A stretch of 40,326 nucleotides of DNA from a virus. Lineage: Duplodnaviria > Heunggongvirae > Uroviricota > Caudoviricetes. The notes beneath the pieces are model-generated. The model was not told the origin of the DNA. It saw only the letters and a program-made list of their open reading frames with translations, and ran no database searches. Within the stretch, counting starts at the first letter, position 1; every line of letters begins with the position of its first letter. The position numbers and the translations under genes were made by a program. The stretch lies in the IMG/VR virus record IMGVR_UViG_2531839665_000018; one strand, 5' to 3'. This document shows positions 1 to 40,326 of the stretch, piece after piece.

Positions 1-993
1 CTAATCGATGGACAGTTTATGGACACTTTCAGCCAGCGGATTAAAGTTGATCGCGTCCTGTAAAAAGTCCGGCGAAAAATGAGCGTACGTCATTGTTTGC
101 TGAATCGTTGCGTGCCCCAGGATTCGTTGCAACGTAACAATATTTCCGCCATTCATCATAAAGTGTGTGGCAAATGTATGACGCATGACATGCGTAGCCT
201 GCCCCTTCGGCAAATCCGGTTTCACCTCCTGAAGAATCTCCCGGAACTTCAGATAATCAACCTGATACAATAACCCCGTTCGACGGGTTTTAATCAGAGG
301 CACGACCGAATCCGCCACAGGAACCGAACGGGATTTTCCGTTTTTGGTGTTAAAGAACGTCACCCGGTTGCCAACGATATGCTCTCCACGTAGTTCCGAT
401 GCTTCACTCCATCGGGCACCAGTAGAAAGACACAGAATGGCAACACGACGCGCATCACCCTCCAGTCGCTCAAGAAGCCGTTCAATCTCATCATCAGAAA
501 GAAAGGCCATCTCTGTGTTCTGAACTTTCAGTTTTCGTATACCGCGTACAGGGTTCGCGTTGTGAAAGACCTCAGCTTCAATCAGCACCGTGAACATGGT
601 AGACAGTACGCATAAGTCACGATTAATACTGGACGGCATTAATCCGGCCTGTAATTTCTCTGACCGATATTCAAGCATAAATTTTCGCGTCATCTGACTG
701 GCGCGAGGATCTCCCATTTCACGAACAACCTTCCCTAGCCTAACCCTGTAGCTATCCCCGTAAGCCTGATTACGCCCATCAAGCATCCACCACGCATCAA
801 GCAGCTCTGATAATCGCCGCTGATCAGCTGGCTTAGCCTGCCATGGCTTGTCATGAAAGTTCTGTAACACATACTTCTCAAACTCCTGAGCCTTTGATTT
901 CAGGGCAAAGATTTTTCGAACCCGCTTTCCTTCCGCCCCCTGCGGTCTGACATCGACCTGATAACGTCCGTCTTTGAGTTGCTTAATCGACAT
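1..993 (-). CDS. int: Phage integrase, tyrosine recombinase (P2 Int-like)
   Basis: 331-aa product starting MSIKQLKDGRYQVDVRPQG, the typical N-terminus of P2-family integrases; C-terminal region has the R..H..R..Y catalytic-type residues (HVMRHTFATHF, TYAHF). The track ORF extends 5 codons further upstream to a TTG at 1008. Confidence 0.9.
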   Translation of the reverse strand: MSIKQLKDGRYQVDVRPQGAEGKRVRKIFALKSKAQEFEKYVLQNFHDKPWQAKPADQRRLSELLDAWWMLDGRNQAYGDSYRVRLGKVVREMGDPRASQMTRKFMLEYRSEKLQAGLMPSSINRDLCVLSTMFTVLIEAEVFHNANPVRGIRKLKVQNTEMAFLSDDEIERLLERLEGDARRVAILCLSTGARWSEASELRGEHIVGNRVTFFNTKNGKSRSVPVADSVVPLIKTRRTGLLYQVDYLKFREILQEVKPDLPKGQATHVMRHTFATHFMMNGGNIVTLQRILGHATIQQTMTYAHFSPDFLQDAINFNPLAESVHKLSID

Positions 994-1062
994 GATTAGC
1001 CCCTCCAACGGATAAATTAACTAAACACTCCTTGCGATATGTAATTCGCTCAATGTGTAGAG

Positions 1063-1404
1063 TCAGCCAACATTGCGGCCTGATCGGGGTGATTTTTGGG
1101 TAATACCGATTGAAACCTGATCGCCCTCCGACTGAATAGATCCATCAAGAGAGAGAGCCGGAGCAATCTGCCCGGCGACAGGTAGCGTCTTATCTTTTAT
1201 TAGCCACAGCATGTATTTTTCAAAGCGATCGACTTGCAGAACCGCCTCAACGATTTTTGCTCTAGCGTTCTTTTGCCCCGATTCGTAATTCCTTATGGTT
1301 GCCAAAGACAACCCAGTAATATCCGCAAACTGCTTTTGTGTTAACCCTTCCGCCTTACGTATCTGACGTAACTTTTTTGCATAGTCTATTGACAAGATAA
1401 CCAT
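1063..1404 (-). CDS. Immunity repressor (P2 C / 186 CI-type, HTH_XRE)
   Basis: HTH segment LTQKQFADITGLSLATIRNYESGQ; same strand as int and directly upstream of it; divergent from the early operon. Start chosen at the third Met (MVILSIDYAKK); starts at 1437 or 1458 are possible. Confidence 0.7.
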   Translation of the reverse strand: MVILSIDYAKKLRQIRKAEGLTQKQFADITGLSLATIRNYESGQKNARAKIVEAVLQVDRFEKYMLWLIKDKTLPVAGQIAPALSLDGSIQSEGDQVSIGITQKSPRSGRNVG

Positions 1405-1450
1405 TTGAGTATTAACCTCTCGCACAAAGATAACCATTTGGTTATCTTTA
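1389..1450 (+). promoter_or_regulatory. Lysis/lysogeny switch region: candidate early promoter (-35 TTGACA 1389-1394, -10 TATTAA 1410-1415) flanked by direct repeats GATAACCATTTG (1396-1407, 1429-1440); second repeat sits in a 9-6-9 inverted repeat AAAGATAAC-N6-GTTATCTTT (1427-1450)
   Basis: Motifs read directly from sequence between the repressor start and the first early gene. Arrangement (two direct repeats bracketing the -10) matches the P2 operator paradigm. Confidence 0.45.
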
Positions 1451-1508
1451 CAAGCCAAAACAAACCATCACAAGGCGCGACAAGCGCACCAACGCAAGAG
1501 GATAACAA

Positions 1509-2030
1509 ATGCGGGACTTCATTGCCGATAAAGAGTTATCTGACCACCAACCACTTCAGGAAAGTGACGCACTCAGCGGATCCATTGATGCCGCCAACGA
1601 CGACGAACACGAAGAAAACAAGAAAAAGCGTTCCTACAAAAAAGGAGCGACTTTACGGCTGGATGGTCCGATCGCCGGGCTTTGCTCTCTGGAAAAAGGC
1701 GCGGCATATATTGGGCTAACAAAATCTGCACTGCGCGTAGCCATTCATCGCGGTCAAATGCCGGGACACAAGACGCGCACAAACCCGGAAGATGAAAACT
1801 CAGACGGAGTATGGTGGTTTAACGCCAAAGAGTGGGACAAGTTGGCTGATGAGCTACCAGAGCACGAGCCCCCAGAATGGCACAACTGGAAAAGTTACTG
1901 GACGTATGACCGCCAGAAAAGGAAGTTCTCTCCAGCTAATAAAGAAGACTGCCAGACCATTAACGGTAAGCGAGTTTATACAGGCAGAAGCTCAAAACTG
2001 AACCAACTCAGAAACAACAGAGGCAACTAA
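1509..2030 (+). CDS. Cox/Apl-like early DNA-binding protein with N- and C-terminal extensions
   Basis: First gene of the early operon; RBS AAGAGGA before ATG; central segment AAYIGLTKSALRVAIHRGQMP...GVWWFNAKEW resembles the Cox HTH core, but the 173-aa length is about twice that of Cox/Apl. Confidence 0.45.
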   Translation: MRDFIADKELSDHQPLQESDALSGSIDAANDDEHEENKKKRSYKKGATLRLDGPIAGLCSLEKGAAYIGLTKSALRVAIHRGQMPGHKTRTNPEDENSDGVWWFNAKEWDKLADELPEHEPPEWHNWKSYWTYDRQKRKFSPANKEDCQTINGKRVYTGRSSKLNQLRNNRGN

Positions 2031-2034
2031 TCGT

Positions 2035-2457
2035 ATGAAAACAAACACGTCAGATTTCACAATAACTATTTCAAAAAATGACCAAGCATTAATTGATAAC
2101 CTGAAATACCTTGCGGAAAAACATAATAACGGACGAATTGCAATTAATTTACGACACATCACAGGAGTAACAATTGTAACCAGTTACTGGCATCTATATC
2201 TAATCGCTAAATCAGTACTGGAAAACAAAGATTCTGTTGTCAATGGAAGAGATGTAGATACTCTTCCTGCACAAATCAAACCGATAGCCTATCAATTGCG
2301 TAATCGTTTTAAAAATGAAGGTGGGATTATATTTGACTTTCCCGCAGCTGTAGCCGTGAGCTTCTCTCGGGAGGATATACTTCACTCATTTCGTTTTGCT
2401 CTATCAGGTGACGAGACATTATGGCAGCTAGAAGATGCCGGGAGCAGCCCGGCATAA
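2035..2457 (+). CDS. Hypothetical protein (AT-rich accessory gene)
   Basis: 140-aa ORF in a locally AT-rich segment; no recognisable motif. Confidence 0.5.
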   Translation: MKTNTSDFTITISKNDQALIDNLKYLAEKHNNGRIAINLRHITGVTIVTSYWHLYLIAKSVLENKDSVVNGRDVDTLPAQIKPIAYQLRNRFKNEGGIIFDFPAAVAVSFSREDILHSFRFALSGDETLWQLEDAGSSPA

Positions 2458-2463
2458 ATCAAA

Positions 2464-2655
2464 TTAAAAATCAACCAGTTGTGTGACAGGTGGGTATTTA
2501 CGCTGAATTTTGTCAGTTACTAACGCCAGTAATATATGAATCTCTGCGTTTAATGCGTCTTTATCACCCGTCGTTTTTACCCTAGGAGGGTTAATGTTAT
2601 CCAGAGCAGCACTAAGGTCACTCAACAAATTAACAACTTTTTTATCTTCTGACAT
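2464..2655 (-). CDS. Hypothetical small protein, convergent with the upstream gene
   Basis: 63-aa ORF on the opposite strand with a good RBS (GAGG, 5 nt spacer, ATG); stop codons of the two genes are 6 bp apart. Confidence 0.4.
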   Translation of the reverse strand: MSEDKKVVNLLSDLSAALDNINPPRVKTTGDKDALNAEIHILLALVTDKIQRKYPPVTQLVDF

Positions 2656-2790
2656 GAAAACCTCTAAACAATTTAATTAAACATAAGCCAGGACCTGAAC
2701 CGGCCAGTCCAAGTCCTAGACACACAAAAAATACCACAAATCAATACAAGGTGACACGAGTACACCTTACCGAAGGTACAGAGTTTTAAT

Positions 2791-3141
2791 ATGAAACTAC
2801 AGCGCAATTCTTCACAGCCGCGCTTCCGCAACGGTGCGGAACGCCACGCTAACCGTTTCGCTACCAGTGCATCACGTAGCAACTCTCGCTACAGCCTGAG
2901 CGAAACACACGCAACGCCGGATGGCTACCCAGTAAAACAAATCGGCGAGCATACCTGGCTGATTGAGAAAGCTGGAATTGTGGTCCACAAATGCCCACGC
3001 AATCCGTTTACCGGAAACCGCATTTTTGCATTGAGCTGTGGCGACAATCAGTTTGGGCAGGATTTCACATTATACGAAGCACTTCGCACGGTTGATCGTC
3101 TGCTTCGCGGGCAAAGTTTTATTAAACAGGCTGATTTATAA
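2791..3141 (+). CDS. Hypothetical early protein
   Basis: 116-aa ORF in the early operon; no recognisable motif. Confidence 0.5.
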   Translation: MKLQRNSSQPRFRNGAERHANRFATSASRSNSRYSLSETHATPDGYPVKQIGEHTWLIEKAGIVVHKCPRNPFTGNRIFALSCGDNQFGQDFTLYEALRTVDRLLRGQSFIKQADL

Positions 3142-3151
3142 CGGGTGCTTT

Positions 3152-3439
3152 ATGACCAAAGACCATGCACAAGGTGTATTTATCCGTTTTATTGATTTTC
3201 GCGGTGAACTGTTATTACGTGCATCCGCTATTGACGGAGTGACTCCGGCGGGTAAAAACGGAGCCGACGAAGCCACTTACGTTTATCTGAACGGCACGCG
3301 ACTGCTTGTGGAACTTCCGTACCAGACCGTACGAGAAATCATTAGCGAAGCTGAAAAGGCACGCCAAGTTAATGGCGATGAACCCTATATCGAAATTATT
3401 TGTATGGATTCAGAAGCTGAAATTCAGAAAGCAGATTAA
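3152..3439 (+). CDS. Hypothetical early protein
   Basis: Internal ATG at 3152 of the track ORF 3038..3439 chosen because it follows the stop of the upstream gene; 95 aa. Confidence 0.45.
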   Translation: MTKDHAQGVFIRFIDFRGELLLRASAIDGVTPAGKNGADEATYVYLNGTRLLVELPYQTVREIISEAEKARQVNGDEPYIEIICMDSEAEIQKAD

Positions 3440-3450
3440 AGGGCGTTGCG

Positions 3451-3693
3451 ATGGGCAAAGAATATAAAACTCTCATTAATAAAGCACTTGAGCGTTTTTA
3501 TTTTCGCTTAAGTGCATCAGGCGCTCATGCTGAACGTGCAGCCCGTGACTCATTGACCAGGGCAATCCGGAGTCTGTATGACGTGGCTTTTTACGCTGAT
3601 GATCTGGATGCACTTAACGAACTTTCCGAGCTGATCTGTGCCGCAGAATGCGGGGAACATATTGAACCGTATAAGCTGGGGAATATTGCATGA
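3451..3693 (+). CDS. Hypothetical early protein
   Basis: 80-aa ORF, same strand, tightly packed in the early operon. Confidence 0.5.
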   Translation: MGKEYKTLINKALERFYFRLSASGAHAERAARDSLTRAIRSLYDVAFYADDLDALNELSELICAAECGEHIEPYKLGNIA

Positions 3694-3803
3694 GTATATT
3701 TATCTCATGGCTTGTTCTGATTATTTCGGTGGCCTGCGCCATTGGGATTATGCGAATTATTCATTCAGTAAAAAAGATTGAACGCTTTTTCACTGGTGAA
3801 TAA
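3690..3803 (+). CDS. Putative small membrane protein (37 aa), not in the ORF track
   Basis: ATG overlaps the upstream stop (ATGA); product MSIFISWLVLIISVACAIGIMRIIHSVKKIERFFTGE has one hydrophobic helix. Below the 60-aa track cut-off. Confidence 0.3.
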   Translation: MSIFISWLVLIISVACAIGIMRIIHSVKKIERFFTGE

Positions 3804-3896
3804 CGATACAAATAAAACATCAAATTAAATAAGAAAACGTGAAAACCATCCGTATTAACGGGGGTATTCGCACACGCAAATAACGGAGATACAAAA

Positions 3897-4307
3897 ATGC
3901 ACGCAAAAGAAGAAGGTATCATCAGAGCACTGAAAGAAATTTCAAAGACAGAAAACGAAGTAGCGAAAAAAGCCGTGGCAAATGCACATATGGACGTCGC
4001 AACCCACACACTGATAGTCGCAAGAGTCACGGCAGAAGCAGCCGAAATTATCGCAAAACAGGATGCTGAACTGGCGGTTCTCAGAACACAACCAGTCACC
4101 GGACTGGATTTGTCTAACACCGGACGCCTTATTTACACAATTGGCTCGGAGCTACAGCGATACACCATTATCGCCGGATTACAGGATAAATACCTGATCA
4201 CTCCTCACCCCATAAGGGAATCAGAGATTCTGACAAATCTCCGCCTGATAGAGCGCTCTCAAGTTGCATTCATTGATGACGCCCAACACACCGTATTTAA
4301 CGCATAG
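3897..4307 (+). CDS. Hypothetical early protein
   Basis: 136-aa ORF. Confidence 0.5.
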   Translation: MHAKEEGIIRALKEISKTENEVAKKAVANAHMDVATHTLIVARVTAEAAEIIAKQDAELAVLRTQPVTGLDLSNTGRLIYTIGSELQRYTIIAGLQDKYLITPHPIRESEILTNLRLIERSQVAFIDDAQHTVFNA

Positions 4308-4330
4308 GGTTACTGGACAAAGGGGGCGCA

Positions 4331-4534
4331 ATGGCAATTAAGCGTTTTTCCGTCATTCGTTTCACCTCCAGAGGGCGTGAATACGAAGTTGACGAACGGC
4401 TGATTAAAACGATCGACCGTCACCGTTCGCAACCTGACGCGCATCACATTTATCTCACTGACGACACTTACTTCTGCGCCACCAACGTGGTGCAGGTGAA
4501 TCTTATCAGACTGGTACAGGAGTCACGCAGATGA
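4331..4534 (+). CDS. Hypothetical early protein
   Basis: 67-aa ORF; stop overlaps the start of the next ORF. Confidence 0.4.
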   Translation: MAIKRFSVIRFTSRGREYEVDERLIKTIDRHRSQPDAHHIYLTDDTYFCATNVVQVNLIRLVQESRR

Positions 4535-4776
4535 CCATTCTGGACTACATCGCCGCCAATCCGGGTTGTAGCGGTGGAGAAATCGCCGCAGCACTGAATA
4601 CCCCAACCACAGCCATTAATGCGGAGTTACGCCGACTCTGGCGCAGCGGTTCAGTCATAAGAAAAGAGCGCAAAACAGGTGGTCGCTTTTCTTACCAGGT
4701 AAACCCGATGCAGTTCGGGTGTGGCAACCCGCTTACTCACTTGTTTAACCAGCTACTGAAGGAAGCCAGAGCATGA
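4531..4776 (+). CDS. Putative winged-helix DNA-binding protein
   Basis: 81 aa; N-terminal MTILDYIAANPGCSGGEIAAALNTPTTAINAELRRLWRSGSV looks like a wHTH; translationally coupled to neighbours. Confidence 0.45.
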   Translation: MTILDYIAANPGCSGGEIAAALNTPTTAINAELRRLWRSGSVIRKERKTGGRFSYQVNPMQFGCGNPLTHLFNQLLKEARA

Positions 4777-5072
4777 GCACCATCAACCACCAGGAACTAC
4801 GCGAACTGGCGACTGACCTGCAACGAATGGCAACGCATCAAAAATTACTGGCGTTTCGCGCAATGCTCTCGCCGTCTGCTGTGCTGGCACTGCTGGATGA
4901 GCTGGAGCACGCCAGAACCATGGCTCCAGCCATTCGCCTGACGCTCCATCATGAAATCGCTGATTTCTGCGCAACGCTGGGTTCACCTGGCGAACCGGAA
5001 ACACCGGAAGCAATACAGCGCGAGTTATTACAACGCATCAATAACGTTTTTGATTTTTTCCTTAACCAGTAA
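4773..5072 (+). CDS. Hypothetical early protein
   Basis: 99-aa ORF, start overlaps the upstream stop. Confidence 0.45.
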   Translation: MSTINHQELRELATDLQRMATHQKLLAFRAMLSPSAVLALLDELEHARTMAPAIRLTLHHEIADFCATLGSPGEPETPEAIQRELLQRINNVFDFFLNQ

Positions 5073-5083
5073 GGGATCGCAGC

Positions 5084-5287
5084 ATGAACAAAAAGACCTG
5101 GTTTCGCGCATACATGTGGGCGCTGGTATGCGTCCTCGTTTCTCTCATTCTGTATGCAGGACTACTCCCCCGAATGATTTCATCAGACAGCTCCTTCCTG
5201 GTATTGCTGGGCATTTTCATTGCCATGCTGTACCCGGCAGGCGTTGTTCGCCTTTTCAGTAAGTACATCAAGGAAATCAAACAATGA
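5084..5287 (+). CDS. Small membrane protein (two predicted TM helices)
   Basis: 67 aa, two hydrophobic stretches; stop overlaps the start of the SPFH gene (ATGA). Confidence 0.5.
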   Translation: MNKKTWFRAYMWALVCVLVSLILYAGLLPRMISSDSSFLVLLGIFIAMLYPAGVVRLFSKYIKEIKQ

Positions 5288-6114
5288 AGAAACTCAAACT
5301 CTTTCAGATTATCCCGCTTTTTGCCGCCATCCTGCTGGTTGGTTGCGATCGCGTTGAGCCAGGTAATGTGGGCATCAAAGTCAACAAACTGGGCGACGAC
5401 AAAGGCGTCGGCGAAGTGGTTGGCGTTGGCCGCTACTGGACTGGCTGGAATACCGAGGTTTACATCTTCCCGACCTTCAAACAAATGAAGACCTACGATG
5501 AGCCGTTCAGCTTCCAGATGAGTGACGGCACAACCATCGGCTATCACATCGGTGTGGCCTACAAGGTTGAACCATCAAAAGTTACTACAGTGTTTCAGAC
5601 CTACCGCAAAGGCGTGGATGACATTACCGACACTGACCTGCGCCAGAAGATCGCCGATGCACTCAACCGACTGGCCAGCAAAATGACCACCGACAAATTT
5701 ATCGACGGCGGGAAATCTGAACTACTGGATGCAGCTCTTAAAGACATTCAGGAGGAAATGACACCCATCGGCATTCAGGTAATGAGCCTCTCTTATGTCG
5801 GTAAACCGGAATATCCGCCAACCGTTATCGACAGCATTAACGCCAAAGTCACGGCAAACCAGAAAACCCTGCAACGCGAACAGGAAGTCAAGCAACGCGA
5901 AGCAGAAGCCAACATGTTGCGCGCAGAAGCTGCCGGACAGGCTGATGCCATTCGCACAAAAGCCCAGGCTGAAGCCGACGCCATTCGTTTACGCGGCGAA
6001 GCTCTGCGCCAGAATCCCGGCGTTATGGAGCTGGAAGCAATCAACAAATGGAACGGCACGCTGCCGCAATACATGACCAGCAACACCGCTGTTCCGTTTG
6101 TTCCGGTGAAGTAA
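5284..6114 (+). CDS. SPFH/band-7 (stomatin/HflK-like) domain lipoprotein
   Basis: Lipoprotein signal peptide with lipobox LLVGC; C-terminal Ala/Glu/Gln/Arg-rich coiled-coil-like tail (QREQEVKQREAEANMLRAEAAGQADAIRTKAQAEADAIRLRGE) typical of SPFH proteins. Family call made by eye, no HMM. Confidence 0.7.
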   Translation: MKKLKLFQIIPLFAAILLVGCDRVEPGNVGIKVNKLGDDKGVGEVVGVGRYWTGWNTEVYIFPTFKQMKTYDEPFSFQMSDGTTIGYHIGVAYKVEPSKVTTVFQTYRKGVDDITDTDLRQKIADALNRLASKMTTDKFIDGGKSELLDAALKDIQEEMTPIGIQVMSLSYVGKPEYPPTVIDSINAKVTANQKTLQREQEVKQREAEANMLRAEAAGQADAIRTKAQAEADAIRLRGEALRQNPGVMELEAINKWNGTLPQYMTSNTAVPFVPVK

Positions 6115-6120
6115 TTAAAC

Positions 6121-6166
6121 CCGGCCAGTGAAAATCGCTGGCCGGAGCAGTATCAGGATTTTTTTA
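6121..6166 (+). terminator. Candidate intrinsic terminator after the SPFH gene
   Basis: CCGGCCAG / CTGGCCGG 8-bp stem with 9-nt loop, then a T-run at 6159-6165 (13 nt from the stem, so marginal). Confidence 0.35.
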
Positions 6167-6282
6167 GTATGCCGTTCTCACAAAAAAACCGCTTGCCATG
6201 CCGCAATCAGTCAGGTTACATTTCCGCTGCACCTCATAAAACGGGTGCCGGGATTCTCAACCCGATACAGAGCAAAGCGCAT

Positions 6283-6303
6283 AACCGCGCAAGCGGTTTT
6301 TTT
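6283..6303 (+). terminator. Candidate intrinsic terminator (GNRA-type loop)
   Basis: AACCGC-GCAA-GCGGTT stem-loop followed by seven T. Confidence 0.4.
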
Positions 6304-6482
6304 GTGCGTACTGTATTGCCACGTCTTTTTCGCGTCAGAATTATGGCGGGGCGTACGGGGCCGACTTCGGTCGGGCCGGATTCTTTGCTCTCCGGTGTTG
6401 AGAACCCTGTACGTCTCGCCACCCCGAGATTCTCAACTCTGGATGGTGAGTTATTTCTATCACCGAGCAAAGAGGCCACACC

Positions 6483-6713
6483 ATGGCAGACCGCAAACAG
6501 CACCGCGCTATCGCGGAGCGTCGTCACATCCAGACTGAAATCAACCGCAGACTTTCCCGCGCATCACGCGTCGCGCAAATCATGCACATCAATATGCTGC
6601 ATGAGCGCAGCCACGCACTATCAAACATTTATTCCGCCTCTGTTTTCAGCTATCTGGCGGATGATCTGCACGAGCTTCAACAGCTCATCCAGCAGCAAAA
6701 CAAACTCCATTAA
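6483..6713 (+). CDS. Hypothetical protein
   Basis: 76-aa ORF with RBS AGAGG upstream. Confidence 0.45.
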   Translation: MADRKQHRAIAERRHIQTEINRRLSRASRVAQIMHINMLHERSHALSNIYSASVFSYLADDLHELQQLIQQQNKLH

Positions 6714-6785
6714 TTCCTGTTCCGGGCCTTTCCTGCACCTTGCGGCGGGAGGCCTTCGCACATCTGTAACAAGAGGATTGCCGCA

Positions 6786-7151
6786 ATGATTCTCGCCAAC
6801 GACTTTCTTGAATACCTGCTCGACACAGAACGTGATCTTGCCGCTCGCGTGCGTGATCGTTATGACATGTACCTGAAATCCCTGCCTGTACCGCAGCTCG
6901 CTAACGGAAAGATTGTTATTGATGGTCGCTACATGATTGACAGCCACGAGGGAAATTACAGGCTTTACCGCATTGAAGGTGGCACCCCGTCCGTTATTGG
7001 CATTTACCAGCGCCCATCCTCTGCAATCGTCGATGTGATTGCCGACAGCATCCGCATCACACATCGCCATGCCGACACAGAAGACACCGTGCTGGAAATT
7101 CAGCGGCTGGCTACAGTCTGCCGCGACACCCTGAATGGCATGACGAAGTAA
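6786..7151 (+). CDS. Hypothetical protein upstream of A
   Basis: 121-aa ORF immediately before the replication gene. Confidence 0.5.
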   Translation: MILANDFLEYLLDTERDLAARVRDRYDMYLKSLPVPQLANGKIVIDGRYMIDSHEGNYRLYRIEGGTPSVIGIYQRPSSAIVDVIADSIRITHRHADTEDTVLEIQRLATVCRDTLNGMTK

Positions 7152-7157
7152 ATCACT

Positions 7158-9980
7158 ATGACGGCAGAGTACATCAGGGACTGGCAACAACCGCGCCACG
7201 CAGTGGGGCGTGAAGGAACGGGGATCCCCGCTCCTGAATCCGCGCTTTCCTCCTGGCTGGATGCTTACCGGGTAGAGAACGAGCGCCGCCAGGAAATGGC
7301 TGACGCGGCGTTCTCCGCCACACCGCTGGGCAACCTGATTAATAAAAGCCTGGACGCACAGGAAAAGCAGGACAAAACCATCACACTGGCCAGAGAAGCC
7401 AGAAAACAGGCACGCGGTGCGGTGGATGAAGCCATGGCCTCGCTGCGCCTGCTGCCGTCCTATCTGCGCGATCCGCTTATTCGCCACCTCTCCTTCCTGC
7501 GCAAAAAACAGGAAGCCGATCGCCGGAAAGGCAAAAAGAGCTGGCAGGCGGAACGCTATGCACGCGGAACCCTGCGCAAAATATTGGAACGTCTGGCCCG
7601 CACTGACGGACGCTGGCTGACTCCGGGTTATCGCTCCCTTGCCGGACGTGAACGTCTGGACGATTTACTTTACCTGCCGCAGCTCAACAAACACCAGATA
7701 CAGACACTGGCCGTCATGACGGCGGCAATGTTCAGCAGCACCTTCGAAAAACTCTGCGATGGCTTTGGCGCGACCGATGGCGAGCTGACCATGGATATAA
7801 CGCTGAAGGCGTATCAGCTGCTGGCTCGCATGGCGTTACATCTGCACACAGTGCCTCCGCATTATGACGCACTGACAACAGACAAAGACCGGAGGAACGA
7901 ACCGGACACAGAACTGCTGCCGGGTGCAATCCTTCGCCTGACCTGTGCGGACTGGTGGAAACGCAAATTGTGGCTTTTACGTTGCGAATGGAGAGAGGAA
8001 CAACTCCGCGCTGCCTGTCTGGTTTCCAGAAAAACATCCCCCTATCTGAGTCAGGATGCATTAAGTGAATTTCGCGCACAGCGCGAGAAAACACGCGATT
8101 TCCTGAAAAGTTTCATGCTGGAAAATGAAGACGGGTTCACGATTGATCTCGAGACAGTGTATTACGCGGGAGTAAGTAACCCGGTTCACCGTAAGGCAGA
8201 AATGATGGCCACCATGAAGGGGCTGGAACTTCTGGCCGAAGCCCGTGGCGACAAAGCGGTGTTTCTGACTGTCACCTGCCCGTCAAAATACCACGCTACA
8301 ACAGAGAACGGTCATCCGAATCCCAAATGGAACGGGGCCACCATGCGCGACTCCAGCGATTACCTGGTTAACACGTTTTTTGCGGCGGTCCGCAAGAAAC
8401 TGAACCGCGACGGCCTGCGCTGGTATGGCATCCGCACGGTGGAGCCTCACCATGACGGCACCGTGCACTGGCATATGATGGTCTTTGCTCATCCGGAAGA
8501 AATCGACACCATTGTGTCCCACACCCGCGATATTGCCATTCAGGAAGATCGTCACGAGCTGGGCGATGATATTACTCCGCGCTTTAAGGCGGAGTATGTC
8601 GACGGCTCAAAAGGCACGCCAACCAGCTACATCGCCACCTACATCGGAAAAAACCTGGACAGCCGCGCCGTGGATGGCATCGACCCGAAAACAGGCAAAC
8701 CACGCGTTGACCACGAAACCGGAAAATCAATGACCGAGAGCGTGGAACGCGCCATTGGCTGGGCGCGCCTTCACCGGGTCCGCCAGTTCCAGTTCTTTGG
8801 CATCCCCTCCCGTCAGGTGTGGCGTGAACTGCGTCGCCTTGCCAGCCAGATGGCACGCAACCCGGAAGGCCCGCAACGGCTGAAGGATGACGCAATGGAT
8901 GCGGTTCTTGCTGCCGCTGATGCCGGATGTTTTGCCACCTACATTGAGAAACAGGGAGGCGTACTTGTTCCACGCAAGGACTACCTGATTCGCACCGCCT
9001 ACGACCTCGCAGATGAGCTGAACGATTACGGCGAACAGAGCGTACAGATTTACGGGATCTGGTCACCACTCATCGGGGAATCCTCCCGTGTGTGCACGCA
9101 CCCGGATAACTGGAAGCTGGTAAGACGTAAACCGGGAGTAGAAGACAGCGCCCGCGAAAATGGTTTTGACCTTCAGGGCGGCCCTGCCGCCCCTTGGACT
9201 CGTGGCAATAACTGTCCCCGTGTACAGGAAACGGACAACAACGGGGCAGAACAGCCGGAAGAACGGCCAGCACCGTGGCCGCAGCTCCCTGACGGCGTTG
9301 AAGTGAACGAATGGATGCGCTCACTGAAACGGCACGAACGCCGGGCGCTGATGCGTTCGCTTCGTGACAAACAGGCAAAAAACAGCAGTGATGAAATGCA
9401 GAGCTGGACACAGAGCCGCAAACAGCAGCGGCCTTTGCCTGATAACCACGAATTACTCGCTAAAGAATGGCGGGAGTCTGCCGAATCTCTCGGCCTGCAT
9501 ATCGGTGAACAGCAGATGCAGCACCTGCTACGGGGCGGCAGCCTGTACGTTGACGGCAGCATCATTGCACCGCAGGGATATGAAATTGTACGCAAACCGG
9601 ATACCCGCCCGGACAGCCGAATCACGCAGCTCTGGCAGCACCTGAGCCGTAATCACGGCGTAAGCAGCACGGAGATCCGCCATAACCCGGTCGCCAGCTA
9701 TCTGGCACAGCTGGGGGCATCAGACCCCGGAGCCGCCGCACGCCTGGCATCCGCACTTCAGCAGGACCAGAACACCATGAAAACACCCGTTACCGTGCTT
9801 TCTGACATGCTGCGCGCCATCCGCGGCGCAGAGCACGCACAGAGAATCAGTGAAACCACTGAACGCGCCAGCCGCAAAGCAGACCTGCTGCAGGGTGGCC
9901 TGACCAGTGGAAACAAAAAACAGACAGAAACGGGACTCACGAATCCCGTAAATGAGCAAAAAACGCGCAGCGATATATGA
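7158..9980 (+). CDS. A: Rolling-circle replication initiation endonuclease (P2 gpA family) with a ~200-aa C-terminal extension
   Basis: Conserved HUH-type core: VEPHHDGTVHWHMMVFAHPEE and tyrosine-bearing SYIATYIGKNL; 940 aa, longer than typical A proteins. Confidence 0.85.
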   Translation: MTAEYIRDWQQPRHAVGREGTGIPAPESALSSWLDAYRVENERRQEMADAAFSATPLGNLINKSLDAQEKQDKTITLAREARKQARGAVDEAMASLRLLPSYLRDPLIRHLSFLRKKQEADRRKGKKSWQAERYARGTLRKILERLARTDGRWLTPGYRSLAGRERLDDLLYLPQLNKHQIQTLAVMTAAMFSSTFEKLCDGFGATDGELTMDITLKAYQLLARMALHLHTVPPHYDALTTDKDRRNEPDTELLPGAILRLTCADWWKRKLWLLRCEWREEQLRAACLVSRKTSPYLSQDALSEFRAQREKTRDFLKSFMLENEDGFTIDLETVYYAGVSNPVHRKAEMMATMKGLELLAEARGDKAVFLTVTCPSKYHATTENGHPNPKWNGATMRDSSDYLVNTFFAAVRKKLNRDGLRWYGIRTVEPHHDGTVHWHMMVFAHPEEIDTIVSHTRDIAIQEDRHELGDDITPRFKAEYVDGSKGTPTSYIATYIGKNLDSRAVDGIDPKTGKPRVDHETGKSMTESVERAIGWARLHRVRQFQFFGIPSRQVWRELRRLASQMARNPEGPQRLKDDAMDAVLAAADAGCFATYIEKQGGVLVPRKDYLIRTAYDLADELNDYGEQSVQIYGIWSPLIGESSRVCTHPDNWKLVRRKPGVEDSARENGFDLQGGPAAPWTRGNNCPRVQETDNNGAEQPEERPAPWPQLPDGVEVNEWMRSLKRHERRALMRSLRDKQAKNSSDEMQSWTQSRKQQRPLPDNHELLAKEWRESAESLGLHIGEQQMQHLLRGGSLYVDGSIIAPQGYEIVRKPDTRPDSRITQLWQHLSRNHGVSSTEIRHNPVASYLAQLGASDPGAAARLASALQQDQNTMKTPVTVLSDMLRAIRGAEHAQRISETTERASRKADLLQGGLTSGNKKQTETGLTNPVNEQKTRSDI

Positions 9981-10028
9981 AGCGCGCACAAAACAGGCAA
10001 AAACGGGATTTCAGAATCCCGTAAACGA
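9913..10028. repeat. Two ~42-bp direct repeats (9913-9956, 9987-10028), each with a 6-bp inverted repeat ACGGGA-N8-TCCCGT
   Basis: Read directly; copy 1 is inside the 3' end of A, copy 2 is intergenic just upstream of the ParM-like gene. Confidence 0.6.
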
Positions 10029-10056
10029 TTAATTAATCAACATAAGGAAAAGCGAC

Positions 10057-11016
10057 ATGAAAATTTGTATCGACGACGGCTCCACCAACATCAAGCTGGC
10101 ATGGACTGAGAACGGCGAACGCCGCAACGCCATCAGCCCGAACAGCTTCAAGTCGGAATGGTCTGCGCCGTTCGGTGGCACGCAGCCCGCGAACTACATG
10201 CTTGATGGCGTGCGCTATGGTTTTGATCCGGTCAGCGATCGCTTTGTCCAGACGACCGACACGCAATACCAATACAGTGATGTGAATGTCATTGCCATTC
10301 ATCACGCGCTGGTCAAATCAGGCATCACGCCACAGGAGGTGGATGTGGTTGTTACCCTGCCACTGAGCGAGTATTTCGACACAAACGCACAGCCGGACAT
10401 AGCCAACATCAACCGCAAAAAAGCGAACGTTATGCGCCCGGTGGAGTACCAGAACGGCGAAGCATTCACTATCCGTAACGTGCGGGTTATGCCTGAATCC
10501 ATTCCGGCTGGCTTTAAGGCACTGGCTGACATGAGTCCGTTTGAATCCCTGCTGATTGTGGATTTGGGCGGAACCACGCTGGATGTGGCAAAGGTTCAGG
10601 GGCAGCTGGCAGGTATCAGCCAGGTGTTTTGCGATCCACACGTAGGCGTTTCCCTGATGGCTGATGCCGTGCTGTCGGTGATGGCCACTAACGGTATGCG
10701 TACCAGTCACCACATCGCCAATACCATTATTGAGCACCGTCACGATGAAGCCTGGCTGCGCCAGCACATTCACAATGACGCGCATTACAACAGCCTGATG
10801 GCGGTTATTCGTGAAAAGGAGGAGACACTGAAACAACGAGTGATCCGCGCGCTGGCGGGTTTTTCCGGTTACGGGCGGGTGATGGTTGTCGGTGGAGGGG
10901 CGGAGATTGTGGCACCCGCTATCCGCGAAGCCTGCGGAGTTAATGCGACTTTCATCACGGACGGGGTGCCACAGTTTGCTCTGGTTAATGGGCTGTACGC
11001 AATGAACAAGGAGTAA
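10057..11016 (+). CDS. parM: ParM/StbA-family actin-like segregation ATPase
   Basis: Characteristic motifs along the whole length: IDDGSTNIKLAW, ISPNSFKSEW, YSDVNVIAIHHAL, VMPESIPAG, LLIVDLGGTTLD, FSGYGRVMVVGGGAE, LVNGLY. Confidence 0.85.
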   Translation: MKICIDDGSTNIKLAWTENGERRNAISPNSFKSEWSAPFGGTQPANYMLDGVRYGFDPVSDRFVQTTDTQYQYSDVNVIAIHHALVKSGITPQEVDVVVTLPLSEYFDTNAQPDIANINRKKANVMRPVEYQNGEAFTIRNVRVMPESIPAGFKALADMSPFESLLIVDLGGTTLDVAKVQGQLAGISQVFCDPHVGVSLMADAVLSVMATNGMRTSHHIANTIIEHRHDEAWLRQHIHNDAHYNSLMAVIREKEETLKQRVIRALAGFSGYGRVMVVGGGAEIVAPAIREACGVNATFITDGVPQFALVNGLYAMNKE

Positions 11017-11020
11017 ACCA

Positions 11021-11332
11021 ATGACGACACCAACCAGAAGAATAAGTTTCTATCTGAAGCCAGCTGCCGTCAAGAACGAAGGAGAAGCATGCGCCTGGCT
11101 GGACAGCCTTACACCAGAAGCCCGCAAAAGCGGCCAACGCGTGGCTTTTCTGGCCGGGCTGGCACTTCTGAAGACGAATCCGGCAGAGGCTTACCGACTG
11201 GCCGCATGGGCTGATGATGAGATGTTACCTGTGACACAAATCAGCTCAAAAAAGTTTGACGCACAGTCTGCACCAGTGGCTAAGATAACCAGCCAGATGG
11301 CTGGGAATATCCGGGCGTTATTTCCTGAGTAA
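11021..11332 (+). CDS. parR: ParR-like partition adaptor
   Basis: 103-aa ORF 4 bp downstream of parM; N-terminal pattern RRISFYLKP...LDSL...LAGLALL resembles ParR; call also rests on synteny. Confidence 0.55.
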   Translation: MTTPTRRISFYLKPAAVKNEGEACAWLDSLTPEARKSGQRVAFLAGLALLKTNPAEAYRLAAWADDEMLPVTQISSKKFDAQSAPVAKITSQMAGNIRALFPE

Positions 11333-11460
11333 AAGCATCTGCGCGAAAAATGCTCACATTTATAGAAACAGTATCATTCCATTTGGCGCACTTACTTCAA
11401 TAATCGATCTGTTAAACAAATAGATTGTCTATTATCTATCGATTAAAACGATCAATTATC

Positions 11461-11488
11461 TTGACAGTAATGTGCCTTTTTGTAAGAT
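11461..11488 (+). promoter_or_regulatory. Candidate sigma70 promoter (-35 TTGACA, 16-nt spacer, -10 TAAGAT) with GATC overlapping the -10
   Basis: Read directly; AT-rich upstream region with further GATC sites at about 11406 and 11450. Confidence 0.4.
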
Positions 11489-11696
11489 CGTTCGCATTGT
11501 GAGCGACAAGATAATTGCGCGGCATTGTCCATGCAAAACGCCCCAATAGCAGCAACTATTGGGGCGTAGAACTCGGTCGGACTCACTTAACCTGATATGC
11601 GTGCCTTCCGAAGTAAATCAAAATGTGCGTCGTATATTTTATTGCTTACACGCACCTCTGTAAAGGCACGCATATTTTTCCTATGAGGTAAATAAA

Positions 11697-11966
11697 GTGC
11701 GGGCTAAAACAGGTATTTGCAAGAACCCTCATCGTTATAACCCAACATTTCTGTCTCTCCCTGAATATCAAGGACAAGAAGGTCGGCACAAATGCGCTGC
11801 CTGTGCTTTTGAGCTAGGCATAAAAGATGCGCTTGAAGGACGCGCTATGGCTCAGAATGATTTAGTTTTAGCTAACATTCCGTTTAGCCAGGCTGGAACT
11901 GTAAGGCACAGAGATGCTTATGAAGCATATGTTCGTGGTTGGCGATTAATACACAGCAACAATTGA
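11697..11966 (+). CDS. Hypothetical small Cys/His-containing protein
   Basis: 89-aa ORF, GTG start with RBS GAGG; Cys/His cluster CKNPH...HKCAACAFE; followed directly by a strong terminator. Confidence 0.4.
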   Translation: MRAKTGICKNPHRYNPTFLSLPEYQGQEGRHKCAACAFELGIKDALEGRAMAQNDLVLANIPFSQAGTVRHRDAYEAYVRGWRLIHSNN

Positions 11967-11973
11967 TATTTTT

Positions 11974-11999
11974 AAAGCGCCGATAAGGCGCTTTTTTTT
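11974..11999 (+). terminator. Intrinsic terminator
   Basis: AAAGCGCC-GATAA-GGCGCTTT stem-loop followed by TTTTT. Confidence 0.6.
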
Positions 12000-12160
12000 G
12001 TTTGCACGATAGTGCACAAGTTTGCACAATTTTTTTGAACGACTTTTTGTACTTCCGGCCCGCGTGGCGGCTGGATCCGTCAAGGATCCGTACGTGCACA
12101 AAAAACACGTTTTTTCTACGCGCAGGTGACGGGGGAACAGCCCGCGTTTCAGGGGGTAAA
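12000..12160. other. Candidate cos/packaging region
   Basis: Position (between the accessory region and the 3' end of portal gene Q) matches P2/186 cos; repeats TTTGCAC x3, GGATCCGT x2, palindrome AAAAAACACGTTTTTT; G-rich segment CGCAGGTGACGGGGGAACAGC (12121-12141) loosely resembles the P2-family cohesive-end motif as recalled from memory. Exact cos not identified. Confidence 0.25.
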
Positions 12161-12452
12161 TAGCATTCCCTGAACGATGTCGCAGCGACACAACAGAATG
12201 GCTGTATTTCTCACGCTGAGCGTGAAAAAGGCGTGAGGGCTTTTGATTTGATGGGGTGAAAGGTAAGGCCGTCAAAATCGCACTGAGGCGGCGAGAACAT
12301 ACAGTCAACGCGGTGGGATTGCGTAAGAGTCTGACCGTCGATGGTGGCGATAAACTGGAAGGCGTCGTGAAATTATCTGACTGATACAGGAGCTGGAGAG
12401 TCGGGGCATAAATTTTTTATGCCCCGGCGAAGCAGCAGACAAGCGAAGCGCG

Positions 12453-13499
12453 TCAGGATGTGGGCTGGGTGTCTAACAGTGCGTAAGGGTTAAAGCGGAT
12501 CACCTCTTCGCCAAGCCAGTCATTGATGTGCTTCATGGCCTCCATGACGGGCATCAGCTCGTTAATTGCGTAAACCCGCGCAGCCTTCTCCACATCACCA
12601 AACGCACTTTTTTCGCCCGGCATCGCCCCCATCAGTTGCGGCGGAACGCGGTGCGCAGCCAGCACATCATCACGGGATGCCGCCTTAACATTCATGAACT
12701 CATCCTTTGCGGTGATCTGCTGGAACGGCAAAATTTGCACCCCCTCTTTGCCCCCGTTGGGCGCATGAATGAGCACGTTTTTAAACGCACCGCCACCACG
12801 TGCACCCTGTAGCGTTTCTTTCAGGGAGTCCATGCTTTCGCGGTTTACCTGCGCTGCACCGATGTAGATGATGCACCCGGCGTGGGATCCATTGTCGTAA
12901 TACAGTTTTCTGAACATGTCCGCCGAATGAGACAGGCTGGCCGAGAGTAATGCGCCGAGATATTCCGGCATGCCGTAAATTTCCTGGTTAATGTCCGGAT
13001 TCATCAGGTGGCACACTTTGCCAGGGCGAAACTGAAACGCGTCCTTGCCATCCTGCACATACCACCATGATTCAAGATCGCTTCCGCGTCGCATGTATTT
13101 CGCCAGTGCGTGCCGTAATTTAAGTGGTTCGCCGAGCATATTGCTCCGAAGCTCAAGGAATGCGTTACCGAACACAAACCAGTCCAGCGCCAGCGCCGAG
13201 AAATCCTGCCGGGAAAGCAGCGGGTGCGGGATGTAGCAACCGAGCAATACATTGCGCTTAAAGTAAAGCGCAGACTGATGCCAGGACGTTTGCCGGGCGG
13301 CTCTTGCCAGACCGTACCAGTCCACCGGGGTTTCATACCACCGCCCGTTATCAGCACAGTACATATTGTCCAGCAGGTCATGCCCGGTCAGGCGATAAGG
13401 ACCATCAAATGTGAATGCACTGAGCGATGATTCTTTCCTGAGCGCATCAGCGAGATCAATGCGTGAACTCATGCGCACTTTTTTATTTTTTCTGCTCAT
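12453..13499 (-). CDS. Q: Capsid portal protein (P2 gpQ family)
   Basis: 348 aa; position and strand (leftward, paired with terminase P) as in P2. Confidence 0.85.
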   Translation of the reverse strand: MSRKNKKVRMSSRIDLADALRKESSLSAFTFDGPYRLTGHDLLDNMYCADNGRWYETPVDWYGLARAARQTSWHQSALYFKRNVLLGCYIPHPLLSRQDFSALALDWFVFGNAFLELRSNMLGEPLKLRHALAKYMRRGSDLESWWYVQDGKDAFQFRPGKVCHLMNPDINQEIYGMPEYLGALLSASLSHSADMFRKLYYDNGSHAGCIIYIGAAQVNRESMDSLKETLQGARGGGAFKNVLIHAPNGGKEGVQILPFQQITAKDEFMNVKAASRDDVLAAHRVPPQLMGAMPGEKSAFGDVEKAARVYAINELMPVMEAMKHINDWLGEEVIRFNPYALLDTQPTS

Positions 13500-15250
13500 C
13501 AGAACTCCATAACCGTGAAACGCTCGTTTTCTCCTTCGCCGCCAATTGGTTCGTTAATGACAGCAAGCATGGTTGCCCACGCAAGGTCGCCGTGGCTGAT
13601 CCCCCTCGCGCGGTCCGTTTCGTAAGTGATAAAGCCGCCCGGTGTTTTCACCTTACGCACGGCGTTAAAGGCCGCGACCAGCTCGCGTTCGGCGCGATCG
13701 TATTCCCACCGTCCGGCACGCATTATTTGCAGCATTTTCAGTACCAGCGACCGTTTTGATGACAGCGTGAAGGTGTACGGAATAGCGGCAGGGAAAAACC
13801 GCTTCACTATCTGATAAACAGCCTCCCCGTTCCCGCCCGTCACATCAATGCCGATGTGTTCCACGTTGTAGCGACACGTGAACTCTTCAATGACTCTGGC
13901 CTGTTCTTCAAACTCCAGCCCCTGAACGCGTCGCGTCTCCACCGTTCGAAAACGGCCACCAGGAACAGCCGGAGGAACCACCACGGACACAGCGCCGCTG
14001 TCCCCGTTGCCACTGCTGCCGTTTGCGTCATACCCAATCCATACCGGACGATTCCCCATCGGGCGGGGAGCAAAAGGTTTCCAGTCTTTCCAGTCGTCGT
14101 ATCCGTCAACACCGCAGCCAATCAGGATATTCAGGTTAAATGCCGATTCCCCTTCGCGAACAAACTCACACATATAGAGATTGAGGAACTCGTCTTCGGT
14201 GTTTTCATCACGGATTTCGTCAATATCGGTGTGTTTCCAGCCGTGATTAACCACATCTTCCAGCGTGACAATTTGCCGCCACGTCCGGTCAGGGCAGATA
14301 AGCCCGTTATGCAGCGTTTTCCAGTCCACAGAAAAACGCTGGCGTTTATGCGAGGCCTTTTTCTCGTTCCAGCGGTCGCCGTTCCAGTAGGCGTATGCCT
14401 CGTGCGTTTCGGTGGATGGCGTGGAGAAGTAGGTGCGCCGCAGTCCGCTGAGGGTTGCCATAGCGCCAGCCACCTTGCGCAGTTCGGCAAAGCGACTGAC
14501 CCAGAAAAATTCATCAAAATAAAAATTGCCCGTATAGGACTGTGCCGACGCAGCAGAAGTGCCGAGAAAATGCAGCTCTGCGCCGTTTGAGAGGATGATT
14601 TTATCGCCCCCTTTCAGCTCCACATCAACTTCAGCCGCGGCCTTCTGAATAATGCTTTTAAACTGGAACGCCTGACGACGCGACGCAGACAAAAAAATCT
14701 GGTTACGCTGGTAAGGTTGCGCCACATCGTCACGCAGCGCCATCAGCAGTGCTTCCTGTGCAAAATACCAGGTCGCCCCAATCTGTCGGGATTTCAGGAT
14801 CATCCTGTTACGTATCCCGGCTTCCCTGCAAAGGGTCAGGGAGTCAAACCAGCCCCGCTGATGCCACTCCAGCCTGCTGATGATTTTTTCCCGCAGTGCG
14901 GCAATCTGTTCCGGCGTGAAATGATTTTTGAGTTTTTTCGCCCGGCCTTTCTTTCCTGTGGCCGTCGCATCCGGCTGGCCATCATGCAGTTTTTTAAGCT
15001 GCCGGGTCAGCAGGTCTATTTCCTTGAAGTCACCACCTGTTTTATTCTGTTTTTCAGTGAGCTGGATGAGGCGCGCATCGATGGACTGCGTGACACGCTG
15101 CACGGGTGGCGTTTCATCCCACTGGTCGCGTTTTTTCCACGCATAAATCGTGTTCGGGTTTATTCCCATCAGACGTGATATTTCTGCGGGCGGATAACCC
15201 TGCCAGTAAAGTTGCCGCGCACGCTGGCGCACAAAAGCGTCCTGAATCAT
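13499..15250 (-). CDS. P: Terminase large subunit, ATPase (P2 gpP family)
   Basis: 583 aa, N-terminus MIQDAFVRQRARQLYWQGYPPAEISRLMGI; overlaps the Q start; divergent from O. Confidence 0.9.
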   Translation of the reverse strand: MIQDAFVRQRARQLYWQGYPPAEISRLMGINPNTIYAWKKRDQWDETPPVQRVTQSIDARLIQLTEKQNKTGGDFKEIDLLTRQLKKLHDGQPDATATGKKGRAKKLKNHFTPEQIAALREKIISRLEWHQRGWFDSLTLCREAGIRNRMILKSRQIGATWYFAQEALLMALRDDVAQPYQRNQIFLSASRRQAFQFKSIIQKAAAEVDVELKGGDKIILSNGAELHFLGTSAASAQSYTGNFYFDEFFWVSRFAELRKVAGAMATLSGLRRTYFSTPSTETHEAYAYWNGDRWNEKKASHKRQRFSVDWKTLHNGLICPDRTWRQIVTLEDVVNHGWKHTDIDEIRDENTEDEFLNLYMCEFVREGESAFNLNILIGCGVDGYDDWKDWKPFAPRPMGNRPVWIGYDANGSSGNGDSGAVSVVVPPAVPGGRFRTVETRRVQGLEFEEQARVIEEFTCRYNVEHIGIDVTGGNGEAVYQIVKRFFPAAIPYTFTLSSKRSLVLKMLQIMRAGRWEYDRAERELVAAFNAVRKVKTPGGFITYETDRARGISHGDLAWATMLAVINEPIGGEGENERFTVMEF

Positions 15251-15404
15251 TGCTCCCCCTGAGTAATTACAGGAAGATTACCCGCGCGCGAAACTGTTCT
15301 CCTTAACCCCCTGTTCTGGCCGTTTTCTTACAACAAAAGCCCTTTGTATCAGCCTGTTACGCTTTGCCATCATGACTGAAGAACCAGTCAGAGGGGCAAA
15401 AACT
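15251..15404. promoter_or_regulatory. Divergent late promoter region (P-Q leftward, O onward rightward)
   Basis: Inferred from P2-family architecture; no exact activator-site motif identified. Confidence 0.3.
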
Positions 15405-16241
15405 ATGGCTAATGAAAAAAAGACATCCCGCAAAAAGTTTCGCGTGGCTGTCTCCGGTGTAACGGCAGACGGGCGCGAAATCAACGGCGACATGCTGAAA
15501 GCTGCCGCCACCAGTTATAACCCGTCCGTTTATGGTGCACGTGTGAATATTGAGCACATCCTGTCACCACTCCCCGGTAGCGAGTTTTCCGCTATGGGCG
15601 ATGTTGTGGGGTTGAGCACCGAAGACATAACCGATGGCCCGCTGGCAGGCCGCACGGCACTGTATGCCGAAATTGAGCCGACCGCTCGCATGATGTCCCT
15701 GCTTAACGATGGTAAAAAAATTTACTCCAGTATTGAGCTGGAACCACAGTCAACCATCACGGGAGGCCCTTACCTGCGCGGGCTGGCAATGACCGACACC
15801 CCTGCCAGCCTGGGCACGGAACGTCTGGCCTTTGCGGCACAACAACGTATGCAACTGATGACATTCAACTGTCAGCAGGGAGACGTGGCGATGTTTACCG
15901 CCGCTATGGAGTCAGAACTTATCGAACTCACCGAACAACGTCAGGAAGAAGGCACCCAGTGGTTTAACCGCGTTATGGGGATTATTGGCCGTGGCCGCAA
16001 AGCGGATGACGCCAGTTTCTCCCGTATTCAGGAAGCGGTGGAAGGTGTCGCAACGTCACAGGCCGACATTATCGACCGTTTTAATGTGCTGGAAACCCGC
16101 CATCAGCAGGACAGCCAGAAAATCACTTTACTGACCACAGAGCTGACAGCACTGAAGGAAAAACTGCGCACGCAGGACGGCGATCCGCAGAACCGGTTCA
16201 CCGCAACGGGCGCAGCCTCCGATCAACTGGCTGACTTCTGA
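15405..16241 (+). CDS. O: Capsid scaffolding protein (P2 gpO family)
   Basis: Position between P and N; start placed at the internal Met (MANEKKTSRKK) with RBS GAGGGG; track ORF begins at 15372. Confidence 0.8.
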   Translation: MANEKKTSRKKFRVAVSGVTADGREINGDMLKAAATSYNPSVYGARVNIEHILSPLPGSEFSAMGDVVGLSTEDITDGPLAGRTALYAEIEPTARMMSLLNDGKKIYSSIELEPQSTITGGPYLRGLAMTDTPASLGTERLAFAAQQRMQLMTFNCQQGDVAMFTAAMESELIELTEQRQEEGTQWFNRVMGIIGRGRKADDASFSRIQEAVEGVATSQADIIDRFNVLETRHQQDSQKITLLTTELTALKEKLRTQDGDPQNRFTATGAASDQLADF

Positions 16242-16264
16242 TAAGACAAAGGAGCAAATTTTTT

Positions 16265-17317
16265 ATGAATCTGGTGATGTCAGATATTACCCGCAACAAG
16301 CTGGGTTGCTATATGGCGCAGCAGGTGTCGCTTAACAACATCCCGGTATCTGCACTGGTATCGCGATTTACCGTGGAACCCTCGGTGCAGCAGCGTTTTG
16401 AAAACGCAGTAAAGGAGAGCACTGAATTTACAAAAAAAATTAACGTGTTCGGTGTGACCGACCAGAAAGGCGAAAAAATCCTCCTGGACACCACAGGACC
16501 GATTGCGCGCACGAATACCAGTTATGACGGCACAAAACGCCGTAACCCGAATAACGTGGTTGATCTGAAAAACCGCAAATATCAGTGCGAACAGGTGAAC
16601 TACGACACGTTTATTTCGTATCCGCAGCTTGATGCCTGGGCGGCACACCCTGATTTTCAGTCACGCGTCAGCACACAGATTGCCCGGCAGGTGGCGCTTG
16701 ACCGCATCATGATCGGTTTCAACGGCACGTCTCACGCGGATGAGTCCAACTTCAGCACCAACAAGCTGCTTCAGGACGTTAACGTGGGATGGCTGGAGCA
16801 CATCAGAACCGACGCCAGCGAGCGCGTAATGAATGACGTGACGCTGACCTCCCGCAACATGGACAACACCGTGGCGCACGCGGGTAAGTATGCGAACGCT
16901 GATGCACTGGTACAGGACGCGCGCTCATCCCTGCTGGATGAATGGCACAAGGAAGCTGACGACCTCGTGGTGATTATGGGGCGCAACCTGTTTAACTCGC
17001 TGCGTCTGCCCGTGCTGAACAGCATCAGCGGCCAGAATCCCAATGCGGAATTACTTGCCGGACAGCTCATCCTGTCATCGCGCGCCATTGGCGGACTGGA
17101 TGTATTCCTTGCGCCGTTCTTCCCGGATTCAACGATGCTGATCACCTCGTTCAACAACCTGTCGATTTACTGGCAGAAAGGAACAATGCGTCGCCTGATG
17201 AAAGACGAGCCGGAATACAACCGCATCGCCACCTACCAGTCCATCAATGACGCTTATGTCGTTGAAGACTATGGCAAGTGCGCGATGGTCACTGGCCTGA
17301 AGTTCGCCGACAGCTAA
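16265..17317 (+). CDS. N: Major capsid protein (P2 gpN family)
   Basis: 350 aa, position after O. Confidence 0.85.
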   Translation: MNLVMSDITRNKLGCYMAQQVSLNNIPVSALVSRFTVEPSVQQRFENAVKESTEFTKKINVFGVTDQKGEKILLDTTGPIARTNTSYDGTKRRNPNNVVDLKNRKYQCEQVNYDTFISYPQLDAWAAHPDFQSRVSTQIARQVALDRIMIGFNGTSHADESNFSTNKLLQDVNVGWLEHIRTDASERVMNDVTLTSRNMDNTVAHAGKYANADALVQDARSSLLDEWHKEADDLVVIMGRNLFNSLRLPVLNSISGQNPNAELLAGQLILSSRAIGGLDVFLAPFFPDSTMLITSFNNLSIYWQKGTMRRLMKDEPEYNRIATYQSINDAYVVEDYGKCAMVTGLKFADS

Positions 17318-17362
17318 TCAACTCACGGCGGGCATCATGCCCGCCTGTAACGGAGAGAAAAA

Positions 17363-18163
17363 ATGATTACTCCTGCACAGCAACACTGGCAGAACGTGAT
17401 GGCACAGCGCGCAGGCCGGGCGAATGAAGGCGTGGACCACGCCGCGCGTACCGCGCATGAAGAGGTGCTGTATCGTCTGCGTCTGGCACAGGCCCGACTT
17501 AAGGGCGTACAGGCCAGAAGCGCGAAAGCCGCCATCAAAAAAGAGTTGTTGCCGGACTTTTCCGGCTGGATTGAGGGAACGCTGGAGGCTGACGGCGGGC
17601 AGCAGGATGAAGTGATTGCCACGCTGATGGTGTGGGCAATTGACTGCGGCGATCTTCCGCTGGCGCTGCGTATTGGTGCGTATGTGGTCCGTCACAACCT
17701 CATCATGCCGGATAACTTTGGCCGTACTGCTGCCACGGTACTGACCGAAGAAATCTGTAATCCGGTACTGACGCAGGCCGGGACGGATGCCGACGCGGAT
17801 TTGTCCGCCTTTATCGAACCACTGGACACCCTCCGGGAGATTGTCACCGACCAGGACATGCCGGACGAAGTGCGCGCCAAATTATGCAAGGCGTGCGCCT
17901 TTGCCCGTCGTGGCCTGACCGATGCGGACAGCATGGCCTCATCACTGAAGCTGCTGCGCGAAGCGATGCACCTGAACCCGAACGCAGGTGTGAAACGCGA
18001 GATTGCAACCCTTTCCCGCGCCCTGAAAAAAGCCGATTCCGCAGCCGCACCAGAAGATGCCAGCACACCGCAGGCGCAGGACGAAAGCAGCAAAAGTAAA
18101 AAGACAACGCGGAAGCCTGCAACACGAAAAACCACCGCGACGCAGAAGGCGAAGCGCGGTTAA
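17363..18163 (+). CDS. M: Terminase small/endonuclease subunit (P2 gpM family)
   Basis: 266 aa with basic C-terminal tail; synteny. Confidence 0.8.
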   Translation: MITPAQQHWQNVMAQRAGRANEGVDHAARTAHEEVLYRLRLAQARLKGVQARSAKAAIKKELLPDFSGWIEGTLEADGGQQDEVIATLMVWAIDCGDLPLALRIGAYVVRHNLIMPDNFGRTAATVLTEEICNPVLTQAGTDADADLSAFIEPLDTLREIVTDQDMPDEVRAKLCKACAFARRGLTDADSMASSLKLLREAMHLNPNAGVKREIATLSRALKKADSAAAPEDASTPQAQDESSKSKKTTRKPATRKTTATQKAKRG

Positions 18164-18255
18164 CGACTGACCCCGTCAGCGGGCGGCGTGCGCGGTGTTC
18201 CGGTTTGACTCCGTGACCGTTTACACCGCACACCCACCGCCCGATTTTTTCAGGA

Positions 18256-18759
18256 GTGAACCCCATGAGTATGGTTGCCAGAACCAACCCCGGCCCCGCA
18301 GAGGACGACATCACCGATACCGATGATGGTGATACCCGTATTTCAGCGGGCGCATTCTGGCCGGATATTGTGCTGCGTGAGCTGCGTCTGGCGATACGAC
18401 TGCCGGGCCGTGTGACCACCTCCCGCCTGCTGCATACCGCCACCGGGGCCGTGGCACACGTTACCCGCGAGCTGGAAGCGTGGCAGCAGGAACAGCAGGC
18501 GGCTGGCCATCAGACGCTGGCCGATGTTCCGGCACCCGTAATTAACGGAGAAAGCGTCAATCTCTGGCGCTGGCGTAATGCTGTTTATACCGCCACACGC
18601 GCCCTGATTCTGGAGCGTTACCGCGATGCGGACACAACGGACAAGGGCGACCGCCGGGCGGACGCACTGGATATACAGACATCGGATTTGTGGCGCGATG
18701 TGAGCTGGGCCATCTCTGACATTCTGTGCCGCCCGCGAATCTTTGCGGAGTTGTGCTGA
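18256..18759 (+). CDS. L: Head completion/stabilization protein (P2 gpL family)
   Basis: 167 aa; synteny after M. Confidence 0.8.
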   Translation: MNPMSMVARTNPGPAEDDITDTDDGDTRISAGAFWPDIVLRELRLAIRLPGRVTTSRLLHTATGAVAHVTRELEAWQQEQQAAGHQTLADVPAPVINGESVNLWRWRNAVYTATRALILERYRDADTTDKGDRRADALDIQTSDLWRDVSWAISDILCRPRIFAELC

Positions 18760-18959
18760 TGAAAGTGAAGGCACTGGAAGGCGACACCGTGGATTCGCTC
18801 TGTTTCCGGTACTACGGCACGACGCAGGGCGTCACCGAAAAGGTGCTGGATGCCAACCCCGGACTCTGTCAGCAGGTATTTCTGGACGCCGGGCAGGAAG
18901 TGGAGATGCCGGAGCCGGAGAAGAAGAAACGAGAAATGATTCAGTTGTGGGGGGAGTAG
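18759..18959 (+). CDS. X: Tail protein X (LysM-like)
   Basis: Internal ATG of track ORF 18726..18959, overlapping the L stop; 66 aa (MKVKALEGDTVDSLCFRYYG...). Confidence 0.7.
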   Translation: MKVKALEGDTVDSLCFRYYGTTQGVTEKVLDANPGLCQQVFLDAGQEVEMPEPEKKKREMIQLWGE

Positions 18960-18961
18960 CA

Positions 18962-19285
18962 GTGAGCACCATTCAAACAGGGATCACAGAGCAGGTTATT
19001 GCATGGCTCTTTGACCACCTGCCAACGGTGTATGCAGTAGGCGCGGCGGTCAGCATTTCCGCGCTGATGAGTCTTTATGACGGACGAACACTGGTTCAGA
19101 CCGTAACGGGATCGCTGGCGTGCGGCGTTCTTGCCATGGCCGTGGCCGGGTCGTTGCGCTTCTTCGGGTTTCCTGAAGATGCCGTGACGTTTATCGGCGC
19201 ATCAATCGGTTTTATGGGGGCAGAGAAAGCACGCGACAAGGTTATTGCGGCCTTTAATCGCAGGGTGAAGGAGAAGGACGAATGA
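18962..19285 (+). CDS. Putative holin
   Basis: GTG start with RBS GGGGAG immediately after the X stop; hydrophobic segments (VIAWLFDHLPTVYAVGAAVSISALM, LACGVLAMAVAGSL); immediately precedes the endolysin. Confidence 0.55.
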   Translation: MSTIQTGITEQVIAWLFDHLPTVYAVGAAVSISALMSLYDGRTLVQTVTGSLACGVLAMAVAGSLRFFGFPEDAVTFIGASIGFMGAEKARDKVIAAFNRRVKEKDE

Positions 19286-19674
19286 GCAACACATTTAAAT
19301 TCAGCAGCCGGAGCGAAAAGAATTTGCAGGGCGTAAATCCTGATCTGGTGAAAGTGACCCGACGGGCACTGGAAATCTCGGAAGTGGATTTTGGTATCAC
19401 CGAAGGGTTGCGCAGCCGTTACCGCCAGAAGCAACTTGTGGCCACAGGTAAGAGCCAGACCATGAACAGCCGCCACCTTACGGGGCATGCCGTGGATGTT
19501 GTGGCTTATGTCGGCAGCCAGGTGTCATGGGAATGGCCGCTGTACGAAAAAATCGCAGCAGCATTCAGACAGGCCAGCCGGGAGCTGAATATTCCGGTGG
19601 AATGGGGCGGCGACTGGAAGACCCTGAAAGACGGACCGCATTTTCAGTTGCCACACGGAGCCTATCCGGCATGA
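19282..19674 (+). CDS. Endolysin, peptidase M15-type (zinc D-Ala-D-Ala carboxypeptidase-like)
   Basis: SRHLTGHAVDV motif (His..Asp zinc ligands); position in the lysis cassette. Confidence 0.7.
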   Translation: MSNTFKFSSRSEKNLQGVNPDLVKVTRRALEISEVDFGITEGLRSRYRQKQLVATGKSQTMNSRHLTGHAVDVVAYVGSQVSWEWPLYEKIAAAFRQASRELNIPVEWGGDWKTLKDGPHFQLPHGAYPA

Positions 19675-20078
19675 AGCTCTGGCCCACGCTTGGCGTCGCT
19701 TTCCTTCTGATTGCCGCATGGGGAACATCCATGCGTCTGTCGTGGTCGCTGGGCAGGGAGAACGCCAGAAACGAAGCGCAGGCCAGCGCCCTGAAAAGTA
19801 CCGTCGACACCCTGAATATCATCAGCACCGGGGTACAGGATATGCAGCAGGTGCTGGCGCAACTCCGCGTGGAAAATCAACAGCGAAATCAGGACGGAGA
19901 GGCCAGACGTGAACAGCTACGCAACGATATTGCAAAAGATGAATGCGCCCACGCTTTGCCTGACGCTCGTTTTACTGACAGGCTGCGCAGGCACGCAGAA
20001 CGCGCCACGGCCAGCGCCGTCAGTCCGGCTTATACCGCAGACGCTGATCATACCGGTAACGCCTCCCCCCTTCCCTGA
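19671..20078 (+). CDS. i-spanin (Rz / LysB-like)
   Basis: Internal ATG of track ORF 19527..20078; N-terminal TM segment then charged coiled-coil-like region. Confidence 0.55.
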   Translation: MKLWPTLGVAFLLIAAWGTSMRLSWSLGRENARNEAQASALKSTVDTLNIISTGVQDMQQVLAQLRVENQQRNQDGEARREQLRNDIAKDECAHALPDARFTDRLRRHAERATASAVSPAYTADADHTGNASPLP

Positions 20079-20229
20079 CACTCCCACATGGGGAAATCTC
20101 GGTATATGGGGCGACCGCCTTCTGGATGCACTGGAAACCTGTAACGCGGATAAACGGGCCATTGAATTACTGGAACAGCGCAGGCTGCAACGACTGAACA
20201 ACGAGGATAACAACCATGCTGAAAACTGA
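19939..20229 (+). CDS. o-spanin lipoprotein (Rz1 / LysC-like), partly overlapping the i-spanin
   Basis: Signal peptide with lipobox LLTGC, proline-rich mature part; different frame from the i-spanin, as for P2 lysB/lysC. Confidence 0.55.
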   Translation: MNAPTLCLTLVLLTGCAGTQNAPRPAPSVRLIPQTLIIPVTPPPFPDTPTWGNLGIWGDRLLDALETCNADKRAIELLEQRRLQRLNNEDNNHAEN

Positions 20230-20683
20230 TTCCCTGCGTGAAGCCATGACCCGTTCATGCCGATGGTGTCAGGCCAACCCGGAAAAATTCACCATTTTCG
20301 TGGAGAGCGGCAACATTGAAACGACCGGAGAAACCCCATCGTTTGTTTACCGCTATCAGATGGTGATGTTTGTCATGGATTACGCCGGGGAGCTGGACGA
20401 CCTCACGCTGCCGCTGCTGGCGTGGTTATCCGAAAATCAGCCACAGTTGTTGCTCAACCCTGAGCGTAATCAGGACATCAAATTTTCCGCCGTTATCAAT
20501 GACGATGACAGCGCCGATCTCCTGTTTACGCTCCCCCTGCGGGAACGCGTTCGCATCACGCGCAGCAGTCAGGGCACACCGCAGGCAGAACACCTGCCGG
20601 AGCCAAAACCCCGCCTGCCATCTTCCGAAGGCGACTGGTCGCATGTATTCCAGGATGTGACGTGGGGTGAAAGCGATGGATAA
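20216..20683 (+). CDS. R: Tail completion protein (P2 gpR family)
   Basis: 155 aa; synteny. Confidence 0.75.
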   Translation: MLKTDSLREAMTRSCRWCQANPEKFTIFVESGNIETTGETPSFVYRYQMVMFVMDYAGELDDLTLPLLAWLSENQPQLLLNPERNQDIKFSAVINDDDSADLLFTLPLRERVRITRSSQGTPQAEHLPEPKPRLPSSEGDWSHVFQDVTWGESDG

Positions 20684-21311
20684 GGCATTCACCCGCGTGG
20701 ATGAAACCTTTGAGGCCATCCGCGACAGCCTGAATCAGCAGGCCATCAATAACATCGCCAGAAAGCTGGCACAGGATTTACGCCGCGCCCAGCAGGCGCG
20801 CATCCGGTCACAGAAAGCGCCGGACGGGACCGCATGGACACCACGCAGACGCCGCGTAACCCGGATACAGGAACGCATTCGCTTTATCTGGAATAACGAA
20901 GCACGCACGCTGAAAAACTGGCATCACGACACGGGGAAATACGGGCGAACCATTACCGGGTGGGATGAGGATAAAAACAATATCCGCACGTTTTACCGGG
21001 ATGACATCGACCGTTTTCTGGAAATACGCACCCGGCGCATCAACCAGGACAGCACAAAGCGCGTCCCCATGTTCGTAAAACTGCGCACCGCCCGCTACCT
21101 GAAAGCCCGTGCAGATGCTTCCGGTGTGACGGTGGGTTACAGCGGCGTGGCCGCACGTATTGCCCGCGTTCATCAGTTCGGTGAGCGCGATCAGGTTGCG
21201 CCGGGCATTTTCACCGATTACCCGGTACGTGAGCTGTTGGGCATCAGTCAGGCAGATGAACGTCTGATTTATAACACGGTGCTGGGCCGGATTGCGGAGG
21301 CTGTACGGTGA
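20676..21311 (+). CDS. S: Tail completion/virion morphogenesis protein (P2 gpS family)
   Basis: ATG at 20676 overlapping the R stop (track ORF starts at GTG 20667); synteny. Confidence 0.7.
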   Translation: MDKAFTRVDETFEAIRDSLNQQAINNIARKLAQDLRRAQQARIRSQKAPDGTAWTPRRRRVTRIQERIRFIWNNEARTLKNWHHDTGKYGRTITGWDEDKNNIRTFYRDDIDRFLEIRTRRINQDSTKRVPMFVKLRTARYLKARADASGVTVGYSGVAARIARVHQFGERDQVAPGIFTDYPVRELLGISQADERLIYNTVLGRIAEAVR

Positions 21312-21889
21312 GCGCAGAACTCATGCGACTGCTGAGCAATATCATCCGCACCGGGATCATCTCTGAAGTTGACGAGAAGTCCTGGCGCGTGCGCGTTCGC
21401 AGCGGCGAACTGGAAACAGGCTGGCTGCGCTGGAACACCACGCGCGCGGGAGCCTTCAATGTGTGGCTGCCGCCATCACCAGGCGAACAGGTGGTAATTG
21501 CCTGCATTGGCGGCAACCCGGAAACCGCCATGATAATTGGCAGCCTGTGGAGTGATGCCAGTCCGGCCCCCGGCAAAAGCCTGAAAGAAATCGTGGTCAG
21601 CGCGCCGGATGGCGCGGTGTTCCGCTACGACGCGGACGCAGGCGCACTGAGCGCCAGCGGCATGAAAACGGCCACTTTGCAGGCATCCGTCAGCGTGAAA
21701 CTGGATACGCCCGTCGTGGAATGCACAGACCTTCTGAGAACGGCGACGCTTGACGTCACAAAAGGAGGAAAGATGAGCGGCAATATCACGCACAGCGGCG
21801 GCGACTTCACCTCAAACGGCATCACAGTGCATACGCATAAACACGGTGGCGTTAAAGGTGGCAGCGATTCGACAGGAGGCCCGCAGTGA
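21308..21889 (+). CDS. V: Baseplate spike/assembly protein (P2 gpV family)
   Basis: 193 aa, Gly-rich C-terminus; synteny. Confidence 0.8.
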   Translation: MSAELMRLLSNIIRTGIISEVDEKSWRVRVRSGELETGWLRWNTTRAGAFNVWLPPSPGEQVVIACIGGNPETAMIIGSLWSDASPAPGKSLKEIVVSAPDGAVFRYDADAGALSASGMKTATLQASVSVKLDTPVVECTDLLRTATLDVTKGGKMSGNITHSGGDFTSNGITVHTHKHGGVKGGSDSTGGPQ

Positions 21890-22236
21890 CAACCCGCTAC
21901 ACAGGAATGAACCCGGACGGGACGGGAAACCTGAACGATATGGAGCACCTGAAACAGTCAGTCAGGGATATCCTGACCACCCCGCTGGCAAGCCGGGTTA
22001 TGCGACGGGAATATGGCAGCCTTGTGCCTGATTTGATTGACGAACCCATGAATAACACAACTCGTCTGCAATGCATGAGTGCTGCCGTGATTGCGCTGAC
22101 ACGATGGGAACCCCGCATTGCCCTGGACGCCATCGACGTTGTCTGGAAGGCAGGAGGCCGCGCCGGGGTGACGCTGTCGGGCACTGTCATGCAGACCATG
22201 CAGAATGTTGAATTAACCATCACGCTGAGAGAGTAA
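21886..22236 (+). CDS. W: Baseplate wedge protein (P2 gpW / gp25-like)
   Basis: 116 aa; synteny. Confidence 0.8.
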   Translation: MTTRYTGMNPDGTGNLNDMEHLKQSVRDILTTPLASRVMRREYGSLVPDLIDEPMNNTTRLQCMSAAVIALTRWEPRIALDAIDVVWKAGGRAGVTLSGTVMQTMQNVELTITLRE

Positions 22237-22239
22237 ATC

Positions 22240-23136
22240 ATGCCTGCTGTTGACCTTTCCCAGTTACCGGAACCCGCCATCATCGCGGAGCCTGATTTTG
22301 AGGCAATTCTGGCTGACACAAAGGCCATGATGATTGCGTCCTATCCTGCCGAACAGCGTGAAGCCGTCTCCGCCGCGCTGGAGCTGGAATCAGAACCCCT
22401 GAACGTTATCGCTCAAACCATGTCTTTTCGTGAAATGCTGTTACGCCAGCGGGTTAACGAGGGCGCACGCGCCTGCATGTTAAGCCACGGTTCAGGGACA
22501 AACCTGGACAACCTCGCGGGCAATATGAACACAAAGCGCCTGGTTATCACTCCGGCAACGGATACCACCGACGCGGTGATGGAGAGCGACACCTCGCTGA
22601 GATTGCGGGCGCAACGGGCGTATGACGGCCTGAGTGTTGCTGGCCCGTCAGGTGCATACGAGTATTTTGCACGCAGCGCCAGCGGTCTGGTGCGTGATGC
22701 GCGGGCCATCAGCCCGTCTCCGGCCTGTGTGACGGTTTCCATCCTGTCCACTGAAGGCGACGGCACAGCAACGGAGGCGTTGCTTAATACCGTTCGCGCC
22801 GTTCTGAATGCAGAGGATACCCGCCCGGTGGCCGACCGCCTGACCGTACAGAGCGCCAGAATCGTGACATGGCGGCTGAATGCAAAACTGTACTTTTACC
22901 CCGGCCCGGAATCCGAACCTATTCTGGCCGCGGCAGAATCGTCATTCAGGAAGTGGCTGGCTGAGCAGGGGCTTATCGGTCAGGACGTGGCGTTGTCCGC
23001 CATTGCTGCCGCACTGCATGTGCACGGTGTGCAACGCGTGGAGATAATCGAACCCACACAGAATATGGCCATCAGCGACATACAGGCGGCGCGCTGTGAG
23101 TCATTCACCATCAGCGAAGGTGGGCGCAATGAGTAA
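22240..23136 (+). CDS. J: Baseplate assembly protein (P2 gpJ family)
   Basis: 298 aa; synteny. Confidence 0.8.
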   Translation: MPAVDLSQLPEPAIIAEPDFEAILADTKAMMIASYPAEQREAVSAALELESEPLNVIAQTMSFREMLLRQRVNEGARACMLSHGSGTNLDNLAGNMNTKRLVITPATDTTDAVMESDTSLRLRAQRAYDGLSVAGPSGAYEYFARSASGLVRDARAISPSPACVTVSILSTEGDGTATEALLNTVRAVLNAEDTRPVADRLTVQSARIVTWRLNAKLYFYPGPESEPILAAAESSFRKWLAEQGLIGQDVALSAIAAALHVHGVQRVEIIEPTQNMAISDIQAARCESFTISEGGRNE

Positions 23137-23659
23137 TTCGTTGTTACCACCATCAGCCAGCAATTTCATGCGTTGTGCCGAAGCCGTCGGAACACGCATT
23201 ACAGACATTCCGGTAGACCTCAACACACTGTGGTCGCCGGATACCTGCCCGGTGCATCTGCTGCCCTATCTCGCCTGGGCATTTTCCGTTGACCGCTGGG
23301 ATCGCAACTGGCCGGAAGAGACAAAGCGACAGGTTATTCGTGATGCATGGCTGATACACCGACACAAAGGGACCATCAGCGCACTGCGCAGGGCCATTGA
23401 GCCGCTGGGATACCTCATTCGCGTGTCTGAATGGTGGGAGTTCGGCGGAGAACCGGGAACATTTACCGTTGAAGTCGGCACACTGGACAGTGGCGTGACG
23501 GAGGAAATGTATCTGGAAATGGAGCGGTTGATTGCTGATGCCCGTCCGGTCAGCCGCCACATGACAGGGCTGAATATCATTCAGGAAATTCCGGGGGATA
23601 TTTTCGCAGCGGCGGCAACTTATGACGGTGAAGTTATTACCATTTATCCGGACGATTAA
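23129..23659 (+). CDS. I: Baseplate/tail protein (P2 gpI family)
   Basis: Internal ATG of track ORF 23096..23659, overlapping the J stop; synteny. Confidence 0.75.
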   Translation: MSNSLLPPSASNFMRCAEAVGTRITDIPVDLNTLWSPDTCPVHLLPYLAWAFSVDRWDRNWPEETKRQVIRDAWLIHRHKGTISALRRAIEPLGYLIRVSEWWEFGGEPGTFTVEVGTLDSGVTEEMYLEMERLIADARPVSRHMTGLNIIQEIPGDIFAAAATYDGEVITIYPDD

Positions 23660-23661
23660 GC

Positions 23662-25764
23662 ATGAGTACCACAACACGAAAATTTAAAACCGTTATCACC
23701 GATACGGGTGCAAAAAAATTAGCTCAGGCAGCCGCGCCAGATGGTAAGCCTGTCCGCCTGACTCATATGGCCGTGGGCGACGGTGGCGGCACGTTGCCCA
23801 CACCAGACAGTAAGCAGACCCGTCTGGTGCATGAGGTGTGGCGACACACTGTTAATCGCGTCATCCTGGACGCAACACATCAGAACCGCATTATTGCGGA
23901 GCTGGTTATTCCTCCTGAAGCGGGCGGATTCTGGATCCGGGAAATTGGTGTATTTGATGAGCACGGCGATTTAATCGCGGCGGGCAATACTGCCGAAAGT
24001 TACAAGCCAACCGTTGCCGAGGGGTCCGGACGTGCACAAACATTTCGCACCATTCTAACCGTATCCAGCACTGCCAGCGTGGCGCTTACCGTGGATAACA
24101 CCATGGTGATGGCCACAGTGGATTACGTGGATGACAAACTGAAAGAGCATGAACAGTCACGACGTCACCCGGATGCCTCGCTGACCGCAAAAGGCTTTGT
24201 TCAACTCAGTAGCGCCACTAACAGCGATTCTGAAACGCTGGCCGCAACGCCGAAAGCGGTTAAGGCCGCGTATGACCTGGCTAACGGAAAATATACCGCT
24301 CAGGACGCCACGACGGCACGAAAAGGGATAGTCCAGCTCAGCAGTGCAACCAACAGCACGTCTGAAACGCTGGCAGCGACACCAAAAGCGGTTAAGGCGG
24401 TAATGGATGAAACGAACAAGAAAGCCCCATTAAACAGCCCGGCACTGACCGGAACGCCAACAACACCAACTGCACAACAGGGAACGAATAATACCCAAAT
24501 CGCAAGCACGGCTTTCGTTATGGCCGCGATTGCCGCACTTGTAGACTCTTCACCTGACGCACTGAACACGCTGAACGAGCTGGCGGCGGCGCTGGGCAAC
24601 GACCCGAATTTTGCGACCACCATGACTAACGCGCTTGCGGGTAAGCAACCGAAAGATGCCACCCTGACGGCGCTGGCCGGGCTTGCTACTGCGGCAGACA
24701 GGTTTCCGTATTTTACGGGGAATGATGTCGCCAGCCTGGCAACTCTGACAAAAGTAGGGCGGGATATTCTTGCGAAATCGACCGTTGCCGCCGTTATCGA
24801 ATACCTCGGTTTACAGGAAACGGTAAATCAGGCTTCTGGCGCATTACAGAAAAACCAGAACGGCGCAGATATTCCGGGGAAAGATACCTTCACCAAAAAT
24901 ATTGGTGCCTGCCGCGCATATAGCTCATGGCTGAATATTGGTGGCGATAGTCAGGTCTGGACAACCGCGCAATTTATTTCGTGGCTGGAGAGTCAGGGAG
25001 CATTTAACCATCCTTACTGGATGTGCAAAGGCTCATGGGCTTATGCAAATAATAAGGTCATTACAGATACAGGTTGCGGAAATATTTGTCTTGCAGGTGC
25101 TGTGGTAGAAGTTATTGGCACTCGCGGCGCAATGACCATACGCGTTACCACGCCGAGCACGTCCAGCGGTGGCGGAATTACTAACGCTCAATTCACTTAT
25201 ATTAATCATGGTGATGCTTATGCTCCTGGCTGGCGACGAGACTACAACACGAAAAATCAACAACCTGCATTTGCTTTAGGGCAAACAGGAAGCACTGTCG
25301 GAAATGATAAAGCTGTTGGCTGGAACTGGAATAGCGGGGTCTATAACGCAAACATTGGTGGCGCATCGACATTAATCCTCCACTTCAATATGAATACGGG
25401 GAGCTGCCCTGCTGTACAGTTCCGCGTGAATTACAGGAACGGCGGTATTTTTTATCGTTCAGCGCGTGATGGTTATGGATTTGAGGCTGACTGGTCAGAG
25501 TTTTACACCACGACCCGCAAACCCTCTGCGGGAGATGTTGGTGCATACACGCAGGCAGAATGTAACTCAAGGTTTATTACAGGTATTCGCCTTGGCGGTC
25601 TGTCATCTGTTCAGACATGGAATGGCCCCGGCTGGTCTGACAGGTCAGGTTATGTCGTTACGGGTTCAGTTAACGGAAACCGTGATGAATTAATTGATAC
25701 AACTCAGGCAAGGCCAATTCAGTATTGCATTAATGGAACGTGGTATAACGCGGGGAGTATTTAA
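23662..25764 (+). CDS. H: Tail fiber protein (P2 gpH family); C-terminal ~315 aa encoded inside the invertible segment
   Basis: 700 aa; tandem repeats VQLSSATNS.SETLAATPKAVKA; C-terminus ends INGTWYNAGSI, shared with the alternative C-terminus on the opposite strand. Confidence 0.85.
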   Translation: MSTTTRKFKTVITDTGAKKLAQAAAPDGKPVRLTHMAVGDGGGTLPTPDSKQTRLVHEVWRHTVNRVILDATHQNRIIAELVIPPEAGGFWIREIGVFDEHGDLIAAGNTAESYKPTVAEGSGRAQTFRTILTVSSTASVALTVDNTMVMATVDYVDDKLKEHEQSRRHPDASLTAKGFVQLSSATNSDSETLAATPKAVKAAYDLANGKYTAQDATTARKGIVQLSSATNSTSETLAATPKAVKAVMDETNKKAPLNSPALTGTPTTPTAQQGTNNTQIASTAFVMAAIAALVDSSPDALNTLNELAAALGNDPNFATTMTNALAGKQPKDATLTALAGLATAADRFPYFTGNDVASLATLTKVGRDILAKSTVAAVIEYLGLQETVNQASGALQKNQNGADIPGKDTFTKNIGACRAYSSWLNIGGDSQVWTTAQFISWLESQGAFNHPYWMCKGSWAYANNKVITDTGCGNICLAGAVVEVIGTRGAMTIRVTTPSTSSGGGITNAQFTYINHGDAYAPGWRRDYNTKNQQPAFALGQTGSTVGNDKAVGWNWNSGVYNANIGGASTLILHFNMNTGSCPAVQFRVNYRNGGIFYRSARDGYGFEADWSEFYTTTRKPSAGDVGAYTQAECNSRFITGIRLGGLSSVQTWNGPGWSDRSGYVVTGSVNGNRDELIDTTQARPIQYCINGTWYNAGSI
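24794..24819. other. Left crossover site of the invertible segment (gix/cix/hix-like, inside H)
   Basis: TTATCGAATACCTCGGTTTACAGGAA, close to the gix consensus as recalled; first part of a ~73-bp perfect inverted repeat (24803-24875 versus 28041-28113). Confidence 0.6.
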
Positions 25765-25766
25765 TT

Positions 25767-26300
25767 ATGATGCACTTAAAAAATATTACTGCTGGCAACC
25801 CTAAAACAAAAGAGCAATACCAGCTAACGAAACAATTTAACATCAAATGGCTTTATACAGAGGATGGGAAAAACTGGTATGAGGAACAAAAGAACTTTCA
25901 GCCTGATACGTTGAAAATGGTCTATGACCACAACGACGTTATTATTTGTATTGAAAAGGATGTTTCAGCAATTAATCCAGAAGGCGCAAGCGTCGTTGAG
26001 GTTCCAGATATTACAGCAAATCGCCGGGCTGATATTTCGGGTAAATGGATGTTCAAAGATGGCGTAGTGATAAAGCGAACTTATACCGAGGAGGAACAGA
26101 GGCAGCAGGCAGAGAATGAAAAGCAAAGCCTGTTGCAACTTGTCAGGGATAAAACCCAGCTATGGGACTCACAGCTACGGCTGGGCATCATTTCCGACGA
26201 GAATAAACAAAAATTAACCGAGTGGATGCTCTATGCGCAGAAAGTCGAATCCACAGACACCTCCAGCCTGCCAGTAACATTTCCCGAACAACCTGAATGA
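25767..26300 (+). CDS. G: Tail fiber assembly protein (gpG/Tfa family)
   Basis: 177 aa; N-terminal half nearly identical to the oppositely oriented copy at 26329..26856. Confidence 0.8.
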   Translation: MMHLKNITAGNPKTKEQYQLTKQFNIKWLYTEDGKNWYEEQKNFQPDTLKMVYDHNDVIICIEKDVSAINPEGASVVEVPDITANRRADISGKWMFKDGVVIKRTYTEEEQRQQAENEKQSLLQLVRDKTQLWDSQLRLGIISDENKQKLTEWMLYAQKVESTDTSSLPVTFPEQPE

Positions 26301-26328
26301 GACAAGGCCCGATAGCGGGCCTTAATTT

Positions 26329-26856
26329 TTATTCAGGCTTTTGTGGCCATTCAGGATTTGCCGTATCCACACGGCTGACCAGAACACTGTAGCGTTCCCA
26401 TGCTTCCAGTCGTGTGCGTTCCTCATCCGTTGCCATATTCAGCCTGACAGCGCGTTCCAGTGGCTGAATAACGCTTTCTGCTTCGGAAAGTAACGCGGCC
26501 TTTTGTGATTCGGCCTGTTGTTGCTGTTCATCTGCCGTATAAATCCGTTTAACCACAGCTCCGTCCTTAAACATCCACTTACCGGAATCATCGGCCCGAC
26601 GATTGGCTGTTATATCGGGGACTTCAACAACGCTAAAGCCTTCAGGATTAAGTGTGGAGGCATCTTTAGTGATGGCTACAATAATATTATTTTCATCGTA
26701 AACAATCTTTATTGTGTCTGGCTGAAAATTCTTTACCTCTTCATACCAGTTCTTCCCGTCTTCAGAGTAAAGCCAGATAACTCCGTGCTTCTTTGTTAAC
26801 TCATACTGTTCCGGTGTTTTAGCATTACCAATTTTTATGTTCTTTAAGTGGATCAT
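26329..26856 (-). CDS. Alternative tail fiber assembly protein (G'), inside the invertible segment
   Basis: 175 aa, conserved N-terminus and divergent C-terminus relative to G; opposite strand. Confidence 0.8.
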
Positions 26857-26857
26857 A

Positions 26858-28096
26858 TTAAACGCTCGCTACATTATACCATGTGCCATTTATATACTTT
26901 TGAACGGGTCTGTAATAAACACCAGCTATATTATCGGCAGAATTGGACCCTGTATCCTGAACATTTATACCAGACAATACATGACCTGAAGGGCACTGGA
27001 AGTTCCATGTTTGCCAGTTGTTCACACCATAATATTGCTGTGAGCCAAGCCGAACATCTTTCACATATCGGGAATCAATGTTATCCCAGTTGCTTGGTTG
27101 TATCTGACCGTTTACAGCAAATATCACCGAGTTATCTGTATTTCGCTGACTATAGAAATGCCAGCCTGAATCATCACCAAGCTCTGCAACAGTTGGTCTT
27201 GACGAATTTCCCCACAAGTTAAATGATGCATTACGGGCAGCGGTATTTGCACTTGAAAGTGTGAAGAACTTACTTTCCCCAGCCTGAATACCCTTTAATG
27301 ATCTTGCTGAACCATTTATAAAGCGGAATACATGCACACCATTAGCATAAGCATCCAGCACCCCATCACCATTTTGTTTAAACCCGGTATCGTTATCTCC
27401 TAAAACTATTGAATTTCCACCCAGGGCATTAGCCGTTCCAATCCCCAGATTTCCGCTAAAAATGGCATTAATACCGAATATTGAGTGAGAACAATAAAAC
27501 CCTCGCCCATTGTTAAAATCCAGAATGGCTTGTGCGTTCGTGCTTTCTGTCGCGGGATTAGTTGCTCCCCACTTATATGTTGTTTGACCGACGGTATAAT
27601 CCTGAGTTGGAACAATAACCGTTAGCCCTTCTTCAGCAGAAACCCGCACAGGAAAAGCCCTGCCTTCAACGTAAAAAACGCTGCATACATCATCTTCTTT
27701 AAGGCTTGTTACAATGGAATGGATTGCGCGCTCATTAGTCTGATATGTCGAAAAATAACCTGCCGCATATGAACCACGATCAGTCCAGCCACCAGGCATT
27801 ACCATTCCATTGAATTCGCAGTTATTCATTTCGTAATTACCATCGGCAGATGTGGTCGTTATAATCACTCTGGAAGCCAGCTCGCCAGTGCTGCCTGTGG
27901 AACGCCGGAAAATAACTGGATACCACTTTCCACCAACTGCATTAGACGGCGCATTAAATGCGTACTGCTGCATTCCTTTTTTCTTATCCACCTCGCCTTT
28001 GCTGTAAACATTAATGTTACTCAGGAAGCGATCCTTATCAGGAATATCTGCGCCGTTCTGGTTTTTCTGTAATGCGCCAGAAGCCTGATTTACCGT
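26858..28096 (-). CDS. Alternative tail-fiber C-terminal segment (promoterless; would fuse to the H N-terminus after inversion)
   Basis: Reading frame is open from the right crossover site through the track ORF 26858..27991; ends [11 protein letters not shown] like H. Confidence 0.7.
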
Positions 28097-28122
28097 TTCC
28101 TGTAAACCGAGGTTTTAGATAA
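28097..28122. other. Right crossover site of the invertible segment (gix/cix-like)
   Basis: Reverse complement reads TTATCTAAAACCTCGGTTTACAGGAA; lies just upstream of the invertase gene. Confidence 0.6.
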
Positions 28123-28158
28123 TGGCCGTTTCCGGCCTGCATGGCATGATTTGCGCTT

Positions 28159-28776
28159 TTGGACGGGAGATTCAGTGTGCTGATTGGTTATGTAAGGGTA
28201 TCAACAAATGACCAGAATACAGACCTGCAACGAAACGCTCTTGTTTGTGCAGGATGTGAACAAATATTTGAAGATAAATTAAGCGGGACAAAGACAGACC
28301 GACCGGGATTAAAACGCGCTTTAAAGCGGCTTCAAAAAGGTGACACGCTGGTTGTCTGGAAACTGGATCGCCTCGGGCGAAGCATGAAACATCTGATTTC
28401 TCTCGTCGGGGAACTACGGGAGCGAGGGATTAATTTTCGCAGTCTGACCGACAGCATAGATACATCTTCTCCAATGGGGCGTTTTTTCTTCCACGTTATG
28501 GGTGCCCTGGCTGAAATGGAACGTGAATTAATTGTTGAACGTACACTGGCCGGACTGGCGGCAGCGCGCGCACGGGGGCGCACAGGCGGACGTCGCCCGA
28601 AGCTGACAAAAGAACAGCATGAGCAAATAGCTAGGCTGATCAAAAACGGTCATGACAGGAAACAACTGGCGATCATTTACGACATCGGCATATCGACAAT
28701 TTATCGTTATCACCCTGTAGGCGATATACAGGCTGAAGAAACAACCAGGCAGACTCAGGAAAATGAAAACCGCTAA
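28159..28776 (+). CDS. Serine DNA invertase (Hin/Gin/Cin/Pin family)
   Basis: Resolvase N-terminal catalytic region GYVRVSTNDQ...DTLVVWKLDRLGRSMKHL and C-terminal HTH; adjacent to the invertible segment. The track start is a TTG; a nearby GTG (VLIGYVRVST) is the more likely start. Confidence 0.9.
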   Translation: MDGRFSVLIGYVRVSTNDQNTDLQRNALVCAGCEQIFEDKLSGTKTDRPGLKRALKRLQKGDTLVVWKLDRLGRSMKHLISLVGELRERGINFRSLTDSIDTSSPMGRFFFHVMGALAEMERELIVERTLAGLAAARARGRTGGRRPKLTKEQHEQIARLIKNGHDRKQLAIIYDIGISTIYRYHPVGDIQAEETTRQTQENENR

Positions 28777-28801
28777 TCTGACCATTAGCGGTTTTGCGTT
28801 A
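28770..28801. terminator. Candidate bidirectional terminator between invertase and U
   Basis: CCGCTAAT-N6-ATTAGCGG stem with T-runs on both strands; coordinates +/-2 bp. Confidence 0.4.
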
Positions 28802-28802
28802 A

Positions 28803-29297
28803 TCAAAACAGCCCTTTAACGGAGCTGGCCGCGCTGTTAAGGGATGATGTGACCTTATCTTTGAAGCCGGACAGCATATCACTGAACGATGAGGATTGCA
28901 GGCGCTCCCGCAAATCCTCATCACAGCGTTCAAGGGTCAGTGAAAATTCTATCTTTTTCGCCTTACCGTAGCGATCAAACTCGGAACGGGTCGTATTCGT
29001 TCCGGTCAGGACATACATGCCGTAAATCTGCCCGACGCCATCAATCAAAGGCCAGGGTCGTCCTGTATACGCCTGCGTGGTCAGCAGCGACAGCGACACT
29101 TCGCCACCTGTAATTTCAGGATAAAGCACACCAGAAAGAACGATGCGATCATCACCTGCACCGATATACTGCCAGCTTGCTGAACGGTTAACGCGTTCAT
29201 TTTTCACATGCCGCCAGCTTTTGTTTTGCTGTAACTGCTGATGCGGCAGCGTGCGCAGCTCAAAAACAAACATGCCGTAGATCATCATCATGGCCAT
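28803..29297 (-). CDS. U: Tail protein (P2 gpU family)
   Basis: 164 aa; adjacent to the tape-measure gene on the same strand. Confidence 0.8.
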   Translation of the reverse strand: MAMMMIYGMFVFELRTLPHQQLQQNKSWRHVKNERVNRSASWQYIGAGDDRIVLSGVLYPEITGGEVSLSLLTTQAYTGRPWPLIDGVGQIYGMYVLTGTNTTRSEFDRYGKAKKIEFSLTLERCDEDLRERLQSSSFSDMLSGFKDKVTSSLNSAASSVKGLF

Positions 29298-29303
29298 GAC
29301 TCC

Positions 29304-32120
29304 TCAATCTTTATCGTAAAAACTGCCACGCCCAGCACGGGCGCGCCGTTCCATTTCTGCCCTGACCATTTCACCGACCAGTTTCGCCAGTTCGCGGGGA
29401 TTCTGCGTAACAACGTTATGCAGATGAACATGAATTTCACCGCCAAATCCGGAGGCAACAGTCTCCCGGTTACGGGAAGTTGCAGGAACTGATGCCACTG
29501 GCGATCGTATGGCCTCTGCCACCGGGCGGGAGCTGGCCGCAACAACAGGGACCAGCGCCGGAGGCAGCGGAGCCGGAACCACAGGTGTGATATTAATTGC
29601 GGGGGCAGGCTTACTGACCTGCGCAATCTTCCGCTCCTGCCACTCCCCACGAACAGCAAGTGCGCGGGGCAGGTTCTTAAAGACAATATCGCCGGGGCCA
29701 ATGCGTTTTTTCGTCTCATCAACCAGCTTACCTGTGTTATCAGCAATTTTGCTGAGTCTGCGTAGCGTCCCGGTATTGCTGTCTGTGAGCGGTTTGTTGT
29801 CTTTGGGTTTATCACCTCCGGTGCCATTGCCATTTTCCACAGGCTTCGGCGGATTGATTTTCGCCAGGTCCCCCTGAAGCAAGGCAACCTTGTCCTGAAG
29901 AATGGCCGCACGCTGTGCGTCTTCGATTTTCTTGCGCGCCCTTTCCGCTTCATCCGGAAGCACACCGAGCTTTTCAAGTATCCACGCCAGCGTATCCAGC
30001 AACATTTTTGCAGGTGTCAGAACAAGTTGTAACGCACCACCAAGAACGTTACCGAATATCTCGCCAGCACTGGTACATTTATCCAGCGTTTCCTTGCTGG
30101 ACTCCATCGGTGACAGCAGCGATTTAAACCAGTTAAACACCTGGCTTATCCCGCTTCCGATTGCGTCAAAAACAGGACCAAACCGTTCAAAGGTTTCGCG
30201 CAACGGGGCCAGCCGCTCCATAATCCCACTGAACACCCCGGCAAAAAATGCCCTGATTGGGTCCCAGTATTTCCAGATAAGAATGGCAGCTCCGGCAAGC
30301 GCAGCCACGATAAGACCAACCGGACTGAACAGCGCCCCGATAGCGCCCCCCAGTAACGAAACGGAACCCGTCACCATTCCCCATAGTGCTGGCAGAACCC
30401 TGACAGCATTCATTGATCCGGTCAGGAGGGAAAAACCAAGACGCAGTTTTGCCAGCGGGCCAGCAAGCACACCAATAGCCAGCGGCAACGAGCCAACCGT
30501 TGCAGTCATTGCCAGCAGTGCACCGCCTGCAATCAGTAGCTGGCGCGTCAGTGCGGGATGGGCCTGCGCCAGCGCCGTCACCTTTGATACCACACGCGTG
30601 AGCCACTGCGTGACAGAACGCAGCGGACCGTCAATCAGATCTGCAATGCGGATGCGCAACCCTTCCCATGCACTGCTGAGTGATTTCAGATCGCCGTCAA
30701 GGTTGTTGGCCATAACCTTTGCCGTGCGTTCAGCCTCACCGCGCGCGCCTTCAAGTTCTTTTCTCAGTTTGGGTAAGGAGCCGTCACCTGCCGCATCAAC
30801 GAGGGCCATAAATGATGTGAAAGCCTCTTCTCCGGCAATGTCCTTAAAGAACGATACCCGGTCAACTTCCCCGTATTTGCGGGTAGCTTTATAAAGGTCA
30901 GCCAGCACATCCTCCATCGGGCGCATTTTGCCCCCGGCATCCGAGACAGACACGCCAAGCTCTTTCAGCGCCTCTGCTGCCGCCTTTGGCGGTGATGCCA
31001 GACGAGCCAGGCTGGCACGCATTGCCGTACCAGCATCACTCCCCGTGATACCCATATTCGCCAGCACGCCCGCCATCGCTGCGGCCTGCTCCAGCGATAT
31101 TCCCAGCTTACCCGCCACCGGACCTGCATATTTCATGGTTTCACCCAGTGCGCGAAGGTCAGTGTTGGTACGGGTAAACGCTGCGGTGAGTGTGTCGCCG
31201 ACCCGGTCCATCTGGTCAGCAGAAAGACCGAACTGCGTCAGAATATTTGAGCCAATATCCGCCGTCTCACCGAGGTCCATACCGCCAGCCGTTGCCATGC
31301 TCAGTACGCCAGGGAGCGCAGCCTGAATGGCCTGTGGTGTGAAGCCAGCCATTGCAAGAAATGCCTGCCCACTGGCGGCATCGCCTGCGGTGAACTGCGT
31401 TTCAGAGCCAAGTTTTAACGCCTGCTCACGCAGCGCCTTAAACTGCGGGCTGTTTTTGTCGATTCGCGTCAGTGCCTGAACGCGGGACATCTCTTTCCCG
31501 AACCCGATCGCAGGCTGCAAAAAACGCCCGGCAGCATAGCCGCCCGCCGCTGCCGCACCAATTGCCAGCGCACCACCTGTTTTCAGTTTTCCCGCTGTTT
31601 CCTGCGCGCGCGAATACCGCTCACGCGCCTGCGTTACACGCGCAAGCGCCTGCCGTTCGCGTTCAAGCTGGTTGTTGTACTGTTCGGTGCGTCTGATGGC
31701 CTGCTGGATGGTGTTATCGCTGCCTGTCAGGGAAATGCCGTGGCGTTTCAGCTCTCCGCCAATCTCCCGCATTTTCTGAATTTCCCGTGTGCGCGATTCA
31801 TTCAGGCGTTCAAGCCGGGTGCTTAACTGCTGCATCAGCTTTTGTTGTTTTTCGCTGAGCACTGTACCCGTGCGTTGTAACTGATTAAGGGCGTTAAGCT
31901 GGCGTCGTGCTTTCACGATACCCGCATCCGCTTTACTGACAGCGTCGCGGGCGCGCTCAAATGAACGCGCCTGACGCTCGAGATTTTTGATCGCCCCCTG
32001 CGTTCGCTGGATGGAGTCACCAAACTGCCCCATCAGGCGGCGGGCGTTTTCGGCAGGCCGGGTCAGCCTGTCAACGGCGCTGAAAGCGACCCGGATATCA
32101 AGAGTCTTCATTGTCTGCAT
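29304..32120 (-). CDS. T: Tail tape measure protein (P2 gpT family)
   Basis: About 940 aa, coiled-coil N-terminal half then Gly/Ala-rich hydrophobic segments; start taken at an internal Met (track start 32147). Confidence 0.85.
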   Translation of the reverse strand: MQTMKTLDIRVAFSAVDRLTRPAENARRLMGQFGDSIQRTQGAIKNLERQARSFERARDAVSKADAGIVKARRQLNALNQLQRTGTVLSEKQQKLMQQLSTRLERLNESRTREIQKMREIGGELKRHGISLTGSDNTIQQAIRRTEQYNNQLERERQALARVTQARERYSRAQETAGKLKTGGALAIGAAAAGGYAAGRFLQPAIGFGKEMSRVQALTRIDKNSPQFKALREQALKLGSETQFTAGDAASGQAFLAMAGFTPQAIQAALPGVLSMATAGGMDLGETADIGSNILTQFGLSADQMDRVGDTLTAAFTRTNTDLRALGETMKYAGPVAGKLGISLEQAAAMAGVLANMGITGSDAGTAMRASLARLASPPKAAAEALKELGVSVSDAGGKMRPMEDVLADLYKATRKYGEVDRVSFFKDIAGEEAFTSFMALVDAAGDGSLPKLRKELEGARGEAERTAKVMANNLDGDLKSLSSAWEGLRIRIADLIDGPLRSVTQWLTRVVSKVTALAQAHPALTRQLLIAGGALLAMTATVGSLPLAIGVLAGPLAKLRLGFSLLTGSMNAVRVLPALWGMVTGSVSLLGGAIGALFSPVGLIVAALAGAAILIWKYWDPIRAFFAGVFSGIMERLAPLRETFERFGPVFDAIGSGISQVFNWFKSLLSPMESSKETLDKCTSAGEIFGNVLGGALQLVLTPAKMLLDTLAWILEKLGVLPDEAERARKKIEDAQRAAILQDKVALLQGDLAKINPPKPVENGNGTGGDKPKDNKPLTDSNTGTLRRLSKIADNTGKLVDETKKRIGPGDIVFKNLPRALAVRGEWQERKIAQVSKPAPAINITPVVPAPLPPALVPVVAASSRPVAEAIRSPVASVPATSRNRETVASGFGGEIHVHLHNVVTQNPRELAKLVGEMVRAEMERRARAGRGSFYDKD

Positions 32121-32627
32121 TCCCGCTGCGAAGTGCCGCCCGCTCACGCCAGCTAACCACTTCGCCGGGCGTCATCATGAAGATTTCGGCGGGCGACCAG
32201 TTAAAAATAACGGCAATATCTGCCACAAAGTCTTCTATGTGCTCAAAGCACACAACCGTGATCAGGCTTCCGTCGCCTGTTCGTTCTTCCCGCCAGAGTC
32301 CGCACCGCTCAAAAAATTTACGGCAACCACACATAACTGAATAAAGTCACGGGATGCCATTTTTTTGATCGTCACTTCATCCAGTCGCGGTGATGTCACG
32401 CGTGACAGCAGCGTAAACATGGATTCCGCTTTCAGATTCAGCACATCAGACAGCGACAAATCTCGCAGAGATCCAGCCTGCTCAATAGCCCCGGTGATCT
32501 CCACATACGTGATTTTTTCGCCGCCTCGCTCAATTGGTTGGGTAAGTTTTACGCCACGCTCACTGGTTTCTTTCACAGTGTCAGCAACTACCGTGTTTTC
32601 GGTATCGATGTTTTTCGTCTCTTTCAT
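32098..32627 (-). CDS. Tail assembly chaperone E+E' made by programmed -1 frameshift (slippery T_TTT_TTG at 32310-32316, minus strand)
   Basis: E frame reads AAT TTT TTG (..VNFL..); the -1 frame continues as FFERCG..., which is the track ORF 32098..32334. Frames checked codon by codon. Confidence 0.6.
32262..32627 (-). CDS. E: Tail assembly chaperone (P2 gpE family)
   Basis: ORF between the tube gene and tape measure, containing the slippery heptamer near its 3' end. Confidence 0.75.
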   Translation of the reverse strand: MKETKNIDTENTVVADTVKETSERGVKLTQPIERGGEKITYVEITGAIEQAGSLRDLSLSDVLNLKAESMFTLLSRVTSPRLDEVTIKKMASRDFIQLCVVAVNFLSGADSGGKNEQATEA

Positions 32628-32681
32628 CAGGAAACTCCTTTCAGTCAGAGGCGACGCACTGCGCCGCCTGCATATTACTTA

Positions 32682-33194
32682 TCAGCCAAGCCCAAGCGCG
32701 GAACGGATGCGATCGGGCACAATGTCCTTGCCGTCCTTCCGGTAAATGAAGTTCAGCAGGTCAATCTCCCACAGCGGGCGATCGTTAACGCTCAGCTTGT
32801 AGTAGGTGTTTTTAATGGCGTAAGAGTGTGATGTGGCTTCGCCCTGTTTGGCTTCCCCCATATCAATTTCCGTCACACGTCCGCGCATTTCGACTTCATA
32901 CAGGTCGCTTTCTGCATCGGTGTAGTATTCACCCGCAAAACGCAGCAGCGTGCCGTCAATCGTGCCGCCATACTTAAGGAACAGCTCACGAACTGCGCCC
33001 CCCATGACAAAGCTCGCATCAAGCGCGGAGTCGTCCAGACCGAGATCAATACTTACCGCACCCATCATGCCACCACCCCGGTAGCTGTCGGTTTTGCGCG
33101 TCAGCTTAGGCAGAGTGACGGACGTCACCTTACCCACTTCGTTTTCACCATCCACAAACAGCGTAAAAAAGCGAAGATGTTTTGGCACAGCCAT
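32682..33194 (-). CDS. FII: Major tail tube protein (P2 gpFII family)
   Basis: 170 aa; immediately downstream of the sheath gene on the same strand. Confidence 0.85.
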   Translation of the reverse strand: MAVPKHLRFFTLFVDGENEVGKVTSVTLPKLTRKTDSYRGGGMMGAVSIDLGLDDSALDASFVMGGAVRELFLKYGGTIDGTLLRFAGEYYTDAESDLYEVEMRGRVTEIDMGEAKQGEATSHSYAIKNTYYKLSVNDRPLWEIDLLNFIYRKDGKDIVPDRIRSALGLG

Positions 33195-34378
33195 CAGGCA
33201 CCTCCCAGCACCGCAAATGCGGGTTCAAAGTATTCATCAGTAAACGTCTGGTAAAGCTCCATATCTTCCAGCGGGGGAACAGGCGTATATTTGTAGCGAA
33301 TACGCACACGCCCCTGACGTAAATCCGTGGTGCTGTTATCCACCACGTCATACCAGCACTCCGCGCCAATCAGTTTCCCGGCAGTAACCAGTGAATCCAG
33401 TTTTGCCCTGATGGCACTGATAACATCCTTCACGTTCGCAGGCGTCAGTGGACTGTCGATGGTTTCAAACTGCGCTTCCGCAATTGAATCAGCCAACACC
33501 TGTGCGGTTCGGGTATACACCTCAAAGATGTAGGCGTTCGTTTCCGGTGTGCGGTTGCCCCAGAAGCGGAACCCGTTGCGACGAATAATGGTCGTGATTT
33601 CTTTGTTGTTGAGGCTGTTGGCATCACTGTCTTCGGCCTGCAACGACCAGAACACATGCCTGGACATCCCCAGCACATTTTTAACCGGAACGTTGGACAG
33701 CGATTTGTGCCAGCCCTGTTCATGGTCAATGTACGCACGGAGGCCGCACGCATAGGCAGGCGCGGGGAACGTTTCGTTTTTGCCACTTTTGGGGTTGTAG
33801 GCGATGAAGTCCGGCCATAAGAGCATCACCTCACGTTCGTTGAATTTCTGGCGGTAGGTAATCGCCTCAGCCATCGTGTTACAGCCGTGACATGAGGCAT
33901 ACACAAACGCGCGCAGTTTACCTGCAATCACGCACAGGGATTTTGTTACAGCCTCCGTGTCCAGCTCCGGCGCGGCCAGAATACGCGGACGGTATCCGAT
34001 GCTTTCATCCTGCTCTGCAACAAGCAGCGCATACATCCCCGTATAGCTGCCGTCATCCTCAGAACCACCGATAACCAGTTGATCCTGCGTCTTTCCGTCT
34101 TCTTCTTTGTGTTCAGCCACGCGAACGACGATTACCTTTGTGCTCACCTGGTCTGCAATGGCCTTAAGCGCACGATAAAGCGTCCCCGTTGTCCCGCATT
34201 TTCCCAGCACGTCATTGACGCGGGTCAGCAGTGTGGGCTTGTTCAGCGGGAACAGCTTCGCGTCCGCATCATCCGCCGTTGCCACGATACCGATAACGCT
34301 GGAATCAACATCGTTAATCGCAGTTACCAGGTCGGTATTTTCCGTAACACGGGCACCATGAAAACGAGTTTCACTCAT
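33194..34378 (-). CDS. FI: Tail sheath protein (P2 gpFI family)
   Basis: 394 aa; synteny with FII-E-T-U. Confidence 0.85.
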   Translation of the reverse strand: MSETRFHGARVTENTDLVTAINDVDSSVIGIVATADDADAKLFPLNKPTLLTRVNDVLGKCGTTGTLYRALKAIADQVSTKVIVVRVAEHKEEDGKTQDQLVIGGSEDDGSYTGMYALLVAEQDESIGYRPRILAAPELDTEAVTKSLCVIAGKLRAFVYASCHGCNTMAEAITYRQKFNEREVMLLWPDFIAYNPKSGKNETFPAPAYACGLRAYIDHEQGWHKSLSNVPVKNVLGMSRHVFWSLQAEDSDANSLNNKEITTIIRRNGFRFWGNRTPETNAYIFEVYTRTAQVLADSIAEAQFETIDSPLTPANVKDVISAIRAKLDSLVTAGKLIGAECWYDVVDNSTTDLRQGRVRIRYKYTPVPPLEDMELYQTFTDEYFEPAFAVLGGA

Positions 34379-34535
34379 AGCTTCAGCCCCTTGTATCCGT
34401 TAAATGATTCGGCAACAATCATCACCCACCACGCGCGCAATCTCACCCCTGCGCCATTCTCCCGCCACGGCGACAACAAAAAGCAGTAACCCCCTCCGCA
34501 CGCACATGCGACCATGCCGCACAGGGAGGGAACAG

Positions 34536-35645
34536 ATGACCGACACCACCATGCAATTGCTCAGTCAGGGCACAGACCCCGTGAAAATGCCGGATTTTGA
34601 TATTCTCGCCGAGGGTAAAACGCTGTCCGGCGTGGCAGAACGCCTGATGAGCCTGTCACTGACCGACAACCGGGGATTTGAGGCGGACCAGCTCACCATC
34701 ACGCTGGATGATGCCGATGGCCAGTTGCAGCTACCGCCACGGGGCGCGCGTCTGACGGTTCTCATTGGCTGGAAAGGGGAACCGCTGACAGAAAAAGGCA
34801 CTTACATTGTTGATGAAATCGCTCACGAAGGACCGCCGGACAGGCTGACTGTTTCAGCCAGAAGCGCAGATTTTCGGGATGAATTTAATGTTAAACGTGA
34901 GGCGTCCTGGCATGATGTGACCGTTGAACGTGTGGTATCCGCCATCGCTCATCGGTACGGCCTGAAACCGCAAATCAGCGAAATGCTGATGGATATCGAA
35001 ATCGACCACGCCGACCAGACTGAAGAAAGCGACATGTCCTTCCTTACGCGCATGGCGGAAATGCTGGGCGCAATCACCACGGTAAAAAGCGGTAATCTGT
35101 TATTCATCATGCCCGGCGGTGGCGTGAACGCACAGGGCCAGCCGTTGCCATCGTTCGCCATCACACGCAGCAGCGGCGATCGCCATCAGTTCCGCATTGC
35201 TGACCGCGAGGCGTATACGGGGGTACGCGCTTACTGGCTTGATCTTAATTACGGGAAAAAGAAAAAAGTCAGCGTGAAACGCCGCAAACCGCCAAAACCC
35301 AAAAAGGAGAAAAGCAGCAGCCGTGAAGGTGATTATATGGAAGGCGCGGAAGGCAATGTGTTTGTGTTACGCAAGACTTATCAGAACGAGCAGGCAGCAA
35401 GACGCGCAGCGGCGGCAAAGTGGCAGCAGCTACAACGCGGAGCCGCATCATTTTCCATCACGCTGGCGCGTGGACGTGCAGAACTCTACCCCGAAATGCA
35501 TGGCACGGTAACAGGATTTAAAAGCGAGATTGATAATCAGGACTGGATTATTGCGAAAGCCGAGCACACCATTGATAACAGCGGCTTTACCACACAGCTT
35601 GAGCTTGAGGCAAAAATCCCGGAATGGATAGCAGAAACAGAGTGA
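34536..35645 (+). CDS. D: Tail protein D (P2 gpD family)
   Basis: Start at the internal Met with strong RBS GGAGG (track ORF starts at 34404); 369 aa. Confidence 0.8.
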   Translation: MTDTTMQLLSQGTDPVKMPDFDILAEGKTLSGVAERLMSLSLTDNRGFEADQLTITLDDADGQLQLPPRGARLTVLIGWKGEPLTEKGTYIVDEIAHEGPPDRLTVSARSADFRDEFNVKREASWHDVTVERVVSAIAHRYGLKPQISEMLMDIEIDHADQTEESDMSFLTRMAEMLGAITTVKSGNLLFIMPGGGVNAQGQPLPSFAITRSSGDRHQFRIADREAYTGVRAYWLDLNYGKKKKVSVKRRKPPKPKKEKSSSREGDYMEGAEGNVFVLRKTYQNEQAARRAAAAKWQQLQRGAASFSITLARGRAELYPEMHGTVTGFKSEIDNQDWIIAKAEHTIDNSGFTTQLELEAKIPEWIAETE

Positions 35646-35765
35646 GCAACTTAGACATATTAGCTCAAACTTAAACTGGCAAGTTTACAGTATAGAATTA
35701 AACATAAACGACGGTCCGCTCCGTGTCAGAAGCGGACTTTGTCATCCCTATGTAAGGTTGATTGC

Positions 35766-36788
35766 TTAATACGCATTTAATTTAAATTTGTATTTGCCTT
35801 CTATGTAATGGATAAATTCAATTATGCTTTTTTCTATCGCATCTAATATATGAATATATCCATCCCGATTTAAGGTCCTATCCAATTCAAAGTGATGAAC
35901 TATCCCATGTCTATATTGTATGATTTCAGAAATTCGATTCTCAAGAAAATCAACTGATTTTCCAATTCTTTTTTTCTTATAAAGAATCGCTCTCACATCT
36001 ATATCCAGCCACTCTTTATATGCTTTGTTTAGGTGGGTTAAGTTTTGAAAAGTGTAATTTCTTGCAATAACACTTTCTATTGAAATATTTCCTTTCTCTA
36101 TCTCAAGCAGAATATCAAAATCAACTTTTTGCTTATACGATGTTCTTTTTGCTATTGCGAAAGGATCGTACTTTATAAGTATTTGAAAAGCTCTAGAGAA
36201 AAAGTATTCAAACATAGCAACCGCAAAAGGTACTAATCCATTATATATAACTCTACTGGGATCCATACATTGCATGTAATCAAAGTATTCGGATAAGCCG
36301 CCATCTTCCGGTAGGTTTAATTTAATAGAAGGTTCAGGTAAGGCATGTTTAACAGCGGAAATCTCATGATGGACATGATTAAATATTGAAGAAATGCCAC
36401 GACTGATCGGACTACTAGAATCCTTCCATAGAGGAGCGTACCTATTTTTCCCATAATCACCTATAAGTGTTCCACCAAAAAGACTCCTTGCGCCTTTTAG
36501 AACATCATTAAGCATTTTTACATCATGCCAACTAGCGCTATATAAATTACGCACATGCAATGCCCATTTATTACCAGATATGTGTAATTCGTCATTTGAA
36601 ACAGGATATATATCAGCCGAAACTCCATCTGTAGATTTGAAGTCCGTATCATCAAACCAAGAGTAATTCAACGTTCCTTGGGGCCATTCCCACAAATGTT
36701 TACACCTTTTAAAACCTAAATTTTCAAGGTAATTTTTAAGTTCGTTTCTAGTTGCTTTTTTAGGGTACAGCGTTATATCTCTTCCCAT
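35766..36788 (-). CDS. Hypothetical 340-aa protein in an AT-rich insert; C-terminal Rx4H HEPN-like motif
   Basis: Strongly AT-rich compared with flanking D and ogr; opposite strand; motif RHGIVHH near the C-terminus; no other recognisable domain. Confidence 0.55.
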   Translation of the reverse strand: MGRDITLYPKKATRNELKNYLENLGFKRCKHLWEWPQGTLNYSWFDDTDFKSTDGVSADIYPVSNDELHISGNKWALHVRNLYSASWHDVKMLNDVLKGARSLFGGTLIGDYGKNRYAPLWKDSSSPISRGISSIFNHVHHEISAVKHALPEPSIKLNLPEDGGLSEYFDYMQCMDPSRVIYNGLVPFAVAMFEYFFSRAFQILIKYDPFAIAKRTSYKQKVDFDILLEIEKGNISIESVIARNYTFQNLTHLNKAYKEWLDIDVRAILYKKKRIGKSVDFLENRISEIIQYRHGIVHHFELDRTLNRDGYIHILDAIEKSIIEFIHYIEGKYKFKLNAY

Positions 36789-36979
36789 GCTTTATTCACC
36801 TGATATACAATATTTTAAATTTTAACTATTATGAACGTATGAATTTTCACATTGGATGTATGGAAGTTCAACAACTATTGAAAGTTCAATTTTCACTCTT
36901 CGCACAGAGCGAGCTGTTAGTTGGAATTAGGGATCGTACAATCTAGAATAGCGGCAACACCACGTTAAGGGAGGTCGCT

Positions 36980-37240
36980 ATGTTCCGTTGTCCGCTTTGT
37001 GGCGCATCTGCCCGTATCCGCACAAGTCGTCCGGAAAATGATTCAAACACCGTGCGGCAAAAGTATTACCAGTGTAACAATCTGGAATGCGGCGTATGCT
37101 TCTCAACACTGGAAGCTTTCCATAAATTCACATCGAAACACGCCTCCGGCGTTCACTCTTCAGAAGGTATCCCGTGGCATGAGCTACCAGCTTCACACAG
37201 GGGAAACAATCAGATGAGTTTGCCTTTACCTCAGAATTAA
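36980..37240 (+). CDS. ogr: Late gene transcriptional activator, zinc finger (Ogr/Delta family)
   Basis: MFRCPLCGASARIRTSR...YYQCNNLECGVCF has the C-x2-C...C-x4-C pattern and N-terminus typical of Ogr; strong RBS AGGGAGG. Confidence 0.8.
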   Translation: MFRCPLCGASARIRTSRPENDSNTVRQKYYQCNNLECGVCFSTLEAFHKFTSKHASGVHSSEGIPWHELPASHRGNNQMSLPLPQN

Positions 37241-37430
37241 CAAGCAGAATTGCCGGAGTAACAAAAAAGCGATAGATTACGCGCGGGTGCCTTTCGGCTG
37301 ATGGTCGGAGGGAATACCCGAAGGCCAGATGTGGAAAGGCCCCGGAAAACACTTTTGTTTAACCGAGGCCCTAACCGTCTACCCTAAGCAAGTGAAAGGT
37401 TAGCGCCTCTCCGGAAAAGGAGCAAGTGCT

Positions 37431-37571
37431 ATGTCGCAAAAATCGCTTACAGCCATCACGTTCTGCGTGACGGTAATCCTCATCATCTGGATGTTGCACG
37501 GTTCGCTGTGCGAAATACGGATGAGTTTCTGGGGAGCGGAGTTTGCGGCGTTCTTACAGTGTAAGCAGTAA
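37431..37571 (+). CDS. Hok/Gef-family type I toxin
   Basis: 46-aa product with one TM helix then the family signature SLCEIR and EFAAF; RBS AGGAG; not in the ORF track (under 60 aa). Confidence 0.6.
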   Translation: MSQKSLTAITFCVTVILIIWMLHGSLCEIRMSFWGAEFAAFLQCKQ

Positions 37572-37832
37572 GGAAACCGCGACGGGGGAGTAATCCCCCG
37601 TCAATCGGTTGCCAGGGTAAGGTCGATAAGGCACCCTATCTCACGGCTCTAAATGCAAAAATTCCATGAAACTGTGGGATTTTTGCATCACTACTGATAC
37701 AGATCTGCCCTTCTATATGTCTCACTCTATACCAGCTAATCAATTGACACTTATCAATAAAAAAAAATCTGATAAAATCAAAATGTTTTGTAACAAATAT
37801 CAACTCGTATTGATCCAAAGGAGGCGGATTAC

Positions 37833-38165
37833 ATGGCATTAATCAAATGTCCTGAATGCCAGAAAGAGGTGAGCGATTCAGCATTGTATTGCCCTGCTTG
37901 CGGTAAACAAATAAAAAAACTTAAGCGTTCATTTTTTGGAAAGCTCATTAAGTGGATATTTATATTATTTAATATTTTTATGATCTATACGCTTTTAGTT
38001 GGACTGGGAGGCACTAGTGAAATAATAAATAATGCTACATCCGATGCCGAAAAAGCCGGTGCAGTTATTGGTACAGGCTTAGGTTTAATTACCATTGGAA
38101 GTTTATGGGTTATTGGCGATATCATTATCGGAATTTTAGTATTTCTTACTAAACCAAAAGGATAA
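37833..38165 (+). CDS. Zinc-ribbon membrane protein
   Basis: N-terminal CPEC...CPAC zinc ribbon followed by two hydrophobic helices; AT-rich. Confidence 0.5.
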   Translation: MALIKCPECQKEVSDSALYCPACGKQIKKLKRSFFGKLIKWIFILFNIFMIYTLLVGLGGTSEIINNATSDAEKAGAVIGTGLGLITIGSLWVIGDIIIGILVFLTKPKG

Positions 38166-38169
38166 CAAA

Positions 38170-39063
38170 ATGAAAAATATAATTTTTTCTATAGGTGCAT
38201 CATTTATATCAATTAGTGTACTGCCTGTTCACGCAGCAACTGAACATAATAACTTCAATGCAGTACTCCAGTGCCGAGCAATAGAAAATAATAAAGACAG
38301 ACTTTCTTGTTACGATAAGTCAATACAACCGACTCGAACGAAAGTTGCTGAAAAATTCGAAAGCAGAGATCAATGCCCTGATGAGAAAGATGATGACAGA
38401 CGTTTATCTTGTTATGATCGTTTTTTTTCTCCAACATTTACTCCATCTGTAAACTCAAAATCTAAAACGGAAAAGCCAGTAACAACAGAGGCTCAGCAAC
38501 CAAATCTTTCTGAGATATCTAAATGCCGAGCAGAAAATGATAAAGAAGCCAGACTAAACTGCTACGATAAACTATTCCCACAGGATAAAGCTGTTCAAGC
38601 TGAATCAAAATTAGAGAAAGCCAAAGATGTAGGAAAATGGCACACATCCATTACTACATCGCCAATTGATGATTCGAAAAATGTAATTTTATCGTTAGAA
38701 AGTGATGATTATATCAGAACTCCATTTGGAGAAGCGGTTACTCCCACTCTGTTTATAGCTTGCCGAGAAAAGAAAACCGAAGTATTTCTTAGTTGGGATG
38801 TATATTTAGGCCTTGAACAAACCAGCATGCTTTATCGTCTTGATAAACAGAAAGCAGTTGAGCGAAACTGGCTAGTATCTACAGATACAAAGGCTGTTTT
38901 TTATAAAGGTAATGACATTGATTTCATCCGAAAACTAGCCAACTCAAACAAAATGTATACAAAAATAACTCCTTATAATGAGAGCCCTGTAAGTGCAACT
39001 TTCAATTTAAACGGCCTGTCAAACGCGCTAAAACCACTTCAAGCTGCTTGTAACTGGAAATAG
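38170..39063 (+). CDS. Secreted repeat protein (three RLSCYD-type repeats)
   Basis: N-terminal signal peptide; repeats DRLSCYDKSI / RRLSCYDRFF / ARLNCYDKLF; AT-rich. Confidence 0.5.
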   Translation: MKNIIFSIGASFISISVLPVHAATEHNNFNAVLQCRAIENNKDRLSCYDKSIQPTRTKVAEKFESRDQCPDEKDDDRRLSCYDRFFSPTFTPSVNSKSKTEKPVTTEAQQPNLSEISKCRAENDKEARLNCYDKLFPQDKAVQAESKLEKAKDVGKWHTSITTSPIDDSKNVILSLESDDYIRTPFGEAVTPTLFIACREKKTEVFLSWDVYLGLEQTSMLYRLDKQKAVERNWLVSTDTKAVFYKGNDIDFIRKLANSNKMYTKITPYNESPVSATFNLNGLSNALKPLQAACNWK

Positions 39064-39330
39064 CATAAATCATGTGGCTTAGCCACAATCACAGATAACA
39101 CAAAGCCCGTGAAAACGGGCTTTGTGTTATCTGTAACTCGAAAATGTGGTCACTACGTGGACACGTGCTGATATAAATCCTTTTATATCAATAAATTAAA
39201 TCATCATTTTTTTCATCAACAAGGATTTTCACGTTTGTGTTACCTGTATGAGACGAGAGTTAACCGGACAAGTGTGCCATAATCTCGCGGCCAGGCATAC
39301 TTGCGAAGATTTCAGGTATAAGGATACGTA

Positions 39331-40326
39331 ATGATACAACCTATTTCCGGCCCTCCTCCTGGGCAACCACCAGGTCAGGGAGATAACCTGCCGTCTGGCG
39401 CGGGCAATCAGCCTTTATCCAGTCAGCAACGTACTTCGCTGGAAAGCTTAATGACGAAAGTGACCTCACTGACGCAACAACAAAGAGCAGAACTGTGGGC
39501 GGGTATCAGGCACGATATTGGTCTGTCGGGAGATTCACCGCTGCTTTCGCGTCACTTCCCTGCCGCTGAGCATAATCTGGCGCAACGTCTGCTGGCCGCG
39601 CAAAAAAGCCATTCTGCCCGCCAGCTTTTAGCGCAATTAGGGGAGTATTTACGTCTGGGGAATAATCGTCAGGCGGTCACGGATTATATCCGTCATAACT
39701 TTGGTCAGACGCCGCTGAATCAGCTCTCACCGGAGCAATTAAAAACCATTCTCACCCTGTTGCAGGAAGGGAAGATGGTTATTCCGCAACCACAGCAGCG
39801 CGAGGCGACCGACCGTCCTTTATTACCGGCGGAGCACAATGCGCTAAAACAGCTGGTGACCAAACTTGCGGCGGCAACGGGGGAACCCAGCAAACAGATC
39901 TGGCAATCGATGCTGGAACTTTCCGGGGTGAAAGATGGCGAGTTAATTCCAGCGAAACTGTTTAACCATCTGGTGACCTGGTTGCAGGCGCGCCAGACGT
40001 TAAGCCAGCAAAATACGCCGACGCTGGAATCACTACAGATGGCGCTAAAACAACCTTTAGATGCCAGTGAACTGGCGGCGTTATCGGCATATATCCAGCA
40101 AAAATATGGCCTTTCTGCGCAATCATCGCTTTCTTCTGCCCAGGCCGAGGATATTCTTAATCAGCTTTATCAACGGCGGGTTAAAGGGATTGATCCGCGT
40201 GATATGCAACCGCTGCTTAATCCTTTTCCACCGATGATGGACACGTTGCAAAATATGGCAACGCGTCCCGCGCTGTGGATACTGTTAGTCGCGATTATCC
40301 TGATGCTGGTCTGGCTGGTTCGTTAG
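39331..40326 (+). CDS. flk: Flk-like flagellar regulator (C-terminal membrane anchor)
   Basis: N-terminus MIQPISGPPPGQPPGQG and a C-terminal hydrophobic anchor (ALWILLVAIILMLVWLV) match my recollection of enterobacterial Flk; not checked against a database. Confidence 0.55.
   Translation: MIQPISGPPPGQPPGQGDNLPSGAGNQPLSSQQRTSLESLMTKVTSLTQQQRAELWAGIRHDIGLSGDSPLLSRHFPAAEHNLAQRLLAAQKSHSARQLLAQLGEYLRLGNNRQAVTDYIRHNFGQTPLNQLSPEQLKTILTLLQEGKMVIPQPQQREATDRPLLPAEHNALKQLVTKLAAATGEPSKQIWQSMLELSGVKDGELIPAKLFNHLVTWLQARQTLSQQNTPTLESLQMALKQPLDASELAALSAYIQQKYGLSAQSSLSSAQAEDILNQLYQRRVKGIDPRDMQPLLNPFPPMMDTLQNMATRPALWILLVAIILMLVWLVR

Follow-up and report, generated by a model that had tools for sequence, protein, structure and literature searches.

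Prophage setting and gene content

The window, i.e. the whole stretch of DNA that was analysed (40,326 nucleotides), is a P88-like prophage (Xuanwuvirus, Peduoviridae). Near-identical DNA is contained in three deposited E. coli phage records, and the prophage is adjoined by dmsA in RefSeq genomes. The integrase and C repressor genes are located at the left end, followed by cox as gene 1 of the early lytic operon. Between cox and DUF4761 lie two convergent genes, here called orf140 and orf63. Downstream of DUF4761, the operon continues with DUF4754 and the remaining early genes. DNA similarity to other P88-like phages restarts at about 2774-2821. The following features were assigned in this region.

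1-1008, minus strand: integrase gene, left end of the window
1063-1404/1458, minus strand: C repressor gene, left end of the window
1509-2030, plus strand: cox, 173 aa (Pfam Phage_Cox, E 1.9e-07; phrog_23196, E 2.4e-116)
2020-2023, plus strand: GAGG in the 3' end of cox, read from the sequence, 11 nt before the orf140 ATG
2035-2457, plus strand: orf140, stop codon TAA at 2455-2457
2458-2463: spacer of 6 nt between the two stop codons, without a terminator, read from the sequence
2464-2655, minus strand: orf63, from the list of open reading frames
2661-2665, minus strand: Shine-Dalgarno sequence AGAGG of orf63, 5 nt before the ATG
2688-2719, minus strand: hairpin of 14 bp with 4 G-U pairs in the predicted orf63 5' leader
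2728-2757, minus strand: predicted orf63 promoter (sequence prediction), extended -10 plus a weak -35-like element
2791-3141, plus strand: DUF4761 gene, first conserved Xuanwuvirus early gene past the pair

Several other parts of the window were recorded during annotation. A 67-aa membrane protein and an SPFH/band-7 lipoprotein are encoded in the early operon at 5084-6114. The annotation of the lipoprotein reads "SPFH domain-containing protein" in UTI89 and "lipoprotein" in P88, and its gene is further non-replicative early cargo. A low-GC block on the opposite strand amid the tail genes (26329-27991, minus strand) contains a tail-fibre assembly protein gene (Caudo_TAP, E 1e-37) and a 377-aa ORF, and is possibly an alternative or invertible tail-fibre cassette. 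Past the gpD tail gene, a low-GC region comprises 35766-36788 (minus strand) and 37833-39063 (plus strand). The leftward 340-aa ORF at 35766-36788 gave a sub-threshold match to RiboL-PSP HEPN (E 1.2e-4) and is possibly defence cargo located at the end of the prophage; genes for a zinc-ribbon and a VasI-like protein lie past it.

The convergent gene pair

A first-pass annotation, made from the sequence alone, had described a 140-aa plus-strand ORF and a 63-aa minus-strand ORF with stop codons 6 nt apart, the latter with its own strong ribosome-binding site, in an AT-rich segment. The coordinates were exactly as claimed, and AGAGG was present 5 nt ahead of the orf63 ATG. Both genes were called by PGAP in RefSeq genomes. 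A GC profile gave 38.4% for 2035-2790 vs 51.4% for the whole window (z = -2.05), in agreement with the description. Approximately 5% of equal-sized windows have a GC content as low as this, so the dip is real and not unique in the window.

The stop codon of cox (2028-2030) precedes the orf140 ATG by 4 nt. Together with GAGG 11 nt upstream of the ATG, this suggests that translation of orf140 is coupled to that of cox. The orf140 product is soluble and mildly acidic (pI 6.4), and its gene is co-oriented with the early operon. An AF2 model based on 16 sequences was of low confidence (pLDDT 56) and alpha/beta, and gave no fold match. On this model, orf140 would encode an alpha/beta protein; its family is undescribed. 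The orf63 product is small and acidic (pI 5.6), and was modelled as a helix-loop-helix hairpin with helices at residues 3-21 and 31-53 (pLDDT 69.5). The helical hairpin is generic, and Foldseek against the PDB gave no match. The family motif of orf63 is M[NS][ED]D[EK]K..LL.D...AL ... KYP.

Predicted promoter and leader of orf63

Upstream of orf63, an extended -10 element was predicted (TG at 2736-2735, TATTTT at 2733-2728), preceded by a weak -35-like element (GTGTCA, 2757-2752). A transcription start near 2721 is predicted. The promoter was not called by a simple sigma-70 scan (weak -35), and neither a LexA box nor a P2 late-promoter dyad was found by eye upstream of orf63. The A-tract directly downstream of the predicted -10 (2726-2731) has 6, 7 or 8 A among E. 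coli alleles; such length variation would shift the -10 relative to the start or hairpin.

The folding energy of the hairpin at 2688-2719 was -20.8 kcal/mol for the leftward RNA vs -7.8 kcal/mol for the rightward RNA. Because of the G-U pairs, the leftward RNA alone can form the hairpin stably, and the hairpin therefore belongs to the orf63 transcript. A hairpin was present at the equivalent place in all homologous leaders. No match to Rfam was obtained for window positions 1000-4000 or for the leaders of the Salmonella loci L005, L008 and L012. No terminator-like site was predicted downstream of orf63 or between the two genes, and no intrinsic terminator was predicted on the minus strand from orf63 to the C gene.

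Leaders aligned upstream of the small genes consist of an extended -10-like block, a strong hairpin, approximately 25 nt, a ribosome-binding site and the ATG. The core TGTGNTANNTT was derived from Salmonella sequences only, does not vary among the Salmonella leaders and resembles an extended -10 promoter. It is followed by a hairpin and lies 67-76 nt ahead of each leftward gene of these regions. Over both strands of the 40-kb window it occurs once (2728-2738, minus strand), with 1.24 occurrences expected by chance. The distance from this occurrence to the orf63 ATG is 73 nt, within the range found elsewhere; by rough arithmetic, the chance of a random match falling in that 10-nt range is about 1.5e-4. 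A wider pattern, YTGTGNTAYNTT, was composed after the window had been seen and is therefore not an independent test.

The same promoter and leader are located ahead of unrelated leftward genes (103, 108 and 168 aa) in Salmonella prophages. The conserved stretch of approximately 110 nt was found at the following positions.

L005, 6805-6890, minus strand: conserved leader stretch ahead of an unrelated leftward gene
L014, 4938-5020, minus strand: conserved leader stretch ahead of an unrelated leftward gene
L012, 6007-6084, minus strand: conserved leader stretch ahead of an unrelated leftward gene
L008, 6238-6315, minus strand: conserved leader stretch ahead of an unrelated leftward gene

It comprises an extended -10-like TTGTGCTATGTT, a hairpin with a 12-bp stem and a ribosome-binding site, and had no match in Rfam. 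Since it precedes unrelated genes, it behaves as a shared element for counter-oriented cargo, and promoter plus leader look like a portable expression cassette. The 108-aa leftward cargo gene of L012 (5680-6006, minus strand) gave a weak match to the IraP anti-adaptor (E 0.008, below the Pfam cut-off), a hint that some leftward cargo genes could target host regulators.

Occurrence in E. coli and in Xuanwuvirus

The 760-bp segment was detected in 270 of 5426 complete E. coli genomes as a single chromosomal copy. Carriers include UTI89, JJ1887 and many ST131 strains. In P88, cox and DUF4761 are separated by 37 nt. One 68-aa co-oriented ORF is located between them in Chuche and Shae_phiSM, three small co-oriented ORFs in P88_4B11 and PhiR44_2, and no ORF in phage 520873. 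As orf140 is missing from all six of these other Xuanwuvirus records, it is no core early gene.

In one E. coli genome, L003 (NZ_CM136152.1), part of the segment is missing.

2028-2714, 687 bp: missing in L003, where 1-2027 directly adjoins 2715-4497

Microhomology of 1 bp but no target-site duplication is present at the breakpoint, and L003 is otherwise collinear over the compared region from int to the early genes (4.5 kb). Its cox (L003 1983-2540) gains 12 codons, resulting in a Cox of 185 aa. The promoter motif is retained at L003 2514-2525 (minus strand); the result is an orphan leftward promoter pointing into cox. An ancestral empty site of a 687-bp insertion in cox was considered for L003 and rejected, because the orf63 promoter is retained outside the gap. 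The rarity of genomes without the pair (1-2 of 272) and the end of Cox also oppose it: in alignment, the 173-aa window Cox and the L039 Cox (63% identical) have their C-termini at the same place. For the same reasons a deletion of 687 bp explains L003 better than an empty insertion site does. The segment had been described as inserted. It is extra relative to P88 and the five other Xuanwuviruses, which agrees with that wording; L003 provides no empty site in its support.

Homologous loci, linkage and selection

The first-pass annotation had proposed to look for the pair elsewhere. The same convergent pair was found in 11 distinct loci (the window, L005/6, L011, L012/13, L014, L015, L027, L039, L045, L046 and L047), mostly in Salmonella P2-like prophages. 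The small proteins of these loci are homologous to orf63; identity to the L005 partner is 43% (E 3e-17). Every context fetched was a P2-like prophage, with the gene right after the switch region (int-C-cox wherever the contig reaches that far). The module is always found after this region, irrespective of the type of C and Cox, while the genes flanking the pair differ from locus to locus. The convergent small gene encodes 60-62 aa, or 70 aa in L015. The stop codons overlap by 4 nt in most homologous loci or are 4-6 nt apart, and the overlap is 31 nt in L015. GC content of the Salmonella versions is 39-43% vs 41-49% in the flanks, with a gap of less than 1 point in L015 (2 kb of contig only).

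Across loci, identity ranges from 21 to 60% for the large protein and from 27 to 97% for the small protein; conservation is always higher for the latter. The E. coli copies vary too little for dN/dS. In the least saturated comparison, L011 vs L012, dN/dS was 0.21 for the small and 0.33 for the large gene. Both genes are under purifying selection, and the minus-strand ORF, which might have been spurious, is thus a genuine conserved gene. L012 and L027 share 97% identity in the small and 51% in the large protein, with unrelated C and Cox; the pair type is therefore uncoupled from the immunity type, and the pair moves independently of it.

The large gene is intact in L007, L048 and L049, with no small gene called alongside. 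At the junction in L007, the sole one examined, a 276-bp deletion took the small gene plus its promoter. The small gene alone was not seen in the searches run (small sample). The N-terminal domain of the large protein is joined to other sequence in L008 and in the second gene of L014. In L014 (3245-4937), units are in tandem: a convergent pair of 147 and 62 aa is followed by a 225-aa chimera with a convergent 103-aa gene. The chimera joins an orf140-like N-terminal domain to the C-terminus of the L005 259-aa protein, which indicates recombination inside these modules.

Two further observations were made in the homologous loci. Proteins of 131-134 aa are encoded just upstream of the pair in L015 (229-633) and L039 (4685-5080, minus strand). 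Their N-terminus resembles the P2 capsid scaffold/protease gpO (Phage_GPO, E 0.018, positions 4-36, weak), and they could be scaffold-like decoys if this match is real. The early region of L005 (8795-8996) contains isrK (Rfam E 6.9e-13) and a C4 antisense RNA (E 2.9e-15), a P1/P7-type antirepressor control element.

These data bear on an alternative in which orf63 is a single-gene leftward moron and orf140 an unrelated accessory early gene, the adjacency being kept by common descent and tight spacing and not by common function. This would fit the use of the same promoter and leader by the unrelated 103-, 108- and 168-aa genes, the persistence of the large gene alone in three loci, and the unlike divergence of the two genes between L012 and L027, which points to recombination between or within them. 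However, the pair stays together in 11 loci while both sides change, the overlap or abutment of the stop codons is conserved, and none of the searches run returned a small gene lacking the large one. Independent neighbouring cargo is considered somewhat unlikely.

Annotation searches

In a direct search of 5.8 billion proteins, orf140 matched only close relatives from E. coli (at least 98% identical), as did orf63 (at least 93% identical). Exhaustive phmmer and profile searches gave 19 clusters of orf140 relatives with 29-38% identity; all of those carrying source names were from Salmonella enterica or E. coli. A tblastn search of orf140 against 50,697 phage records returned three records only, all near-identical and derived from E. 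coli prophages. Neither the small protein nor the leader from Salmonella had a match in the phage collection, and scans of genome contigs did not find relatives.

The window proteins and their homologues had no significant match to Pfam, PHROG, NCBIfam or PADLOC. PADLOC models did not match the window proteins at E ≤ 1, and for the homologues and neighbouring genes gave chance-level matches only. A weak match of orf140 to DUF1408/phrog_5450 (E ~0.01, residues 67-101) was dismissed as chance, since it was obtained for just 2 of 16 family members. Nothing was found in the PDB by sequence or fold for either protein, and homology and structure prediction, which had been suggested as a check, thus matched neither protein to a known family or fold. 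Helix-turn-helix or other DNA-binding signatures were not found in either. At every locus the two proteins are soluble, with pI values from acidic to near neutral (4.6-6.8), which counts against DNA binding and membrane toxins, and neither is hydrophobic. Literature searches with the RefSeq protein accessions and on P2-like morons returned nothing specific, and no structural or sequence clue to activity was found for either protein.

Comparison with known systems

Morons, in the sense of Hendrix and Juhala, are independent transcription units inserted between conserved phage genes. The pair resembles them in being accessory and missing from close relatives at the same site, in its deviating base composition, and in a counter-oriented gene with its own predicted promoter, presumably expressed from the repressed prophage. 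It differs in having two genes, of which only one has its own predicted promoter while the other is embedded in the early operon. Unlike morons, it also has no terminator, the stop codons converging or overlapping, and its promoter and leader are a conserved cassette common to unrelated leftward genes. The proposal of an acquired moron was upheld to the extent that the segment is accessory, non-core and AT-rich and its counter-oriented gene genuine.

A toxin-antitoxin or exclusion module had also been suggested. Like type II toxin-antitoxin systems, the pair consists of two small genes that are tightly linked, diverge rapidly and are carried by a mobile element; one product is small, acidic and helical. 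In contrast to such systems, the genes are convergent in 11 of 11 loci and form separate transcription units, homology to a known toxin or antitoxin family was not found, the large gene is also found on its own, and of the two proteins the small one is the better conserved. In its classical type II form the toxin-antitoxin proposal is accordingly not supported: the layout is convergent, the family matches none, and the large gene stands alone in three loci, which argues against orf140 as the toxin.

In a broader form, the pair would act in toxin-antitoxin or abortive-infection fashion, with infection or prophage loss freeing the toxin. The size, linkage, divergence and helical partner mentioned above suit this, as does the report that the region holds defence systems of P2-like phages. 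A small toxin with a large antidote would also explain why the small gene is never alone and the large one sometimes is. Nevertheless, the genes converge and form no single operon, neither protein is hydrophobic, and no family member is matched by PADLOC, Pfam, PHROGs or NCBIfam. Either assignment of the toxin is awkward: orf140 would be unexpected in this role, as it survives without orf63 in three loci, and an orf63 toxin, predicted to be made in the lysogen, is hard to reconcile with an antidote in the repressed operon. Such a pair is regarded as unlikely.

Exclusion genes with self-immunity include sieB/esc of P22 and lambda; the lysogenic-conversion genes old, tin and fun(Z) of P2 were considered alongside them. 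The resemblance is one of logic: a gene expressed in the lysogen of a P2-family or lambdoid prophage is combined with a phage function by which the phage spares itself. Unlike these genes, the pair shows no sequence relationship to them in the searches, and it sits after cox and not at the old/tin or Z/fun sites. We know of no exclusion phenotype for the orf140/orf63 pair. Nothing identifies the pair as a toxin-antitoxin or exclusion system, and a classical toxin-antitoxin system is disfavoured; the genes may still act as an antagonist pair or in exclusion.

Phage 186 carries cII, fil and dhr after apl, and P2 carries orf78; these are non-essential early genes. The slot directly downstream of cox/apl in the early operon is the same. 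Unlike orf63, all these genes are co-oriented with the operon, and to our knowledge none of them has a convergent small partner.

Proposed function

The pair is an accessory two-gene module of an undescribed family in P2-like prophages of E. coli and Salmonella. The protein families and the architecture are undescribed; prophage accessory cargo as a kind is already known. Our preferred, still tentative reading is a moron-type module with reciprocal lysogenic and lytic expression, the two proteins being partners with a role in conflict.

In this reading, orf140 would be the second cistron of the early lytic operon, transcribed from Pe. Transcribed in this way and probably coupled to cox, it would be made only on infection or induction. 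The gene orf63 would form a separate leftward unit with its own extended -10 promoter and strong ribosome-binding site, and the 5' hairpin probably stabilises its mRNA. With promoter, leader hairpin and ribosome-binding site of its own, orf63 should be made in the repressed lysogen. As no terminator lies between the converging units, their transcripts must overlap, and expression should be reciprocal. Firing of Pe would suppress orf63 by transcriptional interference or antisense RNA.

A partnership of the proteins is suggested because the two genes move together and the small one was not seen on its own. Most likely, the small helical hairpin would be expressed in the lysogen and would bind or inhibit the early protein or the target of that protein. 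In P2-like phages, the interval between integrase and primase has been reported as a minor defence hotspot (bioRxiv 10.64898/2026.02.27.708500), which makes a conflict role likely; the module would serve phage-host or phage-phage conflict and not core replication.

The retention of the pair in 11 loci despite differing neighbours counts for the preferred reading. Against it counts that the promoter and leader also precede unrelated leftward genes, so that orf63 could be generic leftward cargo and not a dedicated partner. The small protein is also far better conserved than the large one, which is not as tight co-evolution of an interacting pair predicts.

The transcriptional layout would also suit a module with an accessory part in regulating the lysis-lysogeny switch. 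Transcription that starts leftward at the orf63 promoter and runs antisense through orf140 and cox towards C and int would stabilise lysogeny, and the proteins may tune Cox or C. They would occupy the position that cII has in phage 186. The module directly follows cox in every locus, no intrinsic terminator was predicted on the minus strand up to the C gene, and convergence with Pe resembles the transcriptional interference studied in 186 (PMC5001618). Immunity-specific regulators, however, would be expected to go with a given C/Cox type, which the pair type does not. Neither protein carries a DNA-binding signature, both are acidic, P88 and other Xuanwuviruses manage without the module, and deletion variants exist. 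A switch regulator is considered unlikely.

The preferred reading can be extended, with low probability, to a new kind of prophage conflict module. A lysogen protein and an early-lytic protein would form a reciprocal switch through convergent overlapping transcription, delivered by the portable promoter-hairpin cassette. An example would be exclusion of competitors with built-in self-immunity, and P2-like phages would reuse the cassette for diverse counter-oriented cargo of the early region.

Implications

Approximately 5% of the complete E. coli genomes carry the module, among them the pathogen lineages UTI89 and ST131, as do many Salmonella P2-like prophages; both of its protein families lack annotation. 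In P2-like phages, the early region has received much less searching than the known P2 defence hotspots. The shared, conserved promoter and leader motif provides a sequence handle for other cargo of this region that may be expressed in the lysogen. The conserved layout, a gene of the lytic operon facing a counter-oriented gene with probable expression in the lysogen, offers a simple and testable model of reciprocal expression.

Follow-up and report, generated by a model that had tools for sequence, protein, structure and literature searches.

An optional early-operon cassette of a P2-type prophage encodes a small membrane protein and an SPFH lipoprotein of the N4 gp19/gp20 type

Within the analyzed window, i.e. 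the complete stretch of 40,326 nt of viral DNA, two overlapping genes on the plus strand form a compact unit at positions 5074-6178. The unit comprises a ribosome binding site, a gene for a 67-aa membrane protein (5084-5287), a gene for a 276-aa SPFH/Band-7 lipoprotein (5284-6114), and a 3'-hairpin with a T-run. The two ORFs share the tetranucleotide ATGA, in which the ATG of the downstream gene occupies positions 5284-5286 and the TGA of the upstream gene positions 5285-5287. Purine tracts resembling Shine-Dalgarno motifs precede both genes, AAGGGA at 5071-5076 for the 67-aa gene and AAGGAA at 5270-5275 for the 276-aa gene. The original prediction had proposed translational coupling of the two genes, and the ATGA overlap bears this out. 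Two further ORFs, 4951-5262 (103 aa, in another frame) and 5062-5547 (161 aa, antisense), were taken to be spurious because they are confined to near-identical loci and carry neither a transmembrane nor a family signal.

The source prophage is a P88-like phage of the P2 type, and the gene pair is a discrete optional cassette therein. The borders were defined by comparison with related phages. In Citrobacter phage Shae_phiSM, homology to the window extends over 3000-5076 and resumes over 6179-7500, the interval being occupied by another gene, and relatives with an empty slot contain 17 nt in place of window positions 5074-6178. A survey of 81 related phage contigs found 34 empty slots, 34 slots occupied by the pair, and 13 with only a gene for a DNA-binding (HTH) protein. 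Thus, the check for presence and absence across related phages that had been proposed revealed a variable pair, which is lacking from P2-like phages that are otherwise nearly identical. A foreign base composition of the cassette was considered and rejected, the GC content being 0.513 compared to 0.514 for the whole window.

The pair lies on the same strand as, and downstream of, a cox-like gene, in agreement with the predicted placement in the early operon. No sigma-70-like promoter was found on the plus strand between positions 1000 and 6192 in a scan of the window, and no convincing promoter was found upstream of the copies of the pair in P1-like phages and in phiP27. A promoter belonging to the cassette itself was therefore rejected for the window, with the reservation that simple scans are weak evidence. 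At the 3'-end, a 10-bp GC-rich hairpin (6122-6144; RNA fold -24.5 kcal/mol, z -3.04) is followed by a run of seven T residues (6159-6165), and both elements, which span 6122-6165, are inside the cassette borders. The hairpin is not a canonical intrinsic terminator because the U-run is 14 nt away, and a terminator scan made no call at 6122-6165; hairpin and T-run may possibly act as a non-canonical terminator. Of the several terminator-like hairpins that had been anticipated behind the pair, this single one was recovered, whereas the further hairpins belong to separate small RNAs 3' of the cassette, namely isrK (6229-6303, 63 bits) and a C4 antisense RNA (6339-6426, 78.5 bits).

The 276-aa protein is a member of the SPFH superfamily. 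A profile search with Pfam Band_7 (PF01145) gave 108.2 bits (cut-off 23.6; E 6.3e-31) and assigned residues 23-209 (5350-5910) to the domain. The predicted SPFH-type domain is thus present, and the missing hit that would have refuted the prediction did not occur. The protein also matched phrog_200, annotated as 'lipoprotein' (E 8.4e-112), and is 98.6% identical to a protein of phage P88 and 61.5% identical to gp20 of the N4-type phage Jura. Database labels for the family are limited to 'lipoprotein' or, wrongly, 'serine protease'. An AlphaFold model of the monomer (pLDDT 71), which is of moderate confidence overall and leaves the C-terminus effectively unmodelled (pLDDT below 50 for residues 256-276), contains the strands and helices of the SPFH fold and a single long helix of residues 179-243 (5818-6012). 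This helix corresponds to the A/E/Q/R-rich tail noticed originally, it can be aligned to helical parts of both HflK and prohibitin, and according to the model it is the coiled-coil 'wall' segment as in SPFH cages. The top Foldseek matches (probability 1.0) were the cages of prohibitin, HflK/C, erlin, stomatin, flotillin, and QmcA, and the alignments to cage-forming SPFH proteins span 245-300 columns. A family profile search retrieved prohibitin-1 (E 1.6e-10), HflK (2e-8), HflC (5e-7), and QmcA (3e-6). The C-terminus contains the conserved motif LEAINKWNGTLP (6031-6066), which was defined by invariant columns of alignment A2; throughout the family, Trp256 and Gly258 do not vary, and P261 hardly does.

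The N-terminus is a predicted signal peptide (5284-5346) with the lipobox LLVGC, and the call of a lipoprotein was upheld by its L-V-G-C core. Cys21 (5344-5346), the predicted lipidation site, is invariant in alignment A2. The lipobox reads LLVGC-D-R, with Asp at +2 and Arg at +3, as would be expected under the +2 rule for retention at the inner membrane. An Asp at +2 of lipoproteins is the textbook signal for Lol avoidance, and an Arg at +3 may weaken it. Most close enterobacterial homologues (103 of 120) share the Asp. In about one in four cluster representatives no lipobox could be detected, and a single N-terminal hydrophobic helix is retained instead by most of these. Nucleotide homology to the copies of phiP27 and of P1-like phages begins at 5335-5341, just 5' of the Cys codon.

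The 67-aa protein, which matched phrog_1130 'membrane protein' (E 1.3e-22), is an inner-membrane protein with two hydrophobic segments at residues about 6-33 and 31-58, as had been proposed together with its ORF. A topology with both termini in the cytoplasm is predicted, with a conserved periplasmic loop that reads LLPRMISSDSS in the window; the loop motif P-x-[LM]-[IV]-S-[SA] was kept across the loci examined. No Pfam family was found in the partner at E values up to 0.01. An NfeD-like partner had been suggested as a possibility, but neither an NfeD (PF01957) nor an OB match was obtained, and the 67 residues are filled by the two helices. This identity was rejected for the partner and seven homologues, which yielded nothing but sub-threshold noise.

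Small membrane protein and SPFH lipoprotein belong together far beyond this phage. For 97 of the 99 distinct SPFH genes examined (55-100% identity), the small ORF directly upstream, which usually overlaps with the SPFH gene, encodes the loop motif and two or more transmembrane segments. In addition, 23 of 150 representatives of clusters at 50% identity (about 15%) are fusion-like proteins of 320-390 aa with an N-terminal transmembrane extension. In at least 13 of these 23 proteins, the partner motif is followed by a third helix, the lipobox, and the SPFH domain, and one protein (P0001) is a natural fusion of a P1-type partner to SPFH. The natural fusions place the C-terminus of the partner on the cytoplasmic side. 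Together, these observations demonstrate that the genes of the cassette are translationally coupled, co-occur in diverse phages, and are sometimes fused. The mature SPFH protein is 96-98% identical among this phage, a P1-like phage, and phiP27, whereas the partners of the latter two are only 46% and 21% identical to the 67-aa protein; a near-constant SPFH protein with such divergent partners would not be anticipated if the two formed a tight structural pair.

The pair is homologous to gp19/gp20 of coliphage N4 and to 061/062 of SSU5, and homologous pairs that had not been annotated were detected in phiP27, which carries the pair in its early region close to int and xis, and in P1-like phages. 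Further examples are Jura gp19/gp20, Ro1 gp127/gp125, phiE125 gp44/43, OLIVR5 gp156/155, and the pairs of Pae_U2 and Pokken. The carriers include phage-plasmids (SSU5, P1-like phages, Yersinia pestis pMT1) and Shiga-toxin phages, as well as members of Schitoviridae (N4 and others), Vequintavirinae (Ro1), and Pootjesviridae (OLIVR5), which are virulent families. A search of 50,697 phage records found SPFH homologues in 638, many of which belong to strictly lytic phages, and the family is abundant among lytic and environmental phages. A match to the family was found in 716 of 5,426 complete E. coli genomes (about 13%), on prophages and phage-plasmids; a scan of the genome collection with the closer alignment A1 retrieved only 15 loci.

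Comparison with known systems identified N4 gp19/gp20 (PHROG 1130 plus 200) as the closest counterpart. The layout is the same, with a small two-helix protein whose gene overlaps that of an SPFH lipoprotein of about 276 aa, and the loop motif is shared. SSU5_061/062, phiE125 gp44/43, and YPMT1.49c of Y. pestis pMT1 belong to the same N4-type group. In N4 the pair resides in the genome of a lytic podovirus, whereas here it is an optional cassette in the early operon of a temperate P2-like phage. In the N4-type phage Jura, the pair is flanked by terminators. The N4-type partner is only 27% identical to the 67-aa protein.

HflK/HflC resemble the phage protein in the SPFH domain, the long helix, the C-terminal segment, and the presumed orientation at the inner membrane, facing the periplasm. 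They are a heteropair of a K and a C subunit with transmembrane helices, whereas the phage module has one SPFH gene and a putative lipid anchor; the identity is 14-18%, and a dedicated two-helix partner is added. Orthology was rejected as the phage protein scored 18.6-25.2 bits against the curated equivalog models TIGR01933, TIGR01932, PRK10930, and PRK11029, which have cut-offs of 134-660; scores of 23-25 bits faced cut-offs of 134-159. Of the originally proposed likeness to HflK/HflC, a kinship with the protease-associated branch of SPFH proteins therefore survives, at the level of sequence and fold matches that are weak yet significant, while orthology does not. Prohibitin-1 was the best profile match (residues 15-239), and prohibitin was among the top fold matches. 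Prohibitin faces a compartment equivalent to the periplasm and partners with an FtsH-type protease. Unlike the phage pair, PHB1/PHB2 are hetero-oligomers of eukaryotes with a transmembrane helix as the anchor, and no small partner gene accompanies them.

In SPFH-NfeD operons (QmcA-YbbJ, YqiK-YqiJ, and archaeal PH1511-PH1510), an SPFH gene is likewise co-transcribed with a gene for a small membrane protein, and the QmcA-YbbJ cage structure 8z5g matches the AlphaFold model of the phage protein. However, the partner in these operons has an NfeD/OB domain, which the phage partner lacks, and QmcA and YqiK face the cytoplasm, whereas the phage SPFH protein is predicted to be exported. Another phage pair in which an SPFH protein is combined with a small membrane protein is Kayvirus MbpV/MbpS, whose genes abut (PMC7150955). 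Yet MbpS is 24.5% identical to the phage SPFH protein, has an N-terminal transmembrane anchor, and is encoded together with MbpV in the lysis region, and MbpV has one helix and no loop motif. The location of distant phage SPFH genes, in Kayvirus and crAss-like phages, beside lysis genes hints at another role. With PADLOC-DB 2.0, no family was assigned to the SPFH protein, and the partner matched only PDC-M18B (E 0.0078) without a passing stretch; a known anti-phage defence system was thus rejected for both proteins.

The pair is a conserved phage module of the N4 gp19/gp20 type that is optional in the early lytic (cox-side) operon. No functional experiments on any member of the family or on any phage SPFH protein were found in full-text literature searches, and the function of the pair has only been speculated on (PMC10269572, PMC13239085, PMC4936722). 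We tentatively favor, at close to an even chance, an SPFH ring or cage that is anchored in the inner membrane, faces the periplasm, and is built together with the membrane partner as an accessory module. The 276-aa protein would be exported, lipidated at Cys21, and held on the inner membrane, on its periplasmic side. The SPFH domain, the 65-residue helix, and the conserved C-terminus would assemble into a ring or dome, as in other SPFH proteins, and the 67-aa hairpin protein would be the membrane-embedded component of this assembly. Lipoprotein and partner would fence off a patch of the inner membrane during early lytic growth, and the output may be controlled access to the quality control machinery of the inner membrane. 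An FtsH-type protease is the leading, albeit speculative, candidate client because the family is nearest to prohibitin and HflK/C and is predicted to face the same side of the membrane. In our reading, the pair provides a conditionally useful accessory function, and neither a core step of the phage cycle nor a dedicated lysis-lysogeny switch.

A bolder proposal, which is possible but somewhat unlikely, is that the pair represents an undescribed membrane device of phages, in which the fast-evolving partner is the specificity adapter of a lipid-anchored, periplasm-facing SPFH cage that shields or re-wires a patch of the inner membrane. Its users would range from N4 to phages of the P1-, P2-, and lambda-like types, and its purposes might be the exclusion of superinfecting phages, the neutralization of membrane-attacking abortive infection effectors, or the caging of FtsH.

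Superinfection exclusion or anti-phage defence as such, i.e. an assembly that blocks the DNA entry of other phages or membrane damage, appears unlikely. The pair is optional cargo in a polymorphic slot, as is typical for conflict genes, it is widespread in E. coli genomes, and a hypervariable partner beside a conserved scaffold resembles a specificity module. The slot is reportedly not among the defence hotspots of P2, and the missing PADLOC match also argues against this role. Furthermore, the pair is part of a lytic early operon and has no promoter-like site of its own, and a lysogen may therefore not express it. Among the classic exclusion factors are envelope lipoproteins and small membrane proteins (T5 Llp, TP-J34 Ltp, T4 Imm/Sp; PMC9586334, PMC3952083), which speaks for this role. 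A full-text search of PMC9122126, the paper on the P2 hotspots, found no mention of SPFH or Band 7.

Control of lysis timing or membrane integrity is improbable, both for a holin-like small protein that is sequestered or regulated by an SPFH ring and, in the same joint estimate, for a ring that buffers the membrane against premature lysis or abortive infection pores. The partner resembles class II holins, with two helices, both termini in the cytoplasm, and a basic tail, but the Pfam match of partner-type proteins to holins was insignificant (E 0.044). The Kayvirus SPFH gene mbpS follows the holin-like mbpV, next to lysK (PMC7150955), a peptidoglycan hydrolase gene is found two genes downstream of the SPFH gene in a crAss-like phage, and bacterial SPFH proteins have been tied to membrane stress responses (PMC8581546). 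However, identity to the Kayvirus and crAss-like proteins is just 24-32%, and these have different partners or none. In this phage, as in N4, SSU5, P1-like phages, and phiP27, the pair is not close to the lysis genes.

The model proposed originally, in which the pair mimics HflK/C and modulates FtsH and thereby tunes how stable lysogeny regulators are and how the lysis-lysogeny decision falls, is likewise improbable. It draws on the nearest solved relatives, prohibitin and HflK/C, which are both partners of FtsH-type proteases, on an HflK/C-like orientation toward the periplasm suggested by the lipobox, and on the position of the phiP27 pair near int and xis. Phages do target FtsH, for instance by lambda CIII. 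Against it, the protein fell short of the HflK/HflC models, its SPFH gene is single and encodes no transmembrane helix, such switch genes as were found in the window are of the C-repressor/Cox kind, and the cassette is missing from near-identical P2-like phages. SPFH homologues occur in many strictly lytic phages, including the virulent families named above, and tuning of lysogeny therefore cannot be the general role of the family.

Lysogenic conversion by a surface-exposed or vesicle-borne lipoprotein that alters interactions with the host animal is very far-fetched: the possibly related PM0222 of Pasteurella multocida, a prophage-encoded, HflK/C-like protein of 25-35 kDa, is reported to occur in outer-membrane vesicles and to activate TLR1/2, and virulence is attenuated when it is deleted (PMC9872710), but TLR2 activation is generic for bacterial lipoproteins, the family is common in lytic and environmental phages, and the pair is located in a lytic operon.

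SPFH cages such as HflK/C, prohibitin, stomatin, and flotillin are currently under intense structural study, and according to our literature searches no phage-encoded one has been studied. The pair is present in hundreds of sequenced phages, the model phage N4 among them. The function is directly testable, since both genes are short and can be dispensed with, and since nature provides isogenic phages that carry or lack the cassette. If the cage were to trap FtsH or to block phage entry, this would represent a new mechanism of host takeover or of competition between phages. If not, the pair remains a well-defined and widely distributed module that is poorly annotated in databases.

The window is a P2-like prophage (Peduoviridae, Xuanwuvirus). 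Its region 4700-6400 shares 94.8% DNA identity with Escherichia phage P88, and the cassette with the gene pair is present at 100% identity in the chromosome of E. coli CD45. The gene order starts with the integrase gene (1-1008, minus strand) and an HTH repressor gene. A Cox-like gene, DUF4761, DUF4754, a winged-helix gene, and an Ead/Ea22-like gene, in this order, precede the pair on the plus strand. The pair is followed by isrK, the C4 RNA, a "derepression" protein, replication protein A (7158-9980), and ParM/StbB-like genes. A promoter scan did not detect any sigma-70-like promoter on the plus strand between 1000 and 6192, and therefore the pair is most simply read as a part of the early lytic operon, in agreement with the original prediction. 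A second variable slot (3881-4319) contains an ORF (3897-4307, 136 aa, phrog_9338, function unassigned) that is present in the window and in Citrobacter phage Shae_phiSM and absent from P88. The ParM-like actin gene (PF06406/PF21523) and the plasmid-stability StbB-like gene after the replication gene A (10057-11332), which are also present in P88, suggest that this P2-like phage might be able to partition as a plasmid.

The two genes of the pair encode a 67-aa partner protein (5084..5287, plus strand) and a 276-aa SPFH lipoprotein (5284..6114, plus strand). The stop codon of the partner gene overlaps the start codon of the SPFH gene in a common ATGA, and the two starts are preceded by the purine-rich ribosome-binding tracts AAGGGA (5071-5076) and AAGGAA (5270-5275), respectively. 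The presumed translationally coupled membrane module was thus borne out. The partner contains two hydrophobic segments and has basic ends. The N-terminus of the 276-aa protein, MKKLKLFQIIPLFAAILLVGC followed by DR, is a lipoprotein signal peptide with a lipobox, as had been proposed. The SPFH-type domain was recovered as a Pfam Band_7/SPFH (PF01145) match of residues 23-209 (E 6.3e-31), so that the lack of such a match, named originally as a ground for refutation, does not apply. The A/E/Q/R-rich C-terminal tail forms one 65-residue helix (residues 179-243) in the AlphaFold model.

Foldseek neighbours of this model were the cage-forming SPFH proteins, namely prohibitin, HflK/C, erlin, stomatin, flotillin, QmcA, and the major vault protein, with identities of 14-18%. 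A profile of the family ranked prohibitin-1 first (E 1.6e-10), followed by HflK (2e-8), HflC (5e-7), and QmcA (3e-6), and thus the SPFH family of the pair is nearest to the branch with members that enclose FtsH-type proteases. The suggested likeness to HflK/HflC therefore stands as a weak kinship, but not as orthology: the scores were 18.6-25 bits against curated cut-offs of 134-660, and the pair has one SPFH gene and a predicted lipid anchor, whereas HflK/C have two SPFH genes and a transmembrane helix. With its presumed orientation, the phage protein would face the same compartment as HflK/C. An NfeD identity of the partner, also considered originally, was ruled out, as no NfeD match was found.

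Copies of the mature SPFH coding region with 87-93% DNA identity occur in Stx2a-converting phages, phiP27 (gene L05), and P1-like phage-plasmids; the label of the gene in these records is frequently "serine protease", which is wrong. In both phiP27 and the P1-like record, the SPFH gene start is overlapped by a small ORF that encodes two helices and has no annotation. Partner genes are lacking from the public annotations of phiP27 (locus L002, 2762-2950), the P1-like phage MH422554 (L003, 2730-2966), and Stenotrophomonas phage Pokken (L244, ~700-900). A protein-level search detected SPFH homologues in 638 of 50,697 phage records. Partner and SPFH protein, respectively, are gp19 and gp20 in the N4-type phage Jura (annotated against N4 YP_950497 and YP_950498), gp65 and gp64 in the N4-like Erwinia phage Fifi051, 061 and 062 in the phage-plasmid SSU5, gp127 and gp125 in Raoultella phage Ro1 (Vequintavirinae), gp44 and gp43 in Burkholderia phiE125, gp156 and gp155 in Agrobacterium OLIVR5, and an 84-aa ORF and an SPFH lipoprotein in Pseudomonas phage vB_Pae_U2. 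A 70,153-bp IMG/VR contig carries an SPFH copy 99.6% identical to Jura gp20. For all fetched loci with enough upstream DNA, 97 of 99 distinct SPFH genes were preceded by a two-helix partner ORF, typically with an overlap of 1-20 nt and with the loop motif P-x-[LM]-[IV]-S-[SA]. Ro1 was the only case seen in which the pair is not directly adjacent; a 54-aa soluble ORF, gp126, lies between the two genes (L088, 1620-2867). Distant SPFH genes of Caulobacter phiCbK-like phages and Kayvirus have membrane partners of other kinds, and no partner gene was detected beside the SPFH genes of a crAss-like phage and PMBT37. The cassette or its SPFH part matched 716 of 5,426 complete E. coli genomes, at 418 chromosomal and 390 plasmid places. 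The pair is a member of a large, annotated phage family, a presumably periplasm-facing SPFH variant that has a predicted lipid anchor and a dedicated non-NfeD partner and is mobile between phage types.

HMMER, run exhaustively against 1.84 billion representatives, yielded 221 clusters with E values up to 1e-30. The best 150 of these were mostly lipoproteins of about 280 aa, and 23 of the best 150 had 320-390 aa and an N-terminal transmembrane extension. The strict partner motif was present in at least 13 of these 23 extended proteins, and a near-motif in several more. Fusions usually consisted of two helices, a linker, a third hydrophobic segment with a lipobox, and then the SPFH domain; in one homologue (P0001), a P1-type partner is fused to its own SPFH protein. 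The natural fusions argue for a physical association of partner and SPFH protein. They also determine the topology: the C-terminus of the partner has to lie in the cytoplasm, which puts its conserved loop in the periplasm together with the exported SPFH domain.

Cys21, the predicted lipidation site (codon 5344-5346), was invariant in a diverse alignment. The next residue (+2) is Asp in 103 of 120 close enterobacterial homologues and Tyr in the N4-type proteins. According to the "+2 rule", Asp at +2 keeps E. coli lipoproteins in the inner membrane, and a basic residue at +3, Arg in the window protein, may weaken this retention. In about a quarter of the representatives a lipobox was not detectable; the majority of these have a single N-terminal hydrophobic helix instead, which can only provide inner-membrane anchoring. 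Because of the invariant Cys21, Asp at +2, these helix anchors, and the partner, an integral membrane protein with alpha-helical transmembrane segments, we infer that the assembly is anchored in the inner membrane and faces the periplasm. In a common enterobacterial variant (P0117, 175 contigs), Tyr replaces the lipobox Cys (…MGIIGYDRVEPG…); this protein cannot be lipidated and may either be defective or be held by an anchor that stays uncleaved.

Phage Shae_phiSM matches the window at 97% over 3000-5076 and at 91% over 6179-7500, and encodes a 183-aa HTH protein where the window has the pair. Presence or absence in relatives, proposed earlier as a check, was surveyed in 81 related contigs fetched via the flanking Ead/Ea22-like gene. 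The slot contained the SPFH pair in 34 contigs (with extra genes in 3) and the HTH gene alone in 13, and it was empty in 34, with 17 nt replacing window 5074-6178. This phage type can consequently do without the cassette, whose base composition is unremarkable. The alternative cargo (L084, 3388-3939; 13 IMG/VR loci, e.g., L253 and L258) encodes a ~185-aa protein for which the HTH-domain matches are weak, sometimes accompanied by an extra ORF of 48-66 aa, and one contig (L256) has both HTH-type cargo and SPFH pair.

Among the window phage, the P1-like phage, and phiP27, the mature SPFH proteins share 96-98% identity. Identity to the window partner is only 46% for that of the P1-like phage and 21% for that of phiP27, and the signal peptides are 32-42% identical. 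DNA homology to both copies starts abruptly at 5335-5341, just 5' of the Cys21 codon. Either the cassette may be a mosaic whose parts were joined by recombination at the lipobox, or the evolution of the partner may be much faster than that of the scaffold, as would be expected if the partner determined specificity.

Terminator-like hairpins had been described behind the pair. One 10-bp hairpin (6122-6144) indeed belongs to the cassette; its U-run lies 14 nt further downstream, and a scan for terminators did not report the hairpin. The others turned out to be two small RNAs above the Rfam gathering score, isrK (6229-6303, 63 bits) and the C4 antisense RNA (6339-6426, 78.5 bits). Promoter-like sites at 6193-6222 and 6316-6344 precede or overlap the two RNAs, one each, and a 76-aa "Derepression" family protein (6483-6713, PF25738) is encoded 3' of them. 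The region 6193-6713 appears to be an antisense-controlled anti-repressor module of the P1/Gifsy type carried by a P2-like phage. At 4686-4735, a weak match resembling a c4-a1b1 target was found (E 0.65).

With translational coupling, wide conservation, occasional fusion, the SPFH fold, the lipoprotein signal, and the optional-cassette status established, the following mechanism can be proposed. The 276-aa protein would be exported, lipidated at Cys21, and retained on the periplasmic face of the inner membrane. The long helix and a conserved C-terminal KW(N/D)G-LP segment would drive oligomerisation to a ring or dome, with the two-helix partner as the membrane-embedded component, and a membrane patch would be fenced off early in lytic growth. 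By kinship and topology, FtsH would be the leading single client candidate, which is speculative. The suggested tuning of the lysis-lysogeny decision is unlikely to be the dedicated function of the family, because the pair is present in phages of the virulent families Schitoviridae (N4 and others), Vequintavirinae, and Pootjesviridae and is missing from near-identical temperate phages.

A full-text literature search found no functional study of a phage SPFH protein. Genome papers repeat the HflK/C-lysogeny idea (PMC10269572, PMC4936722), and according to a 2026 paper (PMC13239085), it "remains unclear" why the gene is present. Superinfection exclusion or defence, also raised originally, is a possible but rather improbable role, and neither protein of the pair matches a PADLOC defence model. 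Somewhat less probable still is that the pair regulates a holin-like partner or protects the membrane, a reading favoured by Kayvirus MbpV/MbpS, a holin-like protein and an SPFH protein adjoining lysis genes (PMC7150955). Lysogenic conversion is very improbable, even considering a Pasteurella prophage protein described as HflK/C-like and reported to be a vesicle-borne TLR1/2 agonist and virulence factor (PMC9872710). The domain content of the module is in itself unsurprising; the role of the pair is a clean, testable question with good natural controls.

Follow-up and report, generated by a model that had tools for sequence, protein, structure and literature searches.

The P4 immunity region carries eta, CI and seqA, and the two RNAs CI and seqA are detected by the Rfam models C4 and isrK, respectively (PMC10111431). 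In P4, premature (Rho-dependent) termination that depends on CI is prevented by translation of a long ORF (PMC10111431). The c4 and c4-a1b1 motifs have been described together with tetraloop statistics, and the first C4 hairpin is often capped by a UNCG or GNRA tetraloop (PMC2864571 supplement). For Gifsy-1, a decoy role of IsrK has been shown and the locus has been compared with P4 seqA/CI (PMC4825925). Hfq binding and partial read-through of the terminator to a long isoform are known for Gifsy-1 IsrK only (PMC4825925).

The DNA analysed here, referred to as the window, is the whole stretch of 40,326 nucleotides in IMG/VR record IMGVR_UViG_2531839665_000018. Judged by sequence, positions 6115-6482 very probably represent the RNA immunity module of a P88-like (Xuanwuvirus, P2-family) prophage, of the same kind as those of P1/P7 (immI), N15, Gifsy-1 and P4. 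Genes for an integrase, a C-type repressor (encoded at 1063-1458) and Cox lie upstream, and the early genes are all on the + strand. Two known sRNA genes, one of the IsrK/seqA type and one of the C4/CI type, can be recognized inside this supposedly non-coding stretch of a P2-like Escherichia coli prophage, and the locus appears to be a well-supported new example of the P1/P4/N15 immunity switch, most features of which have already been named. A tRNA/tmRNA scan gave no match. The features of the locus are as follows.

6169-6789, + strand: eta-like ORF of 206 codons, the counterpart of P4 eta, spanning the entire RNA module
6179-6196, + strand: left arm of an inverted repeat, CACAAAAAAACCGCTTGC, overlapping the A-tract and -35 of the isrK promoter and codons 4-10 of ORF 6169-6789
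6193-6222, + strand: predicted sigma-70 promoter of the isrK-like RNA (TTGCCA, 18-nt spacer, TACATT)
6229-6303, + strand: IsrK/seqA-type sRNA (Rfam RF01394, 63.1 bits, cut-off 50)
6254-6261, + strand: a1 site, TTCTCAAC, in the loop of isrK hairpin 2, complement of C4 a'
6269-6277, + strand: b1 site, AGAGCAAAG, complement of C4 b'
6283-6306, + strand: isrK intrinsic terminator, AACCGC-GCAA-GCGGTT (6283-6298) followed by T7, also found by a terminator scan
6289-6306, + strand: right arm of the inverted repeat, GCAAGCGGTTTTTTTGTG, within the isrK terminator, pairing with CACAAAAAAACCGCTTGC
6339-6426, + strand: C4/CI-type antisense RNA (Rfam RF01695, 78.5 bits, cut-off 45)
6382-6391, + strand: b' recognition element, CTTTGCTCT (6383-6391), in the loop of the third C4 hairpin
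6397-6404, + strand: a' recognition element, GTTGAGAA, in the single-stranded C4 junction
6430-6437, + strand: a2 target site, TTCTCAAC, 4 nt 3' of C4
6465-6473, + strand: b2 target site, GAGCAAAGA, overlapping the Shine-Dalgarno sequence AAGAGG (6470-6475) of the 76-aa gene
6483-6713, + strand: 76-aa gene, P4 epsilon homologue (Pfam PF25738 Derepression, 32.5 bits, cut-off 27)
6786-7151, + strand: 121-aa ORF, downstream in the same operon
7158-9980, + strand: P2-type replication gene A, downstream in the same operon

Score, hairpins and terminator all agree with membership of the first RNA in the Rfam isrK family (RF01394). The RNA bears the decoy sites a1 and b1 and consists of two 5' hairpins and the intrinsic terminator, and its predicted fold (-24.2 kcal/mol, z -3.1) includes both hairpins and the terminator, as in the family structure. 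Transcription is predicted to start near G6229, and the promoter match TTGCCA-18-TACATT ends 6 nt 5' of this position. Both hexamers are unvarying in 86 loci, and a promoter is found at an equal distance from the isrK 5' end in the N15, Stx-phage and P4 homologues. The terminator loop, which is GCAA in this window, is GCCA in 67 of 86 relatives. The c4-a1b1 model (Rfam RF03163) scored 15.9 bits here, below its cut-off of 46.7, and the two hairpins of that motif are caught by the isrK model in this window; P1 passes the c4-a1b1 model, and P4 (44.1 bits) falls slightly below the cut-off. Another promoter-like sequence, at 6316-6344, has TCGCCA as its -35 in roughly half of the relatives, and what looks like its -10 is in fact the C4 leader AATTAT, which is conserved; a role as promoter is therefore improbable.

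The C4 match is full length (RF01695 model positions 1-87). The mature RNA is predicted to comprise ~6345-6423, with ends placed by homology with the P1 annotation, and, as in P1 and P4, RNase P presumably releases it from a longer precursor. The C4 family structure, including the UUCG loop, is reproduced when 6345-6423 is folded for minimum free energy (MFE; -47.1 kcal/mol, z -5.3): a long closing stem surrounds two hairpins, the first of which has a tetraloop cap. The conserved leader AAUUAU is present, as is the 3' end GCCACC. The same tandem of isrK followed by C4 was found in P1, P4, N15, mEp460, Stx phages and one Salmonella phage, each with a promoter directly 5' of isrK and with b2 on the downstream Shine-Dalgarno sequence.

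An earlier note on this DNA, made from the letters alone, had listed several features in the region and offered an attenuator, an sRNA or a cluster of protein-binding sites as explanations. The repeats and hairpins are real and non-random, and every feature was found at the position that it had been given. The 18-bp perfect inverted repeat (6179-6196/6289-6306) is present. The hairpin with a GCAA loop is the isrK terminator, the UUCG-loop hairpin (6357-6377; core CCGAC-UUCG-GUCGG at 6361-6374) is the second C4 hairpin, stem P2, and the three copies of TTCTCAAC are the C4 element a' and its targets a1 and a2. With isrK and C4 both recognized by Rfam, the sRNA option proved correct.

Covariation identifies the short repeats as base-pairing elements of the two sRNAs. 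TTCTCAAC occurs four times in the entire window, and three of these copies lie within 184 nt (6254, 6430 and, inverted, 6397). A second triplet, overlooked in the earlier note, is formed by b1 (6269-6277), b' (6383-6391) and b2 (6465-6473). As in other C4 RNAs, a' and b' are complementary to a1/b1 upstream and to a2/b2 downstream, and b2 lies on the ribosome-binding site, an arrangement shared with P1, N15, Stx-phage and other homologues. The analysis shows directly to which families the RNAs belong, which elements pair and that these elements have co-evolved. Among 41 distinct P88-like variants, a1:a' and b1:b' together are 95.9 % paired, with 10 pairs altered on both sides, and a':a2 and b':b2 together are 95.6 % paired, with nine pairs altered on both sides; slid alignments, used as controls, are 38-59 % paired. 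For b1:b' alone, 100 % of cells are paired and six pairs have changed on both sides, and for b':b2 the figure is 98 % of cells. The covariance analysis of homologues that the earlier note had suggested shows the a and b repeats changing together with pairing kept. At least 14 site combinations occur in these variants over an almost constant backbone.

ORF 6169-6789 begins at an ATG 5' of the isrK promoter, and its end (ATGA) overlaps the start of the 121-aa ORF. Of 88 related loci, 83 have it open, and three carry a premature stop within the isrK-C4 part. In the RNA part, the three frames have 9, 9 and 1 polymorphic stop positions, the frame of ORF 6169-6789 being the depleted one, and substitutions in it are distributed over codon positions without bias (15/16/16). 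From this comparison the ORF appears to be kept open like P4 eta, and its protein sequence carries no sign of constraint. The earlier view that the region has no credible ORF is upheld by the lack of codon-position bias but not by the reading frame itself, which is open in most loci and depleted of stops. Over the isrK-C4 nucleotides, ORF 6169-6789 has a weak match to Pfam Phage_ASH (18.6 bits, short of the cut-off, 26), and P4 eta (82 bits) and a lambdoid Rha-fused ORF match this family too. Family searches with ORF 6128-6538 and the minus-strand ORF 6234-6527 gave no matches.

It is very unlikely that the region is merely protein-coding, with a functional ORF 6169-6789 and incidental RNA-like features. 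A CDS is annotated here in 569R5, P88_4B11 and PhiR44_2, and the frame is open in most relatives with few stops; however, substitutions fall evenly on the three codon positions, the variation is concentrated in six patches that change together as partners in RNA pairing, two Rfam models score well over their cut-offs, and RefSeq annotates nothing at the module in E. coli genomes. The weak Phage_ASH similarity could also speak for a protein, but in P4, lambdoid phages and N15 as well it falls on the isrK-C4 nucleotides, and what the match detects is therefore most likely a conserved RNA translated in frame. The proposal in the earlier note of a protein-binding cluster, with the repeats as DNA sites for a phage regulatory protein, has next to no likelihood. 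Its sole support is that 8-9-mers are repeated, direct and inverted, but each repeat family consists of one antisense copy in C4 and two flanking sense copies, and the copies change jointly with Watson-Crick or G-U complementarity kept. Joint change that includes G-U pairs is the signature of RNA rather than of a DNA site, and RNA-RNA complementarity accounts for every repeat.

The regulated gene is presumed to be the 76-aa epsilon-like anti-repressor gene, which is nested out of frame within ORF 6169-6789. Its product is 32 % identical to P4 epsilon over 50 aa (BLASTP, E 6e-9). BLASTP against P1 Icd detected no similarity, and the protein is not an Icd or Ant homologue. The 121-aa ORF was considered as a homologue of P4 ORF151, but the similarity was not significant.

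In gene content, the nearest relative of the module is the immunity region of the satellite phage P4, which comprises PLE, seqA, the CI RNA, seqC, the eta/kil ORF, epsilon and the alpha operon. The same pair of families is found in both, as the Rfam isrK model matches P4 seqA and the C4 model matches CI. P4 eta (214 aa, 8168-8812) spans the promoter and both RNAs in the same way as ORF 6169-6789, and in both cases the epsilon 'derepression' gene follows the module, with replication genes further on. As in a P4-type operon, the long ORF starts upstream of the internal promoter and the epsilon homologue is directly downstream. The two differ in that the host element here is a full P2-type phage, i.e. 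of the helper type, whereas P4 is a satellite, and in the replication gene, which is P2 gene A here and the alpha primase in P4. The spacing is also tighter, with 35 nt between isrK and C4 (~107 nt in P4) and 56 nt between C4 and the start codon (~245 nt in P4). P4 does not have the left arm of the inverted repeat. Finally, epsilon is nested in the long ORF here but follows eta in P4, and the P4 analogy is therefore inexact.

In P1 immI, the order and spacing are near-identical: promoter, a1, b1, C4, a2, b2 on the Shine-Dalgarno sequence and a small ORF. For a1, b1, C4, a2, b2 and the start codon, both order and spacing agree with the P1 GenBank annotation. In P1 and P7, a'/b' together with co-varying targets determine heteroimmunity, and specificity appears to be determined likewise here; the upstream a1/b1 of P1 have reportedly been proposed to act as a decoy. 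However, P1 matches c4-a1b1 and not isrK, an epsilon homologue takes the place of Icd as first regulated gene here, and no Ant or KilA-type anti-repressor comes after it. Unlike in P1, the module is inside a long early operon.

The anti-immunity locus of N15 (immA; cA RNA) shares the tandem of isrK and C4 with its own promoter and terminator, and its a' element, GTTGAGAA, is identical to that of this window. In N15, however, the genes further downstream are of another type (icd and antA/antB), b has another specificity and the left arm is missing. The isrK-orf45-anrP locus of Gifsy-1 is alike in having an RNA of the isrK family with a leaky terminator and a downstream anti-repressor under translational control. 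The read-through product in Gifsy-1 holds the processed STnc1160, in the C4 position and complementary to IsrK. Gifsy-1 orf45 begins at the AUG of a conserved AAUUAUGG leader, and here this AUG is in frame within ORF 6169-6789. Differences are the lambdoid context of Gifsy-1, with AntQ as the final output, and the short orf45, which ends at the start of anrP. An upstream complementary arm is not described for Gifsy-1.

By homology with these systems, we infer that the promoter is used, that the RNA is processed, that translation is blocked and that polarity follows. Transcription from the promoter at 6193-6222 would start near 6229, and most transcripts would end at the terminator (6283-6306), producing a ~75-nt RNA of the IsrK/seqA type that carries a1 and b1. 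Read-through transcripts would contain the C4/CI-type RNA (~6345-6423), with excision presumably by RNase P as in P1 and P4. The C4 elements b' (hairpin loop) and a' (junction) would pair with b2 and a2 nearby downstream, and translation of the 76-aa epsilon-like gene would be blocked because b2 covers its Shine-Dalgarno sequence. If P1 and P4 are a guide, this block would lead to termination of transcription ahead of the 121-aa ORF and gene A. The a1 and b1 sites on the short RNA may titrate C4, i.e. serve as decoy or anti-antisense. Both sRNAs most likely keep the anti-repressor gene off, and the replication gene behind it is probably kept off likewise. Following the precedent of P4 eta, ORF 6169-6789, which starts upstream of the internal promoter, would probably be translated only when transcription begins at the early promoter near cox, and lytic transcripts would in this way traverse the module; the clade-specific left arm may possibly assist the same bypass.

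The inverted repeat is perfect over 18 nt and reaches 28 nt at 86 % when extended. It is the sole such pair in the 40-kb window, with 0.06 expected by chance. The left arm is unvarying in the 41 distinct variants, and 17 of the 18 repeat pairs never vary; the sole variable pair is unpaired in 35 of the 41. A scan of a collection of genome contigs for more diverged P2-type copies gave three loci, all with identical arms, and the arms are likewise unvarying in 80 IMG/VR loci. The repeat is restricted to the P88-like clade. A search for an analogous arm in P1, P4, N15, Stx phages, mEp460 and the Salmonella phage gave only chance matches of 7-9 nt, and a tblastn search of a phage collection for diverged P2-type copies returned only nine records, all of Xuanwuvirus type. 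As the repeat is nearly invariant and confined to one clade, sequence comparison is uninformative on pairing. Neither inspection nor a scan revealed a partner stem that would make the left arm a stand-alone terminator on either strand.

The earlier note had suggested that the left arm acts as an anti-terminator. In a refined form, the repeat would be an anti-terminator specific to the promoter of origin: in transcripts started upstream, the arm would pair with the terminator loop, 3' half and U-tract, leading to read-through to the replication gene, and transcripts from the internal isrK promoter, without the arm, would terminate. We regard this as a possibility to be held tentatively. The left arm is 5' of the predicted isrK promoter and start site and would therefore be carried only by transcripts from upstream. 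Folding by equilibrium partition function, which ignores kinetics (the MFE was also computed), gave P <0.01 for the terminator and P >0.93 for the long helix with starts at 6100 or 6160 at all 3' ends from 6296 to 6310, and with a start at 6229 the terminator was retained at P ~0.9. The pairings are thus mutually exclusive, as in an attenuator, with equilibrium probabilities that switch with the 5' end of the transcript. The arm is exclusive to the clade that has the module inside a P2-type early operon, a type of operon that is not known to have N-type antitermination, and it is fixed although 12 of the next 32 promoter-spacer columns vary. However, the arm is identical to the 5' half of the terminator and not complementary to it. 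For the 3' half it must therefore out-compete a partner that is 4 nt away, being itself 92 nt away, a kinetic handicap that equilibrium folding ignores. The majority variant, with the GCCA loop (67 of 86 loci), has a mismatch in the helix, and with the 3' end at 6298 its terminator probability equals or exceeds that of the long helix. The arm would also be covered by ribosomes translating ORF 6169-6789.

That the left arm is chiefly promoter DNA, with A7 (~-46 to -40) as a proximal UP-element-like sequence followed by the -35 TTGCCA, is unlikely on balance. The complementarity to the terminator would then be an evolutionary leftover, for example of an inverted duplication of the terminator half, and would have no role at the RNA level. 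The positions of the A-tract and -35 relative to the predicted start fit this explanation, and the homologues in N15, P1 and Stx phages, in which the A-tract is missing, have a TTGACx hexamer that is stronger than the P88-like TTGCCA with its 18-nt spacer. Overlap with the -35 hexamer, the A-tract and the ORF start would explain the invariance of the arm equally well, and as both arms are unvarying, invariance is no argument for RNA pairing. A UP element accounts for A7 but not for the flanking CAC/GTG and CCGCT/AGCGG matches, which make eight further positions complementary in every variant (11 in this window), and a match of such length is unexpected by chance. Two further properties of an attenuator, compensatory change and presence across homologues, were looked for and not found, as no compensatory change occurs in the 41 variants and the arm is missing from the P1, P4, N15 and lambdoid homologues. 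An anti-terminator role of the left arm is plausible but unproven.

If the anti-terminator reading is followed, P88-like phages may, with considerable doubt, have combined the RNA module in their P2-type early operon with a device that sorts transcripts by promoter of origin. The parts of such a device could conceivably be the eta-like leader ORF and the clade-specific arm of 15-18 nt complementary to the isrK terminator. Tentatively, early-promoter (lytic) transcripts would escape the terminator and C4, and internal-promoter transcripts would terminate and supply the immunity RNAs. This would be a helper-type P2-family phage with an RNA-gated epsilon-type anti-repressor and many heteroimmune specificities, and the clade-specific repeat together with the eta-like ORF would offer a simple case in which the promoter of origin could decide the fate of a transcript at one terminator.

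Classical P2 is not known to be inducible. Members of the P2-family lineage considered here are mitomycin-inducible or spontaneously released, and the papers on P88 and phiSM do not mention the locus (PMC5285337; PMC6456863). An epsilon-type anti-repressor is a candidate route of induction in this lineage. The module was found in 1181 of 5426 complete E. coli genomes, in up to four copies per genome. An RNA switch would explain why six short patches are the sole differences between otherwise near-identical P88-like prophages, and with no fewer than 14 a/b specificities arising from the patches, prophages that reside in the same genome are probably heteroimmune here. Phage records carry spurious or questionable CDSs across the module, and these annotations are corrected by identification of the RNA switch. 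The names given to ORF 6169-6789 in several phage records are hypothetical protein, 'Ash family' or 'transcriptional regulator'.

The window is a P88/Xuanwuvirus-type prophage of the P2 family, with 94 % identity to Escherichia phage P88 across positions 5900-6800. An Rfam scan of the entire window at gathering thresholds returned exactly two matches, an isrK RNA and a C4 antisense RNA, and both lie in the 6115-6482 region. The recognition elements of C4 (a' and b'), the upstream sites (a1 and b1) and the downstream target sites (a2 and b2) are listed below with the surrounding genes.

Features of the isrK-C4 module and its surroundings (window positions)
1-1008, minus strand, integrase, upstream of the module
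1063-1458, minus strand, HTH C-type repressor, upstream of the module
1509-2030, plus strand, Cox, upstream of the module and followed by a series of plus-strand early genes
5284-6114, SPFH/Band_7 lipoprotein gene, directly upstream of the module
6193-6222, predicted promoter TTGCCA-18-TACATT, ending 6 nt 5' of the isrK start
6229-6303, isrK RNA (RF01394, 63.1 bits, cut-off 50)
6254-6261, a1, in the loop of isrK hairpin 2
6269-6277, b1, AGAGCAAAG
6339-6426, C4 antisense RNA (RF01695, 78.5 bits, cut-off 45)
6383-6391, b', within C4
6397-6404, a', within C4
6430-6437, a2, 4 nt 3' of C4
6465-6473, b2, overlapping the Shine-Dalgarno (SD) sequence AAGAGG (6470-6475) of ATG 6483
6483-6713, 76-aa ORF starting at ATG 6483, downstream of the module
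6786-7151, 121-aa ORF, downstream of the 76-aa ORF
7158-9980, P2-type replication gene A (Pfam Phage_GPA, 432 bits)

The predicted folds of isrK (-24.2 kcal/mol, z -3.1) and of the predicted mature C4 (6345-6423; -47.1 kcal/mol, z -5.3; ensemble frequency of the structure, 0.73) agree with the family structures. In the C4 fold, CUUUGCUCU occupies the loop of a hairpin, and a single-stranded junction contains GUUGAGAA. All features listed in the earlier note were found where it had placed them. Its GCAA-loop terminator is that of the isrK RNA (AACCGC-GCAA-GCGGTT, then T7), and its UUCG hairpin corresponds to C4 stem P2. A second sigma-70-like match just 5' of C4 (TTGCCA-17-AATTAT, 6316-6344) is probably not a promoter, as its -35 lacks conservation and the conserved AAUUAU leader of C4 makes up its -10.

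The three short repeats recorded in the earlier note are also present: TTCTCAAC has four copies in 40 kb, of which three (a1, a' and a2) fall inside 184 nt. A second triplet of the same design had been overlooked, namely AGAGCAAAG (b1), its complement CTTTGCTCT (b') and GAGCAAAGA (b2). The supplement of Weinberg et al. (PMC2864571) reports a c4 motif and a two-hairpin 'c4-a1b1' motif, the latter containing a1 with b1 just 3' of it; its two hairpins correspond to isrK hairpins 1 and 2.

Variation was examined in 80 IMG/VR loci, three species-representative genomes and phage records, which yielded 41 different sequence variants, their a/b sites forming at least 14 combinations. In an alignment with five related phages, the backbone is nearly identical from 6179 on, and variation gathers in six patches that change together. 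Covariance analysis, proposed as a check in the earlier note, bore out the pairing. For a1:a' and b1:b', 95.9 % of cells are paired and 10 pairs have changed on both sides (slid controls, 38-59 %), and for a':a2 and b':b2 the figures are 95.6 % and nine pairs (slid controls, 39-48 %). Triple complementarity is kept, with other sequences, in P1, P4, N15, mEp460, two Stx phages and a Salmonella phage, and b2 abuts the downstream SD in every such homologue whose downstream region was examined (all but P4). A sigma-70-like promoter ends 6-7 nt 5' of isrK in the P1, P4, N15, mEp460, Stx and Salmonella-phage homologues. This is strong comparative evidence that the short repeats are RNA-RNA recognition elements that set specificity, like those of P1/P7 heteroimmunity. 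Of 5426 complete E. coli genomes, 1181 carry the 314-nt module, at up to four places per genome, and its identity there falls in two main bands (>=99 % and 80-90 %), in keeping with discrete specificity types.

The elements belong to known RNA families and share their architecture with P1 immI and P4 immunity. The GenBank annotation of P1 lists promoters, a1, b1, C4, a2, b2, icd and ant, with b2 adjoining the icd start; the order is identical in the window and the spacing almost so. No similarity was found between the 76-aa ORF and P1 Icd. In gene content the closest relative is P4, where Rfam isrK matches the seqA region (8615-8692, minus strand), Rfam C4 matches the CI RNA (8420-8507, minus strand) and the epsilon gene follows. 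The 76-aa ORF matches Pfam 'Derepression' (PF25738, 32.5 bits, cut-off 27) and P4 epsilon (32 % identity over 50 residues, E 6e-9). IsrK has been described as a structural homologue of P4 seqA (Hershko-Shalev et al., PMC4825925). The same authors showed that translation of the downstream anti-repressor is turned on in trans by short IsrK, acting on the read-through mRNA, and reported that STnc1160, a processed RNA downstream of and complementary to IsrK, derives from the read-through transcript (PMC4825925).

Both RNA families are present with co-evolving pairing elements, b2 lies on the SD of the epsilon homologue, and the operon runs on from that gene into gene A. A likely mechanism can be proposed by homology. 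The internal promoter would yield mainly a short RNA bearing a1/b1, and read-through would give C4, presumably processed by RNase P. Pairing of C4 with a2/b2 would block translation of the epsilon-like gene; as is the case in P1 and P4, this block would permit transcription to end prematurely, ahead of the replication gene; and the a1/b1 RNA could titrate C4. When the unprocessed read-through RNA (6229-6500) is folded to its MFE structure, b'/a' are already predicted to pair in cis with a2/b2, burying the SD.

The inverted repeat reported in the earlier note (6179-6196 and 6289-6306) is indeed perfect over 18 nt, reaches 28 nt at 86 %, and is the sole such pair in the window (0.06 expected by chance). 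It is limited to the P88-like clade; a search for an analogous arm in the P1, P4, N15, lambdoid and Salmonella-phage homologues gave only chance matches of 7-9 nt. Within the clade, the comparison neither supports nor opposes RNA pairing of the repeat, because the left arm and 17 of the 18 pairs never vary. Variation is seen at a single pair, which involves the terminator loop (GCAA in the window and GCCA at 67 of 86 loci); 35 of 41 variants lack pairing at this position.

That the left arm serves as an anti-terminator against the isrK terminator is a tentative reading, less likely than not. The arm lies upstream of the predicted start and so is carried only by transcripts from upstream; in equilibrium folding, such transcripts are predicted to exchange the terminator (P<0.01) for the long helix (P>0.93) whatever 3' end is taken in the range 6296-6310, while transcripts from 6229 keep it (P ~0.9). 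For the majority GCCA variant with a 3' end at 6298, the two are roughly balanced. However, the arm has the sequence of the terminator 5' half and not its complement, so from a distance of 92 nt it has to win kinetically, a handicap that equilibrium folding disregards. Alternatively, the left arm may be mainly promoter or UP-element DNA, given its overlap with the A-tract and the -35 hexamer in the predicted promoter, or part of the start region of the long ORF (6169-6789), of which it forms codons 4-10.

The view that the region holds no credible ORF stands at the protein level, as substitutions in 6179-6482 fall evenly on the codon positions of this ORF (15/16/16), and a family search of the other ORFs in the region gave no match. 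However, the 6169-6789 frame is not random. In five or more different contexts of the upstream junction, an in-frame ATG precedes the left arm by 7 or 10 nt. It is open in 83 of 88 loci, up to an ATGA overlapping the start of the next gene, and polymorphic stop positions in the RNA part of 49 colinear variants number 9, 9 and 1 in the three frames (binomial estimate for <=1 of 19 in one frame, ~0.005). P4 is similar, its 214-aa eta ORF covering the promoter, seqA and CI and overlapping epsilon at its end. Pfam Phage_ASH matches exactly the isrK-C4 nucleotides in P4 eta (82 bits), a lambdoid Rha-fused ORF (55) and N15 gene 32 (28), and matches the window ORF weakly (18.6 bits, under the cut-off of 26). 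This family probably represents RNA conservation read in frame and not a protein fold. According to the summary in PMC10111431, the P4 promoter lies within eta, an upstream late promoter is needed for translation of full-length Eta, and Eta translation prevents termination. By analogy, the 6169-6789 ORF is probably a translated leader that would carry early-promoter transcripts through the module. The Phage_ASH matches (PF10554, 'Ash protein family') include window 6217-6496, and 8329-8704 (minus strand) and 1494-1785 in two further records (L092 and L007, respectively).

The papers PMC5285337 and PMC6456863, on P88 and phiSM, do not describe the locus, and genome records leave it blank or call CDSs across the module. 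The P88 record (L001 5033-5221) has a minus-strand 'hypothetical protein' CDS across the RNA genes, three other phage records (L002, L003 and L005, 2494-3111) have a 205-aa ORF across both, and RefSeq E. coli genomes carry no annotation there. Possibly new are the siting of the module in a P2-type early operon (ahead of gene A and an epsilon homologue), the wide range of specificity variants and the clade-specific inverted repeat.

The C4-type RNA of N15 (L010 1502-1589) has the same a' element as window 6397-6404 (GTTGAGAA), and the a2 target TTCTCAAC is common to both; the b element differs, and partial cross-talk between N15 and this prophage is conceivable. Two exact direct repeats may be due to chance: TGCCGCAAT (6062-6070; 6199-6207, in the promoter spacer; 6779-6787, at the ATGA junction with the 121-aa ORF) and CTGCACCT (6227-6234, at the isrK 5' end; 6733-6740, after the 76-aa gene). 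The lipoprotein gene and a perfect 8-bp-stem hairpin directly after it (6121-6145) form a cargo block (5284-6145) carried by only some P88-like phages; in the rest, an Ead/Ea22-like gene adjoins the RNA module. At its 3' end (part compared, 5900-6081), the lipoprotein gene shares ~92 % identity with phiP27 and with many Stx phages. Between the 76-aa gene and the 121-aa ORF is a 72-nt spacer (6714-6785) that is GC-rich, with a possible GGCCT...AGGCC pairing, and nearly invariant, even in an 85 %-identical Citrobacter phage.

Follow-up and report, generated by a model that had tools for sequence, protein, structure and literature searches.

A conserved ParM/ParR actin-type partition cassette adjoining replication gene A in P88-like, P2-type prophages of Escherichia coli

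The window, i.e., the whole stretch of 40,326 nucleotides of viral DNA that was analyzed, is a P88-like (Xuanwuvirus) P2-type prophage of E. coli. Its left end is an integrase ORF carried by the minus strand (1-1008), and the int gene annotated in the E. coli JB2 prophage (98.9% identical) corresponds to positions 1-993 of the window. The JB2 prophage adjoins dmsA. The region that carries the partition cassette is 100% identical to that of the JB2 prophage and 94-97% identical to those of phage P88 and of other Xuanwuvirus (Peduoviridae) records. The cassette lies downstream of the replication gene A, whose product shares 31% identity with the gpA protein of P2, and is followed by the portal and terminase genes, which are located on the opposite strand (12453-15250). 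The features discussed below are the following:

7158 to 9980, plus strand: replication gene A, encoding a rolling-circle initiator of 940 aa (Pfam Phage_GPA, E 1.2e-129)
9188 to 9219, plus strand: candidate origin nick region within gene A, where GCCGCCCCTTGGACTCGTGGCAATAACTGT is similar to GCCGCGCCTCGGAGTCCTGTCAATAACTGT, the sequence annotated as the ori nick site of P2, a likeness judged by eye and without statistical support
9914 to 9955, plus strand: candidate parC repeat 1, with the palindrome ACGGGACTCACGAATCCCGT at 9930-9949, within the last 22 codons of gene A
9987 to 10028, plus strand: candidate parC repeat 2, with the palindrome ACGGGATTTCAGAATCCCGT at 10003-10022, in the intergenic leader between A and parM
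10032 to 10050, plus strand: conserved element ATTAATCAA...AAGGA, between the second palindrome and the ATG of parM
10057 to 11016, plus strand: parM, encoding an actin-like ATPase of 319 aa and starting 76 nt after gene A
11021 to 11332, plus strand: parR, encoding a ParR/StbB adaptor of 103 aa and beginning 4 nt past the parM stop codon
11333 to 11989, no strand assigned: variable hotspot, equivalent of the P2 tin/old locus, delimited by blastn breakpoints against seven relatives
12453 to 13499, minus strand: portal gene Q, which is conserved and borders the hotspot on its right

The original prediction of an actin-type cassette, with a 319-aa ORF followed 4 nt later by a 103-aa ORF, is borne out in every detail. 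Profile searches matched both proteins, ParM over its full length: its residues 1-157 correspond to the Pfam domain StbA_N (E 3.5e-82) and its residues 159-316 to the ParM C-terminal domain (E 1.6e-68), the two domains covering the protein end to end. Furthermore, residues 2-316 align with the crystal structure of R1 ParM (1mwk, E 7.9e-93), and the motifs DDGSTN, PESIPAG, DLGGTT and GGGAE are all intact in this alignment. By analogy with other actin-fold ATPases, we take DDGSTN to be the phosphate 1 motif, DLGGTT the phosphate 2 motif and GGGAE the adenosine motif. PHROGs 691 and 2515, both described as "partition protein", match the ParM/ParR pair at 1e-90 and 3e-59, respectively. Among more than 5000 matching plasmid ParMs, the closest one is only 52% identical to the protein of the window and none falls in the range of 60-95% identity. 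Therefore, this ParM belongs to an old and separate phage lineage and does not result from a recent capture from a plasmid.

ParR residues 6-71 match the Pfam family Plasmid_stab_B (PF10784, E 9.9e-24). Alignments with 15 homologs and with plasmid ParRs show that ParR starts with a conserved N-terminal domain (residues 1-65) and ends with a conserved C-terminal tail, NIRALFPE, the linker between them (66-92) being variable. The sequence RRISFYLKP of the N-terminal domain is invariant in the 15 homologs, and the tail follows the pattern N-[AI]-x-x-[LM]-F that is common to the ParRs of IncI and IncK plasmids. This three-part layout is presumably that of R1 and pSK41, with a DNA-binding ribbon-helix-helix domain, a flexible linker and a ParM-binding tail. 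No match of ParR was found among solved structures, and the AlphaFold model of the monomer, which places helices at residues 20-61 and 86-100, is of low confidence (pLDDT 53) and was not used as evidence. Overall, comparison of their sequences indicates that the proteins encoded by the cassette are genuine ParM and ParR members of the type II, actin-type partition family.

The homology between the window and seven P88-like relatives (blastn) extends without interruption from gene A, across parM, to the stop codon of parR at 11332, and resumes at about 11990-12003. The true hotspot therefore corresponds to positions 11333-11989. In the window, it contains a single ORF of 89 aa (11697-11966) belonging to PHROG 3941, whose function is unknown, and a terminator-like hairpin (11974-11994) was detected across its right edge by the terminator scan. 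In some lineages, the homology breaks within parR, at about 11075, 11167 or 11217. The cassette had initially been regarded as variable cargo located where P2 carries tin and old. This is contradicted by the continuity of the homology through parM and usually parR, the replaced segment being the hotspot that follows. In P2, tin and old are carried by the opposite strand and have their own promoter, whereas orf91 follows A on the same strand. The parMR genes thus have an orf91-like position, at what is probably the tail of the early operon, and not the position of tin/old. As judged from these alignments, parMR is a conserved core module that flanks the hotspot toward gene A, and not a cargo of this hotspot.

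The cassette is present in 1303 of the 5426 complete genomes of E. coli (about 24%), including O157:H7, O111, O104:H4 and ST131 strains. Almost all of its copies in these 5426 genomes (1449 of 1451) are chromosomal, the other two being plasmid-borne. Of 60 E. coli records sampled evenly, 58 have annotations for both ParM and ParR at the place of the match, and the parM and parR ORFs are intact in the eight loci checked. The genes are correctly annotated in RefSeq (PGAP), in phage records and in PHROGs, and the cassette has been mentioned in two papers (PMC7969092, PMC9122126). With such a prevalence and such records, partition genes can no longer be called unexpected in an integrase-bearing prophage of this group, as they had been at the outset.

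A scan of genome contigs with ParM peptide patterns retrieved three near-identical loci, these patterns being too strict for diverged relatives; the latter were found through the protein database and contig look-ups. The survey of the locus in related prophages showed that the cassette is present and syntenic, not only in the seven P88-like relatives but also in P2-like prophages of Plesiomonas, Hafnia and Serratia, whose gene order is likewise gpA-parM-parR-variable genes-(ogr)-Q-P. In these three genera, ParM is 58-63% identical to that of the window (62-63% for Plesiomonas and Hafnia), compared to 34-55% for gpA, 30-46% for the portal protein and 36-43% for the terminase, making ParM the best-conserved protein among those compared across the four genera. 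The dN/dS ratio of parM (0.05-0.11) indicates strong purifying selection, and that of the N-terminal part of ParR is similarly low (0.03-0.13). Since the homology breaks inside parR in some lineages, ParR forms allelic classes, found at 97, 84, 75, 65 and 56% identity, most of whose differences lie in the linker. Residues 66-103 (linker and tail) have diverged in three of the comparisons, with a dN/dS of 0.44-0.63. As the variation lies outside the DNA-binding domain and the ratio stays below 1, this part of ParR appears to be under relaxed rather than diversifying selection.

The repeats initially reported at 9913-10028 are real and consist of two 42-nt direct repeats (81% identical). Each repeat contains a 20-bp palindrome, ACGGGAyT-N4-AATCCCGT, and the two palindromes are 73 bp apart. 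Only two matches to this pattern were found in the whole 40-kb window, compared to 0.16 expected by chance. The core GGGA-N8-WCCC and the two-site layout are kept at the same positions in Salmonella, Plesiomonas and Hafnia prophages, and the spacing of 72-73 bp is maintained in three diverged lineages although the flanking DNA has diverged; in Hafnia, the first site even lies within a different ORF. In Plesiomonas, the arms are reduced to CGGG/CCCG with a 10-nt loop, i.e., a poor hairpin, but the GGG-N10-CCC register and a 72-bp spacing are retained. This decay of the stems with a preserved register argues for a protein-binding site rather than for an RNA stem. In Serratia, both the N-terminal strand of ParR (NRKISFYL instead of TRRISFYL) and the upstream repeats are different, which is consistent with palindromes whose sequence is specified by ParR. 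R1 parC consists of ten 11-bp iterons and includes the promoter. By comparison, no iteron array was found upstream of the parM gene of the window, where only the two palindromes are present. Reciprocally, the phage palindrome motif was not found upstream of the parM genes of IncI/IncK plasmids, which are instead preceded by unrelated AT-rich repeats. Taken as a whole, the two conserved palindromes fit a minimal parC and are candidate sites specified by ParR. The element ATTAATCAA...AAGGA that separates the second site from parM is also kept in E. coli, Plesiomonas and Hafnia despite diverged surroundings, and possibly combines a weak -10 element with a ribosome-binding site.

The terminator scan revealed no plus-strand terminator between gene A and parM, and no sigma-70 promoter ahead of parM exceeded the scan threshold. 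A hand-picked candidate promoter, TTCAGA-16-ATTAAT, has 8 of 12 matches and was rejected as too weak to claim. Since parMR lies on the same strand as gene A, 76 nt after it, with neither a terminator nor a convincing promoter in between, it is probably the tail of the early (replication) operon and co-transcribed with it, a timing deduced solely from gene layout. Expression from this operon would mean that ParM and ParR are made when the phage DNA is extrachromosomal, i.e., after infection or after excision and induction. A weak promoter overlapping the second palindrome and regulated by ParR may also exist, and would permit expression in the lysogen.

The reading that we favor, and to which we give somewhat better than even chances, is that the cassette is a working type II (ParMRC) partition module acting on circular extrachromosomal phage DNA during the expression of the early operon. 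Following the R1 paradigm, ParR dimers would bind both GGGA-N8-WCCC palindromes, which span the end of gene A and the leader of parM, by their N-terminal ribbon-helix-helix domain. The spacing of 72-73 bp corresponds to about seven helical turns, and the two palindromes are therefore expected to lie on the same face of the DNA. The C-terminal tail of ParR would then capture the growing ends of ATP-ParM filaments, and insertional polymerization would push two circular copies of the phage genome apart. The expected benefit would be that the monomeric circles generated by gpA through rolling-circle replication are kept apart and inherited. Two integrated elements, prophage CGP3 with its AlpAC system and the SXT/R391 ICEs with SrpMRC, provide precedents. 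The candidate ori nick region is located about 730 bp upstream of the first palindrome; if it holds, origin, centromere and motor would be clustered. We infer by analogy the binding of ParR to the palindromes, the timing of expression, the function of the filament and the benefit for the phage. It should also be mentioned that P2 and 186 have no system of this kind and replicate well, so that the benefit may be small or conditional. In a broader and more tentative proposal, which we would put at somewhat less than even chances, P88-like phages would organize their extrachromosomal genome with an actin-like cytoskeleton of their own. This could serve to space the circles for better replication and packaging, or to carry a transient episome through divisions before integration or after excision, with a two-site minimal centromere about 730 bp from the candidate ori.

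It has already been proposed in print (PMC7969092, PMC9122126) that the phage has a dual lifestyle, the cassette enabling P88-like phages to be maintained as plasmid prophages of low copy number instead of integrating, for instance in hosts whose attB is absent or already taken. Pfeifer et al. singled out P88 for its partition genes, with possibly "episomal and integrative states", and list it with plasmid-like replication matches (PMC7969092). The true phage-plasmid D6 does carry a ParM homolog (47.5% identical to that of the window), and NZ_CP148288.1, a circular "plasmid" record of 34,461 bp (PLSDB), is a complete P88-like genome with its integrase. However, this lone circular contig could equally reflect spontaneous induction in the culture, and the other matches in the plasmid database correspond either to prophages inserted into large plasmids or to a degraded contig from Shigella. 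The latter, a 26.7-kb "plasmid" of Shigella boydii that is linear and IS-ridden, was rejected as an episome, as was phage record 520873, which has a CP-type accession and is a linear chromosome excerpt with flanking yecA and frameshifts. Phage record 503458 likewise has a CP-type accession. Furthermore, the integrase is retained, the gpA initiator is the sole recognizable replication gene of the early region, and what is seen is this cis-acting rolling-circle protein of a lytic early operon, with no evident copy-controlled theta replicon. Of the phage-plasmid lifestyle envisaged in the original prediction, one circular record thus stands, whereas maintenance of the lysogen outside the chromosome does not, with 1449 chromosomal copies against two plasmid-borne ones. 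A stable plasmid lifestyle is poorly supported and we consider the dual lifestyle unlikely; the gene arrangement is better accounted for by segregation of replicating DNA than by a plasmid-like state.

A different reading of the upstream region would make the palindromes antisense (minus-strand) terminators or a plain operator rather than a centromere, parMR being regulated elsewhere or acting on another DNA. There are just two sites, and the terminator scan flags both as hairpins that resemble minus-strand terminators and precede T-runs; but no minus-strand gene ends near them, and the poor hairpin of Plesiomonas, with its preserved register and spacing, is hardly that of a terminator, so that we give little credence to this explanation. 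A defense or exclusion role, also suggested initially, is still harder to sustain. A filament or a centromere-binding protein expressed by the prophage would block superinfecting phages, or would destabilize plasmids or related phages by partition incompatibility. Such a role could be evoked by the vicinity of the known A-Q defense hotspot of P2-like phages (PMC9122126) and by the several allelic classes of ParR. However, ParM, ParR, the hotspot ORF and gpA gave no PADLOC match at E <= 0.01, and the cassette is conserved and syntenic across genera instead of turning over. In addition, its strand and position suggest expression with the early operon and not as a lysogenic conversion gene, and the variation of ParR spares the DNA-binding domain, with dN/dS values (0.44-0.63) that do not indicate diversification. 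We therefore regard this role as very improbable. The absence of the cassette from P2 and 186 could finally suggest an inert relic of an old recombination between plasmid and phage, devoid of any present function. This is scarcely credible for genes whose ORFs are intact in all loci checked, whose products are both annotated in nearly all sampled genomes, and among which parM is under strong purifying selection and encodes the best-conserved protein across four genera. Partition of circular phage DNA during the early phase is thus the reading retained here.

As a database finding, the cassette is ordinary, since the annotation of its genes is correct and two papers have raised the idea before: both the cassette and its possible link with an episomal state were already noted by Pfeifer 2021 (PMC7969092) and Rousset 2022 (PMC9122126). 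The literature on parMR of P88/Xuanwuvirus was found to consist of passing mentions, with no functional study. This work adds the location of the cassette outside the hotspot, its synteny across genera with a high conservation of ParM, and the assignment of this ParM to a separate lineage. It also shows that the variation of ParR differs between its domains, identifies a candidate centromere made of two conserved palindromes and provides an argument for expression with the early operon. Integration should make partition unnecessary, yet the module is strictly conserved, which suggests an extrachromosomal phase under selection for active DNA positioning. This bears on how temperate phages handle their DNA between virion and chromosome, and on whether integrating prophages grade into phage-plasmids, a blurring of categories already found for ICEs. 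If the more tentative proposal of a phage cytoskeleton is true, an actin-based system for positioning the genome would be shown for the first time in a tailed temperate phage of Gram-negative bacteria, and this in a genetically tractable P2-type model carried by roughly one in four E. coli genomes.

Among known systems, the cassette most resembles the ParMRC (StbA/StbB) loci of R1 and of IncF, IncI and IncK plasmids by its protein families, the order repeats-parM-parR, the sizes, the ATPase motifs, the N-terminal domain of ParR and its tail motif. It differs from them by its location in an integrating P2-type phage, directly after a replication gene A. The identity of its ParM to the more than 5000 plasmid ParMs does not exceed 52%, and its ParR is shorter (103 aa compared to 117-140 aa). 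Moreover, its candidate centromere is made of two 20-bp palindromes instead of an AT-rich iteron array. An actin-type partition locus is also found in another normally integrated element: SrpMRC of SXT/R391 ICEs stabilizes R391 when it is excised and replicates as a rolling circle, its expression being restricted to the excision and replication program (PMC4489591). However, SrpM and SrpR are only distantly related to ParMR of R1, of which the cassette of the window is a close homolog; furthermore, the host element is an ICE and not a phage. In Corynebacterium glutamicum, AlpAC is needed for the efficient replication of the excised CGP3 prophage (PMC4446434). This AlpAC/alpS system is likewise encoded by a prophage, combines an actin-like filament with an adaptor that binds DNA sites located upstream of the system itself, and counts among the early genes (PMC4446434, PMC5539076), but it belongs to another actin-like family, uses another adaptor and is found in a Gram-positive host. 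Phage-plasmids such as P1 (ParAB), N15 (SopAB) and D6 (StbA-type ParM) share with P88-like phages the presence of a plasmid-type partition module in a temperate tailed phage; they live as plasmids without chromosomal integration, whereas P88-like phages encode an integrase, and their location is chromosomal in over 99% of genomes. Finally, int and parABS are alternatives in cluster A mycobacteriophages (PMC6550527), whereas an integrase gene and partition genes are found together in P88-like phages.

The segment between parR and the portal gene Q (window 11333-11989), which is equivalent to the tin/old locus of P2, is the true variable hotspot of the prophage. Its start after parR is confirmed because the cargo found 3′ of this gene varies with lineage, as seen when a Serratia prophage (locus L014) is compared with phage vB_EcoM-705R2 (locus L010). 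The features of the hotspot and the cargo of these two relatives are as follows:

Window 11461-11488, + strand: promoter-like site TTGACA-16-TAAGAT, inside the hotspot
Window 11697-11966: 89-aa ORF (PHROG 3941), inside the hotspot
Window 11974-11994: strong terminator-like hairpin, across the right edge of the hotspot
L014 7450-8084: HicA/HicB toxin-antitoxin pair and Y1 transposase, 3′ of parR
L010 3399-6026: ~2.7 kb of hypothetical genes, 3′ of parR

A search of the 89-aa ORF against PADLOC gave no match. The hotspot is where a small gene for defence or conversion should be sought.

Across proteins P0001-P0082, parR itself is mosaic (within window 11075-11332). Intragenic recombination breakpoints, located at ~11075, ~11167 and ~11217, generate ParR allelic classes in which the N-terminal strand and the NI(R/Q)xxFP tail at the C terminus are common to all and the middle part differs. 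The adjacent parM retains 97-99% identity.

Among the records found, the only convincing episomal one is L003 (NZ_CP148288.1), a whole P88-like phage genome of 34,461 bp that was deposited as the circular plasmid of a feline E. coli isolate. It encodes an integrase and Cox together with parMR and a Com/methyltransferase module. Its circular form could result either from spontaneous induction or from a real plasmid state. Another record, a 226-kb contig labeled Vagococcus sp. WN89Y (L007, NZ_JBQPOM010000071.1), harbors a P88-like gpA-parMR region whose ParM is 97% identical to that of the window; it is most likely an Enterobacterales contaminant of this assembly. Vagococcus is a Gram-positive genus.

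Upstream of the cassette, a candidate origin and two RNA elements, both exceeding the Rfam gathering score, were detected:

Window ~9188-9219, + strand: candidate ori nick region GCCGCCCCTTGGACTCGTGGCAATAACTGT, within gene A, resembling the annotated ori nick region of P2
Window 6229-6303, + strand: isrK Hfq-binding RNA (63 bits)
Window 6339-6426, + strand: C4 antisense RNA (78.5 bits)

The distance from the candidate origin to the candidate centromere, which lies downstream of it, is ~730 bp. The isrK and C4 matches fall where the P88 annotation places a 'derepression protein' gene. This appears to be an immunity circuit of the P1/P7 c4-antirepressor type within a P2-type prophage.

What the first reader, a model, noticed from the sequence alone, without database searches (positions are those of the whole stretch)
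11333..12000. Self-contained unit: promoter, ~190-nt structured RNA, small Cys/His ORF, strong terminator
A near-consensus promoter (11461-11488) with GATC over its -10 precedes two strong structures. The first is a perfect 11-bp hairpin (11539-11566). The second is a perfect 13-bp stem ATATGCGTGCCTT / AAGGCACGCATAT (11595-11607 with 11663-11675) enclosing an inner hairpin and followed by TTTTT, ending just 5' of the SD and GTG of an 89-aa ORF (11697-11966). That ORF ends in a strong terminator. This could be an sRNA, an attenuator or riboregulator controlling the small ORF, or a type I/III toxin-antitoxin-like module.
Basis: seen in the sequence. Interest (0 to 1): 0.6.

Follow-up and report, generated by a model that had tools for sequence, protein, structure and literature searches.

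The report
Antisense-controlled prophage cassette for GATC-linked protein
The interval is a real, self-contained prophage accessory cassette with a promoter carrying Dam sites, a structured leader, a previously unnoticed opposite-strand small RNA gene, a small Cys/His protein gene and a terminator; the protein's relatives in other bacteria sit inside GATC-cutting restriction-modification systems, so the cassette links phage gene control to GATC methylation.

Summary
Comparison with about 30 diverged copies in P2-like, lambdoid and P22-like prophages of Enterobacterales and Orbales shows they are conserved parts of one mobile cassette.

New here: a convergent minus-strand promoter (TTTACA-17-TAAAAT, 11664->11636) lies inside the long stem. 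Its -35 hexamer and the T, A and T of its -10 are invariant in all aligned lineages. The 12-bp hairpin covaries strongly, and its mismatch pattern fits selection on the minus strand. It is therefore probably the 3' stem-loop of a ~95-nt cis-antisense RNA, not part of a sense sRNA. The long stem is selected on the plus strand.

GATC is fourfold enriched in these leaders. One site is fixed 6 nt upstream of the -35.

The 89-aa ORF is a real gene of a large unnamed family: no Pfam domain, PHROG 3941, a confident AlphaFold model and no structural neighbour. Outside Proteobacteria the gene sits in DpnII-type GATC restriction-modification cassettes in 9 of 10 contexts.

Best reading: an antisense-RNA-damped, Dam-gated accessory gene whose product acts on GATC methylation or restriction. 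No expression, toxicity or protein function has been shown.

The parts
11450..11453 (.). Conserved GATC (Dam site), 6 nt upstream of the -35 of the sense promoter and 33 nt upstream of the -10 start
   Evidence: The position is fixed at -32 to -34 in about 30 of 33 distinct leaders although the flanking bases vary. Sequence read.
11461..11489 (+). Sense promoter P(+): TTGACA, 16-nt spacer, TAAGAT, with GATC (11486-11489) overlapping the -10. Predicted start near 11495-11496.
   Evidence: A promoter at the same distance from the ORF is present in all lineages. TAnGATC occurs in 13 of 33.
11538..11567 (-). Hairpin 1, 12 bp with a 6-nt loop. Proposed 3' stem-loop and terminator of the antisense RNA. 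It is followed on the minus strand by UUU(U)G (11537-11534).
   Evidence: Covariation: 89% of cells paired against 63% shuffled, and 95 against 30 cells changed on both sides. There are 28 distinct stems in 31 loci. Non-Watson-Crick positions are G.U on the minus strand 11 times and on the plus strand 3 times.
11535..11629 (-). Predicted cis-antisense RNA of about 95 nt. The 5' ~19 nt are single-stranded. It is complementary to the sense leader, including the 5' arm of stem 2.
   Evidence: Inferred from the P(-) position and hairpin 1. Fold (z = -3.3). The equivalent RNA is predicted at 66-76 nt in the other lineages. No expression data.
11595..11675 (+). Stem 2: a perfect 13-bp outer helix enclosing the inner hairpin 11625-11630 / 11650-11655, followed by a U-tract (to 11679)
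   Evidence: A long stem of different sequence is kept at this place in every lineage and is more stable on the plus strand in 30 of 33. Plus-strand-only U.G pairs are seen.
11636..11664 (-). Antisense promoter P(-): TTTACA (11664->11659), 17-nt spacer, TAAAAT (11641->11636). Predicted start near 11628-11630.
   Evidence: TGTAAAG and the A, T and A of AnnnTA are invariant columns among 30 diverged leaders. TTTACA-17-TAnnnT is present in all 47 genuine cassette leaders among the 49 analysed. The TTTACT-17-TAGAAT variant is seen in L121.
11685..11688 (+). Shine-Dalgarno GAGG, 8 nt before the GTG
   Evidence: The homologous position carries GAGG, AGGT or AAGGTG in relatives.
11697..11966 (+). Gene for an 89-aa basic Cys/His protein. 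C8, H12, C33 and C36 are invariant, as are R30-H31, S64-Q65-A66 and R70-H71.
   Evidence: PHROG 3941, E = 6e-49. 1715 clusters at E <= 1e-3, all 'hypothetical' and none of the listed ones with a Pfam domain. Alignments. AlphaFold pLDDT 86 and pTM 0.81. No structural neighbour.
11974..12002 (+). Intrinsic terminator: 8-bp stem with 5 G-C pairs, 5-nt loop, T8
11400..11459 (.). Imperfect 26-nt inverted repeat rich in ATCGAT/GATC, upstream of P(+). It probably does not belong to the cassette and is a candidate ParR site (parC) or operator.
   Evidence: I1. It is conserved only in the ParMR-carrying P2-like lineages (window, L001, L047, L050, L051) and is absent from lambdoid copies.

Best explanation
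The interval is an autonomous prophage accessory ('moron') cassette. The same cassette sits between the replication/partition genes and cos in P2-like prophages, and between cI and N in lambdoid and P22-like prophages.

Proposed working:
1. A sigma-70 promoter decorated with Dam sites makes an mRNA with a ~200-nt structured leader for a small, probably zinc-binding protein.
2. A convergent promoter inside the loop of the long leader stem makes a ~95-nt RNA (about 70 nt in other lineages). This RNA is perfectly complementary to the leader and ends at the 12-bp hairpin.
3. Pairing of this antisense RNA with the leader, including the 5' arm of the long stem, keeps the gene silent. It creates a long duplex (an RNase III substrate) and releases the 3' arm, which in most lineages contains or abuts an anti-Shine-Dalgarno sequence. 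Collision between the two facing promoters may add to this.
4. Methylation of the promoter GATC sites adds a second gate, so expression depends on the Dam state of the DNA (fully methylated prophage versus newly replicated or newly injected DNA).
5. The protein belongs to a family that outside Proteobacteria is a component of DpnII-type GATC restriction-modification cassettes. It most likely binds nucleic acid and acts on GATC methylation or restriction.

Shown by comparison: the conserved parts, their strand assignment, the GATC pattern, the reality of the gene and its neighbourhoods.

Inferred only: that either promoter fires, the RNA ends, the direction of regulation, Dam dependence and the protein's activity.
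For: Cassette mobility:
- P2-like context.
- Lambdoid cI-N context.
- P22-like phage BIS08P22.

Antisense promoter:
- 10 of 12 matches with a 17-nt spacer.
- Its -35 and the three key -10 positions are the invariant columns in an otherwise 54%-identical alignment of 30 leaders.
- Present in all 47 genuine cassette leaders among the 49 analysed and, as TTTACT-17-TAGAAT, in L121.

Hairpin 1:
- Covariation score 0.67 against 0.21 shuffled, 0 of 500 shuffles as high; slid controls 0.06-0.15.
- C.A mismatches on the plus strand, equal to G.U on the minus strand, 11 against 3.
- A U-run follows it only on the minus strand.

Stem 2:
- Kept with unrelated sequences in four lineages.
- Plus strand more stable in 30 of 33, by a mean of 4.6 kcal/mol.
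- Near-fixed U.G pairs that would be A.C on the other strand.

Predicted effect of the antisense RNA:
- Masking the antisense target lowers predicted RBS accessibility in 22 of 31 leaders and raises it in 3.

GATC:
- 121 sites in 33 leaders against 29.6 +/- 5.3 in shuffles, the commonest 4-nt palindrome, with one site fixed in position.

Protein:
-.
- DpnII-cassette neighbourhoods with changing gene order across several phyla.
- Fusions to NOV_C and HNH_2 nuclease domains.
- A fusion protein sitting between a D12 methyltransferase gene and a DpnII gene.
Against: - There are no transcript data for either strand.
- The U-tract after hairpin 1 on the minus strand is short and interrupted (UUUCCCUUAU in most lineages, UUUUG here), so termination there is plausible but not canonical.
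- In this window's lineage the predicted change in RBS accessibility is small, 0.52 to 0.47. Here stem 2 with its U-tract looks more like a terminator, which would make antisense pairing activating rather than repressing.
- The window lacks the two GATC sites that most lineages carry in the antisense promoter.
- The hairpin alignment used for one search was anchored on the best hairpin of each sequence and so leans towards the structure.
- In the restriction-modification cassettes GATC is depleted and absent from the promoter regions examined. Nothing there shows that the protein binds GATC.
Confidence: 0.6

Rival explanations
1. Type I toxin-antitoxin module. The 89-aa protein is toxic, the antisense RNA is the antitoxin, and the cassette stabilises the prophage or aborts infection.
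For: - Convergent antisense RNA gene over a long, highly structured 5' UTR, with SD-occluding alternative pairings.
- Predicted antisense size of 66-96 nt, similar to Sok, RNA-OUT or Sar (size comparison from general knowledge; lengths).
- Location next to a ParMR stability system and in lysogen-expressed accessory-gene positions.
Against: - The protein is basic and soluble, predicted helical with no hydrophobic segment.
- Homologs are co-operonic with methyltransferase and DpnII genes, and one sits inside hrcA-grpE-dnaK, all without this leader or any antisense promoter. That is unlike an intrinsically toxic product.
- No PADLOC hit.
Confidence: 0.15
2. Transcription attenuator. In this lineage stem 2 plus its U-tract is an intrinsic terminator that stops most P(+) transcripts at about 11680, giving a ~185-nt leader RNA. 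Antisense pairing or a protein disrupts it to allow read-through into the ORF.
For: - A perfect 13-bp stem followed by U4-5 immediately before the SD.
- U-rich sequence follows stem 2 in the L001, L036 and major lineages.
- Little predicted RBS change on masking in the window type.
Against: - The U-rich stretch is absent in L046. In the major lineage it is the loop of an SD-sequestering hairpin rather than a tail.
- The 55-nt interior is long for a terminator, and the scan did not call it.
- An activating antisense RNA would be unusual.
Confidence: 0.2
3. Sense small RNA. The promoter makes a ~190-nt structured non-coding RNA that acts in trans, and the ORF is expressed independently or not at all.
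For: Strong predicted structure of the sense RNA, z = -4.5, and a terminator-like end.
Against: - Hairpin 1 shows minus-strand selection.
- No separate promoter lies between stem 2 and the ORF.
- The SD, the start and the protein are conserved together with the leader in all lineages.
- No Rfam family matches: best E = 0.12, and only the bare hairpin.
Confidence: 0.08
4. The upstream promoter-like and GATC-rich DNA is the centromere (parC) of the adjacent ParMR system, and the structures are incidental.
For: - ParM and ParR lie immediately upstream.
- The 26-nt inverted repeat at 11400-11459 is conserved only in ParMR-carrying lineages.
Against: P(+), the fixed GATC, hairpin 1, stem 2 and P(-) are all equally conserved in lambdoid and P22-like prophages that have no ParMR. 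Only the 11400-11459 repeat can belong to parC.
Confidence: 0.05

Closest known systems
Type I toxin-antitoxin loci with a long structured 5' UTR (hok/sok, and the soluble-toxin cases symE/symR and ralR/ralA)
   Same: A small protein gene whose structured leader is overlapped by a short, convergently transcribed cis-antisense RNA ending in a stable stem-loop. Alternative leader pairings occlude the SD. The loci are carried on mobile elements and prophages.
   Different: The protein is not a membrane peptide and nothing indicates toxicity. The antisense RNA covers only the leader and stops about 55 nt upstream of the SD. There is no sequence, Rfam or Pfam relationship. Homologs elsewhere lack the RNA part altogether.
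IS10/Tn10 pIN with RNA-IN and RNA-OUT
   Same: Face-to-face promoters, an antisense RNA of about 70 nt, and a GATC in the -10 of the sense promoter that ties expression to the Dam methylation state. The IS10 comparison rests on general knowledge.
   Different: RNA-OUT covers the start codon and RBS of RNA-IN; here the overlap is purely in the 5' UTR. The product is not a transposase. An additional GATC is fixed upstream of the -35, and most lineages also have GATC in the antisense promoter.
Phage antisense RNAs (lambda OOP, P22 sar, P1/P7 c4)
   Same: Short, terminator-ended antisense RNAs in temperate-phage regulatory or accessory regions. The sar and ctRNA models gave the best, non-significant Rfam matches to hairpin 1, on the minus strand.
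   Different: Those matches are to the bare hairpin only (E = 0.12-0.17, 22 bits against gathering scores of 43-45). The targets and positions differ. A genuine C4/isrK pair lies elsewhere in this window (6229-6426).
Accessory and controller genes of type II restriction-modification systems (C proteins); lambda Ral as a functional analogy
   Same: Homologs are small genes inside DpnII-type cassettes, in several cases directly upstream of and overlapping the endonuclease gene, as C genes are. Ral is likewise a small Cys-containing phage protein near N that modulates a restriction-modification system (general knowledge).
   Different: No helix-turn-helix, no Pfam match and no fold neighbour. Gene order relative to R and M varies. 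There is no sequence similarity to Ral or to C proteins.

Membership tests
Prophage moron (autonomous accessory cassette) | Own promoter and own terminator flanking a gene that is not part of the phage's core programme | tested here: met
   P(+) at 11461-11488 and the terminator at 11974-12002. Both are conserved with the gene.
Prophage moron (autonomous accessory cassette) | The same cassette inserted at different places in unrelated phage backbones | tested here: met
   P2-like prophage between parR and cos. Lambdoid prophage between cI and N. P22-like phage.
Type I toxin-antitoxin system | Antisense RNA gene overlapping or abutting the toxin mRNA | tested here: met
   Conserved convergent sigma-70 promoter and terminator-like hairpin. 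This rests on sequence inference only; no transcript data.
Type I toxin-antitoxin system | Small hydrophobic or membrane toxin | tested here: not met
   89 aa, basic, predicted helical and soluble, with no hydrophobic stretch.
Type I toxin-antitoxin system | The product is toxic when expressed without the RNA | not testable with these tools
   Indirect evidence against: homologs sit in operons without any antisense RNA.
Type I toxin-antitoxin system | Translationally inert mRNA fold with SD sequestration | tested here: inconclusive
   SD-sequestering hairpin or anti-SD in stem 2 in the L001, L036 and major lineages. Only weak pairing in the window type.
Type III toxin-antitoxin system | Tandem RNA repeats upstream of an endoribonuclease gene, separated by a terminator | tested here: not met
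   No tandem or multi-copy direct repeats in 11300-12150. The protein has no ToxN/AbiQ-type or PADLOC match.
IS10-type Dam-gated sense/antisense pair | GATC within the -10 of the sense promoter | tested here: met
   TAAGATC at 11483-11489. TAnGATC in 13 of 33 lineages. The methylation effect itself was not tested.
IS10-type Dam-gated sense/antisense pair | The antisense RNA covers the RBS and start codon of the sense mRNA | tested here: not met
   The predicted antisense start, ~11629, is 56 nt upstream of the SD.
Intrinsic-terminator attenuator | G+C-rich stem directly followed by a U-tract between promoter and gene, conserved in relatives | tested here: inconclusive
   Present here: 13 bp plus U4-5. 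Relatives show U-rich sequence in most lineages, none in L046, and in the major lineage it is a hairpin loop.
Any Rfam RNA family | A match reaching the family's gathering score | tested here: not met
   Best hit 22 bits against gathering scores of 43-45. No match over the leader in 12 related loci.
PHROG 3941 (phage protein family, function unknown) | Full-length profile match | tested here: met
   E = 6.3e-49, residues 4-89 on profile positions 1-86 of 86.
Restriction-modification controller (C) protein | Helix-turn-helix DNA-binding domain | tested here: not met
   No HTH or other Pfam domain. No fold neighbour.
Restriction-modification controller (C) protein | Small gene within a restriction-modification operon, typically just upstream of R | tested here: met
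   True for homologs, not for the window copy. M-X-R with overlapping or adjacent genes in L059-L062 and L145-L148. Other gene orders.

The most novel reading that the evidence does not exclude
The small protein is a new kind of zinc-containing module that reads GATC sites or their methylation state. It serves as an accessory or targeting part of DpnII-type restriction-modification systems, either free or fused to PD-(D/E)xK or HNH nucleases. Enterobacterial temperate phages have captured it into a switch that is gated twice, by Dam methylation of both facing promoters and by a cis-antisense RNA. It would then be made only from un- or hemi-methylated phage DNA (just injected or just replicated). 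There it would modulate restriction, Dam, MutH or SeqA action at GATC sites, possibly also binding the conserved GATC sites of its own promoter.
Probability: 0.2. Interest if true: 0.85.

Novelty: new variant of a known kind. Interest (0 to 1): 0.66.

Why it matters
- It defines an undescribed, widely spread regulatory cassette of temperate phages of enteric bacteria. A cis-antisense RNA, a covarying leader and Dam-site-laden facing promoters can all be tested directly in available strains such as ETEC H10407, O111 and O157 isolates.
- It gives a first functional lead for a large unnamed protein family: at least 1715 clusters at 90% identity, no Pfam domain, and a confident model with no fold neighbour. 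The lead is its consistent residence in GATC-specific DpnII-type restriction-modification cassettes and its fusion to nuclease domains.
- The gene is unannotated in most RefSeq E. coli genomes that carry it, so it is invisible to annotation-based surveys.
- If the link to GATC methylation holds, it would be a new way for phages to couple an accessory function to the epigenetic state of their own DNA.

Tried and rejected
- Rfam on the region at a permissive threshold, on 12 related loci and on the whole window found nothing for the leader. It found only the bare hairpin at E = 0.12-0.17, plus an unrelated isrK/C4 pair elsewhere.
- A single-sequence word search found only 2 near-identical proteins. 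The family appeared only with an alignment query.
- Retron: rejected, because there is no reverse transcriptase nearby.
- Type III toxin-antitoxin: rejected, because there are no tandem repeats.
- Hairpin 1 as a plus-strand terminator of parR or of P(+): rejected, because no U-run follows it on the plus strand and P(+) lies upstream of it.
- GATC sites as operators in the restriction-modification cassettes: not supported, because GATC is depleted there and absent from the promoter regions examined.
- Literature searches for the protein accessions, the PHROG number, and DpnII/Dam/antisense combinations found no description. In the Salmonella prophage transcriptome paper PMC7067206 no locus could be identified with this cassette.
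- MAFFT alignments of whole leaders misalign the covarying hairpin, so a loop-anchored alignment was used for the pair counts.
Full report
**Setting**

The window is a P2-like (P88/Xuanwuvirus-like) E. coli prophage.
- The finding lies after the replication gene gpA (7158-9980), a ParM gene (10057-11016) and a ParR/StbB gene (11021-11332).
- It lies before the cos-proximal region and the portal and terminase genes on the minus strand (12453-15250).
- The 668-bp interval is 98.5-100% identical in 166 of 5,426 complete E. coli genomes, always on the chromosome. In most of the listed records nothing is annotated under it.

**The observation**

Every feature is present.
- Promoter: TTGACA-16-TAAGAT at 11461-11488, with GATC at 11486-11489.
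- Hairpin 1: a perfect 12-bp hairpin at 11538-11567.
- Stem 2: a perfect 13-bp stem, 11595-11607 with 11663-11675, around an inner 6-bp hairpin and followed by a T-run.
- Translation signals: SD GAGG at 11685-11688, GTG at 11697, an 89-codon ORF ending at 11966.
- Terminator: a canonical terminator at 11974-12002.

The sense leader folds far better than shuffles, z = -4.5. The promoter match alone is not above chance (2 found, 2.1 expected), so its reality rests on conservation.

**The ORF is a real gene of a large, unnamed family**

- It matches PHROG 3941 end to end, with function unknown.
- A diverged E. coli prophage with the same synteny (L001) has an unannotated 92-aa homolog at 59% identity.
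- Scans with alignments recovered homologs in Providencia, Proteus, Yersinia, Rahnella, Serratia, Salmonella, Cronobacter, Pantoea, Arsenophonus, Gilliamella and Frischella. They also recovered homologs in Firmicute, Spirochaete and Endomicrobia metagenome bins.
- There are 1715 clusters at E <= 1e-3. All are named 'hypothetical' where named, and no Pfam domain is recorded for any of the 120 best listed.
- Invariant residues are C8, H12, C33, C36 (a likely zinc site), R30-H31, S64-Q65-A66 and R70-H71.
- AlphaFold gives a confident, mainly helical model, pLDDT 86 and pTM 0.81.

**The leader is conserved as an architecture, on two strands**

Upstream regions of about 30 distinct copies share one plan although most of the sequence differs. 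The plan is promoter, short 5' hairpin, hairpin 1, A-rich spacer, long stem 2, SD, start.

1. A minus-strand promoter lies inside stem 2.
   - In the window it is TTTACA-17-TAAAAT, 11664->11636.
   - In a 30-sequence alignment with 54% mean identity, the invariant columns are TGTAAAG (the -35 read on the plus strand) and the A, T and A of AnnnTA. These are the T, A and T that matter most in a -10 hexamer.
   - All 47 genuine cassette leaders among the 49 analysed have TTTACA, 17 nt, TAnnnT. The other two were chance TGTAAA matches in non-proteobacterial loci, later set aside. An Orbales-type copy has TTTACT-17-TAGAAT.

2. Hairpin 1 covaries and looks selected on the minus strand.
   - Thirty-one loci carry 28 different stems at the same place.
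   - On a loop-anchored alignment, 89% of cells pair against 63% in shuffles. Ninety-five cells have changes on both sides against 30. The covariation score is 0.67 against 0.21, and 0.06-0.15 for slid partners. The alignment was anchored on each sequence's best hairpin, so it leans towards the structure.
   - Where pairing is imperfect, it is C.A or A.C on the plus strand, which is G.U on the minus strand, 11 times, and G.U on the plus strand 3 times.
   - On the plus strand the hairpin is preceded by GGAAA or CAAAA and followed by A-rich sequence. A U-run therefore follows it only on the minus strand: UUUUG here, UUUCCCUUAU in most lineages.

3. Stem 2 is selected on the plus strand.
   - It is kept with unrelated sequences in the window, L001, L036 and major lineages.
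   - It is more stable on the plus strand in 30 of 33, by a mean of 4.6 kcal/mol.
   - It contains nearly fixed U.G pairs that would be A.C on the other strand.

Together these define a predicted cis-antisense RNA from ~11629 to ~11535, about 95 nt here and 66-76 nt in the other lineages. It has a single-stranded 5' end and a terminal stem-loop. It is fully complementary to the mRNA leader, including the 5' arm of stem 2.

**How it probably works**

- In the L001 and L036 lineages the 3' arm of stem 2 ends in an anti-SD (CACCTC, CCCTG). This anti-SD can pair with the SD once the 5' arm is taken away.
- In the major lineage the 3' extension of stem 2 (GGCAC) is also the 5' arm of a hairpin that buries the SD (GGCACCTT / AAGGTGCT).
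- Forcing the antisense target to be unpaired lowers predicted RBS accessibility in 22 of 31 leaders and raises it in 3.
- In the window's own lineage the effect is small, 0.52 to 0.47. There stem 2 with its U-tract looks like a terminator, so attenuation is a live alternative for this copy.
- A 95-bp sense/antisense duplex would also be an RNase III substrate, and facing promoters ~175 bp apart can interfere. Both points are inference from general knowledge.

**GATC**

- GATC is the commonest 4-nt palindrome in these leaders: 121 sites in 33 leaders of 250 nt, against 29.6 +/- 5.3 in shuffles with a maximum of 47.
- One site is fixed 33 nt upstream of the -10 start in about 30 of 33 lineages although its flanks vary. 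In the window it is at 11450-11453.
- TAnGATC over the -10 occurs in 13 of 33, including the window.
- Most lineages, but not the window, also carry GATC in the spacer and near the start of the antisense promoter.
- This pattern points to control by Dam methylation state, as at IS10 pIN (general knowledge), or to a GATC-specific binding factor.

**What the protein is linked to**

- In lambdoid and P22-like prophages the cassette sits between cI and N, the position of lysogen-expressed accessory genes.
- Outside Proteobacteria the leader is absent and the gene lies in DpnII-type cassettes in 9 of 10 distinct contexts. These cassettes comprise a D12-class (Dam/DpnM-like) methyltransferase, a DpnII endonuclease and an N6_N4 (DpnA-like) methyltransferase.
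- The gene order in those cassettes varies:
  - M-X-R;
  - M-R-X-M2;
  - M-R-M2-X, or M-R followed by a DUF6996/6997 gene and then X;
  - an HTH gene, a PD-(D/E)xK-like gene and X, divergent from the methyltransferase/DpnII operon.
- The exception is hrcA-grpE-X-dnaK.
- The domain also occurs fused to NOV_C (PD-(D/E)xK-like) and HNH_2 nuclease domains, and to WYL and DndB.
- One NOV_C fusion sits between a D12 methyltransferase gene and a DpnII gene.
- The family is therefore tied to GATC restriction-modification and probably binds nucleic acid. Its activity is unknown.
- GATC is depleted in those cassettes and absent from the promoter regions examined, so they give no evidence for GATC operators.

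**Comparison with known systems**

- The regulatory layout works like a type I toxin-antitoxin locus and like IS10 RNA-IN/RNA-OUT. It fails defining features of both: there is no hydrophobic toxin, and the antisense RNA does not cover the RBS.
- It is not a type III module, a retron or any Rfam family.
- The protein is not a helix-turn-helix controller protein.
- No paper was found that describes the cassette or the family.

**Verdict**

The unit is a self-contained, regulated small-gene cassette, and Dam involvement is plausible. It is wrong about strand for the first hairpin.
- The best reading is an antisense-damped, Dam-gated prophage accessory gene of a new family linked to GATC restriction-modification.
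- Nothing about expression or protein function is shown yet.

Noticed in passing
window 6229-6303 and 6339-6426 (+): Rfam matches above gathering score to isrK (63 bits) and C4 antisense RNA (78 bits). This is a P1/P7-type c4/ant-like immunity element inside a P2-like prophage, just upstream of gpA. The same isrK/C4 pair lies about 1 kb upstream of the small gene in the unrelated locus L088 (275-473).
   Followed up: no
window 10057-11332 (+) and 11400-11459: An R1-type ParM/ParR (StbA/StbB) partition pair sits inside an integrated P2-like prophage. It is followed by a 26-nt imperfect inverted repeat rich in ATCGAT/GATC. The repeat is conserved only in the ParMR-carrying lineages and is a candidate parC centromere.
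   Followed up: partly
window 11697-11966: The 89-aa gene is not annotated in most of the listed RefSeq E. coli genomes that carry an identical copy (24 of 38 listed full-length rows show no feature). The 92-aa homolog in L001 (4277-4555) is also unannotated.
   Followed up: yes
window 11973-12120: This stretch after the terminator is conserved across P88-like phages at 86-92% when the cassette itself is absent. Two phage records start here, Escherichia phage 500465-2 at window ~11870 and Xuanwuvirus P884B11 at ~12052. It contains direct repeats GTTTGCAC(G/A)AT (12000, 12020) and GGATCCGT (12073, 12084). It is probably the cos/terminase recognition region.
   Followed up: partly
window 11453-11463 and 11507-11517: A perfect 11-nt inverted repeat, CAATTATCTTG / CAAGATAATTG, brackets the P(+) core from the -35 to about +20. 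It is a possible operator. It was not seen in the L001 lineage.
   Followed up: no
window 7158-9980: The gpA replication endonuclease is 940 aa. The Phage_GPA domain covers residues 179-503 only, so there are long N- and C-terminal extensions of unknown role.
   Followed up: no
alignment A7, pair 6 of hairpin 1 (window 11543 with 11562): The sixth pair from the stem base is unpaired in 15 of 30 lineages (A.A, C.A, G.A), although it is paired in the window. A conserved internal mismatch in a long stem is a feature of several antisense RNAs.
   Followed up: no
L076-L080 (gene at 4001-4264): In a mouse- and pig-gut Firmicute the homolog is inserted in the heat-shock operon between grpE and dnaK, with no restriction-modification genes nearby. 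This is the one context that does not fit the DpnII association.
   Followed up: no
L063-L067, L149-L152, L052: In one type of DpnII cassette the small gene follows an HTH (C-protein-like) gene and a 175-aa protein with a weak PD-(D/E)xK (PDDEXK_11) match. This parallels the fusion of the small domain to the NOV_C nuclease-like domain seen in L158.
   Followed up: partly
L068-L071 (leader 3622-4001): The Yersinia lambdoid copies carry an insertion of about 80 nt in the leader between hairpin 1 and stem 2, with an extra hairpin. The promoter finder therefore mis-called their P(+), and they were left out of the statistics.
   Followed up: no

Follow-up and report, generated by a model that had tools for sequence, protein, structure and literature searches.

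Sequence evidence for a Gin/gix-type invertible tail-fibre segment in a P88-like Escherichia coli prophage

Background

The textbook switch of tail-fibre ends by DNA inversion is the Gin/gix system of the transposable phage Mu. Its G segment is bounded by 26-bp gix sites and has the layout Sc / Sv-U / U'-S'v; the invertase gene, gin, is directed away from the segment and carries the recombinational enhancer sis within its first 90 nt. The C segment of P1 and P7 (Cin, cix) is similar in that a Fis-dependent serine invertase switches S/U tail-fibre genes, and the enhancer is at nt 19–86 of the invertase gene. The arrangement in P7 is different from that of the locus described here, however, as cin is directed toward the segment, with its 3' end adjacent to cixL, and the enhancer is approximately 0.5 kb from the site. 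The inverted repeats of P1 are 0.6 kb.

Hin/hix of Salmonella and Pin with the P segment of e14 are also Fis/enhancer-dependent invertases that act at 26-bp sites, and Gin, Cin, Pin and Hin are interchangeable. Hin, whose gene is inside its own segment, inverts a promoter and not coding cassettes, and e14 is a lambdoid remnant. The R64 shufflon (Rci) and p15B Min likewise rely on DNA inversion to exchange the C-termini of a fibre or adhesin, but R64 employs a tyrosine recombinase that acts at numerous sfx sites and there are six sites in Min, compared with a serine invertase and two sites here.

In cultures, Goldberg et al. (2014, PMC4272514) measured tail-fibre segment inversion for P2-like prophages of E. 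coli, and long reads have confirmed inversion in Mu-type fibres (PMC9881135). The paper describing phage P88 makes no mention of inversion (PMC5285337), and no discussion of an invertible segment was found in the Xuanwuvirus literature.

The sequence analyzed here (IMGVR_UViG_2531839665_000018) is a stretch of 40,326 nt, referred to as the window. Its gene set is of the P2 type and complete. The window matches E. coli 4.0967, and over positions 19662–29764 there is 100% identity with a deposited E. coli assembly. We assign the element to the P88-like (Xuanwuvirus, P2-family) prophages of E. coli. A preliminary description of the window, made without database searches, proposed an invertible tail-fibre segment of the Gin/Cin type at positions 24794–28122. 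The analysis confirms what was observed there and supports its interpretation: the region is very probably a Gin/gix-type, Fis/enhancer-dependent invertible segment that is homologous to the Mu G segment. The switch is of a known kind and is a near copy of the Mu system; it is real, intact and ordinary.

Results and discussion

Crossover sites and inverted repeats

The 40-kb window was searched with the Mu gix 26-mer, TTCCTGTAAACCGAGGTTTTGGATAA, allowing up to three mismatches, and 100 shuffles served as the control. This 26-mer was verified against the Mu record AF083977, in which each boundary of the G segment carries it with 0 mismatches. Exactly two gix-type matches are present, where the shuffles give an expectation of 0. 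The left site, at positions 24794–24819 on the minus strand, has 2 mismatches to Mu gix and is within the fibre reading frame; the right site, at positions 28097–28122 on the plus strand, has 1 mismatch. Sites resembling gix or cix had previously been placed at these same positions, and comparison with the verified Mu sequence bears this out. Between the two outer half-sites there are 2 differences, which is a departure from the Mu G segment. The central dinucleotides are TC (24806–24807) and GA (28109–28110). These are mutually reverse complementary and the sites are therefore compatible with inversion; a pair of inverted crossover sites whose centres match is characteristic of the Gin/Cin/Hin/Pin family. 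Relaxing the search to 8 mismatches revealed no third gix-like site within the segment or close to it. A multi-state system similar to a shufflon was rejected, since there are only two gix-like sites at this threshold and the recombinase is of the serine type.

A perfect inverted repeat of 73 bp has its left arm at positions 24803–24875 and its right arm at positions 28041–28113; the perfect repeat in Mu is 34 bp. An extended repeat of 102 nt (24790–24891 and 28025–28126) shows 91% identity between the arms. The 73-bp perfect repeat was correctly reported in the preliminary description, but the repeat is not simply bounded by the sites as stated there: the 26-bp sites overlap its outer ends and reach 9 bp past the perfect part.

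Tail-fibre gene and assembly chaperones

The constant part of the tail-fibre gene, equivalent to Sc, is at positions 23662–24806 (plus strand) and ends at the crossover point. It has a P2 gpH-type N-terminus, in contrast to the Mu S type in the G segment, with the Pfam domain Phage_tail_fib (PF12571) and two Phage_fiber_2 repeats. Variable C-terminus A, at positions 24877–25764 (plus strand), is of the Mu S'v (G(-)) type and is the end expressed in the present orientation. Homology of the present fibre to Mu S' starts only at aa 379, which corresponds to nt 24796, and from there fibre aa 379–700 show 98.4% identity to Mu S' aa 167–488. At the DNA level, positions 24791–26920 are 92.7% identical to Mu, a similarity of 93% that extends over S'v-U'-U, and identity to P1/P7 is 94% over approximately 2 kb of fibre and chaperone DNA.

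Variable C-terminus B, at positions 26858–28040 (minus strand), is silent and is without its own start. It is a mosaic P2 gpH-like receptor-binding end in place of Mu Sv, and has no DNA match to Mu. It shows 57% identity with fibres of the P2-like phages 9W and P22H4, and 62% with P2 gpH over its C-terminal half. When the segment is flipped in silico, end B fuses in frame with the constant part; the fibre gene stays open and the protein changes from 700 aa to 798 aa, with a common prefix of 405 aa. The two alternative fibre C-termini that had been proposed for the segment are thus both present. They are alignable only over the last 76 residues, with 36% identity, and the proteins end in ...YCINGTWYNAGSI and in a second 13-letter ending.

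Each variable end is followed by a tail-fibre assembly chaperone gene with the Pfam domain Caudo_TAP. Chaperone A (25767–26300, plus strand) is of the Mu U' type, with 98.9% identity to Mu U', and is expressed in the present orientation; chaperone B (26329–26856, minus strand) is of the Mu U type, with 91.4% identity to Mu U, and is silent. Identity between the two is 57% overall, with the first ~120 residues conserved and the rest divergent, in agreement with the conserved N-termini and divergent C-termini noted earlier. The layout is that of a switch of the Mu G-segment type: the constant part is outside and, inside, a variable end with its chaperone occurs twice in convergent arrangement. 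A GC-rich hairpin is found between the convergent chaperone genes (positions 26304–26323), where the terminator-like sequence AAGGCCCGATAGCGGGCCTT is followed by AATTTTTATT. It is a match to the consensus only, and it is likely to represent a terminator that insulates the silent half. Searches of the fibre, chaperone and cargo genes with NCBIfam and PADLOC gave nothing useful.

Invertase and putative recombinational enhancer

The invertase gene, at positions 28177–28776 (plus strand), is transcribed away from the segment, as in Mu, and encodes a serine DNA invertase of 199 aa that is orthologous to Gin. It is a small serine recombinase with a catalytic N-terminus and a C-terminal helix-turn-helix (Pfam Resolvase, 1.2e-50, and HTH_7), and it matches the Gin structures 4M6F and 3UJ3 with E values of ~1e-101. 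The protein shows 82% identity to Mu Gin overall, and in the catalytic domain 118 of 119 positions agree. Most of the differences are found after residue 120, and conservation is clearly lower in the C-terminal DNA-binding domain; recognition of the sites by this divergent domain is supposed from the interchangeability of Gin, Cin, Pin and Hin. Over the repeat and the first 390 nt of gin the DNA is 91% identical to Mu. The exact protein is encoded on 663 public contigs.

Ser9 is intact (in VRVSTNDQ), and His106 and Met114 are wild type. In Gin, S9 is the nucleophile and the M114V change leads to Fis independence (PMC3575834). A mutated catalytic serine, which the preliminary description regarded as an outcome that would speak against the switch, is therefore not present in this Gin orthologue. 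Residues Q150, R153, L154, K46, R47 and K50 align with Hin residues that make invertase-specific contacts with Fis and the enhancer (PMC3798978), and these contact residues are conserved.

The start codon is most likely the GTG at 28177. It is homologous to the gin start in Mu, is preceded by GGGAG at 28165–28169 and is the RefSeq start in relatives. This start is 54 bp from the right site and not about 40 bp, as had been given earlier; the shorter distance fits only an upstream in-frame TTG at 28159. A scan for a sigma-70 promoter between the right site and the invertase gene found no convincing one, and inspection of hexamers around 28095–28123 revealed only weak matches. By its likeness to gin, which is weakly expressed, the invertase is assumed to be expressed, and the flipping rate of the segment is one that we infer.

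A putative recombinational enhancer is located inside the invertase gene at positions 28195–28262. With the annotation of the P7 GenBank record as the reference, this stretch corresponds to nt 19–86 of P7 cin and, as in Mu, is within the first 90 nt of the gene; it is 100% identical to Mu gin. Two Fis-type 15-mers (28199–28213 and 28247–28261) have centres that are 48 bp apart, and the distance to the crossover centre is ~97 bp, compared with about 100 bp for Hin (PMC3798978). The degenerate Fis consensus has six matches in the 527 nt scanned and is not discriminating, so that the assignment relies on position, the 48-bp spacing and the identity to Mu. The enhancer that the preliminary description proposed to look for in the 5' region of the invertase gene thus appears to be present, and inversion is predicted to be Fis dependent.

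Proposed working of the switch

The constant fibre N-terminus (23662 to ~24806) would be read from the late tail operon, outside the segment, and the two alternative receptor-binding C-termini, each followed by its own chaperone, would lie head to head within it. Invertase dimers are expected to bind both 26-bp sites and may then form a synapse at the enhancer, which is within the first 90 nt of the invertase gene and would be occupied by Fis. Ser9 would cut at the central TC/GA dinucleotide, and a rotation of 180 degrees would invert the 3.3 kb of DNA. The present orientation is predicted to produce the 700-aa fibre with a Mu S'-type end together with the U'-type chaperone; the flipped orientation would produce the 798-aa fibre with the P2 gpH-like end and the U-type chaperone. 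We propose that with two fibre states, one lysogen population may give rise to virions of two adsorption specificities. Host range would probably differ between the orientations, as end A is nearly identical to Mu S'/U' and end B is unrelated.

Orientation in other genomes

The P88-like phages P88, 520873, 503458 and phiSM and the P2-like prophages of EPEC E2348/69 share the genome architecture and crossover sites of the window. The common order is V-W-J-I-H, invertible segment and invertase; the U-T-E-FII-FI block is encoded by the other strand. In P88 the segment is inverted relative to that of the window, and the silent cassette varies between members. One EPEC prophage is different in that it has three repeats and four states, compared with two sites and two states here.

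The closest complete genome is TW10590, which shows 99.9% identity to the flipped query. A blastn comparison of the two displays a strand switch at 24790–28126 with breakpoints within the repeats. The O145 strains RM9467-C1 and RM9872 are near-clonal; their flanks are 100% identical and the 3337 bp between them are inverted, with no other difference. Complete E. coli genomes carry the present orientation in 35 cases and the flipped one in 39. The exact present fibre is found on 6 public contigs and the exact flipped fibre on 5, both with the A107 allele of the window itself. The segment is thus not limited to a single orientation, a restriction that according to the preliminary description would contradict the switch: TW10590 is flipped, the O145 pair is inverted, and both fusion proteins are present in assemblies. 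Together these comparisons indicate, indirectly, that inversion occurs in nature. Partial fibre proteins and contig breaks were rejected as evidence of a mixed population, since an inverted repeat longer than the k-mer also breaks contigs of a uniform population.

The switch could be intact but silent in its host, with the invertase unexpressed or the prophage never induced, so that orientation is frozen and there is no phenotype. The lack of a clear invertase promoter is consistent with this. However, the invertase is identical at 200 of 200 translated positions (199 residues and the stop) to that of TW10590 and of the O145 pair, whose members differ by the inversion, and the A107 allele is fused to both ends in public assemblies. 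The P2-type gene set is also complete and the relative P88 is inducible (PMC5285337), and we consider a silent switch very unlikely.

Still less probable is that the differences in orientation are produced by RecA-dependent homologous recombination between the 73–102-bp repeats and not by the invertase. A crossover anywhere in the 73-bp perfect repeat is scarless and the exchange point is not locatable by sequence comparison, which is compatible with this route, but the near 1:1 split of orientations and the difference between near-clonal isolates point to frequent site-specific inversion. In addition, an intact Gin orthologue, gix cores and an enhancer adjoin the repeats, and relatives such as phage 520873 keep the 26-bp sites despite much shorter perfect repeats.

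The least credible explanation, to which we give almost no weight, is an assembly artefact in which the repeats let assemblers set the interior either way: short-read contigs do break at the repeat, and one (L013) ends exactly where the perfect repeat does, at 28113, but the records compared are complete chromosomes, a repeat of 73–102 bp is spanned by single long reads and most paired reads, and assemblers that see both orientations would in itself imply a mixed population.

Inversion by the invertase remains the favoured reading, and as inversion in P2-like prophages was measured earlier, the value of the locus is mostly one of annotation. Gene callers label the silent fibre end as a hypothetical protein or tail fiber protein that is not linked to the constant part, and short-read assemblies break at the 73-bp repeat. 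When host range is predicted for P88-like phages, as also in the published work on P88, two fibre states should be allowed for.

Possible exchange of receptor-binding cassettes

The boundaries of the cassettes coincide with the crossover sites, and Mu homology sets in at nt 24796, where the left site has its outer edge. The invertase itself might exchange receptor-binding cassettes among co-resident Mu-like, P1-like and P2-like elements, although we regard this as unlikely. The gix sites would then serve as portable docking points, and the exchange would not be due to homologous recombination across the conserved repeats. This proposal has been made before, in older work on how tail fibres evolve, and is only partly new. 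In one relative (L010), replacement of the silent cassette extends from 28082, within the right repeat, inward to 27078, while the active fibre remains 100% identical.

Crossover sites and inverted repeat

The 26-bp crossover site of the phage Mu G segment (gix), TTCCTGTAAACCGAGGTTTTGGATAA, as used in the preliminary description, is a genuine Mu sequence, present with 0 mismatches at both annotated G-segment boundaries (AF083977). With up to 3 mismatches allowed, it has exactly two matches in the window and 0 in 100 dinucleotide-preserving shuffles of it. The left site (24794–24819, minus strand) has 2 mismatches to Mu gix and the right site (28097–28122, plus strand) has 1, which upholds the earlier assignment to the gix type. 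No third gix-like site is present in or near the segment at up to 8 mismatches. The two sites are mutually inverted. On the plus strand their central dinucleotides read TC and GA, which are reverse complements of each other, a precondition for inversion. A perfect inverted repeat of 73 bp is found at positions 24803–24875 and 28041–28113 and extends to 102 nt with 91% identity. The length first described for this repeat is correct, but the sites do not simply bound it; they overlap its outer ends.

Tail-fibre gene, variable ends and chaperones

By Pfam, the tail-fibre ORF (23662–25764, 700 aa) has an N-terminus of the P2 gpH type (PF12571) and contains two fibre repeats, and Caudo_TAP is found in both of the small chaperone genes. 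When the sequence is inverted in silico from one site centre to the other, the reading frame is maintained and a 405-aa prefix is joined to the minus-strand ORF, giving a 798-aa fibre in place of the 700-aa one; the segment thus holds two alternative fibre C-termini, as had been proposed. The expressed half (24877–26300, plus strand) represents the Mu G(-) set: fibre residues 379–700 share 98.4% identity with Mu S', and the chaperone shares 98.9% with Mu U'. In the silent half (26329–28040, minus strand) the chaperone has 91.4% identity with Mu U, and a search for a DNA match to the silent fibre end in Mu gave none. This end is a mosaic with 57% identity to the fibres of P2-like phages 9W and P22H4, and its C-terminal half is 62% identical to P2 gpH. 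Likeness between the two fibre ends is limited to the last 76 residues (36%), and one end terminates in ...INGTWYNAGSI. The chaperone genes are 57% identical, with about 120 residues conserved and the remainder divergent, in keeping with the conserved N-termini and divergent C-termini reported earlier. A GC-rich hairpin (26304–26323) between these convergent genes looks like a terminator.

The constant part of the fibre gene also has a 96-nt direct repeat (24171–24266 and 24303–24398; 75% identical, 132 nt apart), which corresponds to two Phage_fiber_2 repeats. Within the constant region, resemblance to Mu S is confined to these repeats (70% and 62% over 40 aa).

Both orientations in public genomes

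Flipping was assessed from public genomes. Complete E. coli genomes were searched with positions 23600–28800, as in the window and flipped, a single piece covering 80% or more being required for the as-is version. The as-is version is present in 35 genomes, the best 97.9% identical, and the flipped version in 39, among them TW10590 with 99.9% full-length identity; the segment is therefore not confined to a single orientation. In a blastn comparison with the TW10590 prophage, the collinear flanks stop at 24875 and restart at 28041, and 24790–28126 aligns to the opposite strand with 99.8% identity. Thus the closest complete relative shows exactly the inversion that was predicted. O145 strains RM9467-C1 and RM9872 have flanks of 4276 bp and 3760 bp that are 100% identical, and the intervening 3337 bp are inverted. 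Opposite orientations are also found between 95JB1 and 95NR1, GF8/GF75 and GF161, and 2020N21-110-15 and 2020N21-110, pairs whose kinship was judged from names and near-identical map positions. Among public E. coli assemblies, the exact 700-aa fibre is on 6 contigs and the exact 798-aa flipped fibre on 5, and both carry the A107 allele, which sets the prophage of the window apart from those of TW10590 and the O145 strains. These genomes all encode one and the same invertase protein, which is found without a change on 663 contigs.

Genomes KSC9 (NZ_CP018323.1), WS1933D and MSI001 each have at least two related prophage copies with oppositely oriented segments, those in KSC9 being at 4839981–4844947 (as-is) and 17360–22326 (flipped). 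Assembly breaks at the switch are common. A short-read contig (GCA_048937185.1 JBDIUR010000092.1) ends at window position 28113, the final base of the 73-bp repeat, and many "partial" fibre proteins on record are 357–405 aa, the prefix common to both fibres being 405 aa.

Invertase and enhancer

The invertase (199 aa; Pfam Resolvase and HTH_7) is 82% identical to Mu Gin, with E values of about 1e-101 to Gin crystal-structure chains. Residues 1–119 show a single difference, K39 for R39. Ser9, a change of which abolishes the activity of Gin (PMC3575834), is present; the catalytic serine is not mutated and the invertase is intact, as a working switch demands. Met114 and His106 are wild type, so the enzyme would be expected to be Fis-dependent; Gin M114V is Fis-independent (PMC3575834). 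In Hin, Q151, R154, L155 and basic residues 47, 48 and 51 are invertase-specific Fis/enhancer contacts (McLean et al., PMC3798978). Their counterparts here are Q150, R153, L154, K46, R47 and K50, the one-residue offset following from alignment to the Hin DNA-binding-domain chain.

The enhancer of cin is annotated at nt 19–86 of the gene in the P7 GenBank record. The corresponding invertase stretch, 28195–28262, is 100% identical to Mu gin and represents a candidate enhancer in the 5' region, where one had been anticipated. By sequence match it contains two Fis-type 15-mers (28199–28213 and 28247–28261) with centres 48 bp apart, the proximal one about 97 bp from the crossover centre; the enhancer-site distance in Hin is about 100 bp (PMC3798978). 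The start codon is most likely GTG 28177: it corresponds by homology to that of Mu gin, has GGGAG (28165–28169) ahead of it and is the RefSeq start in relatives. This places the start 54 bp past the right site; the distance of about 40 bp given previously fits only the in-frame TTG 28159. No convincing candidate for the invertase promoter was found.

DNA identity to Mu gin falls sharply past about nt 390 of the gene (28565–28776), and the DNA-binding-domain motif is GISTIYRYHP in place of ALSTLYKKHP in Gin. From this drop, the invertase seems to be a mosaic in which a Gin catalytic domain is joined to a different DNA-binding domain.

Comparison with known systems

A shufflon or Min-type system is ruled out because there are two sites and a serine recombinase. 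The system is that of the Mu G segment, here serving a P2-type fibre. Departures from Mu are found in the constant fibre part, in one of the two variable ends, in the length of the perfect repeat (73 bp versus 34 bp in Mu), in the outer half-sites, which differ from each other at two positions, and in the diverged DNA-binding domain of the invertase. As in Mu, but unlike in P7, transcription of the invertase gene leads away from the segment. In phage P88 the segment lies the other way round. Goldberg et al. (2014, PMC4272514) measured the inversion of tail-fibre segments of P2-like E. coli prophages as cultures grew, and Milman et al. (2023, PMC9881135) obtained long-read confirmation of inversion for a prophage fibre with homology to the variable fibre of Mu. 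We consider it very probable that the segment is a functional Gin/gix-type host-range switch, with the receptor specificities and activity in the strain of the window being predicted. Both the system and its textbook mechanism are known already; what is mildly new is only that the cassette boundaries fall at the crossover sites.

Homology to Mu starts at nt 24796. A contig with a related prophage (GCA_025637705.1 DAJNNK010000021.1, 7197–8872) shares the exact 700-aa active fibre and both crossover sites, with the silent cassette swapped (window equivalent 27078–28082). It carries another silent fibre end (320 aa, with a Gp34_trimer match) and another invertase protein, of 195 aa. Two processes would fit this pattern: homologous recombination anchored on the repeats, or exchange of cassettes between co-resident phages by the invertase.

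Prophage context

A nearly complete prophage of the P2 family makes up the window, and positions 19662–29764 are 100% identical to contig AFAA02000027.1 (GCA_000194495.2); the source name of the exact fibre protein is E. coli 4.0967. The gene order is integrase, repressor and cox, followed by replication, portal/terminase, capsid, lysis and tail genes, with an FI-FII-E-T-U block on the opposite strand and then gpD and ogr. P2-type baseplate genes J and I are upstream of the fibre gene, and gpU is downstream on the other strand. The P88-like phages P88, 520873 and 503458 (Xuanwuvirus, Peduoviridae) share this architecture and have the segment and invertase in the same place.

In canonical P2, the tail block, the baseplate and fibre genes and gpD are all on one strand. 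Here the U-T-E-FII-FI block (28803–34378, minus strand) runs opposite to the plus-strand stretch 34404–35645 and to the baseplate genes, fibre genes and gpD, and the invertase adjoins one of its boundaries. A link between the invertase and an old rearrangement of the block is unsupported, because the other boundary showed no gix-like site.

The prophage also differs from its TW10590 relative in other stretches. Positions 35655–36943 have no counterpart in that otherwise 99% identical prophage and include a 340-aa ORF (35766–36788, minus strand) in the cargo slot between gpD and ogr. This ORF has only a weak, sub-threshold HEPN (RiboL-PSP) match and could be an accessory or defence gene. In the early region, 5073–6179 is missing from the relative and holds an ORF for an SPFH/Band 7 family protein (5284–6114, plus strand). 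The variable stretch 11075–12003, between ParM-like/partition genes (10057–11332) and the portal gene, does not align to TW10590, where other hypothetical genes are present; such plasmid-type segregation genes are notable in a P2-family prophage.

Follow-up and report, generated by a model that had tools for sequence, protein, structure and literature searches.

The minus-strand orientation of the tail genes FI, FII, E/E', T and U in this prophage is, with a probability of about 0.9, the layout that is standard for both P88-like (Xuanwuvirus) prophages and a wider P2-related clade in Enterobacterales, inherited from an ancestral inversion. Under this model, a segment with the F-operon promoter and FI-FII-E/E'-T-U would have been inverted once in the ancestor of the clade, between the end of the tail-fibre operon and the U/D boundary, and inherited since. 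The former F operon would then have become two divergent late units, FI-FII-E/E'-T-U leftward and D rightward, separated by a 157-bp control region with one Ogr-type dyad and -10-like elements equidistant on both sides. The leftward unit would stop at a bidirectional terminator shared with the last gene of the tail-fibre operon, here the invertase, and the invertase itself would flip only the tail-fibre segment between two gix sites, with no role in the block.

The gene calls for the 40,326-nucleotide stretch analysed here (the window) bear out an earlier note on this DNA, which had U-T-E-FII-FI read from the minus strand, flanked by an invertase and a D gene that are both on the plus strand; the block spans 28803-34378. 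The genes of the region are the following.

23662-25764, plus strand: H
25767-26300, plus strand: G (Pfam Caudo_TAP)
26329-26856, minus strand: alternative G' (Pfam Caudo_TAP)
26858-27991, minus strand: H' fragment
28159-28776, plus strand: Gin/Hin-type serine DNA invertase (Pfam Resolvase, 1.3e-50; HTH_7, 8.8e-13)
28803-29297, minus strand: gpU tail protein (Pfam Phage_P2_GpU, 1.5e-38; protein 100% identical to P88 gp44)
29304-32147, minus strand: gpT tape-measure protein (Pfam PhageMin_Tail, 4e-58)
32098-32334, minus strand: E' frame (Pfam Phage_P2_GpE, 1.7e-12)
32262-32627, minus strand: gpE
32316-32310, minus strand: slippery T6G site (TTTTTTG) of E/E', read straight from the sequence
32682-33194, minus strand: gpFII tail tube (Pfam Phage_tube, 6.3e-47)
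33194-34378, minus strand: gpFI tail sheath (Pfam Phage_sheath_1, Gp18_domIII_N and Phage_sheath_1C)
34536-35645, plus strand: gpD baseplate hub, or late control D protein (Pfam Phage_GPD, 2.8e-17)
36980-37240, plus strand: Ogr/Delta-family late-gene activator (Pfam Ogr_Delta, 5.1e-14)

The likely start of D is the ATG at 34536, which is preceded by GGGAGGG and agrees with the P88 annotation. The D protein is 96.7-99.7% identical to Xuanwuvirus D (96.7% to that of P88) and shares, in a three-way alignment, 52% identity with its counterparts in P2 and Fels-2. Between D and ogr lies a cargo gene (35766-36788) for which PADLOC returned no match.

The closest relatives share this order. Over the 7.8-kb tail region (window 27900-35700), P88 (Xuanwuvirus) matches 98% of the query at 97.5% identity, a likeness high enough to place the region with the Xuanwuvirus, or P88-like, phages (Peduoviridae), and twelve further phage records cover at least 80% of the query in one collinear place. 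In the P88 annotation, the invertase and gp51 (D) are plus-strand genes and gp44-gp49 (U, T, E', E, FII, FI) minus-strand genes; together with a tblastn map, this annotation gives the same genes and strands across the tail region. More generally, the Xuanwuvirus members P88, P884B11, 500465-2, 520873, PhiR44_2, Chuche and Citrobacter phage PhiSM have an identical order and identical strands from the tail fibre through ogr, with 95-97.5% identity over the 7.8-kb region and the same 157-bp FI-D spacer. They differ only in cargo or variable parts: the gene that separates D from ogr, and the C-termini of the tail fibres. P88 lacks a counterpart of 35766-36788, its ogr match coming directly after D. 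The comparison with relatives that the earlier note had called for thus shows the same orientation to be the norm in close relatives, the outcome that it had itself named as speaking against its reading, and of the origins it had offered, a lineage-specific arrangement is the one that stands, its range taking in the P88-like phages and a much wider clade. The arrangement is already known, in that it can be read from deposited annotated genomes. The literature on Xuanwuvirus, P88, KSP20, SEN4/SEN5 and P2-like inversion characterises member phages, and we found the inverted block discussed nowhere in it; a paper on a Xenorhabdus tailocin describes tail-fibre inversions within a collinear locus and is irrelevant to the block.

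P2 (Peduovirus) shares the gene set and the E/E' slippery site, a -1 frameshift being annotated in its record at the equivalent position, and it has an Ogr-type activator site upstream of FI. In P2, however, FI-FII-E-T-U-D form one rightward operon under pF, with U overlapping D, whereas the window has an inverted FI-U block and a D gene on its own; P2 also has no invertase.

The spacer between FI and D, which the earlier note had correctly measured, carries the following elements, the promoter assignments being predictions.

34379-34535: FI-D control region, exactly 157 bp, with proposed divergent late promoters
34418-34423, minus strand: predicted -10 hexamer GATGAT of the FI promoter, with a predicted start near 34411
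34458-34475: putative Ogr/Delta-type activator dyad, TCT-N12-ACA, with one mismatch to the TGT-N12-ACA consensus
34510-34515, plus strand: predicted -10 hexamer GACCAT of the D promoter, with a predicted start near 34522

When 31 FI-D spacers of the inverted clade were aligned, central and flanking blocks proved conserved. At the position homologous to the dyad, a perfect TGT-N12-ACA was present in 25 of the 31, compared to 3.6% of shuffled spacers, and two Providencia loci had no recognisable dyad in this spacer. The TCT-N12-ACA variant is shared by the Xuanwuvirus relatives and also occurs in the P/O spacer of the window itself (15315-15332); P2's own activator sites read TGT-N12-CCA. P2-type late promoters are defined by a TGT-N12-ACA dyad centred about 55 bp upstream of the transcription start, and a strict search for this dyad over the whole window returned four matches, none at a late control region, with 10.25 expected by chance. 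That search missed the late control regions, the prophage's own sites having turned out to be TCT-N12-ACA. The predicted dyads are presumably bound by the Ogr/Delta-family protein encoded at 36980-37240.

Hexamers of the form xAxxxT lie 35-41 nt past the dyad on both sides in the window and in all five reference half-promoters, and their register here is that of the mapped P2 promoters pP, pO and pF. The distance from the dyad centre to the FI start codon is 74.5-88.5 bp across the clade, 88.5 bp in the window and 82.5 bp for P2 pF. The closest parallel is the pP/pO region of P2, for which the P2 record annotates one activator site serving both promoters, with starts 47 nt past each dyad end. 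In both regions a single dyad sits midway in a divergent spacer of 150-175 bp, and the -10-like hexamers of the window are in the P2 register on both sides; in P2, this design serves the packaging and head genes P and O, whereas its predicted copy in the window would serve FI and D. The earlier note had held that the spacer must contain divergent late promoters, and the dyad and the hexamer register support this at the level of sequence. From these features we infer that the spacer holds divergent late promoters for FI and D, and that both genes are probably activated from the common dyad. The evolutionary step that such a design implies, in which the inversion would have moved the symmetric Ogr dyad of the F promoter beside a promoter-less D so that one site came to drive two divergent late units, we put at even odds.

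The order could, on the other hand, be ancient and fixed with a spacer that holds the late promoter of FI only, D being served by an activator-independent promoter or expressed in some other way. The tightly conserved distance from the dyad to FI favours this possibility, given that the distance to D, with D starts partly extrapolated from tblastn matches, ranges from 40 to 116 bp in the survey; moreover, the predicted D leader in the window is only about 14 nt long. A sigma-70 consensus scan of the spacer found no promoter, which suggests that any promoter there is weak or activator-dependent; the scan is uninformative as to late promoters because activator-dependent ones are expected to give no match. 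Nevertheless, clade members share, in the right half of the spacer, a conserved CGCGC-rich block followed by the xAxxxT hexamer, the hexamer of the window falls exactly in the register of the mapped P2 promoters, and P2 itself serves two divergent promoters from one dyad. In addition, D is a structural late gene the timing of which must match that of FI through U. Taking these lines of evidence into account, we consider separate expression of D rather unlikely.

If the inversion did bring both units under the shared dyad, it would have created a new activator-dependent promoter in nature, repeating the P2 pP/pO design; no description of an Ogr dyad driving FI and D after inversion was found in the literature searched. 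The spacer would then add a second natural case of the design annotated for P2, in which one dyad serves two promoters. It would offer a simple, testable system for the bidirectional action of Ogr-type activators and a model for an operon split by inversion with late-gene control retained.

Beyond E. coli, the layout was followed in contigs taken from one genome per species, and the counts given here refer to the best 80 of 425 confirmed loci. Among these, U-T-FII-FI is opposite to D in all 29 other-species loci in which D is at least 61% identical. About 15 genera show the inverted order, namely Salmonella, Kluyvera, Kosakonia, Enterobacter, Klebsiella, Xenorhabdus, Photorhabdus, Providencia, Rouxiella, Dryocola, Hafnia, Citrobacter, Yersinia, Morganella and Pectobacterium. 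All loci among the 80 with D at most 54% identical and with U or FI locatable are collinear. Isolated phages of other genera have the same inverted FI-U block opposite D, namely Klebsiella phage 3LV2017 (Reginaelenavirus), Salmonella SEN4/SEN5 (Senquatrovirus) and Serratia phage KSP20, the D proteins of which are 63-74% identical. The earlier note had regarded collinearity as the rule in P2-type phages, which is right for P2, Fels-2, phiCTX and phiRSA1, and the collinear order of these four phages indicates that the inversion is old and derived.

Repeated origin of the inverted order, or its spread by recombination of tail modules, would agree with the mosaic nature of P2-like phages and with the great variation of the tail-fibre and cargo regions beside the block. 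However, D, which lies outside the block, and FI, which lies inside it, give the same two groups among the best 80 of 425 loci and match the arrangement without exception: the two top-level clusters comprise 30 inverted and 50 collinear loci for D, and 29 inverted and 40 collinear loci for FI. Throughout the inverted clade, furthermore, the spacers can be aligned and the position of the dyad is constant. Such repeated or horizontal acquisition is accordingly improbable, and the clustering, which is an identity clustering of 80 loci, unrooted and without bootstraps, points to a single ancient inversion event as the probable origin.

At the left junction, the inverted block ends in a signal that it shares with its neighbour. 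The earlier note had put the left breakpoint at the invertase terminator, and a hairpin common to the invertase and U is indeed found there, with many relatives having GC-rich hairpins at the equivalent position. Its coordinates, and those of the two gix-type sites, are given below.

24794-24819, plus strand: left gix-type site, within H, 2 mismatches to Mu gix
28097-28122, minus strand: right gix-type site, just upstream of the invertase gene, 1 mismatch to Mu gix
28766-28795: bidirectional intrinsic-terminator hairpin where the invertase gene and U converge; its 12-bp stem is flanked by a run of A and, on the opposite side, a run of T

The hairpin folds at -16.9 and -17.9 kcal/mol on the two strands (z = -4.0 and -3.6). 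The gene that converges on U varies: in 3LV2017 it is one for a tail collar fibre, in SEN5 one for tail-fibre assembly. The records of 3LV2017, SEN5 and KSP20 have no invertase annotated at this junction.

The DNA of the invertase region shares 92-97% identity with the gin regions of Mu, D108 and PhiR68_1, and the gix sites lie in an inverted repeat of 102 nt, 91% complementary, the right arm of which is 28025-28126. The H/G tail-fibre segment has the hallmarks of the Gin/Hin/Cin/Pin systems, that is, a serine invertase, inverted gix sites and alternative fibre C-termini with assembly genes, G and G' being on opposite strands. It resembles Fels-2 (Felsduovirus) and the G segment of Mu, in which a Gin/Hin-family invertase likewise lies beside an invertible H/G segment flanked by 26-bp gix sites; in Fels-2, unlike the window, a collinear FI...D operon comes after the invertase. 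The substrate of the invertase, as predicted from these sites, is the H/G segment at 24.8-28.1 kb and not the tail block.

An aberrant or programmed inversion by the adjacent Gin-type enzyme, recent in origin and with the tail block as a second invertible segment, had been among the suggestions of the earlier note, and it could draw on the left end of the block adjoining the invertase gene and on a 9-bp inverted match close to both ends. This match, TCCGTTAAA, exists, and its right copy is at 34396-34404 as the note had it; the left copy is on the minus strand at 28815-28823, within the 3' end of U, rather than at 28809-28817. We rejected it as a relic of recombination: a 9-nt inverted match between junction zones of such size arises in 9% of shuffles (P ~0.09), which is within chance, and the spacer copy falls in a stretch carried by only the four nearest sequences of the spacer alignment. 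Matches to Mu gix with at most 3 mismatches occur in the whole window only at the two sites around the tail-fibre segment and at neither end of the FI-U block, in line with the earlier failure to see a gix-like site at the breakpoints; a relaxed half-site scan of the block ends gave at best 10 of 18, a background score that about 200 positions in the window reach. A synthetic P2-type U-to-D junction had its halves joined in none of the 1,421 complete E. coli genomes that matched the halves, and no close relative has the block in the other orientation. Moreover, 26 of the 30 inverted loci (among the best 80 of 425) have no invertase match, only 4 having one, and Fels-2 has an invertase and yet is collinear. 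An invertase-made block is therefore very improbable.

A misoriented 5.6-kb block in the present assembly, for which nothing specific speaks beyond the short intergenic regions that bound it, is practically negligible as an explanation, given that the invertase-to-D region is collinear with the window in 1,104 independently assembled complete E. coli genomes and the FI/spacer/D junction is intact in 1,358 of 5,426 (nearly all at 95-99% identity), that both junctions recur in 13 phage records as well as 29 other species (best 80 of 425 loci), that all open reading frames are intact, and that the junctions carry functional-looking signals, namely the shared terminator and the conserved dyad. Prophage annotations in E. 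coli and other Enterobacterales should thus not treat this layout as a sign of rearrangement, misassembly or damage by the invertase; it reliably marks a large P88-like clade and occurs in roughly one in four complete E. coli genomes. Phages with this layout are active: P88 is mitomycin-inducible and plaque-forming, with a burst size of about 65 (PMC5285337), and PhiSM has been described as fully functional and spontaneously active (PMC6456863).

Annotation of the window by an ORF map and Pfam scans gave the following layout of the tail region and its flanks.

23662-25764, plus strand: H, which together with G ends the baseplate and tail-fibre genes
25767-26300, plus strand: G
26329-27991, minus strand: alternative tail-fibre assembly gene and the C-terminal fragment H', following G
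28159-28776, plus strand: serine invertase
28766-28795: hairpin at the convergence point of the invertase and U, flanked by runs of A and of T on opposite sides
28803-29297, minus strand: U
29304-32147, minus strand: T
32098-32627, minus strand: E/E', with an intact TTTTTTG slippery site at 32316-32310
32682-33194, minus strand: FII
33194-34378, minus strand: FI
34536, plus strand: likely ATG start of D, preceded by the ribosome-binding site GGGAGGG; the P88 annotation has the same start
35766-36788, minus strand: cargo gene, following D
36980-37240, plus strand: ogr, following the cargo gene

Both lines of annotation agree with the earlier note on the strands and order of the tail block (U to FI) relative to its neighbours. 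With the D start placed at ATG 34536, the FI-D spacer measures 157 bp. On either strand the hairpin folds well, and it resembles a bidirectional terminator. The earlier note contrasted this layout with P2-type phages, described as reading FI-FII-E-T-U-D in one direction, which is true of P2, Fels-2, Pseudomonas phiCTX and Ralstonia phiRSA1, all collinear unlike the window. It offered three explanations, namely a lineage-specific arrangement, an aberrant inversion mediated by the invertase, and misassembly.

The first of these proved correct, the inverted order being shared by P88, E. coli prophages and a wider clade. In a megablast search of phage records with 27900-35700 as the query, Escherichia phage P88 aligned collinearly as a single piece covering 98% of the query at 97.5% identity, and in 12 further records, among them Xuanwuvirus P884B11, 500465-2, 520873, PhiR44_2, Chuche and Citrobacter phage PhiSM, a single collinear location accounted for at least 80% of it. 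The P88 annotation assigns strands across the tail region exactly as in the window. Among 5,426 complete E. coli genomes, the whole region is collinear with the window in 1,104, and the 761-bp FI/spacer/D junction is intact in 1,358, nearly all at 95-99% identity; these intact junctions, with which the phage records agree, exclude misassembly. A P2-type test junction, in which the last 500 nt of U run into the first 500 nt of D on the same strand, was joined in none of the 1,421 E. coli genomes matching its halves; therefore, the orientation of the tail block is fixed among close relatives, and the inverted order is the norm there, an outcome that the earlier note had named as its own refutation. 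Both identity and gene order place the prophage in the P88-like group. Two records of this group, 520873 (CP025923/NC_049344) and 503458 (CP025874/NC_049341), each align as two separate segments, and an IS100/IS21-family element is annotated beneath the match. Two tape-measure products are listed in NC_049344, a sign of a possible insertion within or close to the tape-measure gene, and some deposited 'phages' of the group may be defective.

For a wider survey, one genome per bacterial species was scanned with an alignment of the D proteins of the window, P2 and Fels-2, and FI, FII, T, U, D, ogr, J, I and the invertase were mapped by tblastn on the best 80 of the 425 confirmed loci. Among these 80, D identity to the window is 61% or more in 29 loci, and in every one of them U-T-FII-FI lies opposite D, and J, I, D and ogr share a strand; at D identities of 54% or less, all loci in which U or FI could be located are collinear and P2-like. 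The 29 inverted loci come from Salmonella, Kluyvera, Kosakonia, Enterobacter, Klebsiella, Xenorhabdus, Photorhabdus, Providencia, Rouxiella, Dryocola, Hafnia, Citrobacter, Yersinia, Morganella and Pectobacterium. Average-linkage clustering of the best 80 loci by D, which lies outside the block, separated 30 inverted from 50 collinear loci, and clustering by FI, inside the block, separated 29 from 40 among the same 80, in both cases in exact match to the arrangement. The inverted layout is likewise annotated in Klebsiella phage 3LV2017 (Reginaelenavirus), Salmonella phage SEN5 (Senquatrovirus) and the Serratia phage KSP20 fragment. One surveyed locus, in NZ_JBQPOM010000071.1, is a P88-type prophage with D 98% identical to that of the window; its label, the Gram-positive Vagococcus sp. 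WN89Y, likely reflects assembly contamination or mislabelling.

Because P2, Fels-2, phiCTX and phiRSA1 are collinear, the collinear order is the ancestral state and the inverted order a derived, clade-defining character. The simplest reading of the identity clustering would be one old inversion event.

Phages with the inverted block are viable. P88 is mitomycin C-inducible and plaque-forming, with a burst size of ~65, and has been imaged by electron microscopy together with the related phage pro147 (PMC5285337). PhiSM of Citrobacter rodentium is reported to be fully functional and spontaneously active (PMC6456863), and the KSP20-related Serratia prophage PP4 yields P2-like particles by electron microscopy (PMC9826266). 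The inverted layout is compatible with normal tail assembly.

A recent or invertase-made inversion of the block is without support. Only two matches to the Mu gix site (1-2 mismatches) occur in the whole window, at 24794-24819 inside H and at 28097-28122 just upstream of the invertase, both within a 102-nt inverted repeat that is 91% complementary; the invertase therefore flips the 3.3-kb tail-fibre segment between them, as in Mu. A relaxed scan for gix half-sites gave no more than background scores at the ends of the tail block, bearing out the earlier observation that neither breakpoint has a gix-like site. Among the best 80 loci, tblastn found an invertase match in only 4 of 30 inverted ones, leaving 26 without; in these, U converges on tail-fibre genes, tail-fibre-assembly genes or unrelated ORFs. 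Fels-2 has an invertase in the same place as the window, yet its F operon is collinear. The 9-bp inverted match pointed out previously does exist, at 28815-28823 and 34396-34404, but is no more than chance, given that a match this long between zones of this size arises in 9% of shuffles; the spacer copy lies within a stretch found only in the four nearest sequences of the 31-spacer alignment. H' (26858-27991, minus strand; 377 aa) is without a Pfam match, and the expressed H has a gp37_C-like end; by this Pfam test, their receptor-binding ends are unrelated.

An inversion that split the F operon would leave D in need of its own promoter. When the FI-D spacer of the window was aligned with those of 30 inverted loci, a conserved centre was visible, and 25 of the 31 spacers contained exactly one perfect Ogr/Delta-type activator dyad, TGT-N12-ACA, compared to 3.6% of shuffled spacers. 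At the homologous position, the window (34458-34475) and the three relatives nearest to it carry TCT-N12-ACA, a variant also present in the window's own P/O spacer (15315-15332). Two Providencia spacers (loci L014 and L022) have no TGT-N12-ACA within one mismatch at that position and carry TCT...AGA there; late control in these loci may be different. The distance between the dyad centre and the FI start is 74.5-88.5 bp across the inverted clade, similar to that in P2 pF (82.5 bp). In the P2 record, a single site between the divergent P and O is annotated as 'activator binding site; pO, pP promoters', with the pO and pP transcription starts 47 nt past each dyad end. When seven half-promoters (P2 pO, pP and pF; window pO, pP, pD and pFI) were laid out from the dyad outward, all seven showed an xAxxxT hexamer 35-41 nt past the dyad. 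Two hexamers in the FI-D spacer lie in this register, each a predicted -10 element.

34510-34515, plus strand: D-side hexamer GACCAT
34423-34418, minus strand: FI-side hexamer GATGAT

By analogy with P2, transcription of D would start near 34522, with a leader of ~14 nt including the ribosome-binding site, and that of FI near 34411, with a leader of ~33 nt. Given the dyad and hexamer register shared with P2 pP/pO, we think that the spacer can be read as a second pP/pO-type unit, in which a predicted single Ogr dyad would serve two divergent late promoters. As a natural corollary, we infer that the inverted segment took pF along, whereby the symmetric dyad would have become available to drive D. 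CGCGC-rich blocks at 34431-34443 and 34500-34513, and at 15280-15292 in the P/O spacer, flank the dyads at a distance of ~20-37 nt, corresponding roughly to positions -35 to -20 in the predicted promoters; conserved through the inverted clade and visible also in P2 pP and pF, they may represent a common late-promoter element. Many non-E. coli spacers (L012-L032) have a third element, (G)TTGT(C), ~12 nt past the ACA half-site, giving the three-part pattern TGT-N12-ACA-N12-TGT, e.g. ACAACAGCCCCGCGTTGT in L017; the window is without it.

Annotated public genomes already document the inverted layout in at least three ICTV genera and in Serratia phage KSP20, and in the literature on member phages we found no paper commenting on the inversion in words. 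Only the proposed promoter pair, with FI and D sharing one dyad, is new, and mildly so.

The cargo gene encodes 340 aa; its match to HEPN_RiboL-PSP is weak and sub-threshold (E = 1.2e-4), and it has no match in PADLOC. Of the 1,201 E. coli genomes matching the cargo stretch, only 65 cover at least 80% of it, so that most are without the gene; P88, unlike the window, has no gene at this position. The D-ogr site looks like a variable accessory-gene slot, possibly with a role in defence. Downstream of ogr, a small zinc-ribbon protein and a VasI-family (type VI secretion) protein are encoded at 37833-39063 (plus strand); because they lie past ogr, the last P88-homologous gene, these genes probably belong to the host.
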